Source: Patescibacteria group bacterium
GTDB taxonomy: Bacteria > Patescibacteriota > Patescibacteriia > UBA1558 > GWA2-36-10
Direction of reading: 5' to 3'
Length of the DNA: 64,000 bases
NCBI GenBank assembly: GCA_018062885.1
Contig: JAGORJ010000001.1
Location: 151-64,150, forward strand
Shown here: positions 1-64,000 of the stretch, piece by piece
How the letters are laid out: the number at the start of each line of letters is the position of its first letter
Numbering within the stretch: position 1 is the first letter of the stretch
Notes under the pieces: model-generated
What the model was told of the DNA's origin: nothing
Databases searched by the model: none
What the model saw: the letters and a program-made list of their open reading frames with translations, nothing else
Position numbers and translations under genes: made by a program

Positions 1-17
1 TGTTTTATAATTAAAAC

Positions 18-512
18 ATGCAGTATATTTTAGATTTAGCTTCTAGTTTGCCAGAAGAATTGGCAGTTGTCTTGTTATCCTTGACTCCTTTTGCGGAATT
101 GAGGTTTTCTATACCCTTTGCTATCAAAGTTTTTGGTTTTAGCCCACTGCAGGCAATTTTTTGGTCTACTTTGGGTGATATTATCCCAGCGATTGTGATA
201 GTTTATTATTTAGGGCCGATTTCTCGTTTTTTTATGAAGAGATCAAAATTGGCTACTAGATTTTTTCAGAGATTGTTTCAAAAGACTCGTCAAAGATTTG
301 ATGAAAATTATGTGACTTTAGGTAAATTTGCCTTGCTAGTTTTTGTGGCTATGCCTTTGCCTGGTTTTGGGGCTTGGTCAGGAGCGATCTTGGCTTGGCT
401 ATTTGCGATGCGTAAGAGTGAAGCGGTGCTTTTTATTTTTTTGGGAGTCTTGATTTCCGCTTTTCTGATCGCTGGTTTGTCTTTAGGGTTTTTTACTTTA
501 TTTAAATTTTAG
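18..512 (+). CDS. Small polytopic membrane protein, possibly small multidrug-export (COG2426-like) family
   Basis: 164 aa, 4 predicted TM helices, AELRFSIP motif resembling the Sm_multidrug_ex family; directly upstream of tpiA. Confidence 0.4.
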   Translation: MQYILDLASSLPEELAVVLLSLTPFAELRFSIPFAIKVFGFSPLQAIFWSTLGDIIPAIVIVYYLGPISRFFMKRSKLATRFFQRLFQKTRQRFDENYVTLGKFALLVFVAMPLPGFGAWSGAILAWLFAMRKSEAVLFIFLGVLISAFLIAGLSLGFFTLFKF

Positions 513-514
513 TT

Positions 515-1285
515 ATGACTAAAGAGAAAAAAATTGTCATTGGCAATTGGAAAATGCAACTCAGTCCAGAAGAAGCGGTTTTTCAGGCCAAACAATTAAA
601 AAAATTATTAAGTTCAAAATTAGCCAAAAATGTAGACATTGCTATTGCGCCAGATTTTTTGAGTTTGAGTTTAGTGGCGCCTATTTTTCAGGCAAGCGGC
701 ATTGCTTTGGGCGCACAAGACACTTGGTATGAAGATAAGGGCTCTTTTACTGGTCAAATTTCTCCGGCGCATTTGAAATCTTTGGATGCTAAGTATGTGA
801 TTTTGGGGCATTCAGAAAGACGGCAGTTTGCTAATGAAACTTATGAGCTAGTCAATAAAAAAATTATTGCCGCTTTGCGCAATGATTTGATCCCAGTTTT
901 GTGTGTGGGTGAAACTTTTGATGAAAGAAAAGAGGGGAGAAAAGATTTGGTGATCATGCAGCAAGTGCAAACTGCTTTGCATCAAGTAGATATTTTAGCT
1001 ACGCAAACTTTGATTATTGCCTACGAGCCTCTTTGGGCCATAGGTTCTGGCCAGGCGACTCAGCCAGCTGAAGCTCAGCATACAGCTATGCTTATCAAAC
1101 AAAGTTTGATTGATGTTTTAGAAGAAAGAGATTTACCTTTGGTCAAAATTTTGTATGGTGGCTCGGTCAATCCAGAAAATATTGCTTCTTTTATTAGTCA
1201 GTCTGCTATTGACGGTACTTTGGTAGGCGGTGCAAGTCTAGAAGCCCAAAAATTTATTGAATTAATTAAACAATCAGATTTATGA
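515..1285 (+). CDS. tpiA: Triosephosphate isomerase
   Basis: IGNWKM N-terminus, AYEPLWAIGSG active-site loop, GGASL C-terminal motif. Confidence 0.9.
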   Translation: MTKEKKIVIGNWKMQLSPEEAVFQAKQLKKLLSSKLAKNVDIAIAPDFLSLSLVAPIFQASGIALGAQDTWYEDKGSFTGQISPAHLKSLDAKYVILGHSERRQFANETYELVNKKIIAALRNDLIPVLCVGETFDERKEGRKDLVIMQQVQTALHQVDILATQTLIIAYEPLWAIGSGQATQPAEAQHTAMLIKQSLIDVLEERDLPLVKILYGGSVNPENIASFISQSAIDGTLVGGASLEAQKFIELIKQSDL

Positions 1286-2151
1286 TAGTTCCTATTTCCC
1301 AAATAGTTAATAAAGCCAAAAAGCAAAAATATGCTGTTGGTGCTTTTAATACTTCAAATTTAGAAATTACTTTAGCGATTGTCAGAGCGGCTGTCAAAAT
1401 GAAGTCCCCAGTGATTATCCAAACTTCTGAGTCGGCTATTAGCTATTCAAATACAGAAACTATTTTTCAGCTTATCAAGACTTTAGCTAATACTGTCGGC
1501 AAAAGTGTGCCGATTGCTATTCATCTTGATCACGGCAAAGATTTGAAGATCATCAAAGACTGTTTGCGTGTAGGCTATAACTCAGTACACATTGATGCAA
1601 GTGTTGAAGAATTTCAAAAAAATATTAGTCTTTCACGTCAAGTAGCCAGATTAGCTCACGCCAAAAATATTTGGGTGCAGGCAGAGTTGGGATCTATTTT
1701 AGGCAAAGAAGGCATGATCAAACTGAAAACCGGTGAAATAGACATGAAGGATTTGATGACCAAGCCAGAGCAAGCAGCTGAGTTTGTCGCCAAAACTGAA
1801 GTTGATACTTTGGCTGTGTCAGTGGGCACTATTCATGGACATTTTAAAGGTGTGGAAAAAGTAGACCAAGTCCGTTTGCAAAAAATAGCTAGTCAGGTTA
1901 AAGTACCTTTAGTTTTGCATGGTGGCAGTGGTTTGGATGCAAAAACTTTCAAAACAGCCATAAAAAACGGTATTTCTATTATCAACATTGATACCAATTT
2001 ACGCCTAGCTTTTAAGCAGGCTTTACAGAAGAGTTTGCAAAAAGATAGTGATTTGATTGATCCGCGCAAAATTCTTATGCCTAGCATTGAAGCCATGCAA
2101 GCAGAAGTTGAAAAAATGATTAAAATTTTTGGTAGTCAAAATAAAGCATAA
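1282..2151 (+). CDS. fba: Fructose-bisphosphate aldolase class II
   Basis: AVGAFN, HLDHG and LHGGSG motifs; 4-bp ATGA overlap with tpiA stop. Confidence 0.85.
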   Translation: MIVPISQIVNKAKKQKYAVGAFNTSNLEITLAIVRAAVKMKSPVIIQTSESAISYSNTETIFQLIKTLANTVGKSVPIAIHLDHGKDLKIIKDCLRVGYNSVHIDASVEEFQKNISLSRQVARLAHAKNIWVQAELGSILGKEGMIKLKTGEIDMKDLMTKPEQAAEFVAKTEVDTLAVSVGTIHGHFKGVEKVDQVRLQKIASQVKVPLVLHGGSGLDAKTFKTAIKNGISIINIDTNLRLAFKQALQKSLQKDSDLIDPRKILMPSIEAMQAEVEKMIKIFGSQNKA

Positions 2152-2153
2152 TT

Positions 2154-3041
2154 ATGTTAGACATTTTTTTGATTATTATTATCGTAGCTGCCATAGTTTA
2201 TTTAGCTTGGTTGCTATATCAAAAATTACCAAATTTATCCAATATAAATGTGGTGAGTTTGCCGCATGTGCAAAACAAGCAAAAGAAAGACGATATTTTA
2301 AGAACTAGGTTAAAAAGAGATTTGGGTAAAGTATTTTCTTTTTGGCGTCATGTTTCTTTGCCGGCCCGCGATCGGATGTTTGATTGGCTCAAGGATAATT
2401 ATGGCAAACTAAAAGAATTAGAAAGAGATTTGCGTCGTCGTAGCCAAGAGCAATTTAATACTACTTTGAGTAAGTCACAAACCATTGATGAGCTTTTGAT
2501 TCAAGCCAAAACTTTTTTAAATAACGAAGAATACTCAGCTGCCGAAGAGATTTTGATTGACGCTTTGAGTTTTGATGAGTTTAATGTGGATGTGTATAAA
2601 CTTTTGGCCAATGTCTATCGCGAAAAGAAAGAGTATGAGCAAGCCAAAGAAACTTTGAAATATTTATTGAAACTCACTCACAATAAAGACGCGGCCGTTT
2701 TTATTTCATTAGCAGAAATTTCCAAAGTCAGGGGCAATCTTAAGCAAGCAGAGGAAGAGTATTTGCAATCTATTTCTTTGTCAGATGACAATCATTTAAA
2801 TTTTCTGTCATTGGCTGAGGTTTATTTAGAGCTTGATTACAAACAGCAGGCCTTAGAGACCGCTCAGAGAGCTTTGGCTTTATCGCCAAATAATCCAAAG
2901 ATTCTTGACTTTTTGATTAATATCAGTATAATTATCCAAGATAAAGAATTGGCTGACAAGTATTTGGCAAAGCTGAGAGAAGTCAATCCAGATAATCAAA
3001 AAATCGTTCATTTTATAGAAGAAATCGATAATTTAGTTTAG
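2154..3041 (+). CDS. TPR-repeat membrane-anchored protein
   Basis: N-terminal TM helix followed by repeated A-x-x-Y-L-x-L 34-residue periodicity (ALSFDEFNVDVYKLLANVY, EEYLQSISL, LAEVYLELDYKQ). Confidence 0.55.
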   Translation: MLDIFLIIIIVAAIVYLAWLLYQKLPNLSNINVVSLPHVQNKQKKDDILRTRLKRDLGKVFSFWRHVSLPARDRMFDWLKDNYGKLKELERDLRRRSQEQFNTTLSKSQTIDELLIQAKTFLNNEEYSAAEEILIDALSFDEFNVDVYKLLANVYREKKEYEQAKETLKYLLKLTHNKDAAVFISLAEISKVRGNLKQAEEEYLQSISLSDDNHLNFLSLAEVYLELDYKQQALETAQRALALSPNNPKILDFLINISIIIQDKELADKYLAKLREVNPDNQKIVHFIEEIDNLV

Positions 3042-3155
3042 GTTTTTTTATACCTCTTTCTATGTTTTGACTAAAATGATAGAGGGTTTTTATTTTTTGG
3101 GTCTGCGCCAAAGGCGCACTCGCCTCTGGCGAGGGTACATAAATATTGTGTATTT

Positions 3156-3398
3156 ATGAATTATTACACCTATGTTTTGAGAAGTATAAGCCATGGTAAT
3201 AGATATGTTGGCAGTACTCAAAATATTGAAAATAGACTAAAAGAGCATAACTTAGGTAAGTGTGAGTATACAAAAGGGAGAAAACCTTGGCAGTTATTAT
3301 ATTTTGAGGAATTTAGCACTAGATCAGAGGCAATGAAAAGAGAAAAGCTCTTGAAATCAGGACAAGGTAGAAAATATTTAGATAGTTTAGTTAATTAA
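3156..3398 (+). CDS. GIY-YIG nuclease domain protein (YhbQ/COG2827-like, stand-alone URI domain)
   Basis: YTYVLRS...GNRYVGSTQNIENRLKEHN...REKLLK matches the GIY-YIG core; 80 aa, no extra domain. Confidence 0.75.
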   Translation: MNYYTYVLRSISHGNRYVGSTQNIENRLKEHNLGKCEYTKGRKPWQLLYFEEFSTRSEAMKREKLLKSGQGRKYLDSLVN

Positions 3399-3408
3399 TA
3401 TTATTGTT

Positions 3409-3494
3409 GGGTCGGTACCGAAGTGGTCAACCGGGGCAGACTGTAAATCTGCTGGCATAAGCCTTCGGGGGTTCGAATCCCTCCCGGCCCACCA
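3409..3494 (+). tRNA. tRNA-Tyr (anticodon GTA), class II with long variable arm, encoded CCA
   Basis: Acceptor GGGTCGG/CCGGCCC, anticodon loop cagaCTGTAaatctg, long variable arm ggcataagccttc, T-arm GGTTCGAATCC, 3' ACCA. Confidence 0.8.
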
Positions 3495-3501
3495 TCATCA
3501 A

Positions 3502-3576
<75 letters not shown>

Positions 3577-3582
3577 TTTTTC

Positions 3583-3606
3583 AGCCTTTTTGGCTGTTTT
3601 TATTTT
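3583..3606 (+). terminator. Rho-independent terminator after tRNA pair
   Basis: cagcc-tttt-tggctg hairpin followed by TTTTTATTTT. Confidence 0.5.
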
Positions 3607-3648
3607 GACTTTTCTTCATAATAATGGGAAAATATAGTTAATAAATTT

Positions 3649-4509
3649 ATGCCAGAGCTACCAGAAGTAGAGACAATTAGACAGGGTTTGAGACAGAATA
3701 TTTTAGGTCAAAATATTATTGCTATAGAAGTCAAGAAAAAAAATATTGTCAAAAACCCTAAAAAATATTTTGTTGATTTTTTGCAAAATCAGCATTTTGT
3801 GGAAGTTTCTCGAGTCGGTAAACTTTTGATTTTTCATTTGCAAAATAAAGATTATTTTTTATTGATTCATTTGAAAATGACCGGTCAGTTGATTTTCCAG
3901 GACAAAACACAAACTTTGGCCGGTGGCCACAGTGGACCGAAAATAACCGATCTACCAAATAAATATTCACATGTCATTTTTCATTTTTCTTCTGATGTCA
4001 AATTATTTTTTAATGACTTGAGACAATTTGGTTATCTCAAAATAGTTGATCAAAAAGACAAAGAAAAAATAGTCGCACAATTTGGTATTGAGCCTTTGCA
4101 AGCAAATTTTACTTATCAAAATTTTTTAAAGATTTTCCAAAAAAGACGCATAGCCCTCAAAGCTGTCTTGCTCAATCAAAAGCTGATTGCAGGCCTTGGC
4201 AATATTTATGTAGATGAAGTTTGTCATCAGGCTGGAGTTTTGCCCCAAAGATTGGTCAATACCTTGACTGATGATGAGATCAAAAAACTTTTTAAGGCCA
4301 GTCAAAAAATTATAAAACTTGCCATTGCCAAAAGGGGAACAACTTTTAGTGATTATCGGGACACTGAAGGTAAAGCGGGAAATTTTAGTGATTATCTCAA
4401 AGTCTATGGTCGTGGCGGAGAACTTTGTTTGACTTGTGGACAAAGTAGCTTGAAAAAGATAAAATTAAATGGTAGAGGAACGACTTTTTGTGAGCAGTGT
4501 CAGAAATAG
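3649..4509 (+). CDS. mutM: Formamidopyrimidine-DNA glycosylase
   Basis: MPELPEVE N-terminus (catalytic Pro2/Glu3), H2TH region, C-terminal CxxC-x16-CxxC zinc finger. Confidence 0.85.
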   Translation: MPELPEVETIRQGLRQNILGQNIIAIEVKKKNIVKNPKKYFVDFLQNQHFVEVSRVGKLLIFHLQNKDYFLLIHLKMTGQLIFQDKTQTLAGGHSGPKITDLPNKYSHVIFHFSSDVKLFFNDLRQFGYLKIVDQKDKEKIVAQFGIEPLQANFTYQNFLKIFQKRRIALKAVLLNQKLIAGLGNIYVDEVCHQAGVLPQRLVNTLTDDEIKKLFKASQKIIKLAIAKRGTTFSDYRDTEGKAGNFSDYLKVYGRGGELCLTCGQSSLKKIKLNGRGTTFCEQCQK

Positions 4510-4582
4510 TTCTTGACAAGCTCGAGTTCTCGACAAGCTCGAACACGAAGTTTTTATGTCTTCGAGCGAAGTCGAGAAGTTG
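4510..4582. repeat. GC-richer structured intergenic element: direct 14-bp repeat (cttgacaagctcga / ctcgacaagctcga) inside a long imperfect inverted repeat
   Basis: ttctcgacaagctcgaacacgaag ... cttcgagcgaagtcgagaag can form about 20 bp of imperfect stem; sits between mutM stop and the next gene. Confidence 0.4.
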
Positions 4583-4611
4583 AAATACTAATTATTTAAA
4601 TTTTTAATAGA

Positions 4612-5253
4612 ATGAAACTACACAAATTATATTATCTAAATCTATTGTTAATTTTATTGACAATAGGCATGGCAATTTATTTCTATCCACTCTTACCAGA
4701 CAAAGTCGCAACTCATTGGAACTTTGCGGGCGAGGTAGATGGCTGGGGATCCAAAAATTTCCAAGTATTTTTTCTTCCACTTTTGATTATCGGCATTTAT
4801 TTACTTTTTCAGATTTTGCCAAAACTTGATCCAAAGAAAACAAACTATGAACAATTTGCTACGGCTTACAAAATTTTTCAGTTGGTCTTGATGGTTTTTT
4901 TCGTGATTATCTTCTTGGTGACAAATCTAGCCAACACTGGCGTGGAGATAGCCGTTGGTACAGTCGTGAGTTCCGCGATTGGTTTGATGTTTATCATTTT
5001 TGGTATTTTGATGCCCAAACTAAAAAATAATTGGTTTATCGGCATCAGGACGCCCTGGACTTTGTCTAGTGACTTTGTCTGGCAAAAAACTCACCAGCTA
5101 GGCAAATATATGTTTATAGTAGCCGGTGCTTTGTTTCTTTTTATTAGCTATTTACCTTTGCCACTGGTCTTGCCAAGCTTTATTTTGTTGATCGTTTTGT
5201 TATTAGTGCCAGTTGTTTATTCTTACTTTTTGTTTAAAAATCAGTCAAAGTAA
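4612..5253 (+). CDS. SdpI/YhfL-family membrane protein
   Basis: 6 TM helices and NWFIGIRTPWTLSSDFVWQKTHQLGKY motif characteristic of the SdpI family. Confidence 0.55.
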   Translation: MKLHKLYYLNLLLILLTIGMAIYFYPLLPDKVATHWNFAGEVDGWGSKNFQVFFLPLLIIGIYLLFQILPKLDPKKTNYEQFATAYKIFQLVLMVFFVIIFLVTNLANTGVEIAVGTVVSSAIGLMFIIFGILMPKLKNNWFIGIRTPWTLSSDFVWQKTHQLGKYMFIVAGALFLFISYLPLPLVLPSFILLIVLLLVPVVYSYFLFKNQSK

Positions 5254-5276
5254 ATATTTTAGCTAAAATTAGCCTC

Positions 5277-5306
5277 AAAACCCTTAGTTTTCGCTAGGGG
5301 TTTTAT
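5277..5306. terminator. Bidirectional-type hairpin terminator
   Basis: aaaaccc...ggggtttt stem flanked by A-run and T-run. Confidence 0.5.
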
Positions 5307-5308
5307 GT

Positions 5309-5337
5309 TTGACAGAAAATGCATAATATGATATAAT
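5309..5337 (+). promoter_or_regulatory. Perfect-consensus sigma70-type promoter (TTGACA-N17-TATAAT) for the high-GC gene 5426-6802
   Basis: TTGACA at 5309-5314, 17-nt spacer, TATAAT at 5332-5337; GGAG RBS 8 nt before the ATG at 5426. Confidence 0.55.
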
Positions 5338-5425
5338 ACAATGATTTGAACTAATTGAGTTGAAAAACACTTGATTAGCGTACATTGAAATTTGAGAACG
5401 AGAACAAATAAAAGCGGAGTGGAAA

Positions 5426-6802
5426 ATGGAAAATTGGTTTCATGAGAGTCTGCCACAGTGGTTCTGGGTCGCTTGGCCCTGGATCAAGGCAGCTTCTTTG
5501 CCTTTACTGGCAGCGTTCATGTTCTTGACCATGTTCTGGAAGTTTCCGTTCATCCAGAAGCGCAAGCAGACCATGTTCTGGGGCGTACTTGCTCTGGCAC
5601 TGGTCGCAACCTTGTGTTTACGCTTTTTTGTCTTTCAGCCTGAATCTTCGGGTACTGAAAAGCAAACCGGCGTGACCAATGTCGTCCAGCAAGATCAGCA
5701 AACTCAGATGATTCAGAAACAAGAAGAAAAGGACTCAGACAAGGTAAACTGGTGGCCATTCTTTGCGGTTTTGTTCGGTCTGAGTTTCGGCGGTGTGCTG
5801 ATGTACAGATCTTGGACCGGTAAAATCTGGCAAGATGTGGCGGTCAATAGTACCTATTGGCAGGGGGTTGTTTTCGGTGGGTTTTTTTTGATAGGATCCT
5901 TGATTATGGGTTTCTGGCCCAATCTCTTGCACATCTGGATTCCTCTCCTTGCCCTGTCTATCGCTGGGTCTGCGATGTATTCCGTGCCTATTCGCACTGG
6001 CTGGGTATTCACCGCTTTCAATGACCCTGTGTCCCACAAAGGCACTGGTTTACGCTGGTGGTTTCCATTGCTGTTACCATTCATTGGTATAATTCCTTTG
6101 AAAATAGAGTTTCGTGAACGAAACATCAAAAAAACAAAGGAGTTTTCCACTAGAGTGGACAGTGCGTCGACGCCCGGTCCTGGTCCCAAGAATACCAAGG
6201 GCGCGCAAGTCTCTTATGAGCTGCAATATTGGTATCTGGCGAACAAAAATCCAGAAGCCTATTTGGAGATGTCAGATGAAGATCGTGCGGATCTTGACAA
6301 GGCTATTGAGAGTTCCTTGCAAGGTTTCATGGCAGAGGCTACCCGAGTTTCTACCTTGGACGAGGCCATGGATTATCAAGTGGTCTTTCCTCCTTACGAG
6401 GTCAAGAAGTCAGCTGCGATCTGTGCAAAAGAAAGGAAAGATCCTCTGTATGCGAAGTGGTTTGCGTTGGTTGATTTGATCTTGCACCGTTGTGGTTCTG
6501 AGGTGGTGCACTTGAAGATCATTGATCGCGATGCAGACGCTGAAACCATGGAGCAGATGCGTCAGCTGGCACTGATGGCCTATAAGCTCAGTATGGCGCA
6601 GAAAGAAAAGGAGATCAAAAAAACACAAGGTCAAGCGGAAGGTGATCAGCTTTCTGCTACCATTGAGGCTTTGAAGAAGACTGGTTTGACTGCTGAGCAA
6701 GCTGCTACGCAGGCCTTCCAGCGCCTCACTTTGCCTGAGTTGAAGGGTGCGATCATTTCTTTGGGTGTTGATTCACCCGGCATCATGGTGAACAGGCCCT
6801 AA
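5426..6802 (+). CDS. Hypothetical polytopic membrane protein with Trp-rich N-terminus and about 200-aa soluble C-terminal domain; compositionally foreign (about 52% GC)
   Basis: 458 aa, at least 5 TM segments, Gly/Pro linker STPGPGPKNTKG, then helical domain; GGAG RBS; GC far above neighbours. Confidence 0.6.
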   Translation: MENWFHESLPQWFWVAWPWIKAASLPLLAAFMFLTMFWKFPFIQKRKQTMFWGVLALALVATLCLRFFVFQPESSGTEKQTGVTNVVQQDQQTQMIQKQEEKDSDKVNWWPFFAVLFGLSFGGVLMYRSWTGKIWQDVAVNSTYWQGVVFGGFFLIGSLIMGFWPNLLHIWIPLLALSIAGSAMYSVPIRTGWVFTAFNDPVSHKGTGLRWWFPLLLPFIGIIPLKIEFRERNIKKTKEFSTRVDSASTPGPGPKNTKGAQVSYELQYWYLANKNPEAYLEMSDEDRADLDKAIESSLQGFMAEATRVSTLDEAMDYQVVFPPYEVKKSAAICAKERKDPLYAKWFALVDLILHRCGSEVVHLKIIDRDADAETMEQMRQLALMAYKLSMAQKEKEIKKTQGQAEGDQLSATIEALKKTGLTAEQAATQAFQRLTLPELKGAIISLGVDSPGIMVNRP

Positions 6803-6822
6803 TCTCGTTCTCGAAACCTAAA

Positions 6823-6873
6823 CCGCCCACCACAAAATCCAATTGGACTAGTGGTGAGGCGGCTTTTTTCTTT
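6823..6873 (+). terminator. Rho-independent terminator ending the high-GC cassette
   Basis: ccgcccaccac ... gtggtgaggcgg stem (loop contains its own palindrome tccaattgga) followed by CTTTTTTCTTT. Confidence 0.6.
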
Positions 6874-6882
6874 ACGCAAAAG

Positions 6883-7251
6883 TTGATTTATAGTATAATA
6901 AATCCATATTTAAAATCATTAAAAAATAAAATTATGATCAATGACATTATGTTAAATTTTGTCGATGAGCTTTTGCAAGAATCTGGTTTTTCTGGCGATT
7001 TAGGAAAACACACAGAGTATAAAGAAAATATTTTGAGCTTAGTTCAGCAAAGATTGGGTACTGAAATTATGAAGCTGATGAGCGCGGAACAACTTGAAGC
7101 TTATTTGGATTTGGTAGAGTCTAAGCCAAATGCTGAGCAATTGAGTGATTTTTTTCAAAAAAATATTCCTGAACTTGATCAAAAAGTGCAAGCTATTTTA
7201 GTTAGTTTTAAAAAAGATTTTTTGAATATTTTAGCAAGCGCTGGTCAATAA
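6883..7251 (+). CDS. Hypothetical small acidic protein (true start may be internal Met at MINDIMLNF)
   Basis: 122-aa ORF, low-GC native composition, no recognisable domain. Confidence 0.35.
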   Translation: MIYSIINPYLKSLKNKIMINDIMLNFVDELLQESGFSGDLGKHTEYKENILSLVQQRLGTEIMKLMSAEQLEAYLDLVESKPNAEQLSDFFQKNIPELDQKVQAILVSFKKDFLNILASAGQ

Positions 7252-7258
7252 TTTTGAT

Positions 7259-7426
7259 ATGACGAACAATGAAAAAATAGAGAGAATAAAAGAAGTTTAT
7301 CTAGATTTTTTGGCCCAGCTGCAAGAGCTCAAGGCTGATTCTAAACAACAGAATTTAGCGCGTATTCAGGCTATTGAAAAACAAGAGATAGATAAAATTT
7401 TAGATAAAATTCATAAAGATTTTTAA
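7259..7426 (+). CDS. Possible 55-aa helical small protein (below the ORF-track length cut-off)
   Basis: ATG...TAA ORF MTNNEKIERIKEVYLDFLAQLQELKADSKQQNLARIQAIEKQEIDKILDKIHKDF, heptad-like, fills the gap before the giant gene. Confidence 0.25.
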   Translation: MTNNEKIERIKEVYLDFLAQLQELKADSKQQNLARIQAIEKQEIDKILDKIHKDF

Positions 7427-7437
7427 ATTTTAAGTAT

Positions 7438-10400
7438 ATGGCGAATAAAAGAGATAGACGAGAAGGCGGGGAAGATCAAACTCCTGTACCAGAAGCAGAG
7501 GCTTCTTCTGCTCAATTAAGAGAATACGCTGAAACTACTGTAGCTGGTATGCGGCAAGCTCTTGAGGCTTTTAAACGTGCGGTTGAATTAGCGGCTAATA
7601 GCGCTTCTTTGATGGGAAAAGCAGAGAGATTATTTGCAAAAGCAGAACAGAAAATTAATGGTTTGGCTAGCACCATTCAAATAGATAATGTAAAAGATGG
7701 TTTTGTAGCTAACTTAAGTGGTTTAAAGGATAATGTGCTTGAAAATAATGAATCTAATAGAGATGAGTCTATTAATAATCCAGATGTACTTACTCTCAAA
7801 AAGTCTATTAGTGTTAATGAGGTATTAACAGAAGAAGAAAGAAATAATTTTTTAGGAGATATTAAACCAGACATGGATCAAGCTTCTTTAGAAGCGCTTG
7901 GTGCACGATTTTTTGTATTAGCACAAGAAAAATACAAAAATAAAATGCAGTCTTATTATGATAGCTTTATAAGTTCCAGGCCAACACTTAAAGATAGAGT
8001 CGCACAAACATTTATTAAATACAGCAGGGATTTATCAGTACAAACAACAGTTTTTGGTATGAGAAATATTTTTGCTCGTTTTGAAGAAGTGTTGCGAGAT
8101 TACTCTTCTGCTAGTCCATCCTCTCCAGATTCTCAGGAGTCAGGCAATAGCCTTCTGGCTCAAAAATTAACTCCAGACAATATTTTAGCTTCAGTTGAAA
8201 ACAATCAGCCTATTTATGTCAAAGTACATGTAGATGGTGGTGATTTGGAAACCGATTGGTTTGTTGAAAATATAAATATAGATACGCAAAAAGTTTTTGT
8301 TAGTAAAAAAAATGGGGATGATATTTCTAGTAAATGGTTTGATGTTGATGATTTACTCAAGTGGGATTTAGAAGTTGATGAATCTAATCATGGTGATACG
8401 CCTGAATCAGAGCCAAGTTCAGAAGATATCTCAAAAGAGAAAACGGAACTAATTAAAAAAGCGGCTGAGGAATTAGACGCTACCTCTGATTCTTTGAGAG
8501 CTGATGATTATGGTATTAATGCTGAAAAGGCAGCAGATTTAGTTAGTAGTAGTATTGAAAAAATTCAAAATCTTGACCATAATTTGACTATCAACGAATT
8601 AAATCAAGCCATTACAGAAATTAATAGTAGTTTAGATGTAAACTTGGAAGCATTAAAAGTTTCGTTAATAGACCCCAAAGAAGTTCCATCTGGCGCAGCA
8701 GAAGAGCCAGTAGAGACACCAGCCCCAGAAGATCCTGTCTTATCTACTGAACAAACTCCAGAGGTGCAACAAGAAAAATTAAAACTTGTTGATATCAAGC
8801 CAGAAAAAATTAAGGAGATTTTAGAAAGCGCTAATGTTGTTGCTCAGCTAAAAGATTTATTACTTCAAAAAGAAGGTGCTGGTTCAGCAGGCTTACAAGA
8901 AAGTATTGTTGAAGTTTTACAAAATTATTTTACCGAACAAAATTTAAATTTAAACTCAGAAGCACAGGAAAATTTGAAGGCAATGATTGAAAATCTAGCC
9001 GCAGAAACCTCTGAGCAAGTCACTCAAGCTTTTGCTAGCTCTTTGGAACAGCAGGCTAAAATTGATTCGGGTTGGTTTGATAAAGTCAAACAACATATGT
9101 CTGCTTTGATGGGTGCTAGATTAGCTACCACCTTTGCCATTGGTATTGGCGCAACTGCTTTAGCGCCAGTTATAGCTCCTATGTTAGGCATGGCAGCTGT
9201 TGGTTGGGGTACGGTTGGCCTTGCTGGTGGTATAGCGGGTTTAGGTAGATATTTTGGTAATAAAATTTTTACTAAATTTCAGAAGTCTGAAAAAAATATT
9301 AATAAATTAAAATCAAAAGAAGAAGAAAAAATAGAGCAAAGAAAAGCGGTTTTACTAGAAGAAAACTTTATAAATGTTGATTCTTTGGCAGCTGTAATGG
9401 CTAACACCTTAAGAACAAGCACTTCAGAAGATTTTCGTACTGGTCAAATCTTAGATAGTGAAGGTAATTTTTCTGAAGAAGTTGCTGAAACTTTGAAAGC
9501 AAATATTCAAAATTTACTGGATAATGATCCGCGTTATGTTGGTTTAAGTCCAGAGGAAAAAATACTAAAAGCAAAACAACTCTTTACTATTTTGTCCATG
9601 GAGCTTATTCAGCAAAGTAGAAATATTTTTGATTTAGATAAAGACAAAGAAGATCCTGCTATGATCAAAGCTATGCAAAAGTTGCAAAGTGTGTTGTCTG
9701 GAAAAATTGAAGGAATAGACAAACTAAATGTTGATAATGATTTTGCACAAGCAGGCGCAGCTGCTTTGGTGGGTGCTGGTTTAAGAGTTGCTTATACTCA
9801 CAGTGCACTTGCAGCTTCAGCAACTTCAGCTTTGTCTGGTGCTTTGATGGGCTGGTCTTTAGCTTCGGCTGAAGCAAAGCATTCTATGCAAGAACAATAT
9901 TATAAGGATGTTGAGGAAATCTTAGATTTAGGCGAGAGTATGCTTAGTGATGTCGTTTCTAATAAAAATTTTGAAAATAAAAATGGAGAGTGGAAGCAAA
10001 AAAAATACATAGATTTAGAAAATAAGGTTATTCCTGTAAAATCAATGCTATCTTTAAAGCTTGGTGATAATTATATTCTCACAGACCCGGTACTTCGAGC
10101 TAGGGCAGAAAATTTTATTCATCAATTTGGTCAATATAAAACTCTTGAGATGAAGATTGAGGGTACCCGTATTTATGATCTTGATCAAAATCAACTCTTA
10201 AAAAATTTACAGAAGAATATAAATTCAAAAAATGACCATTCTGTAGAAGAAATAGCTAGAAACCAAAAATGGGATCAGCGTTTTACTAACTTGTTTAGGT
10301 ATTCTGCTACACTCACTGGCGCAGCTATTGGTGGAATTATTGGTTTTGCCTCTGGAGGGTCAATGGAGTCAGCTGAAAATAACACAGGGTCTTCTGCTCA

Positions 10401-12327
10401 AGAAACAAATACTGCGGACTCTTTAAGTGTAGCTTCACAAGATTCTACAAAAGTTTCGGCAGATAGCTTGAAGCAGTTTACGGAAAATCCAGCAGATTCC
10501 ACAGCAACAGAAGCATCTGATGTTGTAAATAATGCAAATGTAACAGAAAATTCTGGTTCTGCTTCAGTGTCGGGAAATTCTCCGGATCAAGCTGCTACAA
10601 CTGTGATTGGTACACATGAAGTTATTACCACAAAGACCGGCACTTTAGAAAATGTTATTCGTACAGAAGATGGTATGCAAGGCAATGATTCTATCTGGCG
10701 TTCTACCAAAGATATAATCAAAAGTGACCCAGAAAAATTCGGCTACACCGGTGATCATGATGATCTTGGAGCTATCTCAAAATTTGCAGAAGCCAAAACT
10801 GCTAGTTTAGTGAATCAGCTTGAGCAAGCACAAGGTGGTGATTTAGCTGATTTGGTACATAATGGTGATAAGGTGATTGTAAGTTTTGAGGATGGTAAGC
10901 CCGTTTTAAGCTTTGAAGATAGTTCTGGTATAAAAGCTGGTCATTTGCCTGATTTTACAGCCAAGACAGAAATACCAAGTCCAGAAACGATAATGCCTGA
11001 AACACCTTTGGTTCCAGAAGCTCCAGTATTACCAGTGGTGAATGCAGACGAGTTCTTTGGTGGTAAAATTGCTTATTCTGCTGATTTATTTAAAGAAGTG
11101 GCTGATAAGCCAGAAATTTTGAATCAAGTGGCAGAAAAAGTTTTTGAAAATGGCTCGCCAGAAGTACAGAAACAATTTTTACATGATTTGTATCCAGATT
11201 CTTTTATGGATAATACAAATAAAGCATCAGTATTTTTGCACTATGTGGAAAATGCACCAGATATTAGTGTGAAAGATTTAGACAGCGTCAAAGATTTAGA
11301 TACCTGGGTAAATAATTTTGATGCACAAGCTAATAGTGATGATTTACCAGGCAAAAATTGGGAAGTTAGATTATTGACTGATGATAAAGGTAAGACATTT
11401 TATGCTATGGTGCATGAAAGTAAAAATCGTCTTTTTGCTCAAGATGAATTTGAAGTCAATAATCTCAGTGGTGAAATTTTCAAACTAAAAGAAAAGGTTT
11501 TAGAAAACTGGCTTCAAAATTCAGAAAACAATTTAGTGCCAGCAGCAGAAGAATTACCACCTACAACGACCGCACCTGAAACTCCAGTTGCTCCAATTGA
11601 GCCGATTATTGAAGCTCCAGATACCAATGCTAATGAAGCACAAGGATTATCTAGTGAAGATTCAGCTACATCAGAAAATATACCAAGTTCAGGTAGGGTG
11701 GATGATATCCGGTTAGAGGGTGGCCAAACTCTAAATTTTAATTATGATGAGTCTGGTAAGGTGACTGGGATTGGTCTGGGGGGTGAAATTTCTGGTGAGC
11801 CTGAAGTATTAAGAGGTGATTTTCGTGCTATTTTGAGAATGAAGCTTGGTAATCTTAGGCCAGGTGACATCAGTGTGGTGTCGCAAGTTGCTCGAAAAGT
11901 TGATTTACAAATGGATTTTTTGAATAATTTAGTAGAAAATGGTAAAGCTGATACTCCAGAAGCAGAGTTCTTGGCTGATAGAATCTTGAAAGATGTTGCT
12001 GAAGTCGAAAAGAAATATGGCGATGTGTTTAAAGACATTAAAACGGAGGCTGATGGTAAATTAAGTTTTGTGGAGACTGTTCCAGAAGCTGCGCCCACAG
12101 CGCCAATCGAGACTCCAGTTGAAGCTCCAATAGAAACAGAAATATCGACTGGTGGTGGCGCTAATTTTAAGATTTTATCTCAAATGCAGGAAAACGCTAA
12201 ATTCTATGACACACAGGATAATGTATTTACCAAAATAGACGGTAAAATATTTAGAGCCGATCCTTTTGGTGAAATGACTATTGAGGTGAGGGGTCAAAAA
12301 GATTTAGATAATTTATATCAAAAATAA
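7438..12327 (+). CDS. Giant (1629 aa) acidic low-complexity protein with internal glycine-zipper TM hairpins and PExP-rich linkers
   Basis: No signal peptide; about 12% Asp+Glu; hydrophobic Gly/Ala-rich segments (ATTFAIGIGATALAPVIAPMLGMAAVGWGTVGLAGGIAGLG; AGAAALVGAGL...SGALMGWSLA; LTGAAIGGIIGFASGG); repeated P-E-x-P/APIE motifs. Confidence 0.7.
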   Translation: MANKRDRREGGEDQTPVPEAEASSAQLREYAETTVAGMRQALEAFKRAVELAANSASLMGKAERLFAKAEQKINGLASTIQIDNVKDGFVANLSGLKDNVLENNESNRDESINNPDVLTLKKSISVNEVLTEEERNNFLGDIKPDMDQASLEALGARFFVLAQEKYKNKMQSYYDSFISSRPTLKDRVAQTFIKYSRDLSVQTTVFGMRNIFARFEEVLRDYSSASPSSPDSQESGNSLLAQKLTPDNILASVENNQPIYVKVHVDGGDLETDWFVENINIDTQKVFVSKKNGDDISSKWFDVDDLLKWDLEVDESNHGDTPESEPSSEDISKEKTELIKKAAEELDATSDSLRADDYGINAEKAADLVSSSIEKIQNLDHNLTINELNQAITEINSSLDVNLEALKVSLIDPKEVPSGAAEEPVETPAPEDPVLSTEQTPEVQQEKLKLVDIKPEKIKEILESANVVAQLKDLLLQKEGAGSAGLQESIVEVLQNYFTEQNLNLNSEAQENLKAMIENLAAETSEQVTQAFASSLEQQAKIDSGWFDKVKQHMSALMGARLATTFAIGIGATALAPVIAPMLGMAAVGWGTVGLAGGIAGLGRYFGNKIFTKFQKSEKNINKLKSKEEEKIEQRKAVLLEENFINVDSLAAVMANTLRTSTSEDFRTGQILDSEGNFSEEVAETLKANIQNLLDNDPRYVGLSPEEKILKAKQLFTILSMELIQQSRNIFDLDKDKEDPAMIKAMQKLQSVLSGKIEGIDKLNVDNDFAQAGAAALVGAGLRVAYTHSALAASATSALSGALMGWSLASAEAKHSMQEQYYKDVEEILDLGESMLSDVVSNKNFENKNGEWKQKKYIDLENKVIPVKSMLSLKLGDNYILTDPVLRARAENFIHQFGQYKTLEMKIEGTRIYDLDQNQLLKNLQKNINSKNDHSVEEIARNQKWDQRFTNLFRYSATLTGAAIGGIIGFASGGSMESAENNTGSSAQETNTADSLSVASQDSTKVSADSLKQFTENPADSTATEASDVVNNANVTENSGSASVSGNSPDQAATTVIGTHEVITTKTGTLENVIRTEDGMQGNDSIWRSTKDIIKSDPEKFGYTGDHDDLGAISKFAEAKTASLVNQLEQAQGGDLADLVHNGDKVIVSFEDGKPVLSFEDSSGIKAGHLPDFTAKTEIPSPETIMPETPLVPEAPVLPVVNADEFFGGKIAYSADLFKEVADKPEILNQVAEKVFENGSPEVQKQFLHDLYPDSFMDNTNKASVFLHYVENAPDISVKDLDSVKDLDTWVNNFDAQANSDDLPGKNWEVRLLTDDKGKTFYAMVHESKNRLFAQDEFEVNNLSGEIFKLKEKVLENWLQNSENNLVPAAEELPPTTTAPETPVAPIEPIIEAPDTNANEAQGLSSEDSATSENIPSSGRVDDIRLEGGQTLNFNYDESGKVTGIGLGGEISGEPEVLRGDFRAILRMKLGNLRPGDISVVSQVARKVDLQMDFLNNLVENGKADTPEAEFLADRILKDVAEVEKKYGDVFKDIKTEADGKLSFVETVPEAAPTAPIETPVEAPIETEISTGGGANFKILSQMQENAKFYDTQDNVFTKIDGKIFRADPFGEMTIEVRGQKDLDNLYQK

Positions 12328-12355
12328 CCATTCGACTTCGCTCAGGATGACATGA

Positions 12356-12382
12356 AAATACCTGCTATTATGCGGGTATTTT
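12356..12382 (+). terminator. Terminator for the giant gene
   Basis: atacctgc-tatta-gcgggtat hairpin followed by TTTGATT. Confidence 0.45.
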
Positions 12383-12406
12383 GATTAAAGATAAATAAAA
12401 AAAGAA

Positions 12407-12436
12407 CCCGCCAAATCACTGCTGTGACTTGGCGGG
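12407..12436 (-). terminator. GC-rich terminator for minus-strand gene 12462-13394
   Basis: cccgccaa...ttggcggg stem; on the minus strand it is followed by TTTTTTTATTT. Confidence 0.55.
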
Positions 12437-12461
12437 CTTGCGCAATGCGCGACGGAAGGTT

Positions 12462-13394
12462 CTAGTGTCGGTGTGGGCGGGGCATGGCGCCGCGTTTGGA
12501 TTTCTCCTTTGCGGGCTGCTGCTCCGTTGTTGGTAAGGCGCTGAGTGAGATTTGCTCCGTGACGGGTTTTGGTACCGTCAAGGTTTGGATGAAGTCAAAG
12601 TACTGCACTACGCCGTGCTTGACTTTCATCTGCTCCCAGCGTTTGCCGCGAGTGGTGCTCAGTTGCTCATCGACGGCAGCGAGCCCGGTGTTTAGCAAGG
12701 TATTCATTGTGTCTTGCATACACCAGAGTTCGCTGTTTCTTGTTTCAGAGTTTATGAACTCACCGCGCCCGACGAATCCGTTCATGTCGATTGGCGTAGG
12801 CGTCCAGTCCTTGTTCTCCAAGACCTGGAGTCTCCCATCAAGCTCCTTGTCCTTCTCTTCCAGGGCCAGCAAGCGCTGGGCGTTGGGGGAGTTGGCCATG
12901 ATCTGGGCGATCATCGGCCGACTGTCTTGCTTGCTGTTGACGACTCGTTCAATCGCTCGACTCAATGAATCTACTTGGGCAGGAGTGTAGCCATTGACTG
13001 CAGTGTAGCCAGCAGATCCAAGAGCTGCATACATCGCACGACGTCCCATCCATTGGATATGGTTGGATTGCTGTGCGGCAGCGGTAGTAAACTTCGGGTA
13101 CCAGCATACCCGGTTGTCCTCGATCTTGCAGTCGCCCTTGTAATAGACTGTGTCCCCATTGGACACCTCAAATGTCAGGCGGTACTGCTTGATCGGCTGG
13201 CCCTTATTGTTCCATTTCACCAGCCATGGGGCCATCTCGGGCTTGGTTGGGGCCCAGCTGGCCATGGTGGCGGAGCTGTCGGGGTTGGTTTTGGTCAGGT
13301 TGCTGTCGTCGGCGTCTGCCTGGCTGATGTTGCTCGTGATGAGCGTCATGATGGCGATGAGAGCCATCCAAATGTACGAAGTGTGATTCTTCAT
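12462..13394 (-). CDS. Secreted protein of unknown function, high-GC (about 55%); probable start at second Met (MKNHTSYIW)
   Basis: ORF track gives 12462-13415; GGAAGGAAG RBS precedes the Met at 13394; signal peptide IWMALIAIMTLITSNISQADA; coiled-coil LLALEEKDKELDGRLQVLE. Confidence 0.6.
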   Translation of the reverse strand: MKNHTSYIWMALIAIMTLITSNISQADADDSNLTKTNPDSSATMASWAPTKPEMAPWLVKWNNKGQPIKQYRLTFEVSNGDTVYYKGDCKIEDNRVCWYPKFTTAAAQQSNHIQWMGRRAMYAALGSAGYTAVNGYTPAQVDSLSRAIERVVNSKQDSRPMIAQIMANSPNAQRLLALEEKDKELDGRLQVLENKDWTPTPIDMNGFVGRGEFINSETRNSELWCMQDTMNTLLNTGLAAVDEQLSTTRGKRWEQMKVKHGVVQYFDFIQTLTVPKPVTEQISLSALPTTEQQPAKEKSKRGAMPRPHRH

Positions 13395-13483
13395 GGGTCT
13401 TCCTTCCGTTCTCATATTTTTGGGCTAAAAGCCCGTTTGTGTAGGTGCGATTCGGCTAGAAACAGATTCTAGCTTGACTAAGT

Positions 13484-13512
13484 ATTATATACTATTTTAA
13501 AACATTTGTCAA
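13484..13512 (-). promoter_or_regulatory. Perfect-consensus TTGACA-N17-TATAAT promoter on minus strand driving 12462-13394
   Basis: rc of 13507-13512 is TTGACA, rc of 13484-13489 is TATAAT, 17-nt spacer. Confidence 0.5.
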
Positions 13513-13562
13513 GGATTTTTGGAACCGTCTAGTTTTGTTAGGCTTTTTGTAAAAATATAAGA

Positions 13563-13591
13563 TTGACAGATTTTGATTTTTAGTGTATGAT
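13563..13591 (+). promoter_or_regulatory. Near-consensus TTGACA-N17-TATGAT promoter driving 13682-14680
   Basis: TTGACA 13563-13568, 17-nt spacer, TATGAT 13586-13591; divergent from the preceding promoter. Confidence 0.5.
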
Positions 13592-13681
13592 AATAAATCA
13601 AACAATTTTGCCTTACAAGGCATTTGTTTGCTCGATCTTCGACAAAATCATCACACAAAAAGCATATCAATGGGGGAAAGC

Positions 13682-14680
13682 ATGAAAAACGCGATGTTGG
13701 GACTCATTTTTGGCCTTTTGGCCATGCTCCAGTTCGCTTCGGCAGCTGAAAAGGTGGGAACGTCTTTTCTTAATCGTTCTGATCTTGAGGTTTGGGGCAC
13801 CAGTCAGTTGGTTACCACTTTCGAGGGAGACAGTCTGGCGAGAAACAAATGGTCCTATGCTATTTTTGGTGCCGAGCTCTGGATCAACGGCCGTCAGTCC
13901 TTGGATGTCTTCTCGATCAAGGCTGAAGGACAGCTGGCCTATGGCATCAAGGCCGAGAATCTGCTGACAGAGGCTTTTGCTCAGCAAGATTGGCGTCAGG
14001 CTTCAGGTCTGGGTGCCAGTTTTCGAGCTGGACAGTACCAGCATTTGAGCAGGGCAAACTTCGCTCTTCCGCATGAAGCTGCTCTGCCTCGTCGGATGGA
14101 CGTGGAAGTGCCCTTTACCGAGAATCTCTCGGGCGGAGCATTTTCCGCCTACTGGGATCAACAGGATACGCTCAAGATTCCTGCTGGTTTCAAAATGAGC
14201 TGGGGCTTTGGTAAGTCCAGGCCGATGCCACAGCAGAGCTGGGACACGCTATTAGTAGCGTTTCCGGAACCGCGGTGGAGCTGGGGAGCTGCATACCACA
14301 TCACAGGGTATTTTGGGGCCACAGAGCTCCATCTGGGCTGGGAAAAGGAAGTGGGGCACAATGCTTCGCTTTATATTGCCCCCCATGTAAATGTGGACTT
14401 GGGCTTGAGCTGGACCTACAGTTTTCACCCACACTCCGAAATTGCGCCGGACAATCTCTACGCAGCCAAGCTCAGCTGGAGATTCTGGCAGTCGCAAACC
14501 GAGAAGCACAGCTTCTCGGTGGTCAGTGGCCTGGATTTCGGAGACCAAACCGAAGCCTTGCAAGCCTTGTTGGGCTATCAGTGGAAGCTGCCCATCGAAG
14601 GTTTCGTGAAGCTTCAGGCGGGTTATGATGGTCGCTATGAGCAGCCGGTGGTTGCTCTGCGTTACTATCTGAGACTGTGA
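13682..14680 (+). CDS. Secreted beta-strand-rich protein, outer-membrane beta-barrel-like, high-GC (about 57%); start at internal Met (MKNAMLGLIF)
   Basis: ORF track 13583-14680; GGGGGAAAG RBS before the ATG at 13682; signal peptide LAMLQFASAAEK; alternating hydrophobic/polar strands through the C-terminus (LSWRFW, SFSVVSGLDFG, LLGYQWKL, VVALRYYLRL). Confidence 0.55.
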   Translation: MKNAMLGLIFGLLAMLQFASAAEKVGTSFLNRSDLEVWGTSQLVTTFEGDSLARNKWSYAIFGAELWINGRQSLDVFSIKAEGQLAYGIKAENLLTEAFAQQDWRQASGLGASFRAGQYQHLSRANFALPHEAALPRRMDVEVPFTENLSGGAFSAYWDQQDTLKIPAGFKMSWGFGKSRPMPQQSWDTLLVAFPEPRWSWGAAYHITGYFGATELHLGWEKEVGHNASLYIAPHVNVDLGLSWTYSFHPHSEIAPDNLYAAKLSWRFWQSQTEKHSFSVVSGLDFGDQTEALQALLGYQWKLPIEGFVKLQAGYDGRYEQPVVALRYYLRL

Positions 14681-14700
14681 ATGTGTGATTCGATGAATTC

Positions 14701-14740
14701 AGCGGCGGGAACCTTTGGGATCCCGCCGCTTTCTTTTTTG
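14701..14740 (+). terminator. Strong GC-rich rho-independent terminator closing the high-GC island
   Basis: agcggcggga / tcccgccgct perfect 10-bp stem followed by TTCTTTTTTG. Confidence 0.65.
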
Positions 14741-14836
14741 TCCAAAATTGCTTAAAATATAGGTGTAAAGGGATGGGCTTTAAAAATCTTGACATTTATT
14801 TAAAAATGTGTTATTTTAATATGATATCTAAACAAT

Positions 14837-16369
14837 ATGTTTGATAATTTAGAACAAAAAAATATTCCTGAAAAAGCCAAAACTGGCCCTGAAAAATGGC
14901 AAGATTTTTGGCTTCCAAGCGAAAACAACGATTATCACCCACATTCACTGCAATTTAGACGCATGTTCTTTTATGCAAGTACTGCTGTATTGATGAAAGT
15001 GATTGTGGCTCTTTTTGTGGTTGCCCTGCCTATTACGGCTTGGTTGACACCGGATATTTTGACCCAAGAAAGTAAAAAGATAGTCTCCTTGACCAATGAT
15101 TTAAGACAAAGTCTCAATGTGCCCGTTTTGACAGAAAATCAGACTTTAAACCTTGCTGCCTATGGCAAGGCTGAAGATATGTTGTTACAACAATACTTTG
15201 CCCATATTGGTCCAGATGGCAAGAGAGTGTCTAGTTGGCTAAAGGATTTGGGATATGACTATTATATGGCTGGGGAAAACTTGGCTATGGGCTTTGCTTC
15301 AGCTGAAGAAGTGGTTGAGGCTTGGAAAAATAGTCCTACTCATTATGCTAACTTAGTTGACCCAAGTTTTACGGAAATTGGTGTCAGTATGCTCAGTGGA
15401 GAATATAATGGCATGGACACAAGCTTGGTAGCCCAGATGTTTGCTTATCCAAAAATCGTGGTGGTAGCTGATGAGATTGTAGTGCCAGCTCCAGAAAATC
15501 AAGTACCAACACCAGAAGTAGTGGAAACTCCAAAGCCAGTAGAAACTAAGATTATCCAAGCTACTAAAGTTCCTGTAACTCCAAAACCTGTTGTTGTTCA
15601 GACTCAAAATTCAGCTCCAGTTGTAGAAGTAGTAGAAAATCAACCGGCAAATGATTTGAAAAATGCCAACCTTGTTAGTGAAGAAAATATTGTTATTTCA
15701 GCCGGCATTGAAACGCCTGAGGAAACAGTAGTAGATTTATTAGAACCAAAAGAGGATTTAGTTTTAGAAAACGTAGAAGCTAATAATACAAGAGAGGAGA
15801 TTGTGACGCTTTCTGAGACTAATGAACTTGTGACAGATGTGACGCCACCTGAAGTGGATTTATTAAAAACAAAAATTATCATTGATCAGCCGGATAACAA
15901 GGCGGAGGCAATCATCAAGATAGATGCTTACCTAAGTCTTGATACACAAGAAGTTTTTGTTTCTTGGGCAGGAGAAAAAATTAGTCTGGCAAATGTTGGT
16001 GATGGTCATTGGGTGGCTTATGCTACTTTGACAGCTGAACAAGCCGACAAAATTTTGAATCCAATTATTTTGCCAAATATTACGGCGATTGATGCGTTTG
16101 CTAATAAAAGTGTAGTGGATTTAGGTCTTGAACAAATCAAGCCAGTTAAAACTTCTTTGCTTAATCAGTATTTTTTCCTCAAAAAAATCAATGCAGATGG
16201 AGCAGGAACTTTGTTTAATATTTCAATCATTTATTATAAAATTTTTGCTTTACTGTTGAGTATTGCTTTGGCTCTGAATATTTTTGTTCATATCAAAAAG
16301 CAAAATTATAGAGTAATTGGTTCAGCGGCAATGTTTTTGATTTTATTAGCCCTGTTAATCATTTTTTAA
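14837..16369 (+). CDS. CAP/SCP (PR-1-like, YkwD-type) domain protein with N- and C-terminal TM anchors and Pro/Val-rich linker
   Basis: CAP core NLAAYGKAEDMLLQQYFAH...GENLAMGF...AWKNSPTHYANLVDPSFTEIGV; PTPEVVETPKPVETK linker; C-terminal hydrophobic helix. Confidence 0.75.
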   Translation: MFDNLEQKNIPEKAKTGPEKWQDFWLPSENNDYHPHSLQFRRMFFYASTAVLMKVIVALFVVALPITAWLTPDILTQESKKIVSLTNDLRQSLNVPVLTENQTLNLAAYGKAEDMLLQQYFAHIGPDGKRVSSWLKDLGYDYYMAGENLAMGFASAEEVVEAWKNSPTHYANLVDPSFTEIGVSMLSGEYNGMDTSLVAQMFAYPKIVVVADEIVVPAPENQVPTPEVVETPKPVETKIIQATKVPVTPKPVVVQTQNSAPVVEVVENQPANDLKNANLVSEENIVISAGIETPEETVVDLLEPKEDLVLENVEANNTREEIVTLSETNELVTDVTPPEVDLLKTKIIIDQPDNKAEAIIKIDAYLSLDTQEVFVSWAGEKISLANVGDGHWVAYATLTAEQADKILNPIILPNITAIDAFANKSVVDLGLEQIKPVKTSLLNQYFFLKKINADGAGTLFNISIIYYKIFALLLSIALALNIFVHIKKQNYRVIGSAAMFLILLALLIIF

Positions 16370-16402
16370 AAACAGTTTTTTAATTTTTATTATATTAAAT
16401 AT

Positions 16403-19354
16403 ATGAAGAAAATAATCAGTGTTATTACTATCAGTAGTTTAATTTTCAGCGCCAGCATGAGCTATACTTTGCCAGCTTTGGCTATGGGTGTAGAAGTTGC
16501 AGAAAAAGGCGTTGATCTTATCTCTGATCAAATTAAAGAAAATATTAAGGATGGCCCTAGTGTGCCTGGCATCTCAGATTCTAGTGGCGCTAGCTCGTCT
16601 TCTAGTAAAAATAAGGCTAATGCGCGCAATCAAAGGCCTGTATTAGAAAGCATTGCTTTCAAAATGTCACCAGAACAAATGTCCGATGATCCAAGTGATT
16701 GGCAAACTTTGTATGGTAACTTAAGTAGAGGATTTTTTATTAATATTCCTACCAGTAGTTTTCATTATGGCTATCAGTTTATAAAAATCTCTGACAGTAG
16801 TGTAAATACTGGCATTGCCTCTGGCAGTCATCCTTTTACTTTGATTTCTGCTCCAGCTGCTTTTGATACTTATTATCAAGCCTCAGATCCGATGCATGCA
16901 ATCGCCAATGGTGAAGCGCCGATATTTTATATGCGCTCCCATGATGATAATTCATTGAGCTTGCTCAATGGTTTGAACAGTCAAAGACATTGGAGAATAG
17001 GTAGTACTTGGCCAGCTGGTGAGTACAGAGTTTCTGGTCGTTTGATGGGTGAAAATGGTTTAGACAGTGAGCCTATCATTATGTCATTTTTCATTTCTCA
17101 CAATGATGACAATGGTGATCATAATTATGTGCCTGAAACAGTTGTGGATAACTATACAGTAGCATCTGGCGCTTTACTAAATGTTAATGTAGCTAATGGC
17201 ATTTTATCTAATGATATTGATTTAGACGGTCCAGATGAATTAATAGCCTTAAGAACTAGTATTGTTGATGGTTTGGAGACTGAAGATTTATTGCACGGTA
17301 GATTTAATCTACGCGCCGACGGTAGTTTTGCTTACCAGTCAGTAGATGGTTTTGCTGGTACTGCGGTATTTTATTATCGAGCTTTTGATGGGCAAGATTC
17401 TTCTCGAACAACCATTGTGACTATCAATGTCACAGCTACAGACTCCAATCAAGAACCGATAGCAGTAGAAGATTCTTATACAGTACGATCTGGTTCTTTG
17501 TTAAATCTTACTGAAGATAATGGTGTTTTATCAAATGACATTGATTTAGATGGTCCAAATGATTTAACAGCTAAAAGAACTAGTATAGTTATTGGCATTG
17601 ATCCTATCCCAGATTTATTGCACGGTAAATTCACTTTCCGTTCAGATGGTAGCTTTGCTTACACATCAGTAGATGGTTTTGTCGGTGTAGCTAAATTTTG
17701 GTACAAAGCTTTTGATGGTGAAGATTATTCTCGAGCAACTTTAGTGACTATCAATGTCACAGCCTCAGACGCAAATCAAGCGCCATTGGCCGTCACAGAT
17801 TCTTATTCAGTACGATCTGGTTCTTTGTTAAATCTTACTGAAGATAATGGTGTTTTATCAAATGACATTGATTTAGATGGTCCAAATGATTTAACAGCTA
17901 AAAGAACTAGCATAGTTATTGGCATTGATCCTATCCCAGATTTATTGCACGGTAAATTCACTTTCCGTTCAGATGGTAGCTTTGCTTACACATCAGTAGA
18001 TGGTTTTGTCGGTGTAGCTAAATTTTGGTACAAAGCTTTTGATGGTGAAGATTATTCTCGAGCAACTTTAGTGACTATCAATGTCACAGCCTCAAGCTCA
18101 AATCAAGCGCCGGTAGCTGTAGCTGATACTTATGAAACTGTAAATAACAGTGACTTAAATGTTTCAGTTGCTAGTGGAGTTTTAGTAAATGATACAGACA
18201 ACGAGCATCAAGCTTTAAGAGCGGTTTTAAATACCACGGTGTCTAACGGTGTCTTGACTTTAAATTCAGATGGCTCGTTTAATTATAATGCCACTGATGG
18301 TTTTGTTGGTAATGATGTCTTTACTTATCGTGCTTTTGATGGCGCTTTGTACTCAGAGATTGTTAATGTGAGCATCAATGTCACAGCTCCATCAAGTGGT
18401 GGTGGCGGCGGAGGAGGCGGCGGCGGATCTACACGTAATCCTCGTAATGCCAATATTGTCATCAACAATAACGCCGTTTCTACCAATACTGTTTCGGTCA
18501 ATTTGACTTTATCAGCTGACAATATGATCGCTACTTATGCACCTTTAGAAATGCGTATTAGTAATTTTTCCAACTTTAATAACGCTTCTTGGCGTCCTTA
18601 TGCCACAACTACTTCTTGGACTTTATTGAGTGGTAATGGCAACAAAACTGTGTATGCTCAGTTCAAAAATAAAAGAGGTGTAAGCAGCAATGTTTCTGAC
18701 AGTATTCAGCTTATCGCTGGTCAAGTTTTGGGCGACAGAGATTGTAGTGGAGTTGGCGGTAGTTTGTTCTCTTTGTTAAATCGTAAAGATGCAACTGTTT
18801 ATTATATCAGCTCAGATTGTAAAAAACACGCTTTCCCTGATCCAAAAACTTATTACACTTGGTATAATGATTTTAGCAAGGTTGTTAAAGTGACACCTAG
18901 TGAATTAGATTTATATTTAGAAGGTAATGTTATCTCTTATCGTCCAGGTATCAAGCTGGTGAAAACAGTGGATACAAATAGAGTTTATGCCGTTGAGCCT
19001 GATGGCGTTTTGCGTCATATCACTTCTCCAGCTATGGCTAGAGCTTTATATGGTGATAATTGGCAAAATTTAGTACAAGATGTTATCACTGGTTATTTTG
19101 CTACTACCTATACTAAAGGATCTTCTTTGAATGATTTATTACCTACAGGTACTTTAGCTAAAGAGCCTGATAATGATACTATCTACTATGTCCAAAATGG
19201 TCAGAAGCGTCCTTTCTCTAGCTTGGCTGCCTTTAATGCCAACTATTTCCGTATGAAAGATGTGATAATTAAAAATAGTTTAGCAAATTATGGCGTGGGT
19301 TCTACTATTAATCGTTTTGATGCTTCATTGTTGCCTTACCCATTGATTAACTAA
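16403..19354 (+). CDS. Secreted 983-aa surface adhesin-like protein with 5 tandem about 100-aa Ig-like/cadherin-like ('tandem-95' type) repeats, poly-Gly linker and C-terminal repeated module
   Basis: Signal peptide; repeats of V-x-D-x-Y-x-V...GVLSNDIDLDGP...GSFAY-x-SVDGF-x-G...AFDG...INVTA; GGGGGGGGGG at aa 666-675. Confidence 0.75.
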   Translation: MKKIISVITISSLIFSASMSYTLPALAMGVEVAEKGVDLISDQIKENIKDGPSVPGISDSSGASSSSSKNKANARNQRPVLESIAFKMSPEQMSDDPSDWQTLYGNLSRGFFINIPTSSFHYGYQFIKISDSSVNTGIASGSHPFTLISAPAAFDTYYQASDPMHAIANGEAPIFYMRSHDDNSLSLLNGLNSQRHWRIGSTWPAGEYRVSGRLMGENGLDSEPIIMSFFISHNDDNGDHNYVPETVVDNYTVASGALLNVNVANGILSNDIDLDGPDELIALRTSIVDGLETEDLLHGRFNLRADGSFAYQSVDGFAGTAVFYYRAFDGQDSSRTTIVTINVTATDSNQEPIAVEDSYTVRSGSLLNLTEDNGVLSNDIDLDGPNDLTAKRTSIVIGIDPIPDLLHGKFTFRSDGSFAYTSVDGFVGVAKFWYKAFDGEDYSRATLVTINVTASDANQAPLAVTDSYSVRSGSLLNLTEDNGVLSNDIDLDGPNDLTAKRTSIVIGIDPIPDLLHGKFTFRSDGSFAYTSVDGFVGVAKFWYKAFDGEDYSRATLVTINVTASSSNQAPVAVADTYETVNNSDLNVSVASGVLVNDTDNEHQALRAVLNTTVSNGVLTLNSDGSFNYNATDGFVGNDVFTYRAFDGALYSEIVNVSINVTAPSSGGGGGGGGGGSTRNPRNANIVINNNAVSTNTVSVNLTLSADNMIATYAPLEMRISNFSNFNNASWRPYATTTSWTLLSGNGNKTVYAQFKNKRGVSSNVSDSIQLIAGQVLGDRDCSGVGGSLFSLLNRKDATVYYISSDCKKHAFPDPKTYYTWYNDFSKVVKVTPSELDLYLEGNVISYRPGIKLVKTVDTNRVYAVEPDGVLRHITSPAMARALYGDNWQNLVQDVITGYFATTYTKGSSLNDLLPTGTLAKEPDNDTIYYVQNGQKRPFSSLAAFNANYFRMKDVIIKNSLANYGVGSTINRFDASLLPYPLIN
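17471..18094 (+). repeat. Near-identical tandem direct DNA repeat, period 327 bp, two copies, inside the adhesin gene
   Basis: 17471-17767 and 17798-18094 differ at only a few positions and encode identical 99-aa Ig-like modules. Confidence 0.8.
18398..18427 (+). repeat. (GGN)10 simple-sequence tract encoding Gly10
   Basis: ggtggtggcggcggaggaggcggcggcgga in frame with the adhesin. Confidence 0.8.
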
Positions 19355-19369
19355 AAATTATAATGCAAA

Positions 19370-19410
19370 TAAAAAAACTTCCAAGCTATTTAGTTTGGAA
19401 GTTTTTTATT
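19370..19410. terminator. Bidirectional terminator between adhesin (+) and dus (-)
   Basis: acttccaa / ttggaagt 8-bp stem flanked by A-run and T-run. Confidence 0.6.
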
Positions 19411-20380
19411 CTAAAGATTTAAATATTTTTTCTACCTGCTTTGGATTTTCTACGGCGACCAAAAGTTTTCTTAGATTGCTAGCATCAGGACGGCCTTTGA
19501 CGTAAAACAATAAATGTTTACGCATTTCTCTGAAACCACTAGCGCCTTTGTTTTCATAAAGTAATTCAGCATGTGTGATAGCGGTTTTTTGAATTTCTGG
19601 CCAAGTGATTTCTTGGTAAGTTCCGGTACTAATATAGTCTTTGATTTGTTTAAAGAGCCACGGCTGTCCATAAAGAGCTCGAGACAGAGCAATGCCGTCA
19701 GCTTGAGTATAGCGTAGGTCATCAACGACAGACTCAATCGTTTGAAAAGAACCGTTAATCAAGAAAACACCAGTCTTGAAGGCTTGTTTTGCTTCTTTTA
19801 GAGTCTCCAAGTTGACTGGTCCGGTAAATGGTTTTTCGTAAGTACGACCATGAATGATCATCGCTTTGACTGGTAAATCACTAAGTGTCTTAATAAAGTC
19901 AAAAACTGTGATTTGACCTTGTTCAGGTTGACCTTGAATAGCATTGAGACCCAGTCTGCTTTTGACAGAGACTGGTAAATCAACTGCTTCTATGGTAGTG
20001 GCTACTATTTTTTTGACAGTATCCAAGTCTCTCAAAAGGCAAATGCCGCCACCGTGTCCAGCTACTTTTTTGGCTGGACAGCCAAAGTTGATATCAATAC
20101 CGGCTATGCCTAGAGATTCGACGACTTTGGCAGCTTTTGGGTACATATCAACTCTTTTGCCAAACAATTGCACTACTACTGGCTGTTCAGCGGCCGCGTA
20201 TTCAATCATTTTGAGGGTTTTTTTGCTATTATAATTTAGCGCCTCAGCTGAGACAAACTCGGTGTGAACGACATCAGCTCCCCACATTTTACAAATTTGG
20301 CGCCAAGCCGAATCAGTGATGCCGGCCATAGGCGTCATCGAAATGATTGGTTTATTTAGTTGTTCCCAAAAATTGTTCAT
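19406..20380 (-). CDS. dus: tRNA-dihydrouridine synthase
   Basis: MTPMAGITDSAWRQICKMWGADVVHTEFVSAEAL N-terminal FMN/TIM-barrel region; HGRTYE and conserved Cys (FGCPAKKV). Confidence 0.85.
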   Translation of the reverse strand: MNNFWEQLNKPIISMTPMAGITDSAWRQICKMWGADVVHTEFVSAEALNYNSKKTLKMIEYAAAEQPVVVQLFGKRVDMYPKAAKVVESLGIAGIDINFGCPAKKVAGHGGGICLLRDLDTVKKIVATTIEAVDLPVSVKSRLGLNAIQGQPEQGQITVFDFIKTLSDLPVKAMIIHGRTYEKPFTGPVNLETLKEAKQAFKTGVFLINGSFQTIESVVDDLRYTQADGIALSRALYGQPWLFKQIKDYISTGTYQEITWPEIQKTAITHAELLYENKGASGFREMRKHLLFYVKGRPDASNLRKLLVAVENPKQVEKIFKSLE

Positions 20381-20449
20381 GGCAATTGGATTATTAAAAC
20401 TCCATATTTTATGGAGTTATAACATAGATTTGAAATTTTGTAAAAGCCT

Positions 20450-21370
20450 TTAGAGCCAGCCCTTTTTACGGAAAAATATCAAGAAAGACATAATCATACA
20501 AATCATGATGCTAAGTATGATAAAAAAATCATAAGGCCCATTAACTAGGGGCATTTGTTTAGCATTCATACCAAAGATAGAAGCGATGAGGTTGGCAGGG
20601 ATAATGACCACAGAAATGACAGTCAAAATTTTCATGATGTCATTGGTTTTGTTGGTGATCAATGATTCATTGGTTTCTTGAAAGGCATTGATATTTTCTT
20701 TTTGAGTTTCCAAGATATCCCAAATATCTTTGGTGCGGTCTAAAATATTGCTAAAATAAAGATTGGTTTGGTCTGGCATAAAAAATCTATTTTTAGCATC
20801 CATCAATTTTTTGATGATATTTTTATGCGCTTGCATAATTTTACGCAAGTTGACAATGTTTCTTTTGATGTTGAGGATTTCTCTGACTACTTTTTGTTCC
20901 TCGCCTTTAAAGATTCTTTTTTCTACATCTTCAATGTCTTCTGAAACATGGTCAAGCATGGGCAGAGTGTGTGTTTGTAAGCGGTGTAAGATTTCGTATA
21001 CCAAGTTGACTTGAAAGCCTGACATGTACAGGTCTTGACTTTGAATATTGTTTTGTAGCTCTTGGAAAAAATCATTGACCACTGGATTTAAGCCATCGCT
21101 GAAAGTGATGACATATTTTGCGCCCACAAAAAAATCAATCTCACTTGATTCTATTTCTTTAGTGTGGCGGTTATAAACCGGAAAAGTCAAAATAAAAAAT
21201 AAGTAATTGTGATATTGACTGATTTGTGGTCTTTGGACTCTGACCAAACAATCTTCTAAGTCTAATTTGTGAAATTTGTATTCATCACCAATAAACTCAA
21301 TCTCTTTACGAGTTGCTTTGTGAATATGAGTCCAAGATATTTTTTTTGTTTTTATTTTTTGTACTGACAT
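20450..21370 (-). CDS. corA: CorA-family Mg2+/Co2+ transporter
   Basis: Two C-terminal TM helices with the GMN signature (IFGMNAKQMP). Confidence 0.8.
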   Translation of the reverse strand: MSVQKIKTKKISWTHIHKATRKEIEFIGDEYKFHKLDLEDCLVRVQRPQISQYHNYLFFILTFPVYNRHTKEIESSEIDFFVGAKYVITFSDGLNPVVNDFFQELQNNIQSQDLYMSGFQVNLVYEILHRLQTHTLPMLDHVSEDIEDVEKRIFKGEEQKVVREILNIKRNIVNLRKIMQAHKNIIKKLMDAKNRFFMPDQTNLYFSNILDRTKDIWDILETQKENINAFQETNESLITNKTNDIMKILTVISVVIIPANLIASIFGMNAKQMPLVNGPYDFFIILSIMICMIMSFLIFFRKKGWL

Positions 21371-21382
21371 AATTTTTGAGTG

Positions 21383-21411
21383 AAATACTATATCATTATA
21401 GTATTTTTTTT
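21383..21411. promoter_or_regulatory. Perfect 10-bp-arm palindrome in the corA/ftsB divergent region
   Basis: aaatactata-tcat-tatagtattt followed by a T-run; possible operator or attenuator. Confidence 0.3.
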
Positions 21412-21490
21412 TGAATTAGTAAATTGCAAAATAGCTTTTGGAAAAAATAGTTGATTTATGTTATAATTATTTTGCTTAAATTATTTTTAG

Positions 21491-21871
21491 ATGAGAGATA
21501 GACAGACGGGATCAATTTGGCGCAGTATTTATAACTCTAATATTTTTATTAGTGTTTTGTTGGTGATTTTGATCTTATCTATTTTGAAAGTCGGCAAAGA
21601 ATTAGCCAGACGACATCAGATAAATAAAGAGATTAATTATTTAAACCAACAATTAGCCGAAGCTCAGCTTAATCGTGATAAGCTACAAGATTTGATTTCA
21701 TATTTGGAAAGTGATCAATACGTAGAGGAGCAAGCTCGTTCTCAGCTAAACCTAAGTAAACCAGGTGAAAAAAGAGTTGATTTGTCTCTAGCACCAGAAA
21801 CTTTAGCGAGTCAGGAAGCTACTGATGATAGATCAAATGCCAAAAAATGGTTTGCTTATTTTTTTAAATAG
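21491..21871 (+). CDS. ftsB: Septum formation initiator (FtsB/DivIC family)
   Basis: N-terminal TM helix, then coiled coil LNQQLAEAQLNRDKLQDLISYLESDQYVEEQARSQLNL typical of FtsB/DivIC. Confidence 0.65.
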   Translation: MRDRQTGSIWRSIYNSNIFISVLLVILILSILKVGKELARRHQINKEINYLNQQLAEAQLNRDKLQDLISYLESDQYVEEQARSQLNLSKPGEKRVDLSLAPETLASQEATDDRSNAKKWFAYFFK

Positions 21872-21889
21872 TTTTTAAGGTATCATTGC

Positions 21890-22759
21890 ATGAAAAAGAA
21901 ATTGATTTTAGCTGCTAGTATATTGGGTTTTTTACTTTTGCTTTCTTGGTTGAGCTCTATTTTGATTTTACAAAATAAATTACCTCTCAATGTAGCGATG
22001 CTTTTGAGTCGTTTTTATAATATCAAAGCCGCTGAGGTAGTGGAGCAAAATAATACCTACCCAGTTTATTTGGCTGATTATTTGAGACATCGCACTTCAC
22101 TGGAGAGTTTCAGTAAAAATTTTACTAGCACCGAAGAAGTCAATATAGATGATTTAGCTTGGCAGGGTGTTGTCAGGGATTTGTGGGTAAATAATTTGGC
22201 TAAAAATTTTAAAATTGAAGTCGCAGATTCTGAAATAGAAGAGTATTTGCAGTTTACTTTTAGTGTGGAAGACTCAGCTAAATTAGCTGAATTTGCCAAA
22301 AATGATTATAATCTTTCTCTCAAAGATTTTAAAAACAAAGTTATCCGACAGTATTTACTGGAGATGAAGGTTTATCAGAAATTGTTGGAAAACTACAATG
22401 ACAAAGAAGGTATCACCAAAGCGCAAGACGCTTATGCGGAGCTAGAAGCTGGCACAGATTTTGCCGAAGTTGCGCAAAAATATTCTTCAAGTCCAAACAG
22501 TGCGGAAACAAGTATTTGGGTCAAAGAGTCTGAGTGGTCTGATTTTTATGAGCCAATCAAAGACTTGTCTATTGGAGACTTTAGTAAAATTGTGATCACG
22601 CCTGGTGCTTATGTTATTTGGCGTTTAGAAAATACTTTGACTGATGAGAACAATGAAAAAGCTTGGGAACTTAAATCAATTATTATAGACGCTAAACTGA
22701 TGGATGATTTCTTTCAGCAATACTTTACTATTATTCGTATTAACAAATTTTACCAATGA
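21890..22759 (+). CDS. Membrane-anchored SurA/PrsA-like protein with degenerate PpiC-type (parvulin) domain
   Basis: N-terminal TM; C-terminal AQDAYAELEAGTDFAEVAQKYSSSP...IGDFSKIVITPGAYVIWRLEN resembles parvulin fold but lacks some catalytic residues. Confidence 0.45.
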   Translation: MKKKLILAASILGFLLLLSWLSSILILQNKLPLNVAMLLSRFYNIKAAEVVEQNNTYPVYLADYLRHRTSLESFSKNFTSTEEVNIDDLAWQGVVRDLWVNNLAKNFKIEVADSEIEEYLQFTFSVEDSAKLAEFAKNDYNLSLKDFKNKVIRQYLLEMKVYQKLLENYNDKEGITKAQDAYAELEAGTDFAEVAQKYSSSPNSAETSIWVKESEWSDFYEPIKDLSIGDFSKIVITPGAYVIWRLENTLTDENNEKAWELKSIIIDAKLMDDFFQQYFTIIRINKFYQ

Positions 22760-23775
22760 AAAAATATTTATTTATCTTAATTTTGCTTTTTTTCTTTAGT
22801 TTTGGCTTTAAAGTTGAAGCCAAGATTGTGCCTTTTACTAGTGACCAAACCGTGGTCAATTTGACTGATGATTTGCAACTAGAAATTATCAATATTGATA
22901 AGACTAGTAAAAATTGGGTGCTTGATTTGAGTGAGCAGGCAGAGACAAATACTTGGGCTTTACAGATCTATCCTAGTCAAAAAGCGTTAGAATATAAGCT
23001 AGTCGCCAAAAACGCTCAAGCGTTGACTTATCGTAATTTTGATAATACTGGAGATTGGAAATCCCAAACTTTATTAAAAGATAAAAAAGTTTTAGTTAAA
23101 CTTTCAGAAAGCAGTACTACTACAAGTCCTGAAATTTTGACGCCAGATAATTTGCTAGAGCTAGATAATCGGACTTTTAGCAAAAGCTCTAAATCAGATG
23201 ATAATTTAGTTTTAGTTGAGAGTTCACAAACACTTGAGGTTGCTAAAGCGATGGCGCCTTTGGAGCAGGAAAATTTGCTGAGAATTTCAAAACTTTATCA
23301 AATCAAGACTAGTGGTGATTATAATCTCAAGTTTTTTTATACGGAAAATGATTTTAGAGCTAAGGATATTTATTATTATGACCTTAGCCAACAAATGTGG
23401 ATAAAGTTAGACGGCTACAATGATGTCAAAGAAAAATTTATCAAAGCAGAATTAAGATTAGCTCAAGAAAATCTGATAGTGGCAATTTTTGCCAACCCCG
23501 CTCAACAAGATGGTATAGCAAGCTACTATGATCAAAGTCGTTATAAGTATTTTAATTATCAAAATGGTAATTTTGCTGCCTCAAGAGATTATCCAAAGGG
23601 CACAAAATTAAAAGTGACCAGACTCAAAACTGGTCAATCAATCATTGTCCAGGTCAATGACTATGGCCCAGAGTTACAAACTGGCCGTGTTATTGATTTA
23701 GACACTTCAGCTTTCAAGCAATTAAGCTCTTTGGGGGCTGGTTTAATTTATGTCAAAGTAGAACTTTATGATTGA
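22756..23775 (+). CDS. Secreted RlpA-like double-psi beta-barrel (DPBB) protein
   Basis: Signal peptide; C-terminal GIASYYDQ...GNFAASRDYPKGTKLKVTRLKTGQSIIVQVNDYGP matches the RlpA/DPBB lytic transglycosylase-like domain. Confidence 0.7.
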   Translation: MKKYLFILILLFFFSFGFKVEAKIVPFTSDQTVVNLTDDLQLEIINIDKTSKNWVLDLSEQAETNTWALQIYPSQKALEYKLVAKNAQALTYRNFDNTGDWKSQTLLKDKKVLVKLSESSTTTSPEILTPDNLLELDNRTFSKSSKSDDNLVLVESSQTLEVAKAMAPLEQENLLRISKLYQIKTSGDYNLKFFYTENDFRAKDIYYYDLSQQMWIKLDGYNDVKEKFIKAELRLAQENLIVAIFANPAQQDGIASYYDQSRYKYFNYQNGNFAASRDYPKGTKLKVTRLKTGQSIIVQVNDYGPELQTGRVIDLDTSAFKQLSSLGAGLIYVKVELYD

Positions 23776-24448
23776 AGTAATTGGTTTATCTAAAAAATAC
23801 GGCAAATCTACCCAGGCTTTGAAAGATGTCAATTTTCATATTGAGCCAGGGGAGTTTGTTTCTATTGTCGGTCAAAGTGGTTCAGGAAAATCTACTTTGA
23901 TAAAAATTATCATTGCTGAAGAAAAAGCCGATCAAGGCCAAGTGATTATCGGTGGCTGGGACATCACTCATCTTAAAGAAGGCGAAGTTCCAACTTTGAG
24001 ACGACAATTAGGTGTTATTTTTCAAGATTATAAACTTTTGGCTAGAAAAACTGTTTTTGAGAATGTTTCTTTTGCCATGCAAGCTTGTGGTTTCACACAA
24101 AAAGATATCCAAAAAACGGTGCATCAAATGTTGGCTTTGGTAGGCCTAAAAGACAAAGAAAAGAGATATCCACATCAGTTATCAGGTGGAGAGCAACAGC
24201 GAGTAGCGATTGCCAGGAGTCTAGTACACAAACCAAAGCTTTTGGTAGCTGATGAGCCGACGGGAAACCTAGACTCTATCAATACTAGAGAGATTATTGA
24301 TCTATTGAAAAAAATTAATAACTTGGGCACTACTATTTTTCTAGTGACTCACAACAAAGATGTGGTCAATAGCTTAAAAGGCAGAGTTATTACTTTGGAC
24401 AATGGTGTGTTGATTTCTGATCAGAGTCAAGGACGCTATTTATTATAA
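23768..24448 (+). CDS. ftsE: Cell-division ABC transporter ATP-binding protein FtsE
   Basis: Walker [10 protein letters not shown], signature [15 protein letters not shown], Walker [13 protein letters not shown]; followed by ftsX. Confidence 0.9.
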
Positions 24449-24461
24449 AAAATAAAAATAT

Positions 24462-25379
24462 ATGATAAGTTTTTTTCGTGTTATCAAGTTTGCTTTCCAA
24501 GGATTCTTTCGGAATTTTTGGCTTTCTTTGGTGACTATCACGATGATGTTGATGGCTTTGTTTTCAACTACCTTGCTGATTGGTATAGACTATATCAAAA
24601 ATGCTACTTTAGAAGGGGTAAATAAAAAAGTAGACATCTTGGTTTCCATGAAAGCCAAAGTTGATAGAGAAGATGTGGAGCTACTAGCTGCTGATTTAGG
24701 TCTTTTGACGGAAGTGAAAAAAGTGACCATCATCACACCGGAAGAAAATAAATTTCTTTATGAGCAGTCCAATCTAGACGAGCAAGCTAAGCAGGTTTTG
24801 GAAATTTTTACTCCTGACGAAAATCCTTTTAGTTTTTCTTTAGCGGTTCAGGCAAATAACTTATCTCAATATGACACTATTTTAGAATTTATCAATCAAG
24901 ATAAATACAAGGCCTTTGTAGATAATAGTGACTTCAATGATTTTGACACTTTTGTCGCCAAGATAGAAAATTTTTCTAAAGTAATAAACAAATACAGTTG
25001 GTATTTGATCGCTGCCTTTTTGCTGATTTCTATTGTGGTGATTTTTAATACGATTCGTATCAGTATCTATAGTCGTAAAGAAGAGGTGCAAATTATGAAG
25101 CTAGTTGGTGCTAGTAATTGGTTTATCAAAACACCTTTTGTTTTGGAAAGTATTTTATATGCTTTAGTTTCAGTGGTGCTTTTGATTCTTATCGTTTATC
25201 CGATTATCAATTTTATTCAGCCATCTTTGACAGCCTATTTCCAGGATGTCAATGTGATTAATTTGCTTGATTTTTTCCGCTCTAATTTTTTGAATATTTT
25301 TGGTTTGCAATTTTTGGTTTTAGCCTTGGTCAATATGTTGAGTACTATCATTGCTATCCGAAAATATCTCCGTATCTGA
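24462..25379 (+). CDS. ftsX: Cell-division ABC transporter permease FtsX
   Basis: 4 TM topology with large first extracytoplasmic loop; adjacent to ftsE. Confidence 0.8.
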   Translation: MISFFRVIKFAFQGFFRNFWLSLVTITMMLMALFSTTLLIGIDYIKNATLEGVNKKVDILVSMKAKVDREDVELLAADLGLLTEVKKVTIITPEENKFLYEQSNLDEQAKQVLEIFTPDENPFSFSLAVQANNLSQYDTILEFINQDKYKAFVDNSDFNDFDTFVAKIENFSKVINKYSWYLIAAFLLISIVVIFNTIRISIYSRKEEVQIMKLVGASNWFIKTPFVLESILYALVSVVLLILIVYPIINFIQPSLTAYFQDVNVINLLDFFRSNFLNIFGLQFLVLALVNMLSTIIAIRKYLRI

Positions 25380-25403
25380 TAAAATATTATTTTATTTTTA
25401 GAT

Positions 25404-25440
25404 TAAAAAATACCACCCCATAAAGGGTGGTATTTAAATT
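25404..25440. terminator. Bidirectional terminator between ftsX (+) and rpmA (-)
   Basis: ataccaccc-ataaa-gggtggtat perfect 9-bp stem with flanking A/T runs. Confidence 0.55.
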
Positions 25441-25446
25441 AAAGGA

Positions 25447-25734
25447 TTATTTTTGCTCTAGTGGTTGAACATCTATAAATCTAGTTTCTTTGAGGGAGCC
25501 ATCAAATTTTCTTTTTTTGATTTTTCTGAATTTTATCCAACCAGAAATAGTAGCAAACAATGTGTCATCAACGCCTTTTTTGACATTTAGACCAGCATTA
25601 AATCTACTTCCTCTTTGTCTGACTAAAATATTACCGGCTTTTGCAAATTGGCCAGCAAATAATTTGACTCCTAAACGTTGACTGGCTGAATCGCGACCTA
25701 AACTGGTAGATCCGCCTGCTTTCTTATGTGCCAT
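25447..25734 (-). CDS. rpmA: 50S ribosomal protein L27
   Basis: [29 protein letters not shown]...[11 protein letters not shown]. Confidence 0.9.
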
Positions 25735-25974
25735 ATGATCTTTTTAATGATTTACCTAAATTTAATAAAAGTATCAGTATAATAGCTAATTTTTTCATTT
25801 ATGTCAATAGCCCAAAGCTTTTTTAGAGCATGTCTAATTTGCGGTGTCGGCTTAGGAGGCGGTATTTGCTTTTTGCGCATATTTTCTGGTAATAACGGCT
25901 AATAATACCATGTTTGAGTAAAGGAATGTTGCGGTACCATATTTTTATTTGACGAATTTTTGACATAGTATTGT

Positions 25975-26574
25975 TTAAACAAATTTTCTTAAAACTGCCC
26001 TGACAATGCCTTGAATAGCTGGATTTTTGGCATAAATAGGCTTCATGGTGTGATTGGCTGGCTGTAGGCGAATACGGTTTTCTTCTCTAAAGTATTTTTT
26101 TAAGGTGGCATAAGTATTATCTAGCAAAGCGACGACTACATCGCCATTGCGAGGATAAAAGTTTCTTTCCACAATCACATAGTCACCATCCAAAATACCC
26201 TCTTCAATCATTGATTCACCTTTGACTTTGAGGACATAGCTGTTCTCATCACGCACAAAGCTTTGTGGGACAGCGATAGACTCATTTTCTTGGATAGCCT
26301 CAATTGGCTCACCGGCAGTGATAAGGCCCACCAGGGGCAGCTCAATGGCTTTGCCGAAGCGTTGAGTGACGACTTCGAGTGAGCGAGCGGCATTGTGGTT
26401 GCTCGTTATCAGGCCTTTGTCTTCTAGGGCCTTGATGTGCTCATGCACAGTGGCAGTAGAGGACAGTCCAAAATAGTCGGCGATTTCTCGGTAGCTAGGA
26501 GCGTAGTCATTGGTTTGAATAAATTGGGTGACAAAGTCCAAGATTTCTTTTTGTTTTTTTGTTAAGTTAGACAT
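25975..26574 (-). CDS. lexA: LexA repressor (S24 peptidase)
   Basis: Winged-HTH N-terminus; Ala-Gly cleavage site (ITAGEPIEA); Ser/Lys dyad (VKGESM...K). Confidence 0.85.
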   Translation of the reverse strand: MSNLTKKQKEILDFVTQFIQTNDYAPSYREIADYFGLSSTATVHEHIKALEDKGLITSNHNAARSLEVVTQRFGKAIELPLVGLITAGEPIEAIQENESIAVPQSFVRDENSYVLKVKGESMIEEGILDGDYVIVERNFYPRNGDVVVALLDNTYATLKKYFREENRIRLQPANHTMKPIYAKNPAIQGIVRAVLRKFV

Positions 26575-26710
26575 ATGATTTTTTTTATTTATCTACTTAC
26601 ATTATATACCGAACAAAAACCGAACGCAAGGCTTTGTCTGTGGATAAGTCAAAATGCTACATAAATTTCTATTTATACAGAGTTTTTTGACAGCTGAATT
26701 TAATTAGAAT

Positions 26711-26746
26711 AAAAAAACTCCCTAGCATTCGCCGGGGAGTTTTTTA
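26711..26746 (-). terminator. Hairpin terminator downstream of 26753-27349
   Basis: actccc...gggagt stem with flanking A-run and T-run. Confidence 0.5.
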
Positions 26747-26752
26747 GATGAC

Positions 26753-27349
26753 TTAGTTATTAAATTGAATTTTAGTTAGACCTTCTTTATCTTGGCTCCA
26801 CCAATAGCCAATATATTTTTCTAAAGGTGGCATTTGAATACCTAGCTCTATTTCTGGCTTTGTAAAATTAACAATAGTGTTAAATTTTTTATTTTTTATC
26901 TCTTGCTTAGCTATACACTTATCAAGATTGCCAGATAAAATTAATTTTTTAAAATTTAGACAATTATCAAAAATTACTTGGTTAAAAAATTCTATATTTT
27001 TTATTAAGATAATACGCTCATCAACATCTTTTAATGTTTTGATTGCTTGTAAAAATAAATTTTCATTACCGCTTTCTAAAATAATACCTTGAATATTTTC
27101 GTCCAATTGTTTAATATCGGTAATATAAGAAGTTTTTTCTTCATAGCCTTTGATTTGACTAAAAAAATTCTCTTTAGCCATCGGGTAGGCAGTTAAAAAT
27201 AATATTTTTTTATCTTGTAAAAATAAGTCAGTTATCATAGTGACTGAAAAATGAGAACCGCCAGATTTTTCTTCATAATGCACAAGGCAGGGTAGATCAT
27301 TTTCACTGACTTTATAAATCTCATTGTTGAGTATAATTTTATCGGCCAT
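26753..27349 (-). CDS. Hypothetical protein
   Basis: 198-aa ORF, native low-GC composition, no recognised motif; first gene after the minus-strand cluster 27358-30230. Confidence 0.45.
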   Translation of the reverse strand: MADKIILNNEIYKVSENDLPCLVHYEEKSGGSHFSVTMITDLFLQDKKILFLTAYPMAKENFFSQIKGYEEKTSYITDIKQLDENIQGIILESGNENLFLQAIKTLKDVDERIILIKNIEFFNQVIFDNCLNFKKLILSGNLDKCIAKQEIKNKKFNTIVNFTKPEIELGIQMPPLEKYIGYWWSQDKEGLTKIQFNN

Positions 27350-27357
27350 ATAGTTAT

Positions 27358-27873
27358 TTAAATTATTTTATGCCAAATTTGTGACTCTTCTTCGTTGTCT
27401 GATGTTTGTTGCATTAGGCCAACACGTTTAAAACCAGGTAACTTATCATAAAAACCCCAGCCAACTTCTTCAAATCTTTTGGCACTACGGATAACAATTT
27501 CCGTATATTTTTTGGTTTTTAAATTCTTTTCCATTTCATTTACCAGAGCTGTACCAACTCCGTGCCCACCACGTTTTTCTGGTGAAACATAAAGCATATT
27601 TAGTTCAGCTGGATTTTCTGTGGAAGTAAATTGAATAATTTTGGGAATAGGTTTTCTGTAACCAAGTACACCGACAACTTCATTGTCTTTTGTTTCAGCT
27701 ACTAAATAATTACTATCATATATTAGACTTTCTATTGCGTGGGCAATGCTATCTTCTATGAATCCTAAATAATGAATTACTTCTTCACTGCTAAGCCAAG
27801 CGCTTAAAATTTTTTTGACAGCCGGTAAATCTTCCATAGAAGTAGTTCTGATCTTACCTTCAAATTTAGACAT
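27358..27873 (-). CDS. GNAT-family N-acetyltransferase
   Basis: Acetyl-CoA binding motif RGGHGVGTALV and typical GNAT length. Confidence 0.75.
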   Translation of the reverse strand: MSKFEGKIRTTSMEDLPAVKKILSAWLSSEEVIHYLGFIEDSIAHAIESLIYDSNYLVAETKDNEVVGVLGYRKPIPKIIQFTSTENPAELNMLYVSPEKRGGHGVGTALVNEMEKNLKTKKYTEIVIRSAKRFEEVGWGFYDKLPGFKRVGLMQQTSDNEEESQIWHKII

Positions 27874-27900
27874 TTTGATAGTGTTTAATTTTAAATATTT

Positions 27901-28506
27901 TTATCTATTTTTAGGAGTCCAAATATTTTCCCACCATTCTGAAACTCTACTATCCATTATTTTTTGTCCTAAAATTTTAGCAGACTCAGTTTTTAAACTT
28001 CTATATTGTACATTGGATTTTTCGTTATCACCTTTGCCGGATAGCCAAATTTCTGCTTCTTTGTTGCCTTGATGTACGTATTCTTTAAGTAATAATATTT
28101 GGTCAATCAAATCTGCATCTTTAGCAATAATAGCTTCTTTACTAGTTCTTGCTTCAAACTCTTGATCGATAGCAAATAAATCATCAAATGGCAAATCACC
28201 TAATTGATCTTTAGAAATTTCATCTTCAAATATTTTGACATATTTTTTATGAACATAATTATGATCACCACTTCTGACTTCTTTAGTGTCGTGTAAGAGT
28301 GCCATCATCACTGTTTTGTATGGATCGGCTTGTTCGAGTTTAGCCAAAAACCAAGCAATCAAAGATACGCGGTAAGAGTGGGTAGCGATGTTGTCAGACA
28401 AATCTTGAGTTAAAAGAGTTTGTTGATGCATGCGTGGTAGTTTTCGCATCGTGCCAATTTCAAATAGAAAGTCAGCTATTCTTTTGTGCTTTTCATTATT
28501 TTCCAT
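27901..28506 (-). CDS. HD-domain phosphohydrolase (YfbR-like 5'-deoxynucleotidase family)
   Basis: HSYRVSLIAWFLA ... LLHDTKEVRSGD HD motif. Confidence 0.75.
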   Translation of the reverse strand: MENNEKHKRIADFLFEIGTMRKLPRMHQQTLLTQDLSDNIATHSYRVSLIAWFLAKLEQADPYKTVMMALLHDTKEVRSGDHNYVHKKYVKIFEDEISKDQLGDLPFDDLFAIDQEFEARTSKEAIIAKDADLIDQILLLKEYVHQGNKEAEIWLSGKGDNEKSNVQYRSLKTESAKILGQKIMDSRVSEWWENIWTPKNR

Positions 28507-28513
28507 ATGTTTT

Positions 28514-28942
28514 TTATTTAAAGCGAATTTCTAATGTTTTGTATAATTGATCTTTTGGATATACCATAAAATGAAGATGTGGACATTCACTCCAACCAGT
28601 ATTACCAACTTCAGCGATTATATCTCCTTTTTTGATTCGTTCACCAACTTTTATTTTAGCTGAATACTGATGGAGGTGTTCATATTCAGATATTTCGTCG
28701 TTTTCGTGTAATATTTCTATATAGTTAGCATCATCTTCAAATTTTTCGTCGTCACCACCTTGGTCAGAATCATCTTTGACAGATATCACTACACCATCAA
28801 GCGCTGCATAAATTGGCGTTCCTTCTGGCGCATCAAAATCAATAGAATGAATCAAATCACCAACATGAGCAATTGAGTCTTTTGAGGTTGCTGTCACTTT
28901 GTTTATATCAATAGGTAAATAGTAGATATTTTTTGTCTGCAT
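28514..28942 (-). CDS. M23-family metallopeptidase (LytM-like), minimal 142-aa form
   Basis: HVGDLIHSIDF...GTPIYAALDGVV...GNTGWSECPHLHF (HxxxD and HxH motifs). Confidence 0.75.
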   Translation of the reverse strand: MQTKNIYYLPIDINKVTATSKDSIAHVGDLIHSIDFDAPEGTPIYAALDGVVISVKDDSDQGGDDEKFEDDANYIEILHENDEISEYEHLHQYSAKIKVGERIKKGDIIAEVGNTGWSECPHLHFMVYPKDQLYKTLEIRFK

Positions 28943-28958
28943 AAAGATGCATTATATT

Positions 28959-30230
28959 TTACTGAATAGTGATGTAAAAGTTTTTTTCCTCTGTCAAAAT
29001 AAAGAGCTTGTCTCCTTTTTTATTAAATAAATACATTTTTTTCAGAGGATCTTCTATAATTTGCACGTTGTTGCGGTAGTCACGGCCATCTAATTCATAA
29101 ATATGTGTCAGCTGATTGGTTTCGCTCAAGAAATAGCTACCATTTGGATGCCATTTTATTTCAGAGACAATCTGTGAAGAACGGTCAATGATTTCTTTAT
29201 AGTCATCGTTGTAATCATACAAAATAGTTTGATAGCCATCATTTATCAAAAGAAATTTACCATAAATTTCTACCAAACTAGCCGGGATGACCATCAGTTC
29301 AGCCTGTGGTCTTTGGATGTATAATCTAGCGCCTAAACGAAAAATAAAATAGTCATTATCAGCTAGCAAGGCTTTTATTTTGCCTAAAGGTAAATTTTTT
29401 ATTTCTCGGACAACATCAGTTTGCTCTTTGTGAATTTGCTGGACATGGCCATTATTTTTTTCATTGGTTTGGACGATGATATATTCTCCAGTCAAATCAA
29501 AGTCCATGATGTTTTCTACTTTTTTGCTAGCCTTATCCAAAGCCAAGTTGTGACGCCACAAAGTATTTTGGCTCATATACCACAAGACATTAGGGTCTTG
29601 ATTGTCCCATTGGATTTTTTCGACAGCAGCTAAATTCAGATTTGTAATTTTTTGTTGGTTTAAATCAAAAATTTTGTATTGTTTTTGTAAGATCAGCATT
29701 TTTTGATCATCGGGTGACCAGTCAATCAAGCTAGTGTCTTGATCAAAACTATAGGTCTCTAGAGCTTTGGCGGGCTCAGTATTGACTCTCCAGAGAGTTT
29801 TGTTGTCTAACAAATAGGCATATTTATCTTGATTTTTGTTGATAAGATAATCAAGAGAGCCAGGACCTAGATCAGTTTGTGTTTGCTCGGTTAAAAATAA
29901 AGCAACATCTTCAATGAAGGTTGTTTCGCCAGTTTTGATTTCCAAATTTTTATGCCAGTCAATAAAACCCTCTTTGCTTATTTCGATCAAATGCTCACCA
30001 GGTTTGACATTAGTGATTTGAGCGGGGGTTTTATATTTACTTTTTTTGTTATCAATATAAATAGTAGAACTGCGGGGATATGATTTGATAAAAAAAGCAC
30101 CGTTTTTTTCTATGCTGTTGTAGCTAAAATTATAGCGATAACCCAGTGAGTAGAAAATTAATAAAGGAGCCAAAATAAAAAAGAGGAGAAAAAAACTCAA
30201 ATATACAAATCTTCTTAAAGCTAGGTTCAT
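28959..30230 (-). CDS. Membrane-anchored PEGA-domain protein with C-terminal beta-propeller-like region
   Basis: N-terminal TM; PEGA-like GAFFIKSYPRSSTIYIDNKKSKYKTPAQITNVKPGEHLIEISKEGFIDW; rest rich in beta-strand W/Y repeats. Confidence 0.55.
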   Translation of the reverse strand: MNLALRRFVYLSFFLLFFILAPLLIFYSLGYRYNFSYNSIEKNGAFFIKSYPRSSTIYIDNKKSKYKTPAQITNVKPGEHLIEISKEGFIDWHKNLEIKTGETTFIEDVALFLTEQTQTDLGPGSLDYLINKNQDKYAYLLDNKTLWRVNTEPAKALETYSFDQDTSLIDWSPDDQKMLILQKQYKIFDLNQQKITNLNLAAVEKIQWDNQDPNVLWYMSQNTLWRHNLALDKASKKVENIMDFDLTGEYIIVQTNEKNNGHVQQIHKEQTDVVREIKNLPLGKIKALLADNDYFIFRLGARLYIQRPQAELMVIPASLVEIYGKFLLINDGYQTILYDYNDDYKEIIDRSSQIVSEIKWHPNGSYFLSETNQLTHIYELDGRDYRNNVQIIEDPLKKMYLFNKKGDKLFILTEEKNFYITIQ

Positions 30231-30266
30231 TTTTTTGCTGAATAATGTTAAATTTTTGGAGAAAAT

Positions 30267-30327
30267 AAATCTTGTTTAATCTCAAGATTTAAGGTATTAT
30301 ATAGCATATAGTCTATTTAAATAGACT
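30267..30327. promoter_or_regulatory. Two palindromes in the divergent control region between the PEGA/M23 cluster and murA
   Basis: aaatcttg-N8-caagattt (30267-30290) and perfect 18-bp palindrome agtctatttaaatagact (30310-30327); TATAAT only 3 nt before the murA ATG. Confidence 0.35.
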
Positions 30328-30357
30328 TCTTACTATATACTATATTTTTATAATACT

Positions 30358-31659
30358 ATGTCTCAATTTATTATTCAAGGTGGCAATAGATTAAAAGGTT
30401 CGATCGAGGTGGCGGGTTTCAAAAACTCCACGACGCCTATTTTGGCTGCTTGTGTGCTGACCAAAGAAAAAGTGACCTTGCACAATGTACCAGTGATAGA
30501 AGATGTCAAGAAAATGATTCAGATTTTGGTCTCAATGGGCGTCAAAGTGACTTGGCTAGATAAAAATAGTTTAACTGTAGATGCTAGCGAGCTAGATCCA
30601 GAAAAATTGGATATGGACTTGATGAGTGCTATGCGTTCTTCTATTCTTTTGATGGGCGCCATGGTTGGTCGTTTTGGCAAAGTCAAAACCAAAGCTCCTG
30701 GTGGTTGTCAAATCGGCGCTAGACCAATGGATACACATTTTAAGGCTTTTCATAATTTGGGTGTAGAAGTCCAATTTGATGGTAAATATTATATTTTAGA
30801 AAAAAAGCGCCCAGCCAGCACCGAAATAGTTATGAATGAATTTTCCGTCACTGGTACGGAAAATATTATTTTAGCTTCGTCTATAAATCAAGGTGAAATA
30901 AAAATCCGCGTAGCAGCTTCTGATCCTAGTGTGCAAGATCTATGTTGGTTTTTGGAAACTTTGGGTTTAGAAATCAAAGGCATCGGTACCCATGAGCTTA
31001 CTATCAAAGGCGCAAGAACTTTGGGTGGCGGAGAGTATTCTATCATGCCGGATCCGATAGAAACTGGCACTTTCATTGCTTTGGCTGGTTTGACTAGGTC
31101 AGAAATCAATATTTTAAACACGGCGCCACATTTTTTGGCTTTGGAGTTAGAAAAATTCAAAGAAGCTGGCTTAAAGCTAGAGATTAAAAACCTTGATTTA
31201 TCTCCAAACAAACACTATAAGTTAGCTAACATCACGGTTGATGGACGGGTGGATTTGCAAGCAGTCGGCAAAGTGCATGACATGCCTTATCCTGGTTTTG
31301 CCGCTGATTTGATTCAGCCATTTACCGCTTTGATGACACAGGCTCACGGTACTACTTTGATTCATGACTGGATGTATGACGGTCGGATGAAATATATTTC
31401 TGAGCTCAAAAAAATGGGAGCAAATTTGATAGTGTCTGATCCTCATCGTGTAGTTGTTATTGGTCCTTCACCTTTGTATGGCAAAGAAGTGACAAGTTTT
31501 GATTTGCGCGCTGGTGCTACTTTGATTATTGCCGCTTTGGGTGCCAATGGTCAAAGTGTGATAGACAACGCTTATCAGGTAGATAGAGGTTATCAGTTTT
31601 TGGATAAAAGATTGGCCGCTTTGGGTGCCAAGATTGAAAGAATTAACGACAAGGAATAA
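30358..31659 (+). CDS. murA: UDP-N-acetylglucosamine 1-carboxyvinyltransferase
   Basis: MSQFIIQGGNRLKGSIEVAGFKNS; active-site Cys loop KAPGGCQIGARP. Confidence 0.9.
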   Translation: MSQFIIQGGNRLKGSIEVAGFKNSTTPILAACVLTKEKVTLHNVPVIEDVKKMIQILVSMGVKVTWLDKNSLTVDASELDPEKLDMDLMSAMRSSILLMGAMVGRFGKVKTKAPGGCQIGARPMDTHFKAFHNLGVEVQFDGKYYILEKKRPASTEIVMNEFSVTGTENIILASSINQGEIKIRVAASDPSVQDLCWFLETLGLEIKGIGTHELTIKGARTLGGGEYSIMPDPIETGTFIALAGLTRSEINILNTAPHFLALELEKFKEAGLKLEIKNLDLSPNKHYKLANITVDGRVDLQAVGKVHDMPYPGFAADLIQPFTALMTQAHGTTLIHDWMYDGRMKYISELKKMGANLIVSDPHRVVVIGPSPLYGKEVTSFDLRAGATLIIAALGANGQSVIDNAYQVDRGYQFLDKRLAALGAKIERINDKE

Positions 31660-31661
31660 AT

Positions 31662-32945
31662 ATGCATGATTTTGAAAATAAGAGTCAATTTAACAATAAC
31701 GAAACTGTTAAAGATAATTTAGCTAAGAAAAAATGGGGGCAAAAGTTTAATAAAAATTACGCTTTCTTTTTTTTCTTGGTGCTTGGATTTTTCTTAGGAG
31801 TTTTGTTGACCACAGTCAAAAAAGAACCAGATAATTCACAAGTTTTTAAAAGTGCCATTAGTGAAATTACTGGCATTTTTTCCAATGTAGACAATGTTGA
31901 TCCCGCTTTATTTAATGAAGCCTGGGAAGTTTTGCATACAAATTATCTGAAACGCGGACAAATTTCTGAGCAGGATTTATTTTATGGGGCAATTTCCGGC
32001 ATGATAGAAGCTGTCAAAGATCCTTATACTATTTTTTTGAGTGCCAAAGTGACAGAGGATTTTACGCAAGAATTAAGTGGTAGTTTTTTTGGTATTGGTG
32101 CCGAAATTGGCAAAAAAAATGGCAACTTAGTGATCATCGCTCCACTGCCTGAAACTCCAGCAGCCAAAGCAAGCTTGAGAGCAGGCGACCGAATTTTGGC
32201 GATTGACGAGACAGATGTCAGTGATTTGTCAGTTGACGGCGCGGTCAATCTGATACGCGGAGAAAAAGGCAAGGAAGTTGTCTTATTGGTTTTGTCCAAA
32301 GAAGAAACAACGCCTAGAGAAGTCAAAGTTGTTCGTGATAAAATCGCCATTCCTAGTGTGACTTATAAACTTGAAGATGGTTTGGCCTTTGTCACTTTGA
32401 GTAGTTTCAATAGTGATACCGATGCTCGTTTTGCTAAAGTAGCTCAAGACATTGTGAGAGACAATCCCAAAGGCATTGTTTTGGATTTGAGAAACAATCC
32501 GGGTGGATATTTGGATGTAGCGGTTGATATTGCTGGCTATTGGCTCCAAGCAAATGAAGTAGTAGTGAGAGAGGTTTTTTCCAATCAACAAGACAGTAAA
32601 GACTATAATGCTCCCAAACAAACAGATTTAAGTAAATATAAGTTAGTGGTCTTGGTCAATGGCGGTTCAGCTTCGGCTTCTGAGATTTTAGCTGGTGCTT
32701 TGCAAGATCATGCCAAAGGACAAGTGATTGGTGAAACTAGTTTTGGTAAGGGCTCGGTTCAGCAATTGTTTAATTTGAGTGACGGCTCTTCAGTCAAAAT
32801 CACCGTCGCTAACTGGTTAACGCCAAAAGGCAGAGTGATTGATGAAAAGGGCATTGAGCCTGACCAAGTGATTGAATATACAGTCGAGGATTATGATAAT
32901 GAGCGCGATCCACAAATGGACAAAGCCAAAGAGTTGCTAAACTAA
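31662..32945 (+). CDS. ctpA: Carboxy-terminal processing protease (S41) with PDZ domain
   Basis: PDZ (GDRILAIDE), catalytic LVNGGSASASEILAGALQD and K in FGKGSVQ. Confidence 0.85.
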   Translation: MHDFENKSQFNNNETVKDNLAKKKWGQKFNKNYAFFFFLVLGFFLGVLLTTVKKEPDNSQVFKSAISEITGIFSNVDNVDPALFNEAWEVLHTNYLKRGQISEQDLFYGAISGMIEAVKDPYTIFLSAKVTEDFTQELSGSFFGIGAEIGKKNGNLVIIAPLPETPAAKASLRAGDRILAIDETDVSDLSVDGAVNLIRGEKGKEVVLLVLSKEETTPREVKVVRDKIAIPSVTYKLEDGLAFVTLSSFNSDTDARFAKVAQDIVRDNPKGIVLDLRNNPGGYLDVAVDIAGYWLQANEVVVREVFSNQQDSKDYNAPKQTDLSKYKLVVLVNGGSASASEILAGALQDHAKGQVIGETSFGKGSVQQLFNLSDGSSVKITVANWLTPKGRVIDEKGIEPDQVIEYTVEDYDNERDPQMDKAKELLN

Positions 32946-32951
32946 ACACAA

Positions 32952-33398
32952 ATGAAAGTTATTTTACTGGAAAATATTGCTAATATTGGTAAAAAAGGAG
33001 ATGTCAAAGAAGTGTCGGCTGGCTTTGCAGGAAACTTTTTGTTTCCTCACAAAAAGGCTATTTTAGCCAGTGAACAAAATGTCAAAAAACAGCAAAGCGT
33101 AGTCAAAGAAAAACAACAAAAAATCACTCAGCAACAATCACAGTATCAAAAAATATTCCAAACTCTAAACAAACAAACTTTAAAATTTAGTGGTAAAACT
33201 TCTAGTCAAAATAATTTATTTCAAGCTATTCATGAGGCTGACATCATGATGGCAGTGAAGAAAAATTTTAATTTGAGTTTAGAAAATAAATGGTTCAAAG
33301 ATTTTACAGCTATAAAAAGTATCGGTAAGCACGAAATTTTTTTGCACTTACCAGACGGCAAACAACTAGTACTTAATATAAAAATAGAGGCTTTGTAG
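32952..33398 (+). CDS. rplI: 50S ribosomal protein L9
   Basis: MKVILLENIANIGKKGDVKEVSAGFAGNFLFPHKKAI. Confidence 0.85.
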   Translation: MKVILLENIANIGKKGDVKEVSAGFAGNFLFPHKKAILASEQNVKKQQSVVKEKQQKITQQQSQYQKIFQTLNKQTLKFSGKTSSQNNLFQAIHEADIMMAVKKNFNLSLENKWFKDFTAIKSIGKHEIFLHLPDGKQLVLNIKIEAL

Positions 33399-33455
33399 CC
33401 TCTATTTTGATATAAAAAAACACCCCTAAATTATAAACTTATAAATTCAACAATT

Positions 33456-34088
33456 ATGAATGAACATGAAAAACAATTTCATTTACCAGATTCAGGATTT
33501 GATAAAGTGTTAGGAAATATCACAAAAGCTCCTGAAGTGAAAAAAGAAAAAAGACTTATAACTTACGAAGAATCCTTAGAGTTAGCGAAAGATTTATTGA
33601 ATAGACATAAAAATGAAATACTTGGTCAAAAAGACAAAGATGTTGATGGCTGGGGCACTCCATATACTGATCATCAAAAATCCATACGCCATTTTATAGA
33701 CAAAACGCCGCAAGACATTTTAGAACGTTTTGTTGGGCATGGAATCACCAAAAAAGGTGAAATAGACCGACTAGCTGCTGCTTTAAATATACTAGCAAAT
33801 AAATCAATCCAAGGTTCTTGTGGACAACTCGCTGGAAATATCGGGGGTTATAACGCTTATAAAGATGGTGATTTCATTGTTATCTCAAAATTAGATACTA
33901 ATTTCCGAATAATGCAAGAACTTGATGGTAGGCTCCAGCCAGAGTTGAATGAAATTGGATTATTAGTAAACATTGGAGCTTTTGTGGTGGATACTAAATA
34001 CTACTCAATGGTAGAAGAATTAAAAACAATGTTTCCGGATGTTAATATAATTAAGGCAAATGAGTTGCCCGAATATTTAAAAGTTTAA
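33456..34088 (+). CDS. Hypothetical protein
   Basis: 210-aa ORF with native codon usage; no recognised motif. Confidence 0.45.
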   Translation: MNEHEKQFHLPDSGFDKVLGNITKAPEVKKEKRLITYEESLELAKDLLNRHKNEILGQKDKDVDGWGTPYTDHQKSIRHFIDKTPQDILERFVGHGITKKGEIDRLAAALNILANKSIQGSCGQLAGNIGGYNAYKDGDFIVISKLDTNFRIMQELDGRLQPELNEIGLLVNIGAFVVDTKYYSMVEELKTMFPDVNIIKANELPEYLKV

Positions 34089-34211
34089 AATGAGAAGGAG
34101 TTGAATGTACATTCCCAAACACCGGGTATGTTTGTTGTTATTTTTAACAAAAAAAACAGCCCCGACGCAAAGTCAGGGCTTGTTGTGTGGCGATCTGTTA
34201 GATCTGAGCTC

Positions 34212-34565
34212 TCAGGGCTCAGTGATTTCCAAGCAGAAGCCAGGTGCTTTAGAGAGGTAATGTTCTTCTTTGTTTATATCAATAAAAGGTGTTCTCCAGA
34301 TGTTACCTCCTTGCCATGTACGCAGAATATAGGTTTCATCTTGACGGAAATATTCATTGAGCGTTCTGGTGATCAAGATTATGATCCGATCACCTTCTGG
34401 ATTCACATTTTGCACGCAGGCTTTTGCCGCGAAATCATTTTGTTGGCCGTATTTGTCCAAGTCCATGATTCGCACTGTGTCGCCAATCTCAAAGATTGCT
34501 TTGATTGTTTTCACGATTTTTTCCTCAGTTTTGTGGAAAGTCCAATTATTTTTTGATATTAGCAA
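34212..34565 (-). CDS. Hypothetical small protein (TTG start per ORF track; ATG alternative at Met34)
   Basis: Hydrophilic, well-composed 117-aa ORF; GC about 41%; dedicated hairpin plus T-run terminator at about 34150-34185 on the minus strand; the overlapping plus-strand ORF 34101-34556 looks spurious (Cys/Phe/His rich). Confidence 0.4.
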   Translation of the reverse strand: MLISKNNWTFHKTEEKIVKTIKAIFEIGDTVRIMDLDKYGQQNDFAAKACVQNVNPEGDRIIILITRTLNEYFRQDETYILRTWQGGNIWRTPFIDINKEEHYLSKAPGFCLEITEP

Positions 34566-34598
34566 GTAAAAATTTAGCTGTCAAGCAAAAAATTTTAA

Positions 34599-34628
34599 TT
34601 AGCAAAAGCTAGAAAAATTTGCTATAAT
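34599..34628 (+). promoter_or_regulatory. pyrG promoter with extended -10 (TTAGCA-N18-TGcTATAAT)
   Basis: TG at 34620-34621, TATAAT 34623-34628, 35 nt before the pyrG ATG. Confidence 0.45.
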
Positions 34629-34663
34629 ATTTCTGTTTTGAAAAAGAATAAAATCATTTCCCC

Positions 34664-36277
34664 ATGCAAAATACAAAATTCATTTTTATCACTGGTGGTG
34701 TTTGTTCTGGTCTTGGTAAAGGCATTGCTTCCGCTTCTATTGGCGCTATTTTAGGCTCCTGTGGTTACAAAGTTTTTACCCTCAAGCTTGATCCTTATCT
34801 AAACATCGATCCCGGTACCATGAGTCCTTATCAGCACGGTGAAGTCTATGTGACGGATGATGGCGCAGAAACTGATCTGGATCTCGGGCATTATGAAAGA
34901 TTTATTGACACCAATTTATCCAAGCTATCTAATCTCACTACTGGCCGAGTATATGCTAAAGTTTTGAAAGGCGAGCGCAGTGGTGATTATTTGGGTAAGA
35001 CTATCCAGATCATTCCCCATATTACCAATGAAATAAAAGCACATATCAGAAAGGCAGCCGAAGAATCAAAGGCTGACTTTTTGTTGATAGAGATCGGTGG
35101 TACTGTCGGAGACATTGAGGGTGAGCCTTATTTAGAGGCTGCTAGGCAGTTTCATCGCGAAGTTGGTGCCAATCATGCTTTGTTTGTGCATTTGACCTTG
35201 TTGCCCTTTTTGACAGCTTCAGGCGAGCTCAAGACTAAGCCAACTCAAGCTTCTGTGCGTGAGCTTTATCGTCGTGGTATTCAGCCAGATATTATCTTGG
35301 CAAGAAGTGATAAGCCGATAGACAAAGAGAGCATCCAAAAAATTGCCTTATTTGCTGATGTTGAGGAAAGAGCGGTCATACCAGCGCCGACTGTCAGCAC
35401 TATTTATGAAGTACCGATTAATTTTGAAAAAAAACATCACATTTCTACGATTATTTTTGAGCATTTCCAAATGCCAACAAAAAAAGCAAAATTGGAAGAG
35501 TGGGAGAAGCTAGTCAATCGTATCAAAGCCAATCACCGCCAAAAAATCGAGATTGCTTTAGTAGGAAAGTATAACCAAAACTTAGATGCTTACTTAAGTG
35601 TCGTAGAGGCTTTGAAGTCTGCTTGTTATTTTAATAACTTAAGTTTAAATCTAGTTTGGATAAATGCCACTAATTTGGAAAAAGATGATAAGTCAGAATG
35701 GGAGAAATTAAAAAAATGCAAAGGTATCGTAGTGCCAGGAGGATTTGGCTCTCGGGGGGTAGAAGGTAAGATCATGGCGGCAAAATATGCTCGTGAACAT
35801 AAAATTCCGTATTTAGGCTTATGCCTTGGTATGCAAGTAGCGACTATTGAGTTTGCAAGATTCGTTTTAAATACTACTGACGTAAACTCGACCGAGTTTA
35901 ATCCAAAAACAAAAAATCCAGTCATTCATATTTTACCTGGACATCATGCAGAGGAAAGTAAGGGTGGTACTTTGAGGCTTGGTTCTTATCCTTGTGTGCT
36001 AGACAAAGATTCTTTGAGTTTCAAAGCTTATGCTCAAAACAAAATAGACGAAAGACATCGTCATCGCTATGAGTTTAATATGGACTATAAAGAGGTCTTA
36101 GAAAAAGCTGGTATGCGTCTAGCAGGACTTTCGCCAGATAAAAAATTAGTAGAAATAATAGAGCTCAAAAATCATCCATTTTTTGTAGCCAGCCAGTTTC
36201 ACCCAGAGTTTAAATCCAGACCATTGAGAGCGCATCCCTTGTTTAGAGATTTCATCAAAGCAAGTAATAAAATTTAG
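34664..36277 (+). CDS. pyrG: CTP synthase
   Basis: FITGGVCSGLGKGIASASIGAILG, DLDLGHYERF, glutamine amidotransferase GLCLGMQ and HPEF. Confidence 0.95.
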   Translation: MQNTKFIFITGGVCSGLGKGIASASIGAILGSCGYKVFTLKLDPYLNIDPGTMSPYQHGEVYVTDDGAETDLDLGHYERFIDTNLSKLSNLTTGRVYAKVLKGERSGDYLGKTIQIIPHITNEIKAHIRKAAEESKADFLLIEIGGTVGDIEGEPYLEAARQFHREVGANHALFVHLTLLPFLTASGELKTKPTQASVRELYRRGIQPDIILARSDKPIDKESIQKIALFADVEERAVIPAPTVSTIYEVPINFEKKHHISTIIFEHFQMPTKKAKLEEWEKLVNRIKANHRQKIEIALVGKYNQNLDAYLSVVEALKSACYFNNLSLNLVWINATNLEKDDKSEWEKLKKCKGIVVPGGFGSRGVEGKIMAAKYAREHKIPYLGLCLGMQVATIEFARFVLNTTDVNSTEFNPKTKNPVIHILPGHHAEESKGGTLRLGSYPCVLDKDSLSFKAYAQNKIDERHRHRYEFNMDYKEVLEKAGMRLAGLSPDKKLVEIIELKNHPFFVASQFHPEFKSRPLRAHPLFRDFIKASNKI

Positions 36278-36282
36278 TCAAA

Positions 36283-36316
36283 GAAAAAAGGGGCGTCCGT
36301 TGGGCGCCCCTTTTGA
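36283..36316. terminator. Bidirectional GC-rich terminator between pyrG (+) and 36336-36761 (-)
   Basis: ggggcg-tccgttgg-cgcccc hairpin flanked by A-run and TTTT. Confidence 0.6.
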
Positions 36317-36335
36317 GTTTGTGTGCCGTTGTTGG

Positions 36336-36761
36336 CTATGCCTTAAGCTTATGCAACAAGAACATAGCGATGGAAAATGCTGGCTTTTCCATCACCCCCG
36401 CATACATGAAGCTTGGGCCTTCCTTGAGACAAACAAATTCCTCCTGGTCATGCAATCTGTTTATCACTGAAAGATGTATCTCTCTTTCGTAAATCGTATC
36501 GCGTCCCGGGTTCACATCGAGTGTGATAATAGAGTGCTCGCCCAGAAGCGTTTGAATGGGATGCCCGGTAGCTAAGGCGACGATTTTCATTAACAACCCC
36601 TGTACATGACTGTGGTCTGCTACGTGCAAACGAAAGGTGGTCACAGTGGAGTTGGCGTGGTACTTGCCTTCTGAGTTTAGCTCAGAAAGAACGCCGTAAA
36701 AGGTAATGGTGTGTGCCATGATACTCATCCTCCTCGTTTCATGGTATGTCTTGAAGAGCAT
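36336..36761 (-). CDS. Hypothetical small protein, higher-GC (about 47%); probable true start at MAHTITF (36719) 9 nt after AGGAGG
   Basis: ORF track start 36761; perfect AGGAGG SD sits 9 nt before the in-frame ATG at 36719; no recognised domain. Confidence 0.5.
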   Translation of the reverse strand: MLFKTYHETRRMSIMAHTITFYGVLSELNSEGKYHANSTVTTFRLHVADHSHVQGLLMKIVALATGHPIQTLLGEHSIITLDVNPGRDTIYEREIHLSVINRLHDQEEFVCLKEGPSFMYAGVMEKPAFSIAMFLLHKLKA

Positions 36762-36786
36762 ATCAGCACTTGCTGATAATCGTATT

Positions 36787-36815
36787 ATAATAGAATATAT
36801 ATGCTATTTTGTCAA
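36787..36815 (-). promoter_or_regulatory. Strong TTGACA-N17-TATTAT promoter (minus strand) for 36336-36761
   Basis: rc of 36810-36815 is TTGACA; rc of 36787-36792 is TATTAT; 17-nt spacer. Confidence 0.45.
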
Positions 36816-36909
36816 GTATGGTGCTTATCTATTTTTGTATCTAAATAATCCAATCTATGCTATAATACTTGAATAAACATAGACTATTTATTAATCTAAA
36901 TATAATTTT

Positions 36910-37674
36910 ATGGAAATGGAAAAAGAAGCATGTTGTACAAATAAACCCTACAAGTTTATTTTCAAAATGACAGGCATAGTGTTGATTGCGGCGGTCTTAA
37001 TCGTTGCTTTGGTGCGTGATCGCATCGTCAGCAATCCAAACTGGCAAGTATCAGTGACTGGTCAGGGCAAAGTAGCTTATACACCAGATGTTGCTAAAAT
37101 AAACTTTGGTGTGCAAGTAGACAAAGCAGCTAGTGCTGAAATAGCTTTGAATACTTTAAATAGCAATATAGAAAAAGTCATGAAAGCTTTAACTGATTTG
37201 GGTATTGAACAAAAAAATATCAGCACCCAAAACTATTCTCTATATCCACAGTATGACTATATCGATGGTGTTTCTAAACCATCTGGCTATAGTGCTAGCG
37301 AGCAAGTGACAGTCAAGATAGAAAAGTTTGCTGAAAAAGATAACTTGATTGGCAGAGCGATAGCAGAGGTGACTAAAGCTGGCGTCAATAATATCAGTGG
37401 TATTAGTTTTGAGGCAGCTGACATTGAAGTTTTAAAAAATGAAGCAAGACTTAAAGCAGTCGAAGACGCTAAGATAAAAGCCAAAGAAATGTCTAAAAGC
37501 ACTGGTGTGCGTTTAGGTAAAGTGATTGGCTGGTGGGAAAATTATTATCCAGTTGATCCATATATGGACGGTAAAGGTGGCGCTTTGATGAACGAAAGTT
37601 TATCATCAGCCTCAGTGCCAAGTAGTCAATACGAAGTTTCAGTGGAAGTTAATCTGAATTATAAAGTTAAATAA
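36910..37674 (+). CDS. SIMPL-domain (DUF541, YggE-like) protein
   Basis: N-terminal TM, then SVTGQGKVAYTPDVAKINFGVQ...NYSLYPQYDY matches the SIMPL family. Confidence 0.8.
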   Translation: MEMEKEACCTNKPYKFIFKMTGIVLIAAVLIVALVRDRIVSNPNWQVSVTGQGKVAYTPDVAKINFGVQVDKAASAEIALNTLNSNIEKVMKALTDLGIEQKNISTQNYSLYPQYDYIDGVSKPSGYSASEQVTVKIEKFAEKDNLIGRAIAEVTKAGVNNISGISFEAADIEVLKNEARLKAVEDAKIKAKEMSKSTGVRLGKVIGWWENYYPVDPYMDGKGGALMNESLSSASVPSSQYEVSVEVNLNYKVK

Positions 37675-37706
37675 AAAAATACCCCCTAGTGGGGGTATTT
37701 TTTTAT
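37672..37706. terminator. Bidirectional terminator between SIMPL (+) and SPFH (-) genes
   Basis: accccc-tagt-gggggt hairpin with A7 before and T7 after. Confidence 0.6.
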
Positions 37707-37716
37707 TGGGGATAAT

Positions 37717-38457
37717 TTATTTTTTGATAAAACCTTCGATAGCTTTTAAGGTCTCAACTGGTACCATGTAAACTACGGTGTTGCTTTGGTCTGAGGCCAT
37801 GTCATTGATAGACTGTAAGGTTCTTAGGTGTAGCGCACCAGGAGTTTTGGCTAACATCTCAGCGGCCTTGGAGATATTTTCTGAGGCAGCTAATTCTCCT
37901 TCGGAATTGATGATGACAGCTCTTTTTTCTCTTTCGGCTTCAGCTTGTTTGCCGATAGTTCTTTCTAGATCTGGTGGGAGACTGACATCCTTGAGCTCAA
38001 CATTCAAAACTTTCAAGCCCCAAGCATCAGTTTCTTTATCAACGATCTCTCTGATACGGTCAGCGATTTTGTCACGGCTAGATAATAATTCATCTAGAGT
38101 GACTTCACCGACGATGTTTCTCATAGTTGTTTGCGCGTATTGAGAGATAGCGTAGCGGAAGTCTTCTACTTCAATGATCGCTTTTTCAGCTTCACTGACT
38201 TTGTAATAAATAACAGCGTTGACGCGTACCGAGACATTGTCTCTGGTGATAGCGTTTTGATCAGGGACATCCACTGCTTTAGTGCGGACATCGACTTTTT
38301 GAAAGCTTTGGATAATTGGCCAAACTATGCGCCAACCTGGTCCCATGATGCCGGTAAATTTACCGAAAGTAAATTTGACACCTCTTTCGTATTGATTGAT
38401 CTGTCTGACGCTAATCAGGACTAGAAAAATCACGACGGCTAAAATTGTGTAGAACAT
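37717..38457 (-). CDS. SPFH/band-7 (stomatin/prohibitin-like) membrane protein
   Basis: N-terminal TM, then QYERGVKFTFGKF...GPGWRIVWPIIQS...NAVIYYKV and coiled-coil AEAEREKRA typical of SPFH proteins. Confidence 0.85.
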   Translation of the reverse strand: MFYTILAVVIFLVLISVRQINQYERGVKFTFGKFTGIMGPGWRIVWPIIQSFQKVDVRTKAVDVPDQNAITRDNVSVRVNAVIYYKVSEAEKAIIEVEDFRYAISQYAQTTMRNIVGEVTLDELLSSRDKIADRIREIVDKETDAWGLKVLNVELKDVSLPPDLERTIGKQAEAEREKRAVIINSEGELAASENISKAAEMLAKTPGALHLRTLQSINDMASDQSNTVVYMVPVETLKAIEGFIKK

Positions 38458-38610
38458 ACAAATTTTTTAATGATTAATTAGAACAAGTATATCTTATCAT
38501 AAGCTCTAGATTTTAGTAAATACAGCTATTTTTTTCGGCTTGAACAAAATAATGATTTGTGCCAGACTTAAAGAGTATAAAGTTCCTCCACGCAAAATTC
38601 GAGGTGTGCC

Positions 38611-38832
38611 ATGTCCAAGGGTCAAACTGATAAAAGTGCCACAAATGCCCCGCTTTCAATTCCTCTCATTTTTGCTGCAGCTTTAGCCGCTGTTTGCTTC
38701 GGGTGGATGACAGCGAACGCTTGGCTTGAGCGACATCAGCCTACTTTCGAATGGTCGAATGTGGTGATTCCTGGTGCCGTGTGTCTTCTGGCGGTGGTGA
38801 TTTTCATCTGGGCTATCAGTCCGCGCAAGTAG
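38611..38832 (+). CDS. Small two-TM membrane protein, higher-GC (about 50%)
   Basis: 73 aa, two hydrophobic helices; followed by a GC-rich terminator; composition unlike neighbours. Confidence 0.4.
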   Translation: MSKGQTDKSATNAPLSIPLIFAAALAAVCFGWMTANAWLERHQPTFEWSNVVIPGAVCLLAVVIFIWAISPRK

Positions 38833-38856
38833 ACTCAATCGAGGCATAGGCAGAAT

Positions 38857-38893
38857 GGGTGGGTCTACTGAGATCCGCCCTTTATTTTTTTTT
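38857..38893 (+). terminator. Rho-independent terminator
   Basis: gggtgg...ccgccc stem followed by T13. Confidence 0.55.
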
Positions 38894-38944
38894 CTAACTT
38901 TGACTTTTCTTTGAAAAAATGGGATAATTAAAAAGATTTAAGTA

Positions 38945-39910
38945 TTGAAAAAAAATTTTATGGATAATACAAACATTCCCAAGACAACGCCAAAGGATGT
39001 ATTTTTACATTTATTTGCTATTGTCACTTTTTATTTGACGGTCATTTCTTTTATTACTCTCTATATTCAGTACATCAACGCTTTATTTCCAGATGCTTTG
39101 AATTTTTATTACAACGGCATTAGTCAGGGCGTTCGTTGGGCAACATCTATTTTGGTAGTTGCTTTGCCAGCTTACTTGATAAGTAATTGGCTATTAAACA
39201 AAGATGTCAAAGTTGAGCCCTTGCATCGTGAAATCAAAATACGCAGATGGTTAGTTTATTTGACTTTGTTTGTTTCGGCGGTGACTATCATCATTGATTT
39301 GATGGTTTTGGTATATAATTTTTTAAACGGAGAATTGAGCACTCGTTTCTTTTTGAAAATCATTGTAGTTTTATTAGTTGCAGCCGCAGTGTTTGCTTAT
39401 TATTTTTGGGAGCTTAAGAGTAAAGAACTTAATAGCAATTTGTCAAAAATTTTAGCTAGCATTGTTATAGCGGTGGTCTTAGCTAGTATTGTTTGGGGAT
39501 TTTTTATTGTCGGTAGTCCCAAAGATCAACGCAATCGTCGTTTTGATGAGCAAAGAGTTCAGGCTTTGAGAGATATTCAGTATCAAGTCTTGGATTATTG
39601 GCAAAACAAAAATATCCTACCAACAGACTTGAGCGCTTTGACAGATAGTATTTCTGGTTTTAAAGCCAGTGTTGATCCAGAGACAGCTAAAACTTATGAA
39701 TATAAAGTTATAGGTGCTTTGACTTTTGAGTTATGTGCCGATTTTAAAACAGATAGTAAAGACAATGTAGATAGAAATGGCTCAGAAATTATGCCTATTT
39801 ATAATATGGGTTGGAGTGATAATTGGGAGCACAAAGCGGAAAGAACTTGCTTTGAGCGCGTTATTGATCCAGAACTATATAAATTACCAGGCAAAGAAAT
39901 AGTTCAATAA
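38945..39910 (+). CDS. Polytopic membrane protein with soluble C-terminal domain (DUF5671-like)
   Basis: 5-6 TM helices, then about 130-aa hydrophilic domain; no catalytic motif recognised. Confidence 0.45.
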   Translation: MKKNFMDNTNIPKTTPKDVFLHLFAIVTFYLTVISFITLYIQYINALFPDALNFYYNGISQGVRWATSILVVALPAYLISNWLLNKDVKVEPLHREIKIRRWLVYLTLFVSAVTIIIDLMVLVYNFLNGELSTRFFLKIIVVLLVAAAVFAYYFWELKSKELNSNLSKILASIVIAVVLASIVWGFFIVGSPKDQRNRRFDEQRVQALRDIQYQVLDYWQNKNILPTDLSALTDSISGFKASVDPETAKTYEYKVIGALTFELCADFKTDSKDNVDRNGSEIMPIYNMGWSDNWEHKAERTCFERVIDPELYKLPGKEIVQ

Positions 39911-39923
39911 ATTAAATATATTT

Positions 39924-39957
39924 TAAAAACCCAGGTATTTACCTGGGTTTTTTTATT
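39924..39957. terminator. Bidirectional terminator
   Basis: cccaggt-attt-acctggg hairpin between A-run and T-run. Confidence 0.6.
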
Positions 39958-41185
39958 TTTTAGCAATGTCTTGACCGGCCAAGTGTCCAGTCGCCCAAGA
40001 GGCTTGGAGATTAAAGCCACCGGTAAAGCCGTCAATATTGAGTATCTCTCCAGCAAAGTATAGTCCAGGACAAAGTTTGGATTCCATGGTGCTGGGATTA
40101 ACTTCGTTTAAGTCGATGCCACCAGCCGTCACAAATTCATCGCCAGCTTTACGATCAATGATGCTCAGAGGAATATTTTTGAGCCAAGTAGCCGCTTGAT
40201 TTAAGTCTTTTTTGCTGACGCTATTATTTTTTTTGTCTTCACTGAGATTTATTTCTTTGACAGCAATGCTGGCTAGAGATAGAGGAACAAATTGTTGTAG
40301 AGTATGTTTAAAAAGTTTATTAGGGTTTATGCTGATAAACTTTTTTAGCTCAGCCAGTATTTCTTCAGATTTTAAATCTACTAATAAATCCAAAGAAATT
40401 TTTAAGGGTTTATTAGGATCAAATTTTTCAAAAGCAATCAAGGCTGATAAGGCAAAAACAGCTGGACCGCTGATGCCCCAGTGTGTAAATACAAAGGGAC
40501 CGGTAAAAGTAGCTTTAGTAGCTGGAACTTTGAAAGTCGCTTTGACAAATGATAGGCCAGAAATTAAAGTTGGCCATTTTTCTCTGGTTGTCAAAGAGCT
40601 TAGAGATGGGGCAAGCTCAGTAGTGTGGTGACCTAGACTTTCGGCTAAACTATAGCCGTCACCCGTGGAACCAGTTTGACGATAAGCTTGTCCACCAAAA
40701 GCAAAAACTACTTTATCCACTTCTAGTGCTTTTTGTGTTTTAAAATTTATTATAAAACTATTTTCTTTTTTAGTTATTTGTGTGACTTGATGTTTAAATA
40801 AAATTTTAGTTTTGTGCTGAGTAAATATTTTTTCAAAGGCTTTGACCACATCTTTGCCGTTGTTGGACACTGGAAAAACTCTCAAATCTTTTTCGCATTT
40901 GAGTGGCACATCATGATTCTCAAACCAATCGTATGTCGCTTGGGGAGAAAATTGACGCATAGCAGAGTTTAAAAACTTTTCGCCTCTGGGGTATTTTTTT
41001 AAAACAGTGTTGACATCTTGTAGGCCGGTAGTCACATTGCAGCGGCCTCCGCCAGAAATAATAACTTTTTTACCCAAAGAATCGTTTTTTTCTATCAAAA
41101 AAACTTCGGCTTGCGGATTATTTTCGTTGATGGTAGCAGCGGCCATCATACCAGCGGCGCCTCCACCGATTATCGCTATTTTCAT
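39953..41185 (-). CDS. HI0933/BaiN-family NAD(FAD)-utilising dehydrogenase
   Basis: MKIAIIGGGAAGMMAAA dinucleotide-binding motif; SGGGRCNVT; family length about 410 aa. Confidence 0.8.
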   Translation of the reverse strand: MKIAIIGGGAAGMMAAATINENNPQAEVFLIEKNDSLGKKVIISGGGRCNVTTGLQDVNTVLKKYPRGEKFLNSAMRQFSPQATYDWFENHDVPLKCEKDLRVFPVSNNGKDVVKAFEKIFTQHKTKILFKHQVTQITKKENSFIINFKTQKALEVDKVVFAFGGQAYRQTGSTGDGYSLAESLGHHTTELAPSLSSLTTREKWPTLISGLSFVKATFKVPATKATFTGPFVFTHWGISGPAVFALSALIAFEKFDPNKPLKISLDLLVDLKSEEILAELKKFISINPNKLFKHTLQQFVPLSLASIAVKEINLSEDKKNNSVSKKDLNQAATWLKNIPLSIIDRKAGDEFVTAGGIDLNEVNPSTMESKLCPGLYFAGEILNIDGFTGGFNLQASWATGHLAGQDIAKK

Positions 41186-41251
41186 ATTTTAAAGATTACA
41201 CTGGGAGCTTAATAAAATCAAGATAAAATAAAAACAGCTTTTAAGCTGTAG

Positions 41252-41325
41252 TGGCTCGGGGATAGGGAATCGAACCCCAATTGACTGGACCAAAACCAGT
41301 TGTCCTACCATTAGACGATCCCCGA
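41252..41325 (-). tRNA. tRNA-Gln (anticodon TTG) with U1:A72 and encoded CCA
   Basis: rc reads TCGGGGATCGTCTAATGGTAGGACAACTGGTTTTGGTCCAGTCAATTGGGGTTCGATTCCCTATCCCCGAGCCA; anticodon loop ttTTGgt; hairpin plus T-run terminator at 41233-41250. Confidence 0.75.
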
Positions 41326-41398
41326 ACGAAATAACGGAATTATGATAGTATTTTTTTAGTTAATTGTCAACAGCTAGGTATATTTTTTATGTTTTTTT

Positions 41399-41407
41399 TG
41401 TTATAAT
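41399..41407 (+). promoter_or_regulatory. Extended -10 promoter (TGtTATAAT) upstream of the pilin operon
   Basis: TGT 41399-41401 plus TATAAT 41402-41407, about 43 nt before the first pilin ATG. Confidence 0.4.
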
Positions 41408-41450
41408 ATACTTATAGTTTTTATTTACATATAGAACAAAAACTTTATGA

Positions 41451-42128
41451 ATGTTTAAAAGATTTGCAAGCGGTTTTACTTTGATAGAGTTGATGATTGT
41501 TATTGCCCTCATCGCTTTACTTGGTGCATCTGTTTTGGTAGCAGTTGATCCAGCACGCAGGATTGGGGAAGCTCGTAATGCTGTCAGAGCAAGTGATGCT
41601 GAGAGTATCAAGAATGCCTTAGACTATTATGTCGGTGAGTATCATAGTTTACCTGTAGCTCTAGCAAGTAAAGCTGATAATACAAACTACATGATAGCTG
41701 CTGCCGGAGACACGTCTGGTTCTACTGTAAGTTGTGAAGCAGTTGGTGATATTGTAAAAGTTGATATTACTAATGGTGCTAGTAATTTATTTAATTTTAT
41801 TCCAACTATACCGATAGATCCAGAGCAGAGCTCTCCATATACAAATGGCTCGGGCTATTATTGCAAAAAACAAGGAAATAAAATAATTGATATTAAGCCT
41901 TGTAATGTTTATACTGCGCCAGTAGAGGAGGTAGTAGTTGTGCCTGTATGTGGAAATGGTGTGGTGGAGGGTGCAGAAGTATGTGATGCTGGAGTTAATA
42001 ATAGATCGACAAATGTTTGTGCTATGAGTCCAGATTGTCAGGCAAACAACTCAAGTTGTTCTAGTGGCTTCTATTGTAGGACTGACTGTACGACTTGTGT
42101 GCAATGCACAGCCTCCTGCAGTGGTTAA
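41451..42128 (+). CDS. Type IV pilin-like protein with Cys-rich C-terminal domain
   Basis: Prepilin leader plus GFTLIELMIVIALIALL class III signal; C-terminal segment with 12 Cys (VCGNGVVEGAEVCDAG...CVQCTASCSG). Confidence 0.8.
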   Translation: MFKRFASGFTLIELMIVIALIALLGASVLVAVDPARRIGEARNAVRASDAESIKNALDYYVGEYHSLPVALASKADNTNYMIAAAGDTSGSTVSCEAVGDIVKVDITNGASNLFNFIPTIPIDPEQSSPYTNGSGYYCKKQGNKIIDIKPCNVYTAPVEEVVVVPVCGNGVVEGAEVCDAGVNNRSTNVCAMSPDCQANNSSCSSGFYCRTDCTTCVQCTASCSG

Positions 42129-42135
42129 ATTTTAA

Positions 42136-42687
42136 ATGAAATTTTTAAACAAACAACATATATTTTATCAGAGTGGATTCACTCTGATAGAGCTTATCAT
42201 AGTCATTGCTGTCATCGCACTACTTGCCGCTTCTGTTTTTGTGGCTGTTGATCCTGCTAAGCGCATTGGGCAAGCTCAAGACGCTCAGCGTTGGTCTGAC
42301 GTGACCGCGATCGCTGAGGCAATTCAATTGTATAAAGCAGATCATGGCGGTGAATTTCCTACTTCGACTAGCGATGGTGTGTTTACAATGTATGGCTTAG
42401 GTAGCCTTACCCGTTATTATTTGCTAGGTATCGGTACTGTAAGTAATAATGATCTTGATAGTGATAATTGTGCTAATTATCCAGGCAGTCTGGAGCCAGA
42501 GGGTGTTTTGTTATCTAATTTAGTACCAACTTATTTACCTACTATGCCAGTAGATCCTACAGGACTACAAAATAATGGTAGAACTACTGGTTATTATATA
42601 AGGTTTCTAAATAGTCCAACTAAATTTGAGATTGGAGTTTGTGAGGAAAGTGATTATGCTACTGCCTCTATTTATGTTCAAAGATAA
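42136..42687 (+). CDS. Type IV pilin-like protein (short variant, 2 Cys)
   Basis: GFTLIELIIVIAVIALLAASVFVAV prepilin N-terminus. Confidence 0.8.
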   Translation: MKFLNKQHIFYQSGFTLIELIIVIAVIALLAASVFVAVDPAKRIGQAQDAQRWSDVTAIAEAIQLYKADHGGEFPTSTSDGVFTMYGLGSLTRYYLLGIGTVSNNDLDSDNCANYPGSLEPEGVLLSNLVPTYLPTMPVDPTGLQNNGRTTGYYIRFLNSPTKFEIGVCEESDYATASIYVQR

Positions 42688-42695
42688 AATTTTAA

Positions 42696-43388
42696 ATGAA
42701 ATTTTTAAATAAAAAATATATATTATATCAAAAAGGTTTTACATTAATAGAATTAATCATTGTTATAGCCGTCATCGCGCTACTTGCCGCTTCTGTTTTT
42801 GTGGCGGTTGATCCAGCGCGCAGGATTGGTGAAGGGCGTAATTCTGTCAGGGCTAGCGATACAGTGAATATTAAAAAAGCACTGGAGTTTTATGTTGGTG
42901 AATACAAAACTTTACCGCCAGCTCTTTTAAGTTTACAAGATAATACAAATTATCTAATTGCGGCAGCTGGTGATAATGCTGGCGGTAGTGTTTATTGTGC
43001 TTTGCCTGGTAATCTGACTAAGGTGGATATTACTAATGGTGCTAGTGAATTTTTTAATTTTTTGCCAACCATACCAGTTGATCCATCACAAGGCCCAGCT
43101 TATCCAAATGGCTCGGGCTATTATTTTAAAAAGCAAGGAAATAAAATTTTAGAAGTAAATGCTTGCAATACTTATTCCAATGTACCGGTGTGTGGTAATG
43201 GTGTAGTGGAAGGTAATGAAGTTTGTGATGCGGGTGGAAATAATAGGCCGATCATAGATCCTGTTTTTGGTTATTGTCCAAGTTTATTTTTTTGTTTTAA
43301 TGCTAATAATTCTGTTTGCTCTAATGATAATAGTTGCACAGATGATTGTAGTGCCTGTGATCAATGTGCTGGAGATTGTCCCATTTAG
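42696..43388 (+). CDS. Type IV pilin-like protein with Cys-rich C-terminal domain (paralog of 41451-42128)
   Basis: GFTLIELIIVIAVIALL N-terminus; shared blocks ALDYYVGEY, DITNGAS, VCGNGVVEG.EVCDAG; 14 Cys in the last 70 aa. Confidence 0.8.
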   Translation: MKFLNKKYILYQKGFTLIELIIVIAVIALLAASVFVAVDPARRIGEGRNSVRASDTVNIKKALEFYVGEYKTLPPALLSLQDNTNYLIAAAGDNAGGSVYCALPGNLTKVDITNGASEFFNFLPTIPVDPSQGPAYPNGSGYYFKKQGNKILEVNACNTYSNVPVCGNGVVEGNEVCDAGGNNRPIIDPVFGYCPSLFFCFNANNSVCSNDNSCTDDCSACDQCAGDCPI

Positions 43389-43425
43389 CAAGTATTTTGG
43401 TGTATTAATAAGTAATAAATAAAGT

Positions 43426-43839
43426 ATGCAAGTAAATTATTATGCGATTTTAGTGTGTGGAATTTTAGCCATGGTTTTTGGTTATTTATGGTACGGGCCA
43501 TTGTTTGGTAAAAAATGGCTTGAAGTCGTTGGTGCAACAAAATTAGATTTAGAGGCTCGTAAAAAAATGGAAGCCAACGTTTGGAAGCTATACCTACTCC
43601 AATTTTTATTAGCTTTATTTCAAGTTTGGGTTTTGGCTTATTATATTCAGGGTTGGGAAGAGGCTTCTGGTCTTACAAATGCTTTGTGGATTTGGGCAGC
43701 TTTTGTGGTGCCGGTGATAGCTGGGACTGCGATGTGGAACAATGACTCGGCTAAAATTTCTTGGACAAGATTTTTGCTTCAAGCGGGTTATCAGCTTATT
43801 TGTTTTGTGGCCTTTGGTTTGATTTTGGGTGCGTGGTAA
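43426..43839 (+). CDS. DUF1761-like membrane protein
   Basis: 137 aa, 4 TM helices, YLWYGPLFGKKW motif. Confidence 0.45.
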   Translation: MQVNYYAILVCGILAMVFGYLWYGPLFGKKWLEVVGATKLDLEARKKMEANVWKLYLLQFLLALFQVWVLAYYIQGWEEASGLTNALWIWAAFVVPVIAGTAMWNNDSAKISWTRFLLQAGYQLICFVAFGLILGAW

Positions 43840-43866
43840 GAGGTTTTTATTAAACTGGTATTAAAA

Positions 43867-43916
43867 ATAGTTTTGTGATCTCTGTGGTTGACAAAACTAT
43901 TTTTTTGTGATATAGT
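43867..43916 (+). promoter_or_regulatory. Terminator hairpin (atagttttgt / acaaaactat) overlapping a TTGACA-N17-TATAGT promoter for the DEAD-box helicase
   Basis: 10-bp perfect stem 43867-43900 plus T7; TTGACA 43888-43893, TATAGT 43911-43916. Confidence 0.5.
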
Positions 43917-43982
43917 AAGCAATCTAATCAATTCTAGCCATATTTATAGAGGCTAGCGACTCGAATTTTTTGTGTCATTATT

Positions 43983-45257
43983 ATGTGGCCCTTAGAAGTC
44001 AGGTCACATAATTTTATTTTTTTTATGACACAAACAGAGACAATTGCGCCTAATTTTGATAATTTAGGCATTAGTCCCAATTTATTGGAGGCTCTAACTC
44101 AACTTAATTTTCTTAGTCCCACACCTATTCAGCATCAGTGTATTCCGACTGCTTTAGAGGGTAAGGACATTGTCGGTATCGCTCAAACAGGTACCGGCAA
44201 AACTTTGGCTTTCGGTATTCCGATGATTCAGCTTTTGAGTCAAAATAAAGGTCAGGGTTTGATTTTGTTACCAACTCGTGAACTTGCTTTGCAAGTTGAT
44301 GAAGTTTTACGTAAACTTGGTCAAAAATTTGGTTTGCGTACCGTCGTTTTGATCGGTGGTGCATCGGCTATTCAGCAAGTGCAAAGCATCAGACGCAATC
44401 CGCACATCATAGTTTCGACTCCTGGTCGTTTGATAGATCATTTGCAACAAAGAAATTTGACTTTAGCCAATGTCAAAACCATTGTTTTGGATGAAGCAGA
44501 CAGAATGTTTGATATTGGTTTTATGCCTCAAATCAAACAAATTCTTTCTATGGTACCCAAAGAGCGTCAAACTTTGATGTTCTCGGCCACTATGCCAAAA
44601 GCGATTGCTGAGATGGCTAGCCAATTTATGAAAACTCCTTGGCGTATAGAAGTAGCTCCAGCTGGTACAGTCGCTACTAAAGTAGAACAAGAGATTTTTA
44701 TAGTTGCCAAGAATATGCGTACCCAGCTTTTGGATAAATTATTGTCTGACAATAAGGGTAGTGTTTTGATTTTTTCTCGTACTAAACATGGTGCCAAAAA
44801 AATTGCCGGCTTTATCAGAGTTTTTGGTCACACCGCTGTAGAAATTCATTCAAATAGATCGCTAGCGCAGAGAAAAGAAGCTTTGAGTGGTTTCAAAAAT
44901 GGTAAATACCGTGTTTTGGTGGCAACTGATATTGCTGCTCGTGGTATTGATGTAAAAAATATCTCTTTAGTTATTAACTATGATTTACCAGATAATCCAG
45001 ATGACTATGTGCACCGTATCGGTCGTACTGGTCGAGCTGGCTCAATCGGTAAAGCTATCTCTTTTGCTGGGGCTGATGAAAAATTAGCTGTTAAGCAAAT
45101 TGAAAGATTAATTAAAAAAACTATTCCCGTCTTGGCTTTGCCCAAGCTACCTGAGGCTAGAGTCTCTACTCAAGAAACTAGCCGTTCACATGGTTTTTCT
45201 TCAGGCAGAGCTCCTAGAAGCTCTGCTCCAAGACGCTCAAATTTTCGCCGTCGTTAA
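43983..45257 (+). CDS. DEAD-box ATP-dependent RNA helicase with C-terminal Arg/Ser-rich tail (alternative start ATG 44025)
   Basis: Q-motif, AQTGTGKT, PTRELA, DEAD, SAT, HRIGRTGRAG; C-terminal SRSHGFSSGRAPRSSAPRRSNFRRR. Confidence 0.9.
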   Translation: MWPLEVRSHNFIFFMTQTETIAPNFDNLGISPNLLEALTQLNFLSPTPIQHQCIPTALEGKDIVGIAQTGTGKTLAFGIPMIQLLSQNKGQGLILLPTRELALQVDEVLRKLGQKFGLRTVVLIGGASAIQQVQSIRRNPHIIVSTPGRLIDHLQQRNLTLANVKTIVLDEADRMFDIGFMPQIKQILSMVPKERQTLMFSATMPKAIAEMASQFMKTPWRIEVAPAGTVATKVEQEIFIVAKNMRTQLLDKLLSDNKGSVLIFSRTKHGAKKIAGFIRVFGHTAVEIHSNRSLAQRKEALSGFKNGKYRVLVATDIAARGIDVKNISLVINYDLPDNPDDYVHRIGRTGRAGSIGKAISFAGADEKLAVKQIERLIKKTIPVLALPKLPEARVSTQETSRSHGFSSGRAPRSSAPRRSNFRRR

Positions 45258-45276
45258 ACGCTAAACTTCAGATGAG

Positions 45277-45303
45277 ACTTCAAAAGCTTCTCTTCGGGGG
45301 AGC
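45277..45303 (+). terminator. Terminator with UUCG tetraloop
   Basis: gcttctc-ttcg-ggggagc hairpin then TTTTT. Confidence 0.5.
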
Positions 45304-45306
45304 TTT

Positions 45307-47100
45307 TTGTCTTGTTTGATCTGTGATATAATATTCGGACTTATGAAATATTTAACTAAACACACATTTAGAATTTTCTGGCAACATTTGTGGCACTACA
45401 AATGGTCTTTTTCTGTTATTTTGATCGCGGTAGTTGTCGGAGCGCTTGCAAATATTACAGCACCTTTATTTTATAAGGAGTTTTTTGATGTTTTGGTTAA
45501 TTCTGGTGAGCTCAGAGACAAAGCTGTTTTGCTAAATATTTTGTTTAAGATTTTTTTAGTTTATTTTATTGGTTGGTTATTTTGGCGCATTGTAACTTTT
45601 GTAATGGCTTATTTTCAGACGCGCGCTATAGCGGATTTGGATAATAGTTCTTTTAGTTATTTACATAAACATTCTGTTTCTTTTTTCAATAATAATTTTG
45701 TAGGTTCACTAGTCAAAAAAGTTAATCGTTTCTCCAATGCTTTTGAAATGATTACTGATATTTTTGTTTGGGATTTGTTGCCCATGATCGTAAATACATT
45801 TGCTATTATTATTGTTTTATCGAGAAAAAATATTTTTATTGGCCTGGGTATTTTAGTATGGATTATAATTTATATTGCGATTAATTATTTTTTCAGCATT
45901 TATAAATTAAAATATGACACTCAAAGAGCAGCTTTAAGCTCTAAAGTGACGGGAGTTTTGGCAGATACAATTACGAATCACAGTAATGTTAAATTATTTA
46001 ATGGTTATGTGCGTGAGAAAAATTTATTTTCTCAAGTGACTGGAGAGTTTCAAAAATTATGGCAATTTACTTGGAATCTTGGTAATTATTTTGAGGCCGG
46101 TCAAGCCATGTTCATGATTTTGTTAGAAGTTGGCGTCATGTATTATGCGATTATTTTATGGCAAAAAAATATTTTGACTGTCGGTGATTTTGTGCTTTTG
46201 CAAAGCTATTTATTAAATATTATTTTGAGATTGTGGAATTTTGGCCGTTTGATCAGAAGATTTTATGAGAATATGGCAAATGCTGAAGAGATGACAGAAG
46301 TCTTGATGGCTGAGCATGAAATAAAAGATGTAAAGAATGCTAAACATTTACAAATTAGCAAAGGTGAGATTGATTGGCAAAATGTTAATTTTAATTATAA
46401 CCAAACTAGACATATTATCTCAGACTTTAATTTGACTATTAAGCCCAAAGAAAAAATTGCTTTAGTTGGTCCATCTGGCTCTGGCAAATCTACTTTATTA
46501 AATTTGTTATTAAGAAATTACGATTTAGTCAGTGGTAATATTTTGATTGATGGACAAAAGATAAATAAAATCAGCCAAGAGTCTTTGTGGCAAAATATTT
46601 CTTTTGTAAATCAAGATCCTATTTTGTTTCACCGTACTTTGGAAGAAAATATTGCCTATGGAAAACCTGATGCTAGCTTTGAAGACATTCAGAGAGCGGC
46701 TAAGCTTGCTTATGCTGATGATTTTATCAATGCCTTTTCCGAAAAATATCAAACATTTGTAGGGGAAAGAGGGGTTAAACTTTCTGGTGGTGAGCGTCAA
46801 AGAGTGGCGATTGCTAGGGCAATCTTAAAAAATGCCCCGATTTTGATCTTAGACGAAGCTACTTCTTCTTTGGACTCTGAGTCCGAAGAAATGATTCAAG
46901 ATGCTCTCTCAAATTTGATGAAAAATAAGACAGTTATAGTCATTGCTCATCGTTTGTCGACTATTATGAAGATGGACAGAATCATTGTCCTGAATCAAGG
47001 CAAAATTGTTGAACAGGGCACACATCAGCAATTAACCACCAAAAATGGCGGTTTATATAGGAAATTGTGGGAAAAACAGGTGGGCGGCTTTATCAAATAG
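45307..47100 (+). CDS. ABC exporter, fused permease/ATPase (MsbA/LmrA-like); likely true start ATG 45343 (MKYLTK)
   Basis: 6-TM N-terminal domain; Walker A GPSGSGKST; signature LSGGERQRVAIARA; Walker B ILILDEATSSLD; extended -10 TGaTATAAT at 45324-45332 lies inside the annotated 5' end. Confidence 0.85.
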   Translation: MSCLICDIIFGLMKYLTKHTFRIFWQHLWHYKWSFSVILIAVVVGALANITAPLFYKEFFDVLVNSGELRDKAVLLNILFKIFLVYFIGWLFWRIVTFVMAYFQTRAIADLDNSSFSYLHKHSVSFFNNNFVGSLVKKVNRFSNAFEMITDIFVWDLLPMIVNTFAIIIVLSRKNIFIGLGILVWIIIYIAINYFFSIYKLKYDTQRAALSSKVTGVLADTITNHSNVKLFNGYVREKNLFSQVTGEFQKLWQFTWNLGNYFEAGQAMFMILLEVGVMYYAIILWQKNILTVGDFVLLQSYLLNIILRLWNFGRLIRRFYENMANAEEMTEVLMAEHEIKDVKNAKHLQISKGEIDWQNVNFNYNQTRHIISDFNLTIKPKEKIALVGPSGSGKSTLLNLLLRNYDLVSGNILIDGQKINKISQESLWQNISFVNQDPILFHRTLEENIAYGKPDASFEDIQRAAKLAYADDFINAFSEKYQTFVGERGVKLSGGERQRVAIARAILKNAPILILDEATSSLDSESEEMIQDALSNLMKNKTVIVIAHRLSTIMKMDRIIVLNQGKIVEQGTHQQLTTKNGGLYRKLWEKQVGGFIK

Positions 47101-47198
47101 TGCAGTAGAATTAAACTTGCTTTATTTGTCAAGATGTGTTATTATAGGGCTTAACTTATTAAACAAGATCCGCACTAAGCGGACTAAACAATAAATTT

Positions 47199-47717
47199 AT
47201 GGGAAATTTTAATCGAGACAGAAGACCAGGTGGTGACAGAGGCGGCGCAAGTCGTGGTTTTGGTGGTGGCGGTGGTAGAGATAGAGGTTTCGGCGGCGGT
47301 CGTAGTTTCGGCGGCGGCAGAGATCGTGACAGAGGTCCAGTAGAAATGCATAGCGCTGTTTGTGATGGTTGTGGTAATGACTGTGAAGTACCATTTCGTC
47401 CAAGCAGTGGAAAGCCAGTCTATTGCAATGATTGTTTCAAAAACAATGATTCTAGACCACAACGCGACAACAGATCTTCAGATCGTGGCCAAGGCAATGA
47501 TCAACTAAAGGAAACTTTGAGCGCAGTTAACAAAAAACTAGATCAAATTTTAGATTTGTTAGCTCCTAAAACAACTAGTTCCAAAGCAAAAGCTAAGGAT
47601 TTAGAAGTTATGTTTGAAGATGCTGAAGTAGAGGTCAAACCTAAGGCCGTCAAAAAAACTACTAAAAAAGACGAAGCTGTGAAAACAGTAAAGAAAGTAG
47701 TAAAAAAGAAAAAATAA
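47199..47717 (+). CDS. RGG/Gly-Arg-rich protein with CxxC...CxxC zinc-ribbon (zf-trcl-like) and Lys-rich C-terminal tail
   Basis: N-terminal RGGxRGFGGGGGRDRGFGGGR repeats; CDGCGNDCEVPFRPSSGKPVYCNDCF zinc ribbon; KKTTKKDEAVKTVKKVVKKKK tail. Confidence 0.6.
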   Translation: MGNFNRDRRPGGDRGGASRGFGGGGGRDRGFGGGRSFGGGRDRDRGPVEMHSAVCDGCGNDCEVPFRPSSGKPVYCNDCFKNNDSRPQRDNRSSDRGQGNDQLKETLSAVNKKLDQILDLLAPKTTSSKAKAKDLEVMFEDAEVEVKPKAVKKTTKKDEAVKTVKKVVKKKK

Positions 47718-47824
47718 ATTTATCACAAAAAACTTAGCTAATACAAAATTTTCTAGCTAAGTTTTTTTATTGAAAAAAAAGCTATTTTGTGCTATTTTAA
47801 TGATAGCTTTATATAAATAAATTT

Positions 47825-49426
47825 ATGGAACTTTCTCCTAGTATTATTGCTTTATATCAAAATATTAGCAATATTTATCACAAGCGTGACATTCTCAAAG
47901 AAGAGGAAAATAAAATTGAAGTTGAAGACATTACTTCGCGGGTGACTTTTGTTTATGAAAAATTACGTAATAGTGTAGATTTTAAAGAGGCTCATTTGTT
48001 GCGTCGCTTTGCGATTGAGCGTAATCTTCGTCGTCGTTTGATTTTGGAAACACTCAAACCTCACATTGCCAAAGGCTTGATAGAGGATTTGATTCGTTCA
48101 AAATACTTGCCCAACAATACTATTCCAGAAAGAATGATTTTGGATGTAGCGCAGATTATTCGTCGCTATGGTGATTTGTTTGTTTTGCTCAATGATCTTT
48201 ATCAAGGCAAAGAGCGTAAAAATTATTTTGACTGGATCATCGGTGTCATGGCCTGTGAGCTGGATATGTTTTTAAATCCAGAAGACATCGAAGATAGCTT
48301 GATTGAAACTATGTATTCAATGGTCAAAAATAGAGTCAAATTTACTGGAGATGAAATAAAAATTCGTGAAAAAAATATTCAGCTTTATATTTCTATTCAT
48401 AAGTCATTGGTCAAATCAGATGACACTATAATTTCTTATCATTTGTTTAATTTGTATTTTCCTGATTGGAGTCATGCAGACGCTTCTTTGGTCAAAATGA
48501 TTGCTACTAATTTTCCGGCTATTTATCGTACCACTAACATGCATCTCAAGCATGCTTACCAAGTCAAATTAAGCAACGCCATCAAAGAAGAAGTGGTGAC
48601 TTTCAAGGTTCTGTATGAATTGATCTTGGAGCATGGTCAAGATATTGAGAGACTTCTGGTCAATCCAGCTGAGCTGGAGTCTGAAGCAAAAATTTTGGTC
48701 AATAAGCGCTATAAACTGATCCGCAACAAAATCAGTCAAAGTTCTATCAGGGCAATTATTTATATTTTTATTACCAAGATGATTTTGGCTTTAGTATTGG
48801 AGTTGCCTTATGAATTGTATATTCTCAAGCATATAAATTATTTGCCGATTACTATCAATATTGTTTTTCCACCATTATTGATGTTTTTGATTGCTTTGAC
48901 AATAGTACCACCAAGTAAAGAAAACACTAGTAAGATTTTGACCAATCTACACAATGTTGTTTACAACAATCCACCAAAGTCTATCTTGTGCAAACTAAAT
49001 GCTAAATATAGACAAAATTGGGGTTTCAAAGTTTTTTATCATTCTATGTTTGCTATTTTGTATATCATAGTTTTTGGCGCGATAATTTCTTTATTACAAA
49101 GATTAGATTTTAATATTTTAAGCGGAGCTTTATTTTTATTTTTCTTGACCATGGTTAGTTTCTTTGCTCTCAGAATCCGTACAACAGCCAAAGAATATAA
49201 AGTGATTCAAAATAAAGCTGGCATCTTGTCATTTTTGATAGACTTTTTTTCCTTACCGATTATTTCCGCGGGGCGTTGGCTTTCTACCAAATTCAAAAAA
49301 ATCAATCTCTTTGCCTTTGTGATGGACTATATCATTGAAGCGCCATTCAAAATTTTTATTGCTGTCTTTGAAGAATGGCTGGGTTTTTTGAAAGATAAAA
49401 AAGAAGATATCTATCATGAACAATAA
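47825..49426 (+). CDS. Hypothetical polytopic membrane protein with N-terminal soluble domain
   Basis: 533 aa; soluble first 300 aa then at least 5 TM helices; 11-bp overlap with downstream trmH-like gene. Confidence 0.5.
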   Translation: MELSPSIIALYQNISNIYHKRDILKEEENKIEVEDITSRVTFVYEKLRNSVDFKEAHLLRRFAIERNLRRRLILETLKPHIAKGLIEDLIRSKYLPNNTIPERMILDVAQIIRRYGDLFVLLNDLYQGKERKNYFDWIIGVMACELDMFLNPEDIEDSLIETMYSMVKNRVKFTGDEIKIREKNIQLYISIHKSLVKSDDTIISYHLFNLYFPDWSHADASLVKMIATNFPAIYRTTNMHLKHAYQVKLSNAIKEEVVTFKVLYELILEHGQDIERLLVNPAELESEAKILVNKRYKLIRNKISQSSIRAIIYIFITKMILALVLELPYELYILKHINYLPITINIVFPPLLMFLIALTIVPPSKENTSKILTNLHNVVYNNPPKSILCKLNAKYRQNWGFKVFYHSMFAILYIIVFGAIISLLQRLDFNILSGALFLFFLTMVSFFALRIRTTAKEYKVIQNKAGILSFLIDFFSLPIISAGRWLSTKFKKINLFAFVMDYIIEAPFKIFIAVFEEWLGFLKDKKEDIYHEQ

Positions 49427-49880
49427 TGATTTTTTTATCATTGCTCATAATATTCGTAGTCTCTACAATGTTGGTACTATTTTTAGAACTGCTGACGCTT
49501 TGCAAGTCACCAAGATATTTTTGACTGGCTATACCGGTTGTCCACCTCGTAAAGAAATAGCCAAAGTGGCTCTGGGTGCAGAAAATATAGTACCTTGGGA
49601 AGCGGTCAAAAATATTTCCAGTTTATTTAAGCGCTTACAAAAAGATAAAATAAAAATTATTGCTTTAGAAAAAACCGCTACTAGTTTAGACTATCTTGAT
49701 TTTGTGCCGGCTTTTCCTCTAGCTCTGCTACTAGGCAATGAAGTCAGAGGTGTGTCAGTAAGTTTATTAAAAAAATCTGATCAAGTGATTAGTTTACCAA
49801 TGAAAGGCACAAAAGAATCTTTAAATGTTGGTGTAGCCATGGCAGTCGCTTCTTATTATATCAACAGTTATAGAAAATAA
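49416..49880 (+). CDS. SpoU/TrmH-family RNA 2'-O-methyltransferase
   Basis: IIAHNIRSLYNVGTIFRTADALQV and C-terminal LNVGVAMAVASYY knot motifs. Confidence 0.8.
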   Translation: MNNNDFFIIAHNIRSLYNVGTIFRTADALQVTKIFLTGYTGCPPRKEIAKVALGAENIVPWEAVKNISSLFKRLQKDKIKIIALEKTATSLDYLDFVPAFPLALLLGNEVRGVSVSLLKKSDQVISLPMKGTKESLNVGVAMAVASYYINSYRK

Positions 49881-49907
49881 ATTTAAATTTAATTATTTTT
49901 TTAAAAT

Positions 49908-50153
49908 TTGTGTTATAATATCATTATGCAAATCCATGAAGTAGTCGAAATTGTTTTTACTATTTTATTACTTTTATTTTTAGCCATGATGGTGATAGGT
50001 ATCATGACCATCATCACGGTGATAGAAGAGTTAAATAGTTATGATGTGCCTTTTACGATGCGAGTAGTTTTTATCACTGGCATGTCCACAGTTTATATTT
50101 ATTTATTAAAAATGATGGTATCAAAATTTACCGATTACCATCGCTATCTTTAA
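49908..50153 (+). CDS. Small membrane protein
   Basis: 81 aa, two hydrophobic helices; sits between two terminators and promoters. Confidence 0.3.
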   Translation: MCYNIIMQIHEVVEIVFTILLLLFLAMMVIGIMTIITVIEELNSYDVPFTMRVVFITGMSTVYIYLLKMMVSKFTDYHRYL

Positions 50154-50159
50154 TCTTTT

Positions 50160-51146
50160 ATGAAAATGGATATTACTACTATTGGTGGCGCTACCGAAGA
50201 CATGATGTTTTATACTGAAGAAGCTGAATTGATAGACAATAAAAATAACTTACTCAAACAAAAATTAATTGGTTTTGAGTATGGTGCCAAACTTTATAGT
50301 AAAGAAGTTTATTTGACTTTTGGTGGTGGAGGAGCAAATGCGGCAGCTAATTTTGCTTCCTTGGGTCTCAAAACTCAAAGCATTATTGCTGTCGGATATG
50401 ATAATACTGGTGAGGCTATTTTACAAAATTTAAAACAAAGAAAAATCGCTACCAACTTGGTGCAAAGAGTAGATAAAAAAAATTCTGGTATTTCAGCTGT
50501 TATCAATGTCGGCTCTTTTAATGAGCATGTTATTTTTGCTTATAGGGGAGCTAACGAATGTTTAGATTTGAGCGAAAAAGTAGTCAAAAAAATAAAAACT
50601 CCTTGGGTTTATTTGACTTCTTTACATGCTACTTCAACGCATAGAATAGAAGCTTTGTTTAAACATTGTCAGTATAAAAATATCAAAATAGCTTGGAATC
50701 CTGGACATGATCAGCTCAAATTGGGTTTAAAAAAATTAGCTAGATTTATTGCGCAAACTACTGTTTTTGATGTTAATCGTGATGAAGCTTTGGAATTATT
50801 AGTTTCCGTCAAACAGGCGCAAGTAAAAAATAATATAAATTTTATTTTAAAATCTTTGCATTCTTATGGCCAAAAATTTACGGTCGTTACAGATGGTGCT
50901 CGTGGAGCTTATGTCTATGACGGTCAAAAGGTTTATTTCCAGGCAGCTTTCAAGAAAAAAGGCGTCAATACTACTGGTGCGGGTGATGCTTTTGGTTCAG
51001 CTTTTGTGACGGGCTTGATCAAGTATAAAGATGACGTTGATAAAGCTTTAAAATTAGCCATCATCAATAGCAATAGTGTGATTATGAAAATTGGTGCGCA
51101 GATTGGTATTTTGAGTGTGGCTGATTTGAAGAAACATAATTTGTAA
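50160..51146 (+). CDS. PfkB-family sugar/nucleoside kinase
   Basis: N-terminal GGGGANAA and C-terminal NTTGAGDAFGSAF PfkB signature. Confidence 0.8.
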   Translation: MKMDITTIGGATEDMMFYTEEAELIDNKNNLLKQKLIGFEYGAKLYSKEVYLTFGGGGANAAANFASLGLKTQSIIAVGYDNTGEAILQNLKQRKIATNLVQRVDKKNSGISAVINVGSFNEHVIFAYRGANECLDLSEKVVKKIKTPWVYLTSLHATSTHRIEALFKHCQYKNIKIAWNPGHDQLKLGLKKLARFIAQTTVFDVNRDEALELLVSVKQAQVKNNINFILKSLHSYGQKFTVVTDGARGAYVYDGQKVYFQAAFKKKGVNTTGAGDAFGSAFVTGLIKYKDDVDKALKLAIINSNSVIMKIGAQIGILSVADLKKHNL

Positions 51147-51154
51147 AACTTCTT

Positions 51155-51718
51155 ATGAAAAAAGTTATCCTAGAAGTTTCAGCTCGGCATTTACATTTGT
51201 CAGAAAAAGATTTGTTTGCCTTGTTTGGCAAAAATTATGTTTTGCATAAAAAGAAAGATTTATCACAAAAGGTAGAATTTGCTGCTCAAGAAACAGTCGA
51301 TGTTATCCATAAAAACAAAGCTTTAAGTTGCCGAGTAGTCGGACCCACTAGAAAACAAACTCAAGTAGAATTATCAGCCACAGATTTTAAATTTTTGGAT
51401 CTGCCGACAAGTTTGAGGCTTTCTGGTGATTTGAAAAACACTGGTGGCGCTGTCCTTGTCGGACCAAAAGCTAAAATCAAATTAAAACAAGGTTTGATAC
51501 TAGCCAAAAGACATTTGCACATTGATCCCAAAACTGCTCAAAAATGGAATTTAAAAAATGGACAAAGTATTTCTGCAGTTAACAGGGGAGAAAGAGCGGT
51601 AGTATTTAAAAATGTCATAGTTCGCATTGGTGATTTTACAAGTCGTTTACACCTAGATACCGATGAGGCAAATGCGGCCGGACTCAAAAATAACGATTTT
51701 ATTTATTTGGATATTTAA
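51155..51718 (+). CDS. pduL: PduL-type phosphate acyl(acetyl/propanoyl)transferase
   Basis: Two PduL repeats (VSARHLHLSEKDLFALFG and AKRHLHIDPKTAQ) and C-terminal HLDTDEANAAGL, nearly identical to the enterobacterial PduL C-terminus. Confidence 0.8.
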   Translation: MKKVILEVSARHLHLSEKDLFALFGKNYVLHKKKDLSQKVEFAAQETVDVIHKNKALSCRVVGPTRKQTQVELSATDFKFLDLPTSLRLSGDLKNTGGAVLVGPKAKIKLKQGLILAKRHLHIDPKTAQKWNLKNGQSISAVNRGERAVVFKNVIVRIGDFTSRLHLDTDEANAAGLKNNDFIYLDI

Positions 51719-51721
51719 TTT

Positions 51722-52108
51722 ATGTTTTTACAAGTATTAGCGCAGAATTCAGACATTGTAGACACAATAGTCAATCCAGAAGTGGATATGAATCAGCTGA
51801 ATCAGCGTTTAGAAGAATTAAAAATTGAGTATGAGCTGTTGACGCAAGAAGCTCCGGCAATGTCTTTTTTTAATTTTCAAAATGTTTATTTTTGGTTTGT
51901 AGTTTGTGGTTTGATTATTTTGTTGTTGGCTTTGTGGCTTTTGTGGAGAGAACTCAAACTTTCAAAAAATTCAGTAGAACCCAAAGTAAAAAAAATACCA
52001 AAACAAGATAGAGAAGAAGTGCTTGTGCAAAAAGTGGAGCCTAGAGAAGTCCAAAAAGATGTGCTAAAAAAGCCAGTAATTCAGGTCAAAGTCAAAAAAG
52101 TGAAATAA
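51722..52108 (+). CDS. Hypothetical single-pass membrane protein with Lys/Val-rich tail
   Basis: 128 aa; one TM helix (FWFVVCGLIILLLALWLLW); KVKKIPKQDREE...VKVKKVK tail. Confidence 0.4.
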   Translation: MFLQVLAQNSDIVDTIVNPEVDMNQLNQRLEELKIEYELLTQEAPAMSFFNFQNVYFWFVVCGLIILLLALWLLWRELKLSKNSVEPKVKKIPKQDREEVLVQKVEPREVQKDVLKKPVIQVKVKKVK

Positions 52109-52188
52109 AAATAAATCGGTGGTCAAATTTTTTAATACTTGCTACAATAAAGCTTGAGATTTCAAGCTTTATTTTTAAAAAACATAAA

Positions 52189-53895
52189 ATGCCAGATAAT
52201 CAGTGGAAAATAGCCAAAAAAGCAGAGCCAGAATTTTTAAATAAATTTCCAGAATTGTCAGCTACTATCGCGACTTTATTGTTTAATCGTGGTCTTAGTA
52301 AACAAGTGGACATTGACCAATTTTTATCGCCAGACTATTCACAGGACATTCATGATCCTTATTTGTTTAAGGATATGAATAAGGCTTGCGAGAGAATTTA
52401 TCAAGCAATTGAAAAAGAGGAGTTAATCACTATTTTTGGTGATTATGATGCTGATGGTGTGCCGGCATCTGTTATACTTTCTAGTGTTTTGGAAAGTTTG
52501 GGTGCCAAAGTGAGTGTTTATTTGCCTCACAGAGAAAAAGAAGGTTATGGTCTCAATAAGCAAGCAGTTGAAGAACTGGCTAAAAATTCTACTAAATTAT
52601 TAATCACTTGTGATTGTGGGATTAGTAATTTTGATGAAGCACAACTTGCTAATAATTTTGGCTTAGATGTGATCATTACCGATCATCATGGGATTCCGGA
52701 TAAATTGCCAGAAGCTTTTGCGATCATTCATCCACAAATTGAGGGAGAGACGTATCCATTCAAATTTTTATGTGGCTCCGGTGTAGCTTTTAAACTCATC
52801 CAAGGTTTGTTTCGTCATCCTTTGTGTAAGTTAGACTCTGGTGAAGCTAGTAAACAAGAAAAATGGCTTTTAGATTTAGTTGCTATTGCTACCGTGGCTG
52901 ATATGGTGCCTTTAGTTGGAGAAAATAGAACTTTAGTCAAATATGGTTTGATTGTTTTGAAGAAAAATCAACGACTTGGTTTGCAAAAAATGATTGCTTT
53001 AGCCGGCATTGATTTGAATAAGCTAGACACTACCATGATTAGCTTTGCTTTTGCTCCACGAATCAATGCAGCTGGTCGTATGGATCATGCTAATTTGGCT
53101 TATTATTTATTAAACACCAAAGATCCAGACAAGGCTTTGACTTGGGCACAAGAGCTGAATCAGGCCAATGTCCAAAGACAAAGATTAACCGAAACGGTTT
53201 TTAAAGAAGCTAAAAATCAAGTTGGTGATTTAGCAGAAAAAGTTTTGTTTTTTTATAAAAAAGATTGGCCAGCTGGTTTGACGGGGCTAGTTGCTTCCAA
53301 ATTAGTCAAAGAATATAATCGGCCGGTGTTTTTGTTGACCAACACGGATGAAAATATTATTGTTGGCTCTGGTCGTAGTATTGATGGCTTTCATATTACA
53401 GAGGCCTTACAGCGCAACAGTGATTTGTTGTTGAGATTTGGTGGTCATCCACAGGCCTGTGGTTTTTCTTTGGCTTTAGAAAACTTTGATAAGTTTAAAG
53501 AAAAAATACAAACATACGCTAGAATGCAACTAAATGATGAAAATTTACAGGCAGTTTTGCAGGTTGAGCTAGAGCTGGATTTGATGGAGGTCAATTGGGA
53601 TTTAGTCGATACTTTGAGTAAATTTGAGCCTTTTGGTCAGCAAAATCAAGAGCCACTCTTTGTCTCTTATGAAGTTTTGGTGACAGGCGCCAAAAAAGTA
53701 GGCAAAGATCAAAATCATTGGAAGCTAGAATTAGTCAAACAAAATAAAAAGTTTCAAGCGATTGCTTTTTCTTTTGGTGCCCAAGAGCTTAGTCTTGGCC
53801 AGAGAATAGACATCGTCTATAATTTGAGTATCAATCAATGGAACGGCAATCGAGAAATTCAATTAATTATTAGAGATTTAAAAATATCATCATGA
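52189..53895 (+). CDS. recJ: Single-stranded-DNA-specific exonuclease RecJ
   Basis: DHH motifs (GDYDADGV, ITDHHG) and DHHA1 region (GGHPQACG). Confidence 0.85.
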   Translation: MPDNQWKIAKKAEPEFLNKFPELSATIATLLFNRGLSKQVDIDQFLSPDYSQDIHDPYLFKDMNKACERIYQAIEKEELITIFGDYDADGVPASVILSSVLESLGAKVSVYLPHREKEGYGLNKQAVEELAKNSTKLLITCDCGISNFDEAQLANNFGLDVIITDHHGIPDKLPEAFAIIHPQIEGETYPFKFLCGSGVAFKLIQGLFRHPLCKLDSGEASKQEKWLLDLVAIATVADMVPLVGENRTLVKYGLIVLKKNQRLGLQKMIALAGIDLNKLDTTMISFAFAPRINAAGRMDHANLAYYLLNTKDPDKALTWAQELNQANVQRQRLTETVFKEAKNQVGDLAEKVLFFYKKDWPAGLTGLVASKLVKEYNRPVFLLTNTDENIIVGSGRSIDGFHITEALQRNSDLLLRFGGHPQACGFSLALENFDKFKEKIQTYARMQLNDENLQAVLQVELELDLMEVNWDLVDTLSKFEPFGQQNQEPLFVSYEVLVTGAKKVGKDQNHWKLELVKQNKKFQAIAFSFGAQELSLGQRIDIVYNLSINQWNGNREIQLIIRDLKISS

Positions 53896-54290
53896 GCAAG
53901 TTTAAATTATTTACTGACGGTGGCTCAAGGGGAAATCCAGGGCCAGCCGCTATTGGCGGAGTTTTGTACGAAGAAGAAAAAGTATTAGCAGACTTTTCTC
54001 ACTATTTGGGACAAGGCACAAACAATCAAGCAGAGTATAGTGCTTTATTGATGGGTTTAGAATTAGCCAAAAAACATAAAGTCACAGATTTGCAGTGTTT
54101 TTTGGATAGTGAGCTAGTTGTCAAACAACTAAACAAAGAATATCGTGTAAAAGACGCTGATTTGGCTAAATTGTTTGTCAAAGTCTGGAATTTATCCCAA
54201 GAGTTTAAAAGTATTAGCTTTAGACATGTCAGGCGCGAGCTCAATAAAGAGGCTGATAGGCTGGTAAATTTGGCTTTGGACAGTCGTTAG
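53892..54290 (+). CDS. rnhA: Ribonuclease HI
   Basis: TDGGSRGNPGPAAIG, NNQAEYSALLMGLE, DSELVVKQL, NKEADRL carry the RNase H catalytic D-E-D-D residues; ATGA overlap with recJ. Confidence 0.8.
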   Translation: MSKFKLFTDGGSRGNPGPAAIGGVLYEEEKVLADFSHYLGQGTNNQAEYSALLMGLELAKKHKVTDLQCFLDSELVVKQLNKEYRVKDADLAKLFVKVWNLSQEFKSISFRHVRRELNKEADRLVNLALDSR

Positions 54291-54332
54291 TCTAGGTTGA
54301 TTTTAAACTGTGAAAATGTTATAGTTTAAATA

Positions 54333-55340
54333 ATGTCAGTGAATTTTTCTTGGCCTATTTATGGTCACAATAAACAAATAAACTTTCTACAAGCTAGCCT
54401 GCAGCAAAATACTTTGCCAAATGCTTATTTGTTTTATGGTCCCAAAGGTTTGGGTAAGAAAATGATCGCTGAATACTTTGCCAAAAGTCTTTTTTGTCAA
54501 AATACAGAACAAAAACCTTGTCAAAAATGTACTATTTGTCATCACGTAGAACAAGGTGTTTATGCTGACGCTTATTTTCTGGGCAAAAATACAGAAGAAT
54601 TATCCGCTGAGAGTATCAAAGAATTTTTGGCTAGTTTAAAACTAGCTTCTTCTTATGGTCAGCATAAGCTAGCGATTATTTATCAAGCCGATAAAATAAA
54701 TCTTTTTAGTGCTAATGCTTTATTAAAAATTTTGGAAGAACCACCAAAAAATACCACTATTATTCTAGTAGCTGATCAGATAGATTATTTACCCGCCACT
54801 ATTTTGTCTCGTTGTCAGCTTTTGAAATTTCAAGCCCTGAGCAAAAAAGTGATGAGTACTTGGTTAGAAAATTTTTCTTTGCAAGAATTAGAAAGAGAAA
54901 CTATTTTGAATTTATCTTTTGGAAAACCTGGTAGAGCTTTGAATTTTATGGAAGATAATTTGGCTAACTTTAAAGAAAAATGTGACTGGTTGCTAAAAAT
55001 CTTATCTACCGAAACTCTCAGTGCTTTGCAGATTTTGGAAAATTGGTTTGAGATTTTCAAAAAAAATGCTCTAAGCTCTCAAAGTTTAGATTTACCTAAA
55101 GCTAGTTTAGAATATTTAGATATTTTGGAATTATTTTGGCGAGATTTATTGTACGCCAAGTTGGATAGAAAAGTTCTGAATGTCTTGTATCAAGAGGAAA
55201 TCAAAAAACTTACTAGTCAATATTCTTATACTGATATTTTAAAAAATTTATTAGCGATCAATAAAATAAAAAAACAAATTAAAAATAATGTTTCTCCACA
55301 AATGTTGTGGGAAAACTTAGTCTTAAACTTTAAAGCATAA
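54333..55340 (+). CDS. holB: DNA polymerase III delta' subunit
   Basis: AAA+ clamp-loader fold with LLKILEEPP motif and Zn-module-like CxxC (CQKCTICHH). Confidence 0.8.
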   Translation: MSVNFSWPIYGHNKQINFLQASLQQNTLPNAYLFYGPKGLGKKMIAEYFAKSLFCQNTEQKPCQKCTICHHVEQGVYADAYFLGKNTEELSAESIKEFLASLKLASSYGQHKLAIIYQADKINLFSANALLKILEEPPKNTTIILVADQIDYLPATILSRCQLLKFQALSKKVMSTWLENFSLQELERETILNLSFGKPGRALNFMEDNLANFKEKCDWLLKILSTETLSALQILENWFEIFKKNALSSQSLDLPKASLEYLDILELFWRDLLYAKLDRKVLNVLYQEEIKKLTSQYSYTDILKNLLAINKIKKQIKNNVSPQMLWENLVLNFKA

Positions 55341-55345
55341 TTTCT

Positions 55346-56479
55346 ATGAAAAGTGTCAAAATTTTTAAAATAGCTTTGTTTCTAATTTTGCCCTTTATTT
55401 TGACAGCTTGTGTGAGTATCAAAAGTGGCCCAGAAGCAGGTTCTGGTGGTGGTTTTTTCTTGACTCAAGACGGTGGAGACAAATGGGCAAATAGATCTTC
55501 TATTTATACCGCTGACGCGACAGTCAAAACTTTCACAAGTGCTAATATCACCAAAATTGCCTTTGATCCTCAAGATCAAGCGGCTGTTTATTTAGGCACC
55601 CAAAATAATGGCATGTATTATAGCTACAATTATGGCCAAGGTTGGCACAATGCTTTGGGTGATAAAGGCGCTATCAATGATATCGTAGTTCATCCGGAAA
55701 ATAAGTGCGTGGTTTATGTGGCGGCACATAACAGAATTTGGAAAACAGAGGACTGTGCTCGGACCTGGGTAGATCATTATTTTGAAGCTAGAGACCGAAA
55801 ATATGTCACGGCTTTGAATATCAACTATAAAGATCCAAATATTGTTTATGCTGGCAACAATGACGGTGCTTTTTTGCGTAGTTTGGACCAAGGTTTGTCT
55901 TGGGATGTTTTGTATCGTTTACCAGCCAGCATCAAACAGATCATTGTGCAAAATCACAGTGATAGCAATATCATCTATGCGATTACCAGCACCAAAGGTG
56001 TTTGGCGTAGTGCAGACGGTGGCGTGACTTGGGATGATTTGATGTCCAAAGTAGTTTATGAATTAGAAACCATCAAAGATGGAGAGAAGACATTTACGGC
56101 TATCAAAAAAACTGACGAAGATAAAGCCTTTTTCAAGATCAGTGGTGTTGGAGATGCTTCGGCAGCCGAGAGTGATTTGTCTGTCCCTGATAGCTTGATT
56201 TATGCCAATAGAATTGGTATGTTTAGATTCACCGGAGACCATTGGGAGCAATATCCGCTCTTAACTCCCAAAAATAAAGAGCTTATTTATGCTTTGACCG
56301 TCAATCCGCTAAATGGATCTGATATTTATTATGGTACTGCTAACGCTCTTTATCACACTTTAGACGGTGGAGCTAGCTGGATAATCAAAGAATTACCGAC
56401 AACTAGAGCGGTCTCTGCTTTGAGTTTTGCTGCTGAGTCAAAACTATTATACTTAGGATTTTTTAAGATAGAAAAATAA
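55346..56479 (+). CDS. Lipoprotein with BNR/Asp-box (sialidase-like beta-propeller) repeats
   Basis: Lipobox LTAC; six S/T-x-D-x-G-x-T/S-W repeats (TQDGGDKW, NYGQGW, EDCARTW, LDQGLSW, ADGGVTW, LDGGASW). Confidence 0.7.
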   Translation: MKSVKIFKIALFLILPFILTACVSIKSGPEAGSGGGFFLTQDGGDKWANRSSIYTADATVKTFTSANITKIAFDPQDQAAVYLGTQNNGMYYSYNYGQGWHNALGDKGAINDIVVHPENKCVVYVAAHNRIWKTEDCARTWVDHYFEARDRKYVTALNINYKDPNIVYAGNNDGAFLRSLDQGLSWDVLYRLPASIKQIIVQNHSDSNIIYAITSTKGVWRSADGGVTWDDLMSKVVYELETIKDGEKTFTAIKKTDEDKAFFKISGVGDASAAESDLSVPDSLIYANRIGMFRFTGDHWEQYPLLTPKNKELIYALTVNPLNGSDIYYGTANALYHTLDGGASWIIKELPTTRAVSALSFAAESKLLYLGFFKIEK

Positions 56480-56502
56480 TCTAAATAATTTAGAATAAAT
56501 TT

Positions 56503-57057
56503 ATGCATAATCTTGTAGAAAACAATCGAGCGCATTATGATAAAACTCTAGAATTTTTAAAGAATGATATTTCCTCTCTGCGTACTGGTAGGGTTTCGCC
56601 TAGTTTGGTAGAAAATGTCAAAGTTGAATCTTATGGTGTTTTTTCTGAATTAGTACAGCTAGCAAATATTTCTTCTCCAGAACCACATAGCATTGTCATC
56701 AAGCCTTGGGACAAAAGTATTTTAAAAAACATTGAAAAAGCTTTGCAAGTTTCAGACCTCAATGTGAACCCGGTGGTTGATGGTGAAAATGTGCGTTTGA
56801 ATTTTCCCGCTTTGACTGAAGAAAGTCGTAAAGAGCTAGTGAAAATTTTGAATAAAAAACTAGAAGACACCAAAGTATCTTTGCGTGGTCAAAGAGAGAA
56901 AATCAAAGATGTTGTTTTGCTGGCCGAAAAAAACAAAGAAATTTCTGAAGATGAAAAATTCAATGCCTTAGAAGACTTGGATAAAATGACCAAAGATTAT
57001 AACGAAAAAATTAAAGAAATAGGTCTTAAAAAAGAAGAGGAAATAATGAAAATTTAA
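56503..57057 (+). CDS. frr: Ribosome recycling factor
   Basis: Typical RRF length and motifs (ISSLRTGRVSPSLVENVKVE...VRLNFPALTEE). Confidence 0.9.
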   Translation: MHNLVENNRAHYDKTLEFLKNDISSLRTGRVSPSLVENVKVESYGVFSELVQLANISSPEPHSIVIKPWDKSILKNIEKALQVSDLNVNPVVDGENVRLNFPALTEESRKELVKILNKKLEDTKVSLRGQREKIKDVVLLAEKNKEISEDEKFNALEDLDKMTKDYNEKIKEIGLKKEEEIMKI

Positions 57058-57072
57058 TCGAATTAAAATATA

Positions 57073-58176
57073 ATGTTTACATTAATAGTTTTTATTTTAT
57101 TATTAGGTGTCTTAGTTCTTGTTCATGAACTAGGACATTTTGTGACAGCTATCCGTTTGGGAGTGGATGTGGAAGAATTTGGCATCGGTTTTCCACCGCG
57201 GATATTTTCTTTTAAGCGCAAAGGTATCTTGTATTCCATCAACCTTTTGCCTTTGGGCGGCTTTGTCAAAATCAAAGGAGAAAATGGCGACGACACAAAT
57301 AACCCTAAAAGCTTTGTCAATCAAAAAACTTGGAAAAAATCTTTGATTTTGTCTGCTGGTGTTTTGATGAATTTTTTGACAGCTTTTGTTTTGTTGAGCT
57401 TGGGTTTTATGATCGGTATGCCACAAGCTGTTGGTCCGGATACTGATTTGTCTCAAGTCAAAGATAAAGGAGTAGTGATTATTGAAGTCCTGGATCAATC
57501 GCCAGCTTACTTGGCTGGCCTACAAATTGGTGACAGACTAGTCAAAATAGATGATCAAGAAATCACTAACTCAGATTTTGTCTATGATTTTATCAAAGAA
57601 AACGACAATAAAGAATTAAACTTATTAATTTCTCGGGGCGATGAATTGACCGAAATAAAAGCTCAACCAAGTGTCATGCCTGGAAGTGATCAGGCTATTT
57701 TGGGTTTAGGCATGCTTGATGTCGGCGTCATTTCCTATGGATTTTTTACTAGTTTGTGGCAAGGCTTGCAATCAACGGTTTCTATGACTTGGCAAATATT
57801 AGCAGCCTTTGGTAATCTTTTGAAAGATTTGGTAACTACCGGCAAATTATCAGCTGGTTTATCAGGCCCAGTTGGCGTGGCCATTATGACCGGACAAGTA
57901 GCACGCTTAGGCTTGATTTATATCATGAACTTTGCAGCTATATTGTCTATCAATTTAGCCGTCTTAAACATCTTGCCATTCCCAGCTTTAGATGGTGGCC
58001 GTTTGGCTTTTGTATTGCTGGAAAAAGTGAGGGGCAAAAAAATTAGTGAAAAAATAGAAGCTATTTTTCACAACAGTGGTTTTGCGCTTTTGATGCTTTT
58101 GATTATAGTGATTACTTGGAGAGATGTAGCTAAATATGGAGATCAAATTTGGCTGGCTATTAAAAATATTTTTTAA
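57073..58176 (+). CDS. rseP: RseP/S2P-family M50 intramembrane metalloprotease
   Basis: HELGHF zinc motif in TM1, PDZ-like central domain, LDGG in C-terminal TM. Confidence 0.85.
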   Translation: MFTLIVFILLLGVLVLVHELGHFVTAIRLGVDVEEFGIGFPPRIFSFKRKGILYSINLLPLGGFVKIKGENGDDTNNPKSFVNQKTWKKSLILSAGVLMNFLTAFVLLSLGFMIGMPQAVGPDTDLSQVKDKGVVIIEVLDQSPAYLAGLQIGDRLVKIDDQEITNSDFVYDFIKENDNKELNLLISRGDELTEIKAQPSVMPGSDQAILGLGMLDVGVISYGFFTSLWQGLQSTVSMTWQILAAFGNLLKDLVTTGKLSAGLSGPVGVAIMTGQVARLGLIYIMNFAAILSINLAVLNILPFPALDGGRLAFVLLEKVRGKKISEKIEAIFHNSGFALLMLLIIVITWRDVAKYGDQIWLAIKNIF

Positions 58177-58184
58177 AAATTTAC

Positions 58185-58466
58185 ATGAGATTTAATTTGA
58201 CTAGCAATAAGCTCAATCCACTGACTGCGATGCGTTTGGCTGGCTATCATCCCGATAGATTTGGTAAAAGCTATATCCGTCGTTTGAGTGGTGGTGACTT
58301 TCCGCGTTTTCATGTCTACCTCAAAGAATCTCCAGGTGCCTTAGAGCTCAATCTACATTTGGATCAAAAAGGAGCTTGCTATCAAGGCTCAACGGCACAC
58401 AGTGGAGACTATGACGGAGATGTTTTGGAGGCTGAAAAAGAAAGAGTTTTACATATATTGAAATAA
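58185..58466 (+). CDS. Hypothetical small protein
   Basis: 93-aa ORF between rseP and proS; no recognisable motif. Confidence 0.35.
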   Translation: MRFNLTSNKLNPLTAMRLAGYHPDRFGKSYIRRLSGGDFPRFHVYLKESPGALELNLHLDQKGACYQGSTAHSGDYDGDVLEAEKERVLHILK

Positions 58467-58475
58467 TAAATATTT

Positions 58476-59951
58476 ATGAGCACAAAAAATAATCAAATTA
58501 GTACCAGAAAAGAAAATTATTCACAATGGTATTTAGATGTAATTGAAGCGGCTGATTTAGCAGAATACGGACCAGTAAAAGGTACTATGGTTATTAAGCC
58601 CTATGGCTATGCTATTTGGGAAAATATCCAAAGTGTTTTGAATGCAGAAATTAAAGCGACTGGTCATAAGAATGCTTATTTTCCTTTGTTGATCCCAAAG
58701 TCTTTTTTTAGTAAAGAAGCTTCACATGTAGATGGTTTTGCTAAAGAATGTGCAGTCGTTACTCACTATCGTTTAAAAAATAATGAAAAAGGAGAAATTA
58801 TAGTTGATGAGTCTGCGAAACTTGAAGAAGAATTAATCATCAGGCCTACCTCAGAGACTATTATTAATCATAGTTTTTCTCAATGGATTAGTTCTTGGCG
58901 TGATTTGCCAGTTTTGATTAATCAATGGGCCAATGTTTTACGTTGGGAAATGCGTACTCGTCCTTTTTTGAGAACTTCAGAATTTTTATGGCAAGAAGGC
59001 CACACTGCCCATGCTACAGAAAAAGAAGCAGAAGTAGAAGCTGAAAAAATGCTCAATGTTTATCGAGATTTTGCTCGTGATTATTTGGCTATGAGCGTTG
59101 TCTTGGGTAAAAAATCAGAGAGCGAAAAATTTGCCGGGGCTATGCACACCTATACTTTAGAAGCGATGATGCAAGATGGTAAGTCTTTGCAGTTGGCTAC
59201 TTCACATCATCTGGGACAAAATTTTGCCAAAGCTTTTGATATTCAGTTTTTGGATAAAGAAAATAAAAAACAATATGTTTGGCAAACAAGTTGGGGTATA
59301 AGCACTCGTAGTATCGGTGGTTTGATAATGACACATAGTGATGATCATGGTTTGGTTTTACCACCAAAGATCGCACCTATTCAAGTTGTCATTGTGCCAA
59401 TTTTGAAAGGCAATGAAAATGATAAAAATATTTTGAAGTTAGCCAAAAAAATTAAAGGCACTTTAAAATTACAAGATCGTTTAGAAATTGATGATAGAGA
59501 AAATCTGACAATGGGTATGAAGTTCAATCTTTGGGAAAAGAAAGGTGTGCCTATTAGATTAGAATTAGGCATCAAAGAAGTAGAGGAAAATGTTGTGGTT
59601 TTGGCTCGCAGAGATACCAAAGAAAAACAGGTGGTAAATATTGACATTTTAGCCAAAGTCGTTAAGGATACATTAGTAGACATTCAGGCTAATCTTTTAC
59701 AAAAATCCGAGCAACATAGGATAAAAAATACAAAATCTGTAGATAATTGGGATGATTTTAAAAAAGCGATTGAAAATGGTAGTTTTGTATTAGCTCATTG
59801 GTCTGGTGATGTTAAAGTTGAAGAAAGTATCAAAAAAGAAACAGGCGCCACTATCAGATGTTTGCCTTTTGATGAAAAGATGGAAAATGGTAAGTGTATT
59901 TATAGTCAAAAACCATCTACACAAAGAGTTTTGTTCGCTAAGACTTATTAA
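58476..59951 (+). CDS. proS: Prolyl-tRNA synthetase, archaeal/eukaryote-like type (no INS editing domain)
   Basis: [10 protein letters not shown]...[18 protein letters not shown]-terminus and class II motifs; 491 aa with C-terminal Zn-binding-type extension. Confidence 0.9.
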
Positions 59952-59960
59952 ATAGAAATA

Positions 59961-61013
59961 ATGTTTAAAAAACTGTTCCGACAATTTTCTAAAGACATGG
60001 GTATTGACCTGGGTACGGCCAATACCTTGGTTTATGTTAAGGATCAAGGCATCGTGATCAATGAACCTAGTGTGGTAGCTATCAACACTCGCAATGATAA
60101 AATAGTAGCTGTGGGTGAAGATGCAAAAATCATGATGGGAAAAACTCCAGCTCATATCAACGTCATTAGACCTTTGGTTGATGGTGTGATTTCTGACTTT
60201 GAGGTGACGGAAAAAATGATTAAACATTTTATTGAAAAAGTTCACCGCGAGTCCATGACTTTTGTGCCTAGACCTAGAGTGATGATCGCTATTCCCCTTG
60301 ATGTGACTGAGGTAGAGCGCAAGGCGGTAGAAGACGCTGTCTTGGGCGCTGGTGCGTCTGAGGTTTTATTGATTGAAGAGCCGGTTGCGGCCGCTATTGG
60401 CGCTGGTCTGCCCATTTTGGAGGCTACAGCGAGCATGGTGGTGGATATCGGTGGCGGTACTACTGAGATTGCAGTGATTTCTTTGGGTGGAGTGGTTTCA
60501 TGGAAATCTTTGAAGCTGGCTGGTGACAAATTAAATGAAGCTATTATCCAATACGCTCGAGATAAATTTAATATTTTACTGGGAGAAAGAACCGCTGAAA
60601 GAATCAAAATCCAAATTGCTTCAGTTTTGCCTTTTGACAAGCCGATAGAAACTACGATGCGTGGACGTGATCTTTTGACTGGTTTACCAAAAGAAATAAG
60701 AATCACTGATGCAAATATCAGAGAGGCGATTGCAAAACCGATTAAGCTTATCGTTGACAACATTAAAACTACTATTGAAAGTACACCGCCAGAACTTGTA
60801 TCTGATTTATACGAAAGAGGTTTGATTTTGACTGGTGGCGGAGCTTTGCTCAAAGGTTTGGATCAACTGATCGCTCAAGAAGTCAAAATGCCAGTGCATA
60901 TTGCTGATGATCCACTGACGGCTGTAGTGCGTGGCACTGGTAAAATTTTGGATGATTTAGATAATTTGCGCGAAATATTATTACCATCTACAAAAGATAT
61001 TGGTTTTAATTAA
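59961..61013 (+). CDS. mreB: Rod-shape determining actin homolog MreB
   Basis: DMGIDLGTANTLVYVKDQGIV, DIGGGTTEIAV, LTGGGALLKGLD. Confidence 0.95.
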   Translation: MFKKLFRQFSKDMGIDLGTANTLVYVKDQGIVINEPSVVAINTRNDKIVAVGEDAKIMMGKTPAHINVIRPLVDGVISDFEVTEKMIKHFIEKVHRESMTFVPRPRVMIAIPLDVTEVERKAVEDAVLGAGASEVLLIEEPVAAAIGAGLPILEATASMVVDIGGGTTEIAVISLGGVVSWKSLKLAGDKLNEAIIQYARDKFNILLGERTAERIKIQIASVLPFDKPIETTMRGRDLLTGLPKEIRITDANIREAIAKPIKLIVDNIKTTIESTPPELVSDLYERGLILTGGGALLKGLDQLIAQEVKMPVHIADDPLTAVVRGTGKILDDLDNLREILLPSTKDIGFN

Positions 61014-61018
61014 TTTTC

Positions 61019-61753
61019 ATGTTTAGAAAAAATTTTCAAATATTTTTCATCTTTTTTGTGGCAATTTTATTGTTACTTTTTTTAAAAACTGGCCATATTT
61101 TTGATATTGGCTTTTTGTTTCGTAAATTACCCGCGCCACAGCAGACTGTCAATCGTTTATTAAATCCGCCAGCTGATTTGGCAGAAGAGTACAACAAAAT
61201 ATTAGCACAAAACACTCAGCTACAAGCTTTGGCGACAGAAAACAAAGAACTGCGCGCTTTATTATCTTTGAAAGAGAAAAAAAACTATCAACTGATAGCG
61301 GCTAATATTTTGAGCAGAGATTTGCTCAACCAAAATTTATTGATTTTGGATGTTGGGGCAAATTTGGGGGTAGAGCTTGGTCAAGCAGTTGTGGTAGATG
61401 ATGGTTTGATGATTGGTAAAATCATTGAAGTCAAAGAAGGAGCTTCGGTTGCTAGACTTTTGACCGATAATTTGAGCAAAGTGGCTGTCAGTGTTGGCGA
61501 AGAACAATTGGTGTCTGGTATTTTGGAAGGCTCTTTGGGCTTGGGTATGAATTTACAGTATATTCCTCAGGAGCAAGAGGTGAAAAAAGGAGACCTGGTA
61601 GTTTCTTCCCGTTTGAGTGAAAATATTCCGGCTGGTTTGATTTTGGGCCGGATTGAAGAAGTGAAGTTTGCTGAAGAAGATTTGTTTAAACAAGCAGTCG
61701 TATCGCCTTTGGTGGACTACAATACTTTGTCTTTGGTGGGTATTATTTTTTAA
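61019..61753 (+). CDS. mreC: Rod-shape determining protein MreC
   Basis: N-terminal TM, coiled coil (LQALATENKELRALLSLKE), C-terminal beta-domain; position after mreB. Confidence 0.7.
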   Translation: MFRKNFQIFFIFFVAILLLLFLKTGHIFDIGFLFRKLPAPQQTVNRLLNPPADLAEEYNKILAQNTQLQALATENKELRALLSLKEKKNYQLIAANILSRDLLNQNLLILDVGANLGVELGQAVVVDDGLMIGKIIEVKEGASVARLLTDNLSKVAVSVGEEQLVSGILEGSLGLGMNLQYIPQEQEVKKGDLVVSSRLSENIPAGLILGRIEEVKFAEEDLFKQAVVSPLVDYNTLSLVGIIF

Positions 61754-61756
61754 TTT

Positions 61757-62245
61757 ATGAAATATTTAGGAGTTTTAGTTTTATTTTTGATCTCCTATAC
61801 AGTCTTTGCTTTTGTTTTTAGTGGTACTTGGCATTGGCTGAATCCATTTTTGATTAGTTTGATTTTTTTGTATTATAGTAGCAGTGATCCTTGGATTTAT
61901 TATGGCGCTGCTTTTGTCTTTGGGCTTACTTTAGATGCTTTTTCACCGGGCTTTGCTTTTTACACTTTGAGTTTCCTTTTGGTTTTATTTTTGATTAGCA
62001 ATCTGCAACTGACGATTTTTAGCTCCAAAAATACCGGTACGATTATTTTTTTGACTTTGATAGCTAATATTTTATTTTATTTTATTTATTATTTTATCTA
62101 TTGGCTATCAGATAGTTTATTTTACGTTTTGTCCTGGTCGATGATATTATCAATATCTCGTTTTATTTTGCTGGATACTTTATTGGTGGTTGTGTTTTAT
62201 GTCTTGTATTTTAATTTGTGGCTAAAAAAACACTCAAGCGCTTAG
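61757..62245 (+). CDS. mreD: Rod-shape determining protein MreD (by position and topology)
   Basis: 162-aa 5-TM protein immediately after mreC and before PBP2. Confidence 0.5.
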   Translation: MKYLGVLVLFLISYTVFAFVFSGTWHWLNPFLISLIFLYYSSSDPWIYYGAAFVFGLTLDAFSPGFAFYTLSFLLVLFLISNLQLTIFSSKNTGTIIFLTLIANILFYFIYYFIYWLSDSLFYVLSWSMILSISRFILLDTLLVVVFYVLYFNLWLKKHSSA

Positions 62246-62261
62246 TGCTAAAATTTTAACA

Positions 62262-64000
62262 ATGAGAGATGATCCATTTAAAATTAGAGAAGGCCAAATA
62301 AAGGACACTCGTGTGCGTGGTTTTTCCAAAGCTCGTCACAGTGGTGACTATTTAGATTTTTGGTCCGAAGCTTCTACTTCAGTTGGTAAATTTTTTGTAG
62401 ATAGTAAAATCACTATTTTCTTTTTTATTTTAGTAAGTTTTTTGTTTATCTTGTGGTCAAGAAGCTTTTATTTACAAGTTATTCAGGGTGATTATTTTTT
62501 GGATATCGCTGAAGGCAATCGCATCAGGCAAGAAATTGTCAAAGCAAACCGTGGTTTGGTTTATGATCGTTTTGGTAATTTGTTGTTAAAAAATATTTCT
62601 CACTTTTTTTTGTATATAGACAAAAACAATCTAGCGACTGAGGAAACAGAAAAAAATACTTTTTTGACTAATCTATCCAGTATTTTGATGATTGAGCCGA
62701 CTATTATCACTGAGCGTCTAGAGGCAGAAAAATCAAATAAAGTTTTGGTTTATGAAAATGTTCCCTATGAGCAAGCGATGAAACTGATTTTATTAGCTGA
62801 AAGTGAGCATGCTCTGGAGATAAACTATGAACCAAGGCGACAGTATTTTGATTATTTGGGTCTTGGACATGTTTTGGGCTATTTAGGCTCTGTCAATGAA
62901 GCTGATTTAGATAAAGATAAAAATTATCGCTATAACGATAAACTTGGTAAAACTGGTTTAGAGTTGATTTATGAGGATACTTTGCGTGGTCAAGATGGCG
63001 TGAGGGAGATTGAGGTAGATGCTTTAAATAGAGCGAAAAACATTATTGCTTGGCATGAGCCAGTTGATGGTCATGATATGACTTTGACGATTGATGCGGC
63101 GGCTCAAGCTAAGTTGTATGAAGTGATGGCTAATAATGCCAAAAATTTTGATAAGCCAAAAATGGCGGCAGTGGTTTTGGATGTCCAAGATGGTGGAATT
63201 TTGGCGATGATGAGTTTGCCTATTTTTGATAATAATATTTTTACTTCTAGTTTAGATCAAGAAAAGTATAATTCTATTTTAACTGATCCTAGTAATCCTT
63301 TGCTAAATAGAGTAGTAGCTGGTACTTATCCTTTTGGCTCGGTCTTTAAACCGGTGGTAGCAGCCGCTGCTTTGCAGGAGAATTTGATTGATCAAAGTTT
63401 TAGTGTCCAGAGTACTGGTGGTGTCCAAATTGGCAATAATTTTTTCCCTGATTGGCGTCCAAGTGGCCACGGTAAAACAGATGTGCGTTGGGCGCTGGCT
63501 GATTCGGTCAATACATTTTTTTATACAGTCGGTGGTGGTAATAATCAGTGGCTCCAAGAAGGCTTGGGCATGGAAAAGATAGTTAACTATGCTCATTTGT
63601 TTGGCATGGAAAAAACAACCGGCATAGATATCAATGGTGAAGTGGCTGGTTTTTTGCCAACTAAAGAATGGAAAGAGCAAAGTTTGGGAGAGCGCTGGTA
63701 TTTGGGCGATACTTATAATCTTTCTATCGGCCAAGGCTATTTACTAGGAACGCCTTTGCAGGCAGCGATGATTATGTCATACTTTGCTACAGGCAAGGTC
63801 TATCAGCCACATTTTATCAAGAGCGTCCAAAAAGGAGATCAAGTGGAAACTTATCAAGCGCCAGTAATGTTAGAAAATTTGATTGATGCGGACAATTTGG
63901 AGCTCATCAGACAGGGTTTACGAGAAACTGTCGTTTCTGGTACAGCTCAAAGCTTACAATCGGTGAGTGTTGAGGTGGCTGGTAAGACAGGCACAGCTCA
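62262..64000 (+). CDS. mrdA: Penicillin-binding protein 2 (elongasome transpeptidase), 3'-truncated by window edge
   Basis: ATG at 62262 (not in ORF track because no stop inside the window); TM anchor, dimerisation domain, transpeptidase motifs GSVFKP (SxxK), SVN (SxN), KTGTA. Confidence 0.85.
   Translation, partial: MRDDPFKIREGQIKDTRVRGFSKARHSGDYLDFWSEASTSVGKFFVDSKITIFFFILVSFLFILWSRSFYLQVIQGDYFLDIAEGNRIRQEIVKANRGLVYDRFGNLLLKNISHFFLYIDKNNLATEETEKNTFLTNLSSILMIEPTIITERLEAEKSNKVLVYENVPYEQAMKLILLAESEHALEINYEPRRQYFDYLGLGHVLGYLGSVNEADLDKDKNYRYNDKLGKTGLELIYEDTLRGQDGVREIEVDALNRAKNIIAWHEPVDGHDMTLTIDAAAQAKLYEVMANNAKNFDKPKMAAVVLDVQDGGILAMMSLPIFDNNIFTSSLDQEKYNSILTDPSNPLLNRVVAGTYPFGSVFKPVVAAAALQENLIDQSFSVQSTGGVQIGNNFFPDWRPSGHGKTDVRWALADSVNTFFYTVGGGNNQWLQEGLGMEKIVNYAHLFGMEKTTGIDINGEVAGFLPTKEWKEQSLGERWYLGDTYNLSIGQGYLLGTPLQAAMIMSYFATGKVYQPHFIKSVQKGDQVETYQAPVMLENLIDADNLELIRQGLRETVVSGTAQSLQSVSVEVAGKTGTA

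Follow-up and report, generated by a model that had tools for sequence, protein, structure and literature searches.

A 1629-residue protein of a Patescibacteria group bacterium belongs to a conserved three-gene module of CPR bacteria and is a candidate envelope-spanning surface tether

The giant gene

The window, i.e., the whole stretch of DNA analyzed here, comprises 64,000 nucleotides of a contig from a Patescibacteria group bacterium. The genes and features around which the analysis is centered are the following.

5426..6802, + strand: upstream polytopic membrane protein of 458 aa with a soluble C-terminal half
6934..7251, + strand: DUF5663 gene (105 aa), first of the module; ATG at 6934, the mechanical ORF running from a TTG at 6883
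7259..7426, + strand: gene of a 55-aa helical protein, second of the module, 7 nt downstream of the DUF5663 gene and 11 nt upstream of the giant gene
7438..12327, + strand: giant protein gene (1629 aa), ATG start, uninterrupted frame
12405..12438, no strand assigned: 15-bp GC-rich stem-loop lying between the giant gene and the 317-aa gene, which converge

The region 7438-12327 is a single real gene, and no sign of fused genes or of a frameshift was found in it. At the given base composition, a frame of 1630 codons would stay open by chance with a probability of about 1e-50, and the ATG start is backed by the alignment of aa 6-105 with residues 3-101 of the 1800-aa relative P0001. The single-gene reading follows from the same one-gene layout in close relatives, from dN/dS values below 1 in every conserved region (0.09-0.4 over the conserved parts of the gene) and from C-terminal domains modeled with a pLDDT above 90. 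That several genes were joined by a sequencing or assembly error is effectively refuted and has a minute probability: while in one relative (L002) the gene is broken into two ORFs that overlap, independent assemblies contain single ORFs of 1040-2005 aa whose module order is the same, and conservation is unbroken over all module boundaries in P0001 and P0002.

The original prediction, made from the letters of the sequence, had described one 4.9-kb ORF for a giant protein of unknown function in a CPR genome, very rich in Asp and Glu, lacking a signal peptide and with Pro/Glu linkers, and all of this holds. The N-terminus (MANKRDRREGGEDQ) is charged and without a hydrophobic h-region; D+E amount to 16.7% and K+R to 10.1% of the residues, giving a net charge of -108 and a pI of 4.57; and linkers of the Pro/Glu type separate domains at aa 421-431, 1374-1392, and 1546-1567. 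The protein has no cysteine, and it ends in ...QKDLDNLYQK, with neither an LPXTG motif nor a hydrophobic C-terminal tail. The stem-loop at 12405..12438 was placed by the scan on the minus strand, where a T-run comes after it, and may also end the giant-gene transcript.

A three-gene module and its neighborhood

The DUF5663 protein, the ~55-aa helical protein and the giant protein constitute a three-gene module conserved across CPR bacteria. The 105-aa protein matches the Pfam family PF18908 (DUF5663) with 24.2 bits for a cut-off of 23.7; eight of nine positional homologues match the same family (best E 8e-11), and the homologues align from a MINDI/MEDxI start. The position of the 55-aa gene is conserved among related loci (alignment A8 and HMM matches), its product being 98% identical to the L001 copy with a dN/dS of 0.04, and counterparts of 57-69 aa are found in distant loci. 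Both small genes lie directly upstream of the giant gene in 11 loci whose upstream DNA was available; the loci with the triad include L001-L003, L005, L007, L008, L010, L011, L013, and L014. When the search starts from DUF5663, an adjacent giant of 1186-1904 aa is present in all contexts (7/7), and in five of the seven it matches the HMM of the conserved core described below. Among these contexts are Magasanikbacteria-type loci and L019, whose neighborhoods are unrelated, which indicates that the module moves as a unit. The distant giants display a Gly/Ala run of ~40 residues, a run of ~18 and a run of ~20 residues, with 0-1 cysteines. Judging from their spacing, the three genes are probably co-transcribed. 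DUF5663 is a family without known function that is mentioned in none of the literature searched, and no earlier description of its constant linkage with a giant membrane protein could be found.

The 458-aa membrane protein encoded further upstream may be associated with the module. Polytopic membrane proteins of 440-610 aa, with weak mutual similarity, occupy the same position in eight related loci; the sole Pfam match of the 458-aa protein is a sub-threshold one to DUF4131, and a promoter-like site (6871-6899) is located between its gene and the DUF5663 gene. On its 3' side, the giant gene first meets a convergent gene for a secreted protein, and a GC-richer stretch (0.48 vs. ~0.36) with CAP and Big_9/cadherin genes is found. 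The original prediction had pointed to this foreign island and to the CAP/adhesin genes, which do follow the giant gene, but the link is incidental, the giant gene directly adjoining the Dus gene in 7 of 14 related loci. The island was rejected as a partner of the module because most relatives either lack an insert between the giant gene and Dus or have a short one; at 6-7 kb it is found in the window and one relative only.

Family and homology searches

The giant protein is a member of a conserved syntenic family and not a lone oddity. An exhaustive HMMER search retrieved 121 cluster representatives, mostly of 900-2400 aa and 54 of them at E<=1e-10. A word-index search, in which the protein appeared as an orphan with one relative (and none with a 75-sequence D1 profile), was set aside, the index lacking most members, e.g., P0002 and the 100%-identical fragment P0005, both of which are known from the exhaustive search. 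In the scan of genome contigs, the single protein gave nothing and the 75-sequence alignment was too diverse for patterns, while a 15-sequence alignment worked.

No match to the giant protein was found in Pfam, NCBIfam, PADLOC or PDB, and no Pfam family was detected at E<=1e-3 in 31 full-length members. Weak Pfam matches (YolD-like at aa 248-306 with E 0.004, ArdA, HpaB, DUF726, apolipoprotein) are far below cut-off and were dismissed, the YolD-like stretch not even being conserved in the closest relative. Over the module proteins, PADLOC yielded nothing beyond a match of the 55-aa protein at 14 bits (E 0.005), and for the giant protein PHROGs yielded two unknown-function families only (E 6e-5 and 7e-4). 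In the literature on DUF5663, giant CPR proteins and Patescibacteria Tn-seq, no description of the giant-protein family was found.

Architecture of the giant protein

The regions of the protein, all encoded on the + strand, are arranged as follows.

7438..8757, + strand: N-terminal region, aa 1-440; acidic, variable, modular, without hydrophobic segment, predicted cytoplasmic
8758..10437, + strand: conserved core, aa 441-1000; all-helical, holding the three hydrophobic segments (alignment A3, 22 sequences)
9100..9246, + strand: hydrophobic segment 1, aa 555-603; hairpin of two helices, 48 residues long and Gly/Ala-rich, turning at Pro577 and Pro581
9745..9870, + strand: hydrophobic segment 2, aa 770-811; rich in Ala/Ser/Gly and weaker than the other two, with a conserved Arg and GxxxG (G801, G805)
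10084..10125, + strand: most conserved core motif, DPVLRARAENFIHQF, aa 883-896; family consensus DPLLKSRAENFIH
10300..10365, + strand: hydrophobic segment 3, aa 955-976; single Gly-zipper span, predicted in-to-out crossing
10366..10611, + strand: linker, aa 977-1058; Ser/Thr/Asn-rich by composition, dN/dS 0.9, without cysteine family-wide
10612..10941, + strand: domain D1, aa 1059-1168; most widespread module
11017..11532, + strand: domain D2, aa 1194-1365; helical subdomain then four-stranded sheet, pLDDT >90
11692..12084, + strand: domain D3, aa 1419-1549; beta-hairpin, three long helices, beta-hairpin
12157..12324, + strand: domain D4, aa 1574-1629; small beta domain and C-terminal helix, pLDDT >90

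In the N-terminal region, aa 1-110 are aligned by only 3 of the 121 relatives, and P0001 differs from the window protein by ~195 additional residues after residue ~90 and by unrelated sequence exchanged for aa 246-330. The HMM of the core matches 37 family sequences plus the giants beside distant DUF5663 genes, and an R-A-E triplet in its most conserved motif is invariant (R460, A461, and E462 in alignment A3). The AlphaFold2 model of the core is all-helical with a mean pLDDT of 57.9 (70-85 in soluble helices, below 50 in the hydrophobic parts), and a Foldseek search of PDB with this low-confidence model returned noise only (best E 0.6).

The three Gly/Ala-rich hydrophobic stretches lie where they had been claimed, with a Gly+Ala+Ser content of 49-62% vs. 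23% for the whole protein. Insertion energy, calculated as a simple Hessa-type sum, is low at these stretches only and even there is marginal (+2.4, +3.2, +4.0, and +4.7 kcal/mol for 19 residues), the family medians for segments 1-3 being +2.7, +5.5, and +3.2 kcal/mol; topology was read from hydropathy and charge counts. Segment 1, to which runs of 35-40 residues correspond in distant members, has basic flanks on both sides (KVKQH...R ahead, RYFGNKIFTKFQKSEKNINKLKSK behind), and segment 3 has a basic flank ahead (RNQKWDQRFTNLFR) and an acidic one behind (ESAENN). Considering the family median of +5.5 kcal/mol, segment 2 is unlikely to be a stand-alone TM helix and, as the segments are only marginally hydrophobic, membrane spanning is not assured. 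As for the GxxxG spacing noted at the outset, G801/G805 and G961/G965 are kept in at least 90% of 22 family members, but in this single sequence GxxxG and small-xxx-small pairs are not above composition-preserving shuffles (P 0.07-0.68). That the segments are unlike classical TM helices holds, their hydrophobicity being too weak, while nothing ties them to pore formers: the proposed check for VacA- or holin-like relatives came out negative in Pfam and at noise level in Foldseek, and the Gly-zipper families (Gly-zipper_Omp/OmpA/YMGG) are absent for the giant protein in Pfam even at E<=1.

Domain-wise structure prediction had been recommended. Predicted by AlphaFold2 from alignment A5, which was built on contiguous anchor sequences, the C-terminal 570 residues form four domains, D1-D4, with pLDDT above 90 and no clear fold matches, separated by linkers with pLDDT below 50 (aa 1169-1189, 1367-1416, and 1550-1572). 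D1, with the motifs DSIWRST, FGYTGD, DLVHNGDKV, and SSGIKAGHL, is matched by ~84 of the 121 representatives (alignments A1 and A2), is under strong purifying selection (dN/dS 0.09) and is modeled in the order beta-beta-alpha-alpha-alpha-beta-beta. It has no Pfam or PDB match, nor a fold match with a four-domain query model, which lowers sensitivity. A LysM variant, to which D1 bears a resemblance by eye (DSIW..., LGY..., DLVH.GD.V), was rejected on the grounds of no Pfam LysM match and another order of secondary structure. D2 is common to ~15-25 representatives, D3 exhibits the motifs GxADTPEAEFL and EKKYGDVFKD, and D4 is matched by 7-13 representatives; its Foldseek match to 6hq9, obtained with the same sensitivity-lowering four-domain query, is Tudor/SH3-like and weak (probability 0.2, target TM-score 0.55). 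Profiles of LysM, SH3b, and SPOR have no match in the giant protein or in 30 relatives. Various combinations of the modules can be found among relatives, i.e., D1-D2-D3-D4, D1-D2-other-D4, D1-other-D3, and a duplicated D3.

The giant gene, compared with its closest relative, is a recombination mosaic. Relative to L001, dS is 0.13-0.2 in the flanking genes and 0.15-0.36 in the core vs. 0.65-1.3 in the N-terminal region and D1-D3, which shows that recombination has exchanged the alleles of the latter. Divergence is among the lowest in the tail, aa 1550-1629 (dS 0.1-0.37).

Predicted topology

Most likely, the giant protein is membrane-anchored with its N-terminus inside and its C-terminus outside (N-in/C-out), the four folded domains lying outside the cell. 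This is argued from the flanking charges and from a gradient of cysteine, a residue that is avoided in exported proteins of single-membrane bacteria. There is no hydrophobic stretch before aa 555. Among 103 D1-bearing proteins, 74 have an uncharged Gly-rich run at a median of 110 aa ahead of D1 and 29 have no clean uncharged run under a strict criterion; the 15-residue flanks of this run have, family-wide, a net charge of +2.8 before and -0.3 after it. The order core-then-D1 is invariant in the 37 sequences matching both (37/37). As regards cysteine, the family contains 0.19% in the N-terminal region, 0.057% in the core, 0 in the linker and 0.018% from D1 to the C-terminus (3 in 16,289 residues), for a background of 0.44% in the 28 other ORFs of the window. 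Among the observations that run against the model, the core, predicted to be mostly cytoplasmic, is itself cysteine-poor, and variability is highest in the N-terminal region, which is placed inside the cell.

Proposed role and alternative explanations

A surface-interaction role, as had been proposed for giant proteins of this kind, is plausible for a protein whose four folded C-terminal domains are carried on disordered linkers, almost cysteine-free and shuffled. The reading favored here, with a rough probability of 0.45, is that of an envelope-spanning surface tether with cytoplasmic partners, the giant protein being the large subunit of the three-gene module. The variable acidic N-terminal ~550 residues and helical parts of the core would reside in the cytoplasm; two marginally hydrophobic Gly/Ala-rich hairpins would hold the core in the membrane, with an additional crossing by the Gly-zipper span at aa 955-976; and the Ser/Thr-rich linker followed by D1-D4 on disordered Pro/Glu linkers would project outside the cell. 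The membrane-proximal D1 might bind something invariant, either the cell's own wall or a partner, and the distal modules, shuffled between lineages and recombined, might bind variable external ligands, e.g., a host-cell surface. The core and the two small, presumably cytoplasmic proteins, acting as adaptors or chaperones, would anchor the contact and possibly couple it inward, and GxxxG contacts may permit oligomerization. Ligand binding by these domains is purely what we infer, since none of them matches a known binding fold. A bolder version, which we regard as unlikely, has the triad as a CPR-specific, hitherto undescribed kind of envelope-spanning machine whose Gly-zipper core oligomerizes into a membrane conduit or a signal-transmitting assembly, linking the cytoplasm (N-terminal region and small proteins) to the surface of a partner cell (shuffled outer domains).

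With the same topology, the outside domains could bind only the cell's own wall or S-layer, making the protein a housekeeping envelope organizer for wall growth, shape or division. Single-copy occurrence and positional conservation in many Parcubacteria would suit this, as would the low dN/dS of D1, the Wzz-like gene adjoining the module in Magasanikbacteria-type loci and the presence, in the same chromosomal stretch, of genes for FtsB/DivIC, PpiC, an RlpA-like DPBB protein and FtsE/FtsX. However, two opposite-strand genes (Dus and CorA) separate the division genes from the giant gene, the module is also found in quite different neighborhoods, D1 and D4 match no profile of a known wall-binding domain (LysM, SPOR or SH3b), and module shuffling and recombination mosaics are unexpected for a purely housekeeping protein, so that a function of this sort is somewhat unlikely. 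If the topology is instead mistaken, the protein could be a cytoplasmic or peripheral membrane scaffold that stays inside the cell as a whole, D1-D4 included, with Gly/Ala segments that are amphipathic or penetrate no deeper than the inner leaflet. The marginal computed hydrophobicity, the missing signal peptide and the cytoplasmic look of the partners are in keeping with such a scaffold, which is nevertheless made improbable by the steep cysteine gradient down to the D1-to-C-terminus part, by a charge asymmetry of segment 3 that holds family-wide and by Pro/Glu and Ser/Thr linkers and shuffled modules that are typical of exposed proteins.

A quite unlikely reading, close to the pore-forming idea of the original prediction, has the protein made in soluble form, its Gly/Ala hairpins packed inside a helical bundle and kept soluble by the two small proteins as chaperones; exported by some route, it would insert conditionally in a target membrane as a pore former or translocator. 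Its marginal Gly/Ala-rich segments may be likened, from general knowledge, to the buried hairpins of colicin, ClyA-type toxins and type III translocators; there is no signal peptide, the protein is cysteine-free throughout, small helical proteins are encoded just upstream, and ClyA-family toxins (SmhA/B, AhlB, MakA, and PaxB) are among the noise-level Foldseek matches of the core. These matches, however, have E >=5 and probability <=0.04 with a low-confidence model (pLDDT 57.9), no Pfam or PDB sequence match to ClyA-type toxins was obtained for the giant protein, no Pfam pore-former family occurs in it or in 30 relatives, and secretion-system genes are near the module in 0 of 23 loci. Positive-inside flanks and a succession from the last hydrophobic segment through the linker to D1 that does not vary point to a resident membrane anchor rather than a toxin, and the extreme C-terminus is little diverged, unlike that of polymorphic toxins. 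A polymorphic toxin (LXG, Rhs or CdiA) finds no support either, with no Pfam match to these, a little-diverged tail, and a convergent next gene with a secreted product. Tape-measure proteins of phages are likewise long and helical, often with Gly-rich hydrophobic segments, and aa 554-666 weakly match phrog_14713 (function unknown, E 6e-5). Yet no tape-measure or other phage family is matched in Pfam or PHROGs, tblastn against 50,697 phage records and a D1 profile scan of IMG/VR viral contigs gave nothing, and the neighbors are housekeeping genes in an order conserved in many genomes; a tape-measure protein or prophage remnant is thus effectively refuted, with a very slim residual chance.

Significance

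The Parcubacteria-group makes up the bulk of the candidate phyla radiation. To our knowledge, genetic studies so far all come from Saccharibacteria, and the Parcubacteria-group is otherwise without recognized systems for contacting and exploiting host cells. The giant gene is no isolated ORF but part of a module retained across divergent lineages and chromosomal contexts, and a conserved membrane core with a near-universal membrane-proximal outer domain and with outer modules that are shuffled and recombined is what one would expect to see in a surface contact protein. For the orphan Pfam family DUF5663, the giant gene is the first constant genomic partner. At least five domains (the core and D1-D4) have no counterpart in Pfam or among solved structures; the four that are modeled with high confidence could be taken directly into expression, binding assays and structure determination, and the giant protein is a concrete candidate for proteomics or cryo-tomography at cell-cell contact sites. 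If it acted as a conduit or signaling machine, it would be a core device of the episymbiotic lifestyle in the Parcubacteria-group; if it were a housekeeping envelope component, it would still be a lineage-specific core gene of minimal-genome organisms.

Comparison with known systems

The giant protein shares with anchored modular surface proteins of single-membrane bacteria, such as adhesins with Pro-rich wall-spanning linkers, the folded domains on disordered Pro/Glu linkers, the shuffled modules, the avoidance of cysteine and alleles that are recombination mosaics. Unlike them, it has no N-terminal signal peptide, no LPXTG or other C-terminal anchor and no adhesin family match; its anchor would be the conserved 560-residue helical core and its three Gly-rich segments, ahead of which comes a variable, presumably cytoplasmic N-terminal region of ~440 residues, and two small partner genes are dedicated to it. 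From general knowledge, FimV/HubP is also very large and very acidic; it crosses the membrane once, its extracytoplasmic side has one conserved membrane-proximal domain, and its cytoplasmic region is variable and acidic. However, FimV/HubP has its LysM outside at the N-terminus and its acidic part inside at the C-terminus, so that the predicted orientation of the giant protein is the opposite, and the latter has no LysM or FimV family match.

Type III translocators with their chaperones and LXG toxins with their Lap proteins offer, again from general knowledge, a similar arrangement, in which the gene of a large helical protein with hydrophobic hairpins and a variable distal part immediately follows those of one or two small helical proteins. 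No sequence similarity links the giant protein to either, no type III or type VII secretion genes are found in any locus, its extreme C-terminus is not hypervariable and no immunity-like gene comes after it. With the pore formers of the ClyA family and the glycine-zipper type (VacA), it has in common a predicted all-helical body, marginal Gly/Ala-rich hairpins and conserved GxxxG pairs, while it differs from them by the lack of a profile match, by fold matches at noise level, by a charge pattern of a resident membrane protein and by a large multidomain tail that is predicted to be extracellular.

Reading Frame and Composition of the Giant Protein

The giant gene is a single open reading frame (window 7438-12327, +; 1629 codons from an ATG), and the chance of so long an open frame is about 1e-50 at the base composition of the window. 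Its product is acidic (pI 4.57, net charge -108, K+R 10.1%, D+E 16.7%) and its charged N-terminus lacks a signal-peptide-like hydrophobic stretch, as had been described in the original prediction. Cysteine is absent from the protein where about seven would be expected (P ~7e-4; mean content 0.44% in 28 other ORFs of the same stretch), and no internal repeats were found. Only three places are hydrophobic, namely aa 555-603, 770-811, and 955-976, exactly where Gly/Ala-rich hydrophobic stretches had been predicted; Gly, Ala, and Ser make up 49-62% of these segments, which are marginally hydrophobic by a simple Hessa-type sum (+2.4 to +4.7 kcal/mol per 19 residues). The GxxxG spacing attributed to them stands in part: this single sequence has no excess of GxxxG pairs over the expectation from composition, but the pairs G801/G805 and G961/G965 are kept in at least 90% of relatives. 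The linkers rich in Pro and Glu claimed earlier are also present.

Family and Domain Organization

A word-index search returned a single relative, P0001 (68% identical), suggesting that the protein is a near-orphan. This was ruled out by an exhaustive HMMER search with aa 440-1629 as query, which gave 121 cluster representatives (54 at E<=1e-10), most of them 900-2400 aa long. Their coverage along the query was used to set the module borders.

Modules of the giant protein, representatives matching each, and predicted folds of the C-terminal domains D1 to D4
aa 1-110: N-terminal piece; 3 representatives
aa ~441-1000: core; 25 representatives
aa ~1059-1168: D1; ~84 representatives; beta-beta-alpha-alpha-alpha-beta-beta
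aa ~1194-1365: D2; 15-25 representatives; helical subdomain and four-stranded sheet
aa ~1419-1549: D3; 27 representatives; hairpin, three long helices, hairpin
aa 1574-1629: tail domain D4; 7-13 representatives; small beta domain and helix

Pfam, NCBIfam, and PADLOC gave no match for the giant, and Pfam at E<=1e-3 gave none among 31 full-length family members; PHROGs yielded two weak matches, both to families of unknown function, and the PDB, searched both by sequence and by profile, returned marginal matches only. The D1 profile matches PDB 2gqb_A, a 130-aa "conserved hypothetical protein", at a marginal E of 0.019 that fold searches did not confirm, the two having in common the motif ELGYxGDxND...W (aa ~1095-1125 of the giant protein, within D1; window ~10720-10812). 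A small beta-rich stretch at aa 248-306 (window 8179-8355) has a sub-threshold YolD-like Pfam match (E 0.004); the closest relative has unrelated sequence in its place, and the distant giants of loci L020 and L021 begin with a small domain that resembles it by eye.

In an alignment of 22 sequences (A3), the core starts with a helical lead-in followed by a Gly/Ala-rich hairpin of 35-48 residues, a strongly basic stretch, the motifs LSxHISNxLRxETS, DPxYxDLxPE, and KPxxxxxIEKYN, and a second Gly/Ala/Ser segment with a conserved Arg and GxxxG. A helical stretch with terminal DPLLKSRAENFIH, in which R-A-E is invariant, then leads to a basic stretch and a single Gly-zipper span. The AlphaFold2 model built on this alignment is all-helical and of modest confidence (mean pLDDT 57.9; 70-85 in soluble helices and <50 in hydrophobic parts), and Foldseek found nothing significant for it in the PDB (best E 0.6). 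The C-terminal model, from an alignment of 54 rows with fragment placement checked (A5), has a mean pLDDT of 81, with the four domains above 90 and the linkers between them below 50.

C-terminal module combinations differ among relatives, with D3 sometimes duplicated. Comparison with L001, the locus of a close relative, further separates the regions of the protein.

Amino acid identity, dS, and dN/dS between the window and L001
Flanking genes (DUF5663, 55-aa, 365-aa): 92-98%; 0.13-0.20; 0.04-0.29
Giant, whole gene: 72%; 0.52; 0.35
Giant aa 1-440: 25-56%; 0.65-1.3; 0.29-1.07
Giant aa 441-1058: 79-91%; 0.15-0.36; 0.2-0.3 (linker 977-1058, 0.9)
D1-D3: 66-85%; 0.7-1.1; 0.09 for D1
Tail aa 1550-1629: 79-96%; 0.1-0.37; 0.18-0.37

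Within the first region, aa 246-330 are swapped for unrelated sequence, with dN/dS near 1. Given this contrast in identity and dS between regions, recombination has placed diverged versions of both the N-terminal region and the outer domains within a framework that is itself conserved.

Predicted Membrane Topology

The flanks of hairpin 1 are basic on both sides, while segment 3 is preceded by basic and followed by acidic residues. Among 103 D1-bearing proteins, 74 have an uncharged Gly-rich run before D1 (median distance 110 residues), with a mean flanking charge of +2.8 before and -0.3 after it, and the core always precedes D1 in the 37 sequences that match both. Cysteine, which is avoided in exported proteins of single-membrane bacteria, falls from 0.19% in the N-terminal region of the family to 0.057% within the core; the linker has none, and everything from the start of D1 onward has 3 cysteines among 16,289 residues (0.018%). 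Flank charges, Gly-rich run, domain order, and cysteine gradient together favor a predicted N-in/C-out topology, the weak points of which are the marginal hydrophobicity obtained from simple sums and the low cysteine content of the core itself.

A Three-Gene Module With DUF5663

Two small genes lie immediately 5' of the giant gene, with gaps of 7 and 11 nt:
6934-7251: DUF5663 gene (Pfam PF18908, 24.2 bits against a cut-off of 23.7)
7259-7426: gene of a 55-aa helical protein, between the DUF5663 and giant genes

Their products carry the NCBI annotation "hypothetical protein" (KBC40_00055 and KBC40_00060, "Patescibacteria group bacterium"). DUF5663, a family of unknown function, is the only named family to which a gene of the module can be assigned, and it is not mentioned in the literature searched. 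HMMs built from positional homologues detect the pair directly 5' of the giant gene in the window and in L001-L003, L005, L007, L008, L010, L011, L013, and L014; in L009 the small gene is present and a different small acidic protein takes the place of DUF5663, and three loci are cut off at their 5' end. The small acidic proteins at the DUF5663 position in L009 (6913-7239) and L016 (7636-8124) have the motif ...LPE[ML]SL[ED]Q[VI][ED]EL... in common and could be partners too, either strongly diverged or analogous. In L002 the giant gene is split into overlapping ORFs (7347-9428 and 9374-11659) by a frameshift, as a pseudogene, or through sequencing error.

A reverse search found 74 DUF5663 proteins, all of ~105-137 aa, and seven of their contexts were inspected. 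Six show DUF5663 followed by a gene of 55-69 aa and a Pfam-less giant of 1396-1904 aa; the seventh (L023, 2151-6060) is inverted, with a giant (1186 aa, core HMM E 3e-166) directly 5' of DUF5663 and no small gene detected. The core HMM matches the giants of L017, L018, L019, L022, and L023 (E 1e-12 to 1e-183), and those of L017-L019 again show the three-segment hydrophobic pattern and 0-1 cysteines. Five of the seven contexts, one of them from Candidatus Magasanikbacteria, lie in other neighborhoods, either SmpB/IF3/L20 with a Wzz-like gene (L017, 7690-8295; L018, 7738-8343; L020, 7368-7979; L021, 6699-7310) or a UvrD-like helicase/GyrB (L019). Since it recurs in these other neighborhoods, the triad is conserved and mobile as one unit. 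At the Magasanikbacteria-type loci, DUF5663 is preceded by the Wzz-like gene, of the polysaccharide chain-length determinant type, together with two unknown genes, and both L017 and L018 have a gene of the bAvd/23S-rRNA-IVP family ~4 kb upstream.

Synteny and the Variable Slot

A pattern scan with one genome per species gave 15 loci with the giant family, all from CPR metagenome-assembled genomes labeled Parcubacteria, Patescibacteria, or Saccharibacteria, or, in four cases (L004, L005, L008, and L010, third-party assemblies), "uncultured Gammaproteobacteria". The latter label is probably wrong, because the gene order of these four loci is that of CPR and Parcubacteria-like; their Dus and CorA proteins are 62-72% identical. 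The order Fpg, SdpI-like, polytopic membrane protein, DUF5663, ~55-aa gene, giant, variable slot, Dus(-), CorA(-), FtsB/DivIC, PpiC, DPBB, FtsE, FtsX is kept in at least 10 loci. The polytopic protein of the window (5426-6802, +; 458 aa, C-terminal half soluble) keeps its position just 5' of the module in eight related loci, with weak similarity and a sub-threshold DUF4131 (ComEC N-terminal type) match as its sole Pfam match; it could be a fourth module component.

The giant gene abuts Dus in seven of 14 loci, and a gap of 0.9-1.7 kb separates them in five. An extra 6-7 kb, encoding a CAP protein and a Big_9/cadherin protein, occurs only in the window (12328-19405) and L003 (6870-13000), so that the "foreign island" and CAP/adhesin genes, tied to the giant in the original prediction, are contents of a variable slot rather than partners of the giant. 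In L022 (503-5170), CAP and Ig-like surface genes instead lie 5' of Fpg, and the slot has the appearance of a hot spot for genes of secreted and surface proteins.

Next to the giant gene is a divergent pair with a GC of 0.48 against ~0.36:
12462-13415 (-) and 13583-14680 (+): genes with consensus or near-consensus sigma-70 boxes 5' of both (12/12 and 11/12 matches)

Both products carry signal peptides and match no family library. Against L001, the 365-aa product is 96% and the 317-aa product 54% identical (dS 0.86). The former is beta-rich and its C-terminal end, ...VVALRYYLRL, is reminiscent of an outer-membrane barrel; the lineage is thought to be single-membraned.

Possible Function and Comparison With Known Systems

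The finding is real, and the function assigned to the giant protein below is inferred. The best-supported reading, with a probability of roughly 0.45, is an envelope-spanning tether, whose architecture is firmer than its binding function. The conserved helical core would be embedded in the membrane, anchored by its Gly-rich hairpins and possibly oligomerizing through GxxxG contacts. A conserved, membrane-proximal D1 would stand outside the cell, with the distal, variable domains strung beyond it on flexible linkers, and the variable N-terminal region would lie on the cytoplasmic side with the two small partner proteins.

A purely housekeeping organizer of the envelope is an unlikely account of the same protein. 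A pore former or translocator that inserts conditionally, with the small proteins as chaperones, is rather improbable, and a fully intracellular scaffold slightly more so. A phage tape-measure protein is very improbable, since searches of phage protein families, phage records, and viral contigs gave no phage match, and an artefact of gene fusion is hardly credible. By sequence-family matching, the giant could be placed in none of the glycine-zipper families, ClyA-type toxins, polymorphic toxins, defense systems, or tape-measure proteins. More than a lone giant ORF, the protein belongs to a CPR module that is conserved and structurally uncharted; the triad is a good target for experiments.

Regarded as a tether, the giant comes closest in its working to the modular surface proteins of single-membrane bacteria, although it lacks the sequence hallmarks of sortase/Sec surface proteins and matches no LysM/SH3b profile. 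Unlike such modular surface proteins, it has dedicated partners, a core that is both large and conserved, and an unusual anchor, predicted to be N-in.

Follow-up and report, generated by a model that had tools for sequence, protein, structure and literature searches.

A divergent pair of GC-rich, strongly promoted genes in Nomurabacteria-type CPR bacteria: conserved cassettes for candidate envelope proteins

Within the window, the whole 64-kb stretch of DNA analyzed here, two divergent monocistronic genes, A and B, occupy an island of unusual composition at 12330-14745, each with its own promoter, 5'-proximal hairpin and intrinsic terminator.

12462..13394, minus strand: gene A (KBC40_00070), encoding 310 aa, with its ATG at 13394 downstream of the Shine-Dalgarno sequence GGAAGGAAG; GC 55%, GC3 0.70
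13484..13512, minus strand: promoter of A, TTGACA-N17-TATAAT, 12/12 match to the sigma-70 consensus
13455..13473, minus strand: 5'-proximal hairpin of the A transcript, GCTAGAA-N5-TTCTAGC
12405..12438, minus strand: intrinsic terminator of A (hairpin 12407-12436), 15-bp GC-rich stem followed by a U-run; -26.6 kcal/mol, z -6.0
13682..14680, plus strand: gene B (KBC40_00075), 332 aa plus stop, ATG at 13682, downstream of the Shine-Dalgarno sequence GGGGGAAAG; GC3 0.60
13563..13591, plus strand: promoter of B, TTGACA-N17-TATGAT, 11/12 match to the sigma-70 consensus
13599..13630, plus strand: 5'-proximal hairpin of the B transcript, CAAACAA..TGCCT..AGGCA..TTGTTTG; -12.9 kcal/mol, z -3.8
14701..14740, plus strand: intrinsic terminator of B (hairpin 14701-14730 plus T-run); -26.2 kcal/mol, z -4.5

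Both promoters, down to their hexamers and spacers, and the GC-rich terminators at the two edges of the island had been recognized in an earlier, sequence-only reading and are confirmed here at the same positions, the terminators by their folding energies. The setting that it described also holds: the ORF list and the domain matches agree that the pair lies between the gene for a giant protein (a 1629-aa ORF, upstream) and genes for a CAP-domain protein and a cadherin/Big_9 adhesin (downstream), in a conserved cell-surface neighborhood whose order is DUF5663, a 55-aa gene, the giant protein, A, B, the CAP-domain protein and the cadherin-like adhesin. Overall GC is 51.2% in the island and 36.1% in the remainder of the 64-kb window; coding GC reaches 55.3% in A and 53.2-54% in B, while the promoter region between them is at 32.7%. 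A GC of 55-57% had been claimed for the island, which stands for the coding parts (0.53-0.58 in 200-nt windows) but is slightly too high for B. The background against which the GC3 of the two genes must be read is about 0.30, and their amino-acid composition is GC-shifted as well.

The regulatory elements are conserved. Wherever the A promoter was located, in 7 lineages, both of its hexamers are consensus; L011 differs in its -10. The -35 hexamer of the B promoter is identical across 8 lineages. In the 5' hairpins it is the structure that is kept and not the sequence: that of A is present in 6 of the 7 lineages with a located A promoter, L009 having a different sequence, and the position of the B hairpin is occupied in 7 of 8 lineages, by at least four unrelated sequences. 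In the whole window only two promoters reach 12/12, those of A and of a gene we call U, and eight matches have at most one mismatch, well above the 1.0 expected (0 of 100 shuffles reach 8). Gene U and a fourth cassette share the design.

5309..6868, plus strand: gene U cassette, third of the design, with a 12/12 promoter carrying an extended -10 TG (5309-5337) and a terminator at about 6823-6862
5426-6802, plus strand: U CDS, 458 aa, at least four TM-like segments, soluble C-terminal half, GC3 0.55
36285..36815, minus strand: fourth cassette, with an 11/12 promoter (36815-36787), 5' hairpin, Shine-Dalgarno sequence GAGGAGG and GC-rich terminator
36719-36336, minus strand: fourth-cassette ORF, 127 aa, without signal peptide, GC3 0.57

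The orthologs of U are likewise GC-rich. Since the protein of the fourth cassette has no signal peptide, the design is not limited to envelope proteins. Promoters matching at 11/12 or better precede 15 of 20 GC3 outliers and 20 of 265 other genes, counts that are not independent events because most of the outliers are orthologs of one another.

A and B are real genes. GC-rich, structured units that are strongly promoted and terminated in an AT-rich genome do resemble large structured non-coding RNAs, and an assembly chimera would be another way to explain such stretches. We rejected both and give them hardly any credence. Codon-position periodicity is present in all orthologs, dN/dS is 0.15 for B, the ORFs stay open across lineages with in-frame indels, Shine-Dalgarno sequences and signal peptides are in place, and no Rfam family matches; the same arrangement in at least 10 independent assemblies excludes a chimera. 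The sequence-only reading had called both genes secreted, and each N-terminus does read as a Sec signal peptide: MKNHTSYIWMALIAIMTLITSNISQADA followed by DD in A, and MKNAMLGLIFGLLAMLQFASA followed by AEK in B, the latter kept in all family members.

The ORF of gene A spans 12462-13415/13394. After the putative signal peptide, the N-terminal two-thirds of the product are hypervariable; the C-terminal part, predicted to be helical, is conserved, and the protein closes with a basic, Pro-rich tail whose last residues are AMPRPxRx. The N-terminal part has been replaced between close relatives, as the following segment shows.

12790..13341, minus strand: hypervariable (mosaic) segment of A, no blastn match to L007, flanks 93-94% identical

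For A, dN/dS is about 0.4-0.5; GC by codon position follows GC3 > GC1 > GC2. The AlphaFold model is of low confidence (pLDDT 41.9, pTM 0.20), as are the helices that AF2 places at 105-273. We found no SLH or other anchoring domain and no Pfam match at E <= 1, matches in the PDB were limited to non-significant ones to designed coiled coils at 169-195, and a crude scan gave no clear heptad periodicity.

For gene B, dN/dS is about 0.15 (range 0.15-0.26). The amphipathic beta periodicity that had been noticed in it is borne out, with a beta-amphipathic moment at z = 4.0 relative to shuffles and a dominant hydrophobic period of 2.03-2.2 residues. Alternating hydrophobicity alone, however, fits soluble beta-sandwiches too. 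The mature part has no TM helix, its AF2 secondary structure is nearly all long beta-hairpins, and at least 14 strands of 8-12 residues each have one hydrophobic and one polar face. Overall, we believe that B most likely forms a porin-like beta-barrel of 14-16 strands, hydrophobic on the outside and polar in the lumen; support for this prediction is moderate. A barrel in a CPR cell had been called unexpected, in line with the literature, in which CPR are taken to have neither an outer membrane nor porins (PMC7906910; 10.1101/2021.05.31.446380).

B might instead be soluble and secreted, rich in beta structure (as a beta-sandwich, a jelly-roll or a lectin-like adhesin), or be a subunit of an S-layer lattice, in which case the AlphaFold barrel would be an artefact of a shallow alignment; we consider this somewhat unlikely. 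The model of B is itself of low confidence (pLDDT 43.7, pTM 0.44), Foldseek TM-scores to its structural neighbors are only 0.3-0.38, adjoining genes are adhesin-like, and imaging shows CPR cells without an outer membrane (PMC7906910). B, which ends in ...ALRYYLRL (its relatives end in ...YYWRP plus 0-6 extra residues), does not carry the canonical C-terminal aromatic beta-signal recognized by BamA; the 64-kb window holds no gene for BamA or any other outer-membrane component. Neither the single sequence nor an 11-sequence profile of B finds a Pfam, NCBIfam or PDB match, even at E <= 10. Against a soluble fold stand the two-faced strands, the structural neighbors found by two methods, which are all transmembrane barrels and none a sandwich, and the indels, which fall in the predicted strands less often than chance would have it (7 of 29, against 14.4 expected, p 0.005). 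The earlier suggestion of a barrel survives.

Both families are tiny and, judged by sequence searches, confined to one CPR clade of the Nomurabacteria type. Among 5.8 billion sequences, nine clusters were found for B and five for A, and an exhaustive profile search with B in 1.84 billion representatives returned four real clusters only. Every family member with usable flanks sits in the same CPR synteny. Gene order is identical in L001, L003-5, L007, L009-13 and L028, a set that includes Candidatus Nomurabacteria HK-STAS-PATE-4 and the 2015 CPR genome LBRC01, and in all lineages A lies next to B in divergent orientation; the pair keeps its synteny in every relative, down to 28-31% identity. 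In L034, a single 505-aa protein joins a 220-aa N-terminal extension to a B domain; the homology of this extension to A is not significant.

The sequence-only reading had pointed to acquisition from a Gram-negative donor, possibly a host bacterium. An island brought in horizontally from such a GC-rich donor, with B as a conventional outer-membrane porin, would explain the atypical base and amino-acid composition, the self-contained cassettes with a promoter and terminator each, and the porin-like model of B. Indeed, the block from Fpg to B is missing in more distant CAP-bearing CPR (L016, L018), which would be compatible with acquisition long ago, in the ancestor of the clade. We nonetheless hold this origin to be very improbable, and recent transfer is largely refuted. 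No homolog outside this clade turned up in the 1.84 billion representatives, the 5.8 billion clustered sequences, PDB, Pfam or NCBIfam, and there was no match in phages, plasmids, IMG/VR or defence models. Confinement of the homologs to monoderm CPR lineages is a finding on which, by the sequence-only reading's own account, the idea fails. A patchiness test finds the pair present in each relative that keeps the synteny, the promoters are conserved inside the clade, and there is neither an integrase or transposase in 10-17.5 kb nor a direct repeat within 12400-14750. What remains of the original interpretation is its other branch, an undescribed envelope or host-interaction module, which is still the best reading.

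The composition itself argues the same way. GC3 is high in every lineage (0.53-0.66 in B and 0.61-0.82 in A, against 0.19-0.30 in flanking genes) despite synonymous divergence in B that is saturated, with dS at least 1.4 or incalculable, so the GC must be maintained and is not a fading signal of transfer, which amelioration should have erased; a recent import would show the reverse. The shift is present in every synonymous codon family, and is thus not tRNA-specific. The giant gene between U and A is fast-evolving and AT-rich (GC3 0.22) and the intergenic DNA is AT-rich as well, so the force that raises GC is gene-specific; high expression alone is not sufficient, since the type IV pilin genes, for which high expression is expected, have GC3 of 0.21-0.26. 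Polarized synonymous changes (14 S-to-W, 8 W-to-S) are too few to decide the matter. Measured against synonymous-shuffled controls, the native coding regions have an excess of stable folding as well, with z of -5.2 for A, -4.2 for B, -6.4 for U and -1.6 to -6.4 for six orthologs, compared with -0.7 to -1.4 for the CAP, Dus and MreB controls, values to be read knowing that the shuffle also breaks codon-boundary dinucleotides and that the control genes are all AT-rich. This excess RNA structure is diffuse, and it is stronger on the sense strand.

One process that could raise GC in this manner is GC-biased gene conversion. The divergence of B disagrees with that of its flanks in both directions: against L001 its dS is 1.46, with Dus and CAP at 0.5-0.6, and against L007 it is 0.13, with the giant gene at 0.52. 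Together with the replacement within A, this mismatch may reflect frequent allelic exchange. The pair could then be the same conserved CPR genes with high GC as a by-product of a recombination hotspot, their proteins being diversifying surface antigens with no role as a barrel in a membrane; the mosaic N-terminal segment of A and the uniform shift over codon families and amino acids, as a fixation bias would give, both fit. We judge this quite unlikely. The anomaly is limited to coding regions and skips the giant gene and the intergenic DNA, excess sense-strand structure beyond composition is not predicted, and B itself is conserved. Moreover, the GC3 rise of 0.3-0.5 is much above the effect reported for gene conversion in bacteria.

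The data show the anatomy and conservation of the pair, the purifying selection on it, its persistent GC and excess RNA structure and its restricted distribution; we infer high expression, mRNA stabilization, the barrel fold, an A-B partnership and an envelope location. To the reading as a whole, an old, vertically inherited pair of the Nomurabacteria type in which high-output, stable-mRNA cassettes make major envelope proteins, we assign a roughly even chance. Each gene is an autonomous, presumably high-output cassette: a near-perfect, frozen sigma-70 promoter is followed by a 5' stem-loop that would protect the transcript, a strong Shine-Dalgarno sequence and a GC-rich, over-structured coding region, and the unit closes with an intrinsic terminator that is likewise strong. 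The raised GC would most likely result from selection for stable, long-lived mRNA, to which GC-biased conversion through frequent allelic exchange possibly adds, and the stable mRNA would yield much protein from a cell with few polymerases and ribosomes. Both products are predicted to be exported by Sec. A would be largely helical, its N-terminal part changing fast and recombining while its C-terminal part stays constant. By analogy with the toga of Thermotoga, in which helical Omp-alpha is paired with barrel Omp-beta, A and B, perhaps with the membrane protein U, may be abundant structural parts of the envelope or of a periodic surface layer. Such layers, of undescribed composition, are known from CPR cells, which have no outer membrane (PMC7906910; PMC5220378).

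One far-reaching though fairly unlikely extension combines the stable-mRNA strategy with a membrane-type barrel that operates without BAM or a conventional outer membrane. A and B might build a toga-like outer sheath, a remnant or a reinvention of a diderm envelope within CPR, which would put molecules to the periodic surface layer on ultra-small cells. Alternatively, B might enter the outer membrane of a Gram-negative host unaided and serve there as a feeding pore, the hypervariable part of A setting host specificity.

For the composition of the CPR envelope (PMC5220378; PMC7906910), this conserved, strongly promoted pair now provides concrete, testable candidates. The literature assigns CPR to a monoderm clade whose porins were presumably lost (10.1101/2021.05.31.446380), so a real CPR barrel, if there is one, would bear on the loss or rebuilding of outer membranes and on barrel assembly without BamA. 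The pair is also a clean counter-example to composition-based detection of transfer, with a 20-point GC excess and GC3 up to 0.82 in genes that are inherited. The association of consensus promoters with 5' hairpins and with GC-rich, over-structured coding sequence suggests a gene-specific strategy of mRNA longevity in minimal cells; if true, such coding regions would be a previously undescribed route to a few very stable mRNAs in AT-rich, ribosome-poor cells.

Among known systems, the Omp-alpha/Omp-beta toga of Thermotoga (PMC10160955) is alike in that the gene for a predicted barrel lies beside that for a mainly helical exported partner, whose sequence is very variable and whose architecture is kept. 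The toga and the single-chain SlpA/OmpM tethers of diderm Terrabacteria (10.1101/2021.05.31.446380; PMC10628300), with which we also compared the pair, share with it Terrabacteria-affiliated hosts without LPS and a proposed abundant role in the envelope. In contrast to both, A and B show no sequence or profile similarity to these proteins, and A has neither an SLH domain nor a demonstrable long coiled coil. Unlike Omp-alpha and Omp-beta, they form divergent monocistronic units and no operon, and B has no canonical beta-signal; Thermotogae possess BamA, whereas CPR are reported to lack both it and an outer membrane. The Gram-negative porins (OmpC/OmpF/OmpK36, the Rhodobacter porin and the Occ/OprD family) are the best structural neighbors of the B model, and resemble it in having about 310 mature residues, a Sec signal peptide and, in the model, long amphipathic strands, 14-16 in number, whose connections are alternately short and long over part of the protein. 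Structural alignment, however, gives only 5-13% identity, there is no Pfam, NCBIfam or PDB profile match, and B differs in its non-aromatic C-terminus, its presumed monoderm host and its restriction to one CPR clade.

As regards gene organization, prophage morons are autonomous promoter-gene-terminator units of atypical composition, and A and B are likewise self-contained units whose composition is unlike that of adjacent genes. Unlike morons, they have no prophage context or viral homologs, and they keep a stable chromosomal position and are vertically inherited, so their composition is not explained by recent transfer. Another parallel in gene plan is found in E. coli ompA, with its 5' stem-loop, and in the S-layer genes of Lactobacillus and Caulobacter, whose mRNAs are long-lived and are stabilized by the 5' UTR; in these monocistronic genes, a very strong promoter and a strong terminator enclose a transcript whose 5' UTR starts with a stem-loop and whose product is an abundant, exported structural protein. 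A and B share this plan of a single-gene unit with strong promoter, 5' stem-loop, terminator and exported product, but differ in that, in a strongly AT-biased genome, recoding toward high GC and more structure extends over their whole coding regions and has persisted through deep divergence.

Of our results, the long-term upkeep, in AT-rich CPR genomes, of cassettes that are GC-rich, over-structured and strongly promoted is the most robust and also the least expected. The divergent genes A (KBC40_00070) and B (KBC40_00075) of this Patescibacteria MAG lie in an interval, 12330-14745, with a GC content of 51.2%, against 36.7% for the window; the coding regions reach 55.3% (A) and 53.2% (B), and GC falls to 32.7% in the 266 bp between them. 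Promoter scan, folding and GC counts bore out the divergent promoters, boundary hairpins and high GC described in a sequence-only reading of this DNA.

Features of the A/B locus and of two further GC-rich cassettes
12462-13415, minus strand: open reading frame of A (ORF scan)
13682-14680, plus strand: open reading frame of B (ORF scan)
13512..13484, minus strand: A promoter, TTGACA-N17-TATAAT (promoter scan)
13563..13591, plus strand: B promoter, TTGACA-N17-TATGAT, an 11/12 match (promoter scan)
12407-12436: boundary hairpin and U-run on the A side, -26.6 kcal/mol, z -6.0
14701-14730: boundary hairpin and U-run on the B side, -26.2 kcal/mol, z -4.5
5309-6868, plus strand: cassette of a third gene, U, with a 12/12 promoter with extended -10 TG, its own 5' UTR, SD and terminator
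36285-36815, minus strand: fourth GC-rich monocistronic cassette, with an 11/12 promoter, 5' hairpin ATCAGCA-AG-TGCTGAT, SD GAGGAGG and strong terminator

Perfect 12/12 promoter matches occur twice in the whole 64 kb, owned by U and A, and matches with at most one mismatch number 8, against 1.0 expected by chance. The SD sequences place the start of A at ATG 13394 (310 aa), not 13415, and that of B at ATG 13682 (332 aa); in the database B begins at GTG 13583 (365 aa), a position inside its own -10 element and an annotation error. A 16-nt inverted repeat (13535-13550 / 13655-13670, 88% complementary, arms 104 nt apart) flanks the B promoter and 5' UTR. The open reading frame of the fourth cassette (36719-36336) encodes 127 aa without a signal peptide or a Pfam match, and the cassette matches no Rfam family.

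A and B are real protein genes. Across relatives, dN/dS is 0.15-0.26 for B and about 0.4-0.5 for A, and the periodicity of GC by codon position is identical in all orthologs of both. This clearly coding pattern of evolution, together with an Rfam search in which no family matched the locus, rules out a non-coding RNA. An assembly chimera, which would have refuted the sequence-only reading, is rejected as well, because the identical arrangement recurs in many independent assemblies.

The GC anomaly of A and B has been inherited and kept up. GC3 is 0.61-0.82 for A and 0.53-0.66 for B across all lineages, compared with 0.19-0.30 for flanking genes, and most comparisons between lineages are saturated at synonymous sites (dS at least 1.4, or not calculable). 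High GC3 despite such saturation must therefore be near equilibrium under a gene-specific force, and cannot be foreign residue. Polarised synonymous changes in the closest pair, from a test that used the relatives' loci L007 and L001, comprise 14 S-to-W and 8 W-to-S; this ratio is nearer balance than the one that unopposed AT pressure should give (roughly 4.5:1), with only 22 changes, too few to decide. The GC rise ends at coding boundaries. Within the window, GC3 exceeds 0.5 in just three of 51 long open reading frames, U (5426-6802), A and B; the rise skips the giant gene between U and A (7438-12327, plus strand, 1629 aa), whose low GC3 of 0.22 is normal although its protein evolves fast (73% identity to L007, dN/dS 0.35-0.69). 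The giant protein carries a single TM-like segment, near residue 570, and lacks any significant Pfam domain.

The shift hits every synonymous family (the Lys codon AAG goes from 17% to 62-77%, the Leu codon CTG from 5% to about 30%) and also pulls amino-acid composition toward GC-rich codons, so it does not amount to tuning to particular tRNAs; in every codon family the gain of NNG equals that of NNC. Nor does high expression alone explain the GC, since three consecutive type IV pilin-type genes with N-methylation motifs (41451-43388, plus strand) are not GC-rich (GC3 0.21-0.26). Thus, the tRNA-adapted codon bias typical of highly expressed genes is rejected as the sole cause.

Maintained GC is accompanied by an excess of RNA structure. 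Against synonymous-codon shuffles that keep protein, codon usage and GC3 identical, the folding z is -5.2 for A, -4.2 for B and -6.4 for U, and -1.6 to -6.4 for six orthologs; the controls CAP, Dus and MreB give -0.7 to -1.4. This extra structure is spread diffusely, with the sense strand showing more of it, and discrete long inverted repeats were not found as its source. Both promoters, that of A and that of B, keep their hexamers across the compared lineages. The B transcript opens with a stable hairpin in seven of eight lineages, formed by four or more unrelated sequences, and the A transcript does so in six of the seven in which its promoter could be located. These features would point to selection for long-lived, highly structured transcripts. 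The U product (458 aa, GC3 0.55) is Trp-rich and polytopic in its N-terminal half and soluble in its C-terminal half, and has four or more TM-like segments; its orthologs in three relatives (L005, L009, L011) are likewise GC-rich, and U may be part of the A/B system.

The locus also shows recombination, and A is a mosaic allele. Compared with L001, B has a dS of 1.46 and Dus and CAP 0.5-0.6; compared with L007, B has a dS of 0.13 and the giant gene 0.52. Within A, the C-terminal ~100 residues are identical to those of L007 (and 100% identical to the database protein P0011), whereas the N-terminal two-thirds are only about 35% identical; segment 12790-13341 has no nucleotide match to this close relative, and the adjoining sequence is 93-94% identical. 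The discordant dS values and the replaced segment indicate that alleles of the locus have been exchanged among lineages, and that A carries a replaceable variable module. Such exchange leaves room for a possible contribution of GC-biased gene conversion to the high GC, a process that would nonetheless leave unexplained both the restriction to coding regions and the sense-strand structure. Nearby, in the adhesin gene (16403-19354), internal repeats of about 330 nt (17139-18133) encode cadherin/Big_9 domains, and blastn cross-matches show the copies to be arranged differently in the window and L001.

A and B match nothing in Pfam, NCBIfam or PDB sequences. In a set of 5.8 billion clustered sequences, B is represented by 9 clusters and A by 5; when 1.84 billion representatives were searched exhaustively with a profile, four real B clusters came out, along with two further matches that are repeat-protein artefacts. 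The giant proteins P0018 and P0019, which contain MBG and fn3 repeats, were discarded as B homologs because their scores only sum weak repeat matches. Every family member with usable flanks shares one gene order: DUF5663, a 55-aa gene, the giant protein, A (minus), B (plus), CAP, a cadherin-like adhesin, Dus, CorA and DivIC. Among those sharing it are Candidatus Nomurabacteria HK-STAS-PATE-4 (842-kb contig JACKFO010000002) and a CPR genome from 2015, LBRC01, whose B is only about 30% identical, yet synteny is kept. The Gram-negative donor suspected in the sequence-only reading is not supported: recent transfer of this kind is ruled out by families confined to one CPR clade, by conserved synteny, and by GC that is maintained, un-ameliorated. 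A phage, plasmid, moron or defence origin is likewise rejected, as PADLOC, INPHARED, PLSDB and IMG/VR hold no relatives of A or B and PHROGs gave matches only at E > 0.01.

The same reading had proposed looking for relatives in which CAP follows the giant gene with nothing in between. No such strict empty site was found; instead, two more distant CAP-bearing CPR loci, L016 and L018, run almost directly from TIM-FBA-TPR to CAP and lack the whole Fpg-to-B block, and the module is therefore clade-specific. In these loci (about 2300-6800), CAP follows within about 1.7 kb of TIM, FBA and a membrane/TPR gene. The missing block corresponds to window 3041-14837 (two tRNAs, Fpg, SdpI, U, DUF5663, the 55-aa gene, the giant gene, A and B), its left edge marked by tRNA-Tyr and tRNA-Thr (3409-3576). 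In another relative, L034, a separate A gene is absent, and one 505-aa protein (5347-6864), flanked by the giant gene and CAP, takes the place of A and B. This protein, which may be a fusion, consists of a signal peptide, a 220-aa N-terminal extension with a tandem TDQQSLRDAVSxNT repeat, and the B domain; its GC3 is only 0.39, and hhalign found no significant match of the extension to A (E 0.15). Directly upstream of CAP in other AT-rich CPR lineages lies another GC-rich gene (L020 3131-6673, L029 2102-5572; GC3 0.55-0.60 versus 0.19-0.33), whose product is a lipoprotein-like surface protein, about 1,160-1,180 aa long, that carries Bact_surface_Ig-like domains; the two copies are mutually homologous, with no homology to A, B or U.

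Turning to the proteins themselves, B has a Sec signal peptide and a mature part without TM helices. The earlier suggestion of a barrel stands in part, and a beta-barrel fold for B is moderately supported. Its beta-amphipathic moment has a z of 4.0, with a dominant period near 2.05, and family indels avoid predicted strands (7 of 29, versus 14.4 expected, p 0.005); an AF2 model has 14-16 strands of 8-12 residues at low confidence (pLDDT 43.7, pTM 0.44). Against a barrel, the C-terminus, although the last strand is amphipathic, is not a canonical aromatic beta-signal. A has a signal peptide, a variable region that is small and rich in beta structure, helices predicted at 105-273, and a tail that is basic, rich in Pro and marked by the invariant motif AMPxP; its structure model has very low confidence (pTM 0.20), too low to support a fold search, and it shows no clear heptads.

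CPR envelope structure has been called unclear (PMC5220378). In cryo-TEM, CPR cells show periodic surface layers, lack an outer membrane and attach to Gram-negative hosts (PMC7906910), and the Chloroflexi/CPR/Dormibacteraeota clade has reportedly lost porins and SLH domains (10.1101/2021.05.31.446380). B shows no sequence similarity to the porin superfamily and lacks the canonical beta-signal, and A differs from the OmpM/Omp-alpha system in having no SLH domain by Pfam, so membership of either is not established. The maintained, GC-rich, over-structured and strongly promoted cassettes make both A and B good candidate major envelope proteins.

Follow-up and report, generated by a model that had tools for sequence, protein, structure and literature searches.

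Background

Gene conversion is a well-known route of repeat-protein evolution, and many members of the tandem-95/Big_9 family have 10 or more modules. Among bacterial surface proteins, the Periscope Proteins (SasG, Rib/alpha C, Sgo_0707 SHIRT, CdrA and others) contain long tandem domain repeats, highly identical in DNA, whose number varies by strain (PMC8201768, PMC9704523). Concerted evolution by gene conversion has been described in bacteria between modules of assembly-line polyketide synthase genes (PMC8256042) and in repeat-rich loci of Mycobacterium tuberculosis (PMC12046097). One of the stalk domains listed for fibrillar adhesin-like proteins is Big_9 (PMC8286594).

The locus described here lies in a 64,000-nt window (contig JAGORJ010000001.1 of assembly GCA_018062885.1, from a Patescibacteria group bacterium), to which all coordinates refer; features are on the + strand unless otherwise indicated. 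It represents concerted evolution of an ordinary kind in a surface-type repeat protein, in which the near-identity of two adjacent modules, M2 and M3, is likely due to gene conversion of an older pair, mainly from M2 to M3, and not to a recent duplication. The main value of the analysis is a correction: a near-identical intragenic repeat pair is not by itself evidence of a new duplication, and comparison with three related strains reveals that the duplication is old and that the identity reflects recent homogenisation. The locus also supplies a further small example of concerted evolution, and of modules gained in steps from 2 to 3 to 4, in a predicted secreted repeat protein. The bacterial group concerned is poorly known and probably consists of host-attached bacteria; the phenomenon itself is well established.

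Organization of the gene and of the encoded protein

The repeated pair sits within a single ORF of 983 aa (16403-19354, stop included), identified from the ORF list and its translation; according to Pfam, NCBIfam and synteny, it codes for a predicted secreted, surface-type repeat protein. A probable Sec signal peptide (16403-16483), composed of MKK, a hydrophobic stretch and a presumed cleavage site between ALA and MG, was recognized by eye from the pattern of the translation. It is followed by an N-terminal region of about 220 aa (16484-17143), outside known families, for which neither Pfam nor PDB gave a sequence match even at E <= 10, and by four modules. Module 1 (M1, 17144-17470) is Big_9/cadherin-like, measures 109 aa with its 3' linker and is 75% identical to M2 and M3. 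Module 2 (M2, 17471-17797), the probable main donor, consists of a core (17471-17767) and a position-specific 3' linker (17768-17797); similarly, module 3 (M3, 17798-18124), the probable main acceptor, consists of a core (17798-18094) and its own position-specific 3' linker (18095-18124). Module 4 (M4, 18125-18397), also Big_9/cadherin-like according to Pfam and about 55% identical to M2 and M3 in the identity matrix, lacks a 30-nt segment found in M1-M3. A Gly10 linker (18398-18427), whose length differs among relatives, leads to the C-terminal 308 aa (18428-19351), in which a beta-sandwich, FN3/PKD-like by predicted fold only, precedes an alpha/beta domain, conserved and about 200 aa long, to which no fold relatives are assigned.

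The modules belong to the Big_9 family (Pfam PF17963; 148.1 bits against a cut-off of 23.6, E = 1.4e-43, 4 stretches) and to the tandem-95 family (NCBIfam NF012211; 107.7 bits against a cut-off of 90, 4 stretches); they also match Cadherin_4 (E = 1.1e-39) and Cadherin_5 (E = 2.4e-24), and a NDxDxDG motif is present in modules 1-3. Five modules had been counted in the initial annotation; four are homologous, and a fifth beta-sandwich, at about aa 676-770, falls outside the 327-bp repeat family. Pfam, NCBIfam and PDB sequence searches returned nothing significant for the N- and C-terminal regions. Inspection of the translation by eye revealed no anchor motif, LPXTG or other, and Pfam and PDB gave no anchor or adhesive family for the protein. 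The term adhesin, used in the same annotation, may be retained as a reasonable guess, since the domain types suggest a surface stalk or adhesin, but no known adhesive or anchoring domain accompanies them. No competing ORF of at least 60 aa was found inside the array on either strand; a reverse-strand ORF of 65 aa (18325-18522) touches only the end of M4 and the Gly linker. A promoter/terminator scan and a search for other ORFs in the repeat gave nothing above chance.

The near-identical pair M2/M3

Base-by-base comparison at an offset of 327 confirmed that the segments 17471-17767 and 17798-18094 are almost identical, with 2 mismatches in 297 nt (99% DNA identity). The mismatches fall at 17480 (A/T), a non-synonymous change, and at 17584 (T/C), a synonymous one, and delimit perfect runs of 103 nt (17481-17583) and 183 nt (17585-17767) in M2. 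The two 99-aa modules, initially described as identical, therefore differ at one residue (98/99 identical; Thr360 vs Ser469). Tandem Repeats Finder reports a single array at 17153-18133, with period 327, 3.0 copies and 86% matches. The description of a near-perfect 327-bp duplication has to be narrowed, as the near-perfect tract covers 298 nt, less than the period, and the 30-nt linkers flanking it differ at 10/30 and 11/30 positions. Within the window genome, the contrast between 2/297 differences in the core and 10/30 in the linker is highly significant (Fisher P = 5e-10). The other module pairs are far more diverged, as already noticed in the initial annotation, identity being 75% for M1-M2 and 55% for M3-M4.

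Orthologous loci in related genomes

Relatives were located through neighboring genes. An exact look-up of the 983-aa product gave no match, and a whole-protein search was dominated by unrelated Big_9 proteins and missed a close fragment from L009. A C-terminal query gave 11 matches; an N-terminal query gave only one, a fragment of the L001 orthologue, besides the syntenic orthologues recovered as DNA loci. In all of the relatives L001, L004, L009, L010 and L011 a syntenic orthologue was found between the CAP-domain gene and dus/corA. L003 and L005 have only the C-terminal domain in common (29% identity), and the Logan contigs L007 and L008 end outside the repeat and are uninformative on it. 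Modules from the window genome, L009 and L001 are labelled W, N and L, respectively, followed by the module number; X is a module of L004.

Two modules are present in L010 and L011, three in L002 and L004, and four in the window, L001 and L009. The initial annotation had proposed that recombination drives changes in repeat number: recombination has indeed shaped the locus, and the number is 2, 3 or 4 in the clade, but no difference in copy number was seen among the three closest strains (window, L001 and L009).

L001 and L009, about 7% diverged from the window genome over the gene, carry the same four modules, and their linkers match those of the window position by position at 8/8 diagnostic sites. 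In both strains M2 and M3 are 86.2% identical over the whole module, and 36-37 of 297 core sites are different; at the latter rate, two differences or fewer have a binomial probability of 1e-14. The presence in L001 and L009 of M2 and M3 with distinct linkers indicates that the duplication predates the strain split, and alignment of the modules dates it accordingly as old, not recent as initially suggested. Only three four-module genomes enter this comparison; in two of them, L001 and L009, the gene has frameshifts, and errors of sequencing may be present. In L001, M2 and M3 are more diverged and M2 has indels; its modules were cut by hand from alignments, and Tandem Repeats Finder reported no array there, though the modules exist.

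L004 carries a single 324-nt module, X, in the place of M2 and M3. The 3-nt insertion common to M2 and M3 is missing from X, whose diagnostic states form an interleaved mix; X looks ancestral. The possibility that the three-module state of L004 derives from a deletion between M2 and M3 was rejected, given the missing insertion and an arrangement of states that is interleaved and not two-part.

Evidence for gene conversion

W3 is closer to W2, its paralogue in the same genome (96.3% identity, 99.3% over the core), than to its orthologues N3 (89.9%) and L3 (91.7%), which is the pattern of concerted evolution; W2 and N2 are 97.5% identical. Synonymous sites are homogenised as well: dS is 0.014 between W2 and W3 vs 0.24 between N2 and N3. 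The latter two are not fully independent witnesses, as L009 combines W-like with L001-like sequence and changes from one to the other within module 3. Between W and N orthologues, dS is 0.08-0.10. The homogenised tract is bounded, ending at linkers that are position-specific at all eight diagnostic sites.

Nineteen core sites at which both L001 and L009 show a fixed difference between M2 and M3 were used as diagnostic. W3 carries the M2 base at 13/19 of them, and its linker keeps the M3 state at 8/8 sites; W2 keeps the M2 base at 15/19 core sites and at 8/8 linker sites. Both residual differences between the copies (17480/17807 and 17584/17911) are ancestral position-specific states common to L001 and L009, the M3 bases being ancestral. 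In addition, a double change specific to W, resulting in an AAA codon, occurs in both copies (17573-17575 and 17900-17902), as expected if one had been copied from the other.

The distribution of these sites is patchy. A first converted patch in M3, denoted A, extends at most over 17808-17892, with M2 bases at 17831, 17854, 17860, 17868 and 17874, and is bounded on the 5' side by the unconverted site 17807. The adjacent segment 17893-17911 retains M3 bases (17893, 17896, 17910 and 17911); its M2 counterpart, 17566-17583, also has M3 bases, so that here the copies are alike in the opposite direction, and 17911/17584 is the synonymous difference that survived. A further patch, C, extends at most over 17912-18094, with M2 bases at 17983, 17984, 17989, 18014, 18015, 18021, 18061 and 18062, and forms a 183-nt perfect repeat with 17585-17767. 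One continuous conversion tract was considered and rejected, since 17911 and the 17893-17910 segment keep M3 states.

As for non-reciprocity, three W2 sites carry the M3 state and polarity relative to the outgroup is mixed. In a four-sequence comparison, the polarity given by X at 12 sites runs both ways, 7 being of M3-to-M2 type and 5 of M2-to-M3 type, and the number and direction of the conversion events are uncertain for this reason. L3 contains a short M2-type patch (CTGACTGAAGATAAT) where N3 retains X-like sequence, which indicates that M2 to M3 transfer took place more than once in the clade, its traces being a short patch in L001 and a near-complete core in W.

Alternative explanations

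The converted allele might have been imported whole from another strain by ordinary inter-strain homologous recombination. The locus is strongly mosaic, W and L001 being between 86% and 99.7% identical along a 12-kb stretch and L009 switching background inside the gene, as would suit such an exchange. Import, however, merely moves the conversion event to another strain, and the donor-type core is nearest to W's own M2, with W-specific changes common to both copies; we consider it improbable.

It is highly improbable that the pair is an assembly artefact, in which the core was threaded twice between the true linkers, the real M3 being diverged as in L001 and L009 or the copy number being other than that assembled. 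Repeats are typical assembly traps, and the initial warning that this one is an assembly hotspot proved correct: the L006 contig (GCA_020047435.1) stops exactly 127 nt into the repeated core, L010 has a N-gap in its repeat region, and L009, whose strain switch lies in M3, is possibly chimeric at the repeat. Without depth information, a k-mer graph does not distinguish two copies from a larger number, extra core and linker units being invisible in a short-read graph, and the module count in any single assembly is to be read as a minimum. Against an artefact, L006 is a second assembly, 100% identical over 17641-22043, which reproduces the whole of M3 with both unique linkers. Moreover, all converted diagnostic sites of M3 lie within 127 nt of a unique linker, or are chained to one by informative sites less than 73 nt apart, so that k-mers anchored in unique sequence contain the converted bases; the two single-base differences kept between the copies show that the assembler separated them. 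For annotation and binning, the locus is a warning of a place at which assemblies of this Patescibacteria lineage from short reads break, contain gaps or turn chimeric.

Recent tandem duplication of one 327-bp unit in the W lineage, with copies not yet diverged, would account for the period of exactly 327 and for two near-identical in-frame units, and L004 lacks one module at this very position. Such an event would be expected to leave 327 consecutive offset-identical bases, but only 298 are alike; with a tract shorter than the period, a single duplication cannot produce the pattern. Furthermore, each of the three linkers (M1/M2, M2/M3 and M3/M4) has a conserved counterpart in L001 and L009, both modules predate the strain split and are 12% diverged in those strains, and the two residual differences are ancestral, not new. 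This explanation is very hard to sustain. Selection or convergence at the protein level, which could hold adjacent modules to the same binding surface, has next to no probability, since the synonymous sites of W2 and W3 are homogenised too, at a dS far below that of the same pair in L009.

Proposed history of the locus

Gene conversion of an older pair is the likely explanation, and the following history may be outlined. The M2/M3 tandem duplication is old and would have occurred after the split from the three-module lineage represented by L004 and before the split from L001 and L009. After the latter, in the W lineage, M2 sequence would have been copied over the M3 core by non-reciprocal homologous recombination, involving either misaligned copies on sister chromosomes or copies on the same chromosome. 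The conversion would have affected at least two patches (17808-17892 and 17912-18094), and the middle segment (17566-17583/17893-17910) may have been made alike in the M3 direction, or may already have been alike. The exchange probably ended in the strongly conserved module ends, so that the three linkers would have kept their old position-specific sequences. Conversion would in this way have erased about 18 amino-acid differences from M3 and left the 103- and 183-nt perfect repeats. Enzymatically, RecA-type recombination may be envisaged, accompanied by patchy mismatch repair or taking place repeatedly. With such long perfect repeats, a 327-bp unit may now be gained or lost in frame more readily.

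Comparison with known systems

Like Periscope Proteins, the protein described here is predicted to be secreted, is built of tandem globular beta-sandwich modules of about 100 aa, one pair of which is 99% identical in DNA, and has undergone homologous recombination between repeats, with orthologues carrying 2-4 modules. In contrast to them, only two of its four modules are alike, the rest being 55-75% identical: the very high DNA identity that Periscope repeats, each longer than 50 residues, show among themselves is limited here to one pair (99.3% over 297 nt). Within the handful of genomes compared, the closest strains all have 4 modules, and variation (2, 3 or 4) is seen only between more distant lineages. 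Periscope Proteins bear a motif for attachment to the cell surface at one end and a functional domain at the other, separated by a rod-like stalk. Here neither a wall or membrane anchor motif nor a recognised functional head domain was found; the ends carry a signal peptide, recognized by eye, and domains outside known families. The organism is an uncultured CPR bacterium. One might also picture the homogenised pair as the initial step towards a Periscope-type stalk of variable length in an episymbiotic CPR bacterium: recurrent M2 to M3 transfer would be favored by selection, and the resulting 103- and 183-nt perfect repeats would allow the population to switch between 3, 4 and 5 modules and so tune the projection of a putative N-terminal host-binding domain; we regard this as unlikely.

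Fibrillar adhesin-like proteins combine a stalk with a known adhesive domain: here a Big_9 stalk type is present, with no Pfam adhesive domain. The four modules match the profiles of the tandem-95/Big_9/bacterial cadherin-like families; the array, however, is short, with 4 modules, and its end domains belong to no described family.

Unlike the polyketide synthase and M. tuberculosis systems, the present case concerns just two neighboring 327-bp modules of a single small gene. It shares with them the traits of concerted evolution: paralogous segments are closer within a genome than orthologues are between genomes, and the tract is patchy and sharply delimited, leaves its flanks unaffected and includes homogenised synonymous sites.

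The repeat-protein gene and its modules

The two near-identical blocks (17471-17767 and 17798-18094) are both in frame within a forward-strand ORF of 983 aa (16403-19354). This gene contains four homologous modules, and not five as the initial annotation had it, all on the forward strand: M1 (17144-17470), M2 (17471-17797), M3 (17798-18124) and M4 (18125-18397). All four are Big_9/cadherin-like. The first three consist of a 297-nt core followed by a 30-nt linker; M4 is shorter by a 30-nt segment that the other three contain. Four stretches each are assigned by Pfam to Big_9 (E = 1.4e-43), Cadherin_4 (1.1e-39) and Cadherin_5 (2.4e-24), and the NCBIfam "tandem-95 repeat" domain is matched with 107.7 bits (cut-off 90). 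At the N-terminus, upstream of the modules, the translation shows a probable signal peptide on inspection by eye; for the ~220-aa region between it and M1 a family match was not found. Downstream of M4, a Gly10 linker (18398-18427, forward strand) precedes 308 aa for which AlphaFold2 predicts a confident fold (mean pLDDT 88.8). As the searches yielded no match of the protein to an adhesive or anchoring family, the term adhesin, used in the initial annotation, is a plausible label derived from domain types, and not a result.

No competing ORF of at least 60 aa is found inside the array on either strand; a 65-aa ORF on the reverse strand (18325-18522) shares sequence only with the end of M4 and the Gly linker. 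A scan for promoter- and terminator-like sites against shuffled sequence revealed no excess.

The last ~200 aa (18719-19351, aa 773-983) form a conserved alpha/beta domain, modelled with confidence (block pLDDT values mostly of 84-96), for which no match was obtained in Pfam or among solved structures. It recurs in about ten other proteins, whose N-terminal parts differ, and may represent a domain family not yet described, with a possible anchoring or binding role.

The near-identical pair

Two tandem arrays were detected by Tandem Repeats Finder in the whole window, one at 17153-18133 (period 327, 3.0 copies, 86% matches), the other of 35 nt only (4508-4542, period 17). Base by base comparison at offset 327 confirmed the block coordinates and the near-identity, with 2 mismatches over 297 positions, at 17480 (A/T) and 17584 (T/C), leaving perfect runs of 103 nt (17481-17583) and 183 nt (17585-17767). 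The feature is real. The second mismatch is synonymous, while the first changes Thr to Ser, and the modules, initially described as identical over 99 aa, share 98 of them. The near-perfect tract measures 298 nt, less than the 327-nt period, and linkers are much more diverged than cores: 11 of 30 positions differ between the M1/M2 and M2/M3 linkers, and 10 of 30 between the M2/M3 and M3/M4 ones (Fisher P = 5e-10 for the latter against the core).

Related loci

Syntenic orthologues were collected from five other assemblies, always in the order CAP-domain gene, repeat-protein gene, dus, corA, divIC. Four modules are present in L001 (JGI 3300056626, about 92% nucleotide identity to the window over the gene) and L009 (JGI 3300056850, 92.8%), three in L004 (JACCDG011135433.1, about 88-90%) and L002 (LaPlata bin, 59% at the amino acid level), two in L011/P0005 (Logan, 49% at the amino acid level) and L010 (ENA, 58% over the C-terminal 308 aa), where the repeat region contains a run of N. 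L004 is an outgroup to the window, L001 and L009 (M1 identities 94.8/97.2 vs 88.7-90.5). Given the two modules of L010 and L011 and the three of L002 and L004, the array has grown stepwise in the clade. The variation in repeat number initially proposed is thus seen at the level of the clade (2, 3 or 4 modules), but not among the closest strains.

The Gly linker, coded in the window by an imperfect GGN repeat, also varies in length, being Gly9 in L001 and L009, GGSSGGSSGGGG in L004, G8RG4 in L002 and G5 in L011.

The L001 gene is frame-broken by additions of 2 nt (3299) and 1 nt (3450), 150 nt apart in module 2, and carries a further, in-frame insertion of 21 nt (L001:3512-3532); the L009 gene is frame-broken by a 1-nt deletion in GGCCGTC, within the M2/M3 linker. 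These breaks may represent real pseudogenisation or phase variation. Sequencing error is nevertheless likely, as the CAP-domain gene region of L009 is also called as several shorter genes. The L009 locus (repeat-protein gene at 3638-6588, reverse strand) is a mosaic, with 97-99% identity to the window over 14.8-17.7 kb and 99.3-99.7% to L001 from 18.3 kb on. The switch falls inside module 3; either two strains have recombined naturally in L009, or its assembly is a chimera with the repeat as junction.

Age of the duplication

The initial annotation attributed the pair to a recent intragenic duplication. A single 327-nt duplication, whatever its breakpoint, produces 327 alike bases at offset 327; only 298 are found, which argues against a fresh event. 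In addition, both M2 and M3 are present in L001 and L009, and the three linkers match those of the window position by position (8 of 8 diagnostic linker sites are position-specific), the M2/M3 linker differing only by the 1-nt deletion of L009. This conservation indicates that the duplication junction is shared, and predates the split of the three strains. In L001 and L009, respectively 36 and 37 of the 297 core sites distinguish M2 from M3 (dS about 0.24), a rate at which two or fewer differences would be expected with P = 1e-14. The likeness in the window is thus not that of a recent duplication.

In L004 a single module of 324 nt (L004:7072-7395) replaces M2 and M3. It lacks a 3-nt insertion common to M2 and M3 in all strains, interleaves M2 and M3 states at diagnostic sites, unlike a two-part hybrid, and is followed by a linker that resembles the shared precursor of those of M2 and M3. 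For these reasons it is most simply regarded as the unduplicated ancestor, which would place the duplication on the branch to the window, L001 and L009.

Gene conversion between modules

According to the identity matrix, M2 orthologues behave normally, the window M2 being 97.5% identical to that of L009 and 93.0% to that of L001. The window M3 is anomalous: 89.9% and 91.7% identical to its L009 and L001 orthologues, yet 96.3% to the window M2 and 94.2% to the L009 M2. Diagnostic core sites were defined as those where L001 and L009 agree within each module, and M2 and M3 are fixed for different bases. At 13 of these 19 sites (17831, 17854, 17860, 17868, 17874, and 17983 through 18062) the window M3 has the M2 base, at five (17807, 17893, 17896, 17910, 17911) the M3 base, and at one both window modules share a new base. 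In the window M2, 15 sites show the M2 base and three (17566, 17569, 17583) the M3 base, the latter all within a short middle segment. Module 3 is thus a mosaic, in which M3-type sequence at 17807 is followed by M2-type over 17808-17892, M3-type over 17893-17911, M2-type over 17912-18094 and M3-type in the linker.

The two differences that survive (17480/17807 and 17584/17911) go back to old position-specific states and did not arise as new mutations; neither copy, by this evidence, has changed since the last exchange. A window-specific double substitution, giving codon AAA where relatives have ATT or ATC, occurs in both copies (17573-17575 and 17900-17902), as expected if copied. Selection at the protein level is ruled out as the cause of the likeness by the homogenised synonymous sites (core dS 0.014). 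From the site patterns, neither the occurrence of gene conversion nor its main direction, from M2 to M3, appears in doubt, and the role of recombination in shaping the locus, already suggested, is borne out.

The simplest account is that of two or more tracts transferred from M2 to M3, or of a single heteroduplex followed by patchy repair. The middle segment would have moved in the opposite direction, or was already alike, a possibility raised by the single L004 module, which matches the window state at two of the three sites. With this module as outgroup, polarity in the four-sequence table is mixed (7 sites in one direction, 5 in the other), making the number of events uncertain. A short M2-type patch (CTGACTGAAGATAAT) in module 3 of L001, where L009 resembles the L004 module, indicates that M2-to-M3 transfer took place more than once in the clade.

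Exchange may have proceeded by homologous recombination between misaligned cores, roughly 86-88% identical. Termination in the highly conserved sequences at either end of the module (GATTCTTAT... at 5', ...ATCAATGTCACAGCCTCA at 3') would fit the tract limits. RecJ and LexA are encoded within the window. Conversion changed 18 module 3 residues when compared with L009, and 11 when compared with L001. RecA-type recombination needs a few tens of bases of identity, which the perfect repeats created by conversion far exceed, and the addition or removal of 327 bp in frame should now be more probable than before.

Where unconverted, module 3 evolves fast at the protein level (dN/dS about 0.55 between L009 and L001). 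The ratio is about 0.44 for M2 vs M3, and 0.03-0.07 for M1 orthologues, values compatible with selection on the younger copy being either relaxed or diversifying.

Reliability of the assembly

The repeat is a hazard for assembly, as initially pointed out: contig L006, from a separate submission (GCA_020047435.1) and 100% identical to window 17641-22043, ends exactly 127 nt into the M2 core (17641-17767), a stop suggesting a graph assembler, presumably with k = 127, halted at the repeat node. The true copy number may be larger than assembled, as additional core and linker units would use the same k-mers. The near-identity itself is probably not an artefact, since L006 contains the whole of module 3 plus both unique linkers, and all converted M3 diagnostic sites are either at most 127 nt from a unique linker or chained to it via informative sites whose spacing stays below 73 nt.

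Genomic neighbourhood

The neighbouring proteins Dus, CorA, MurA and RecJ have exact matches labelled "Patescibacteria group bacterium" by NCBI, which assigns the window to a CPR MAG. A GC-rich island (12500-14500, 52-55% GC vs 33-40% around), just upstream of the CAP-domain and repeat-protein genes, contains two ORFs without Pfam family (12462-13415, reverse strand; 13583-14680, forward strand). It is the most divergent region among strains (66-72% identity between the window and L009, 51-68% between the window and L004, vs 95-100% for nearby genes), and may have been acquired horizontally or replaced rapidly. A 1629-aa ORF (7438-12327), without a significant match to any Pfam or NCBIfam family, is located 4 kb upstream of the repeat-protein gene and possibly encodes another large secreted protein.

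Comparison with known systems

The closest concept is that of Periscope Proteins, surface proteins with tandem domains highly identical at the DNA level, whose number varies among strains via homologous recombination (PMC8201768, PMC9704523). Domain type and the identical pair are similar; here, however, only one module pair is alike, number does not vary among the closest strains, and an anchor or head domain is not recognised. The stalk domains listed for fibrillar adhesin-like proteins include Big_9 (PMC8286594), which the protein under study also has, but an adhesive domain was not found in it. Gene conversion is described between internal modules of single genes in assembly-line polyketide synthases (PMC8256042), and in repeat loci of M. 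tuberculosis (PMC12046097). What is seen here is concerted evolution of an ordinary type, in a protein which is itself new and uncharacterised, but of a known kind.
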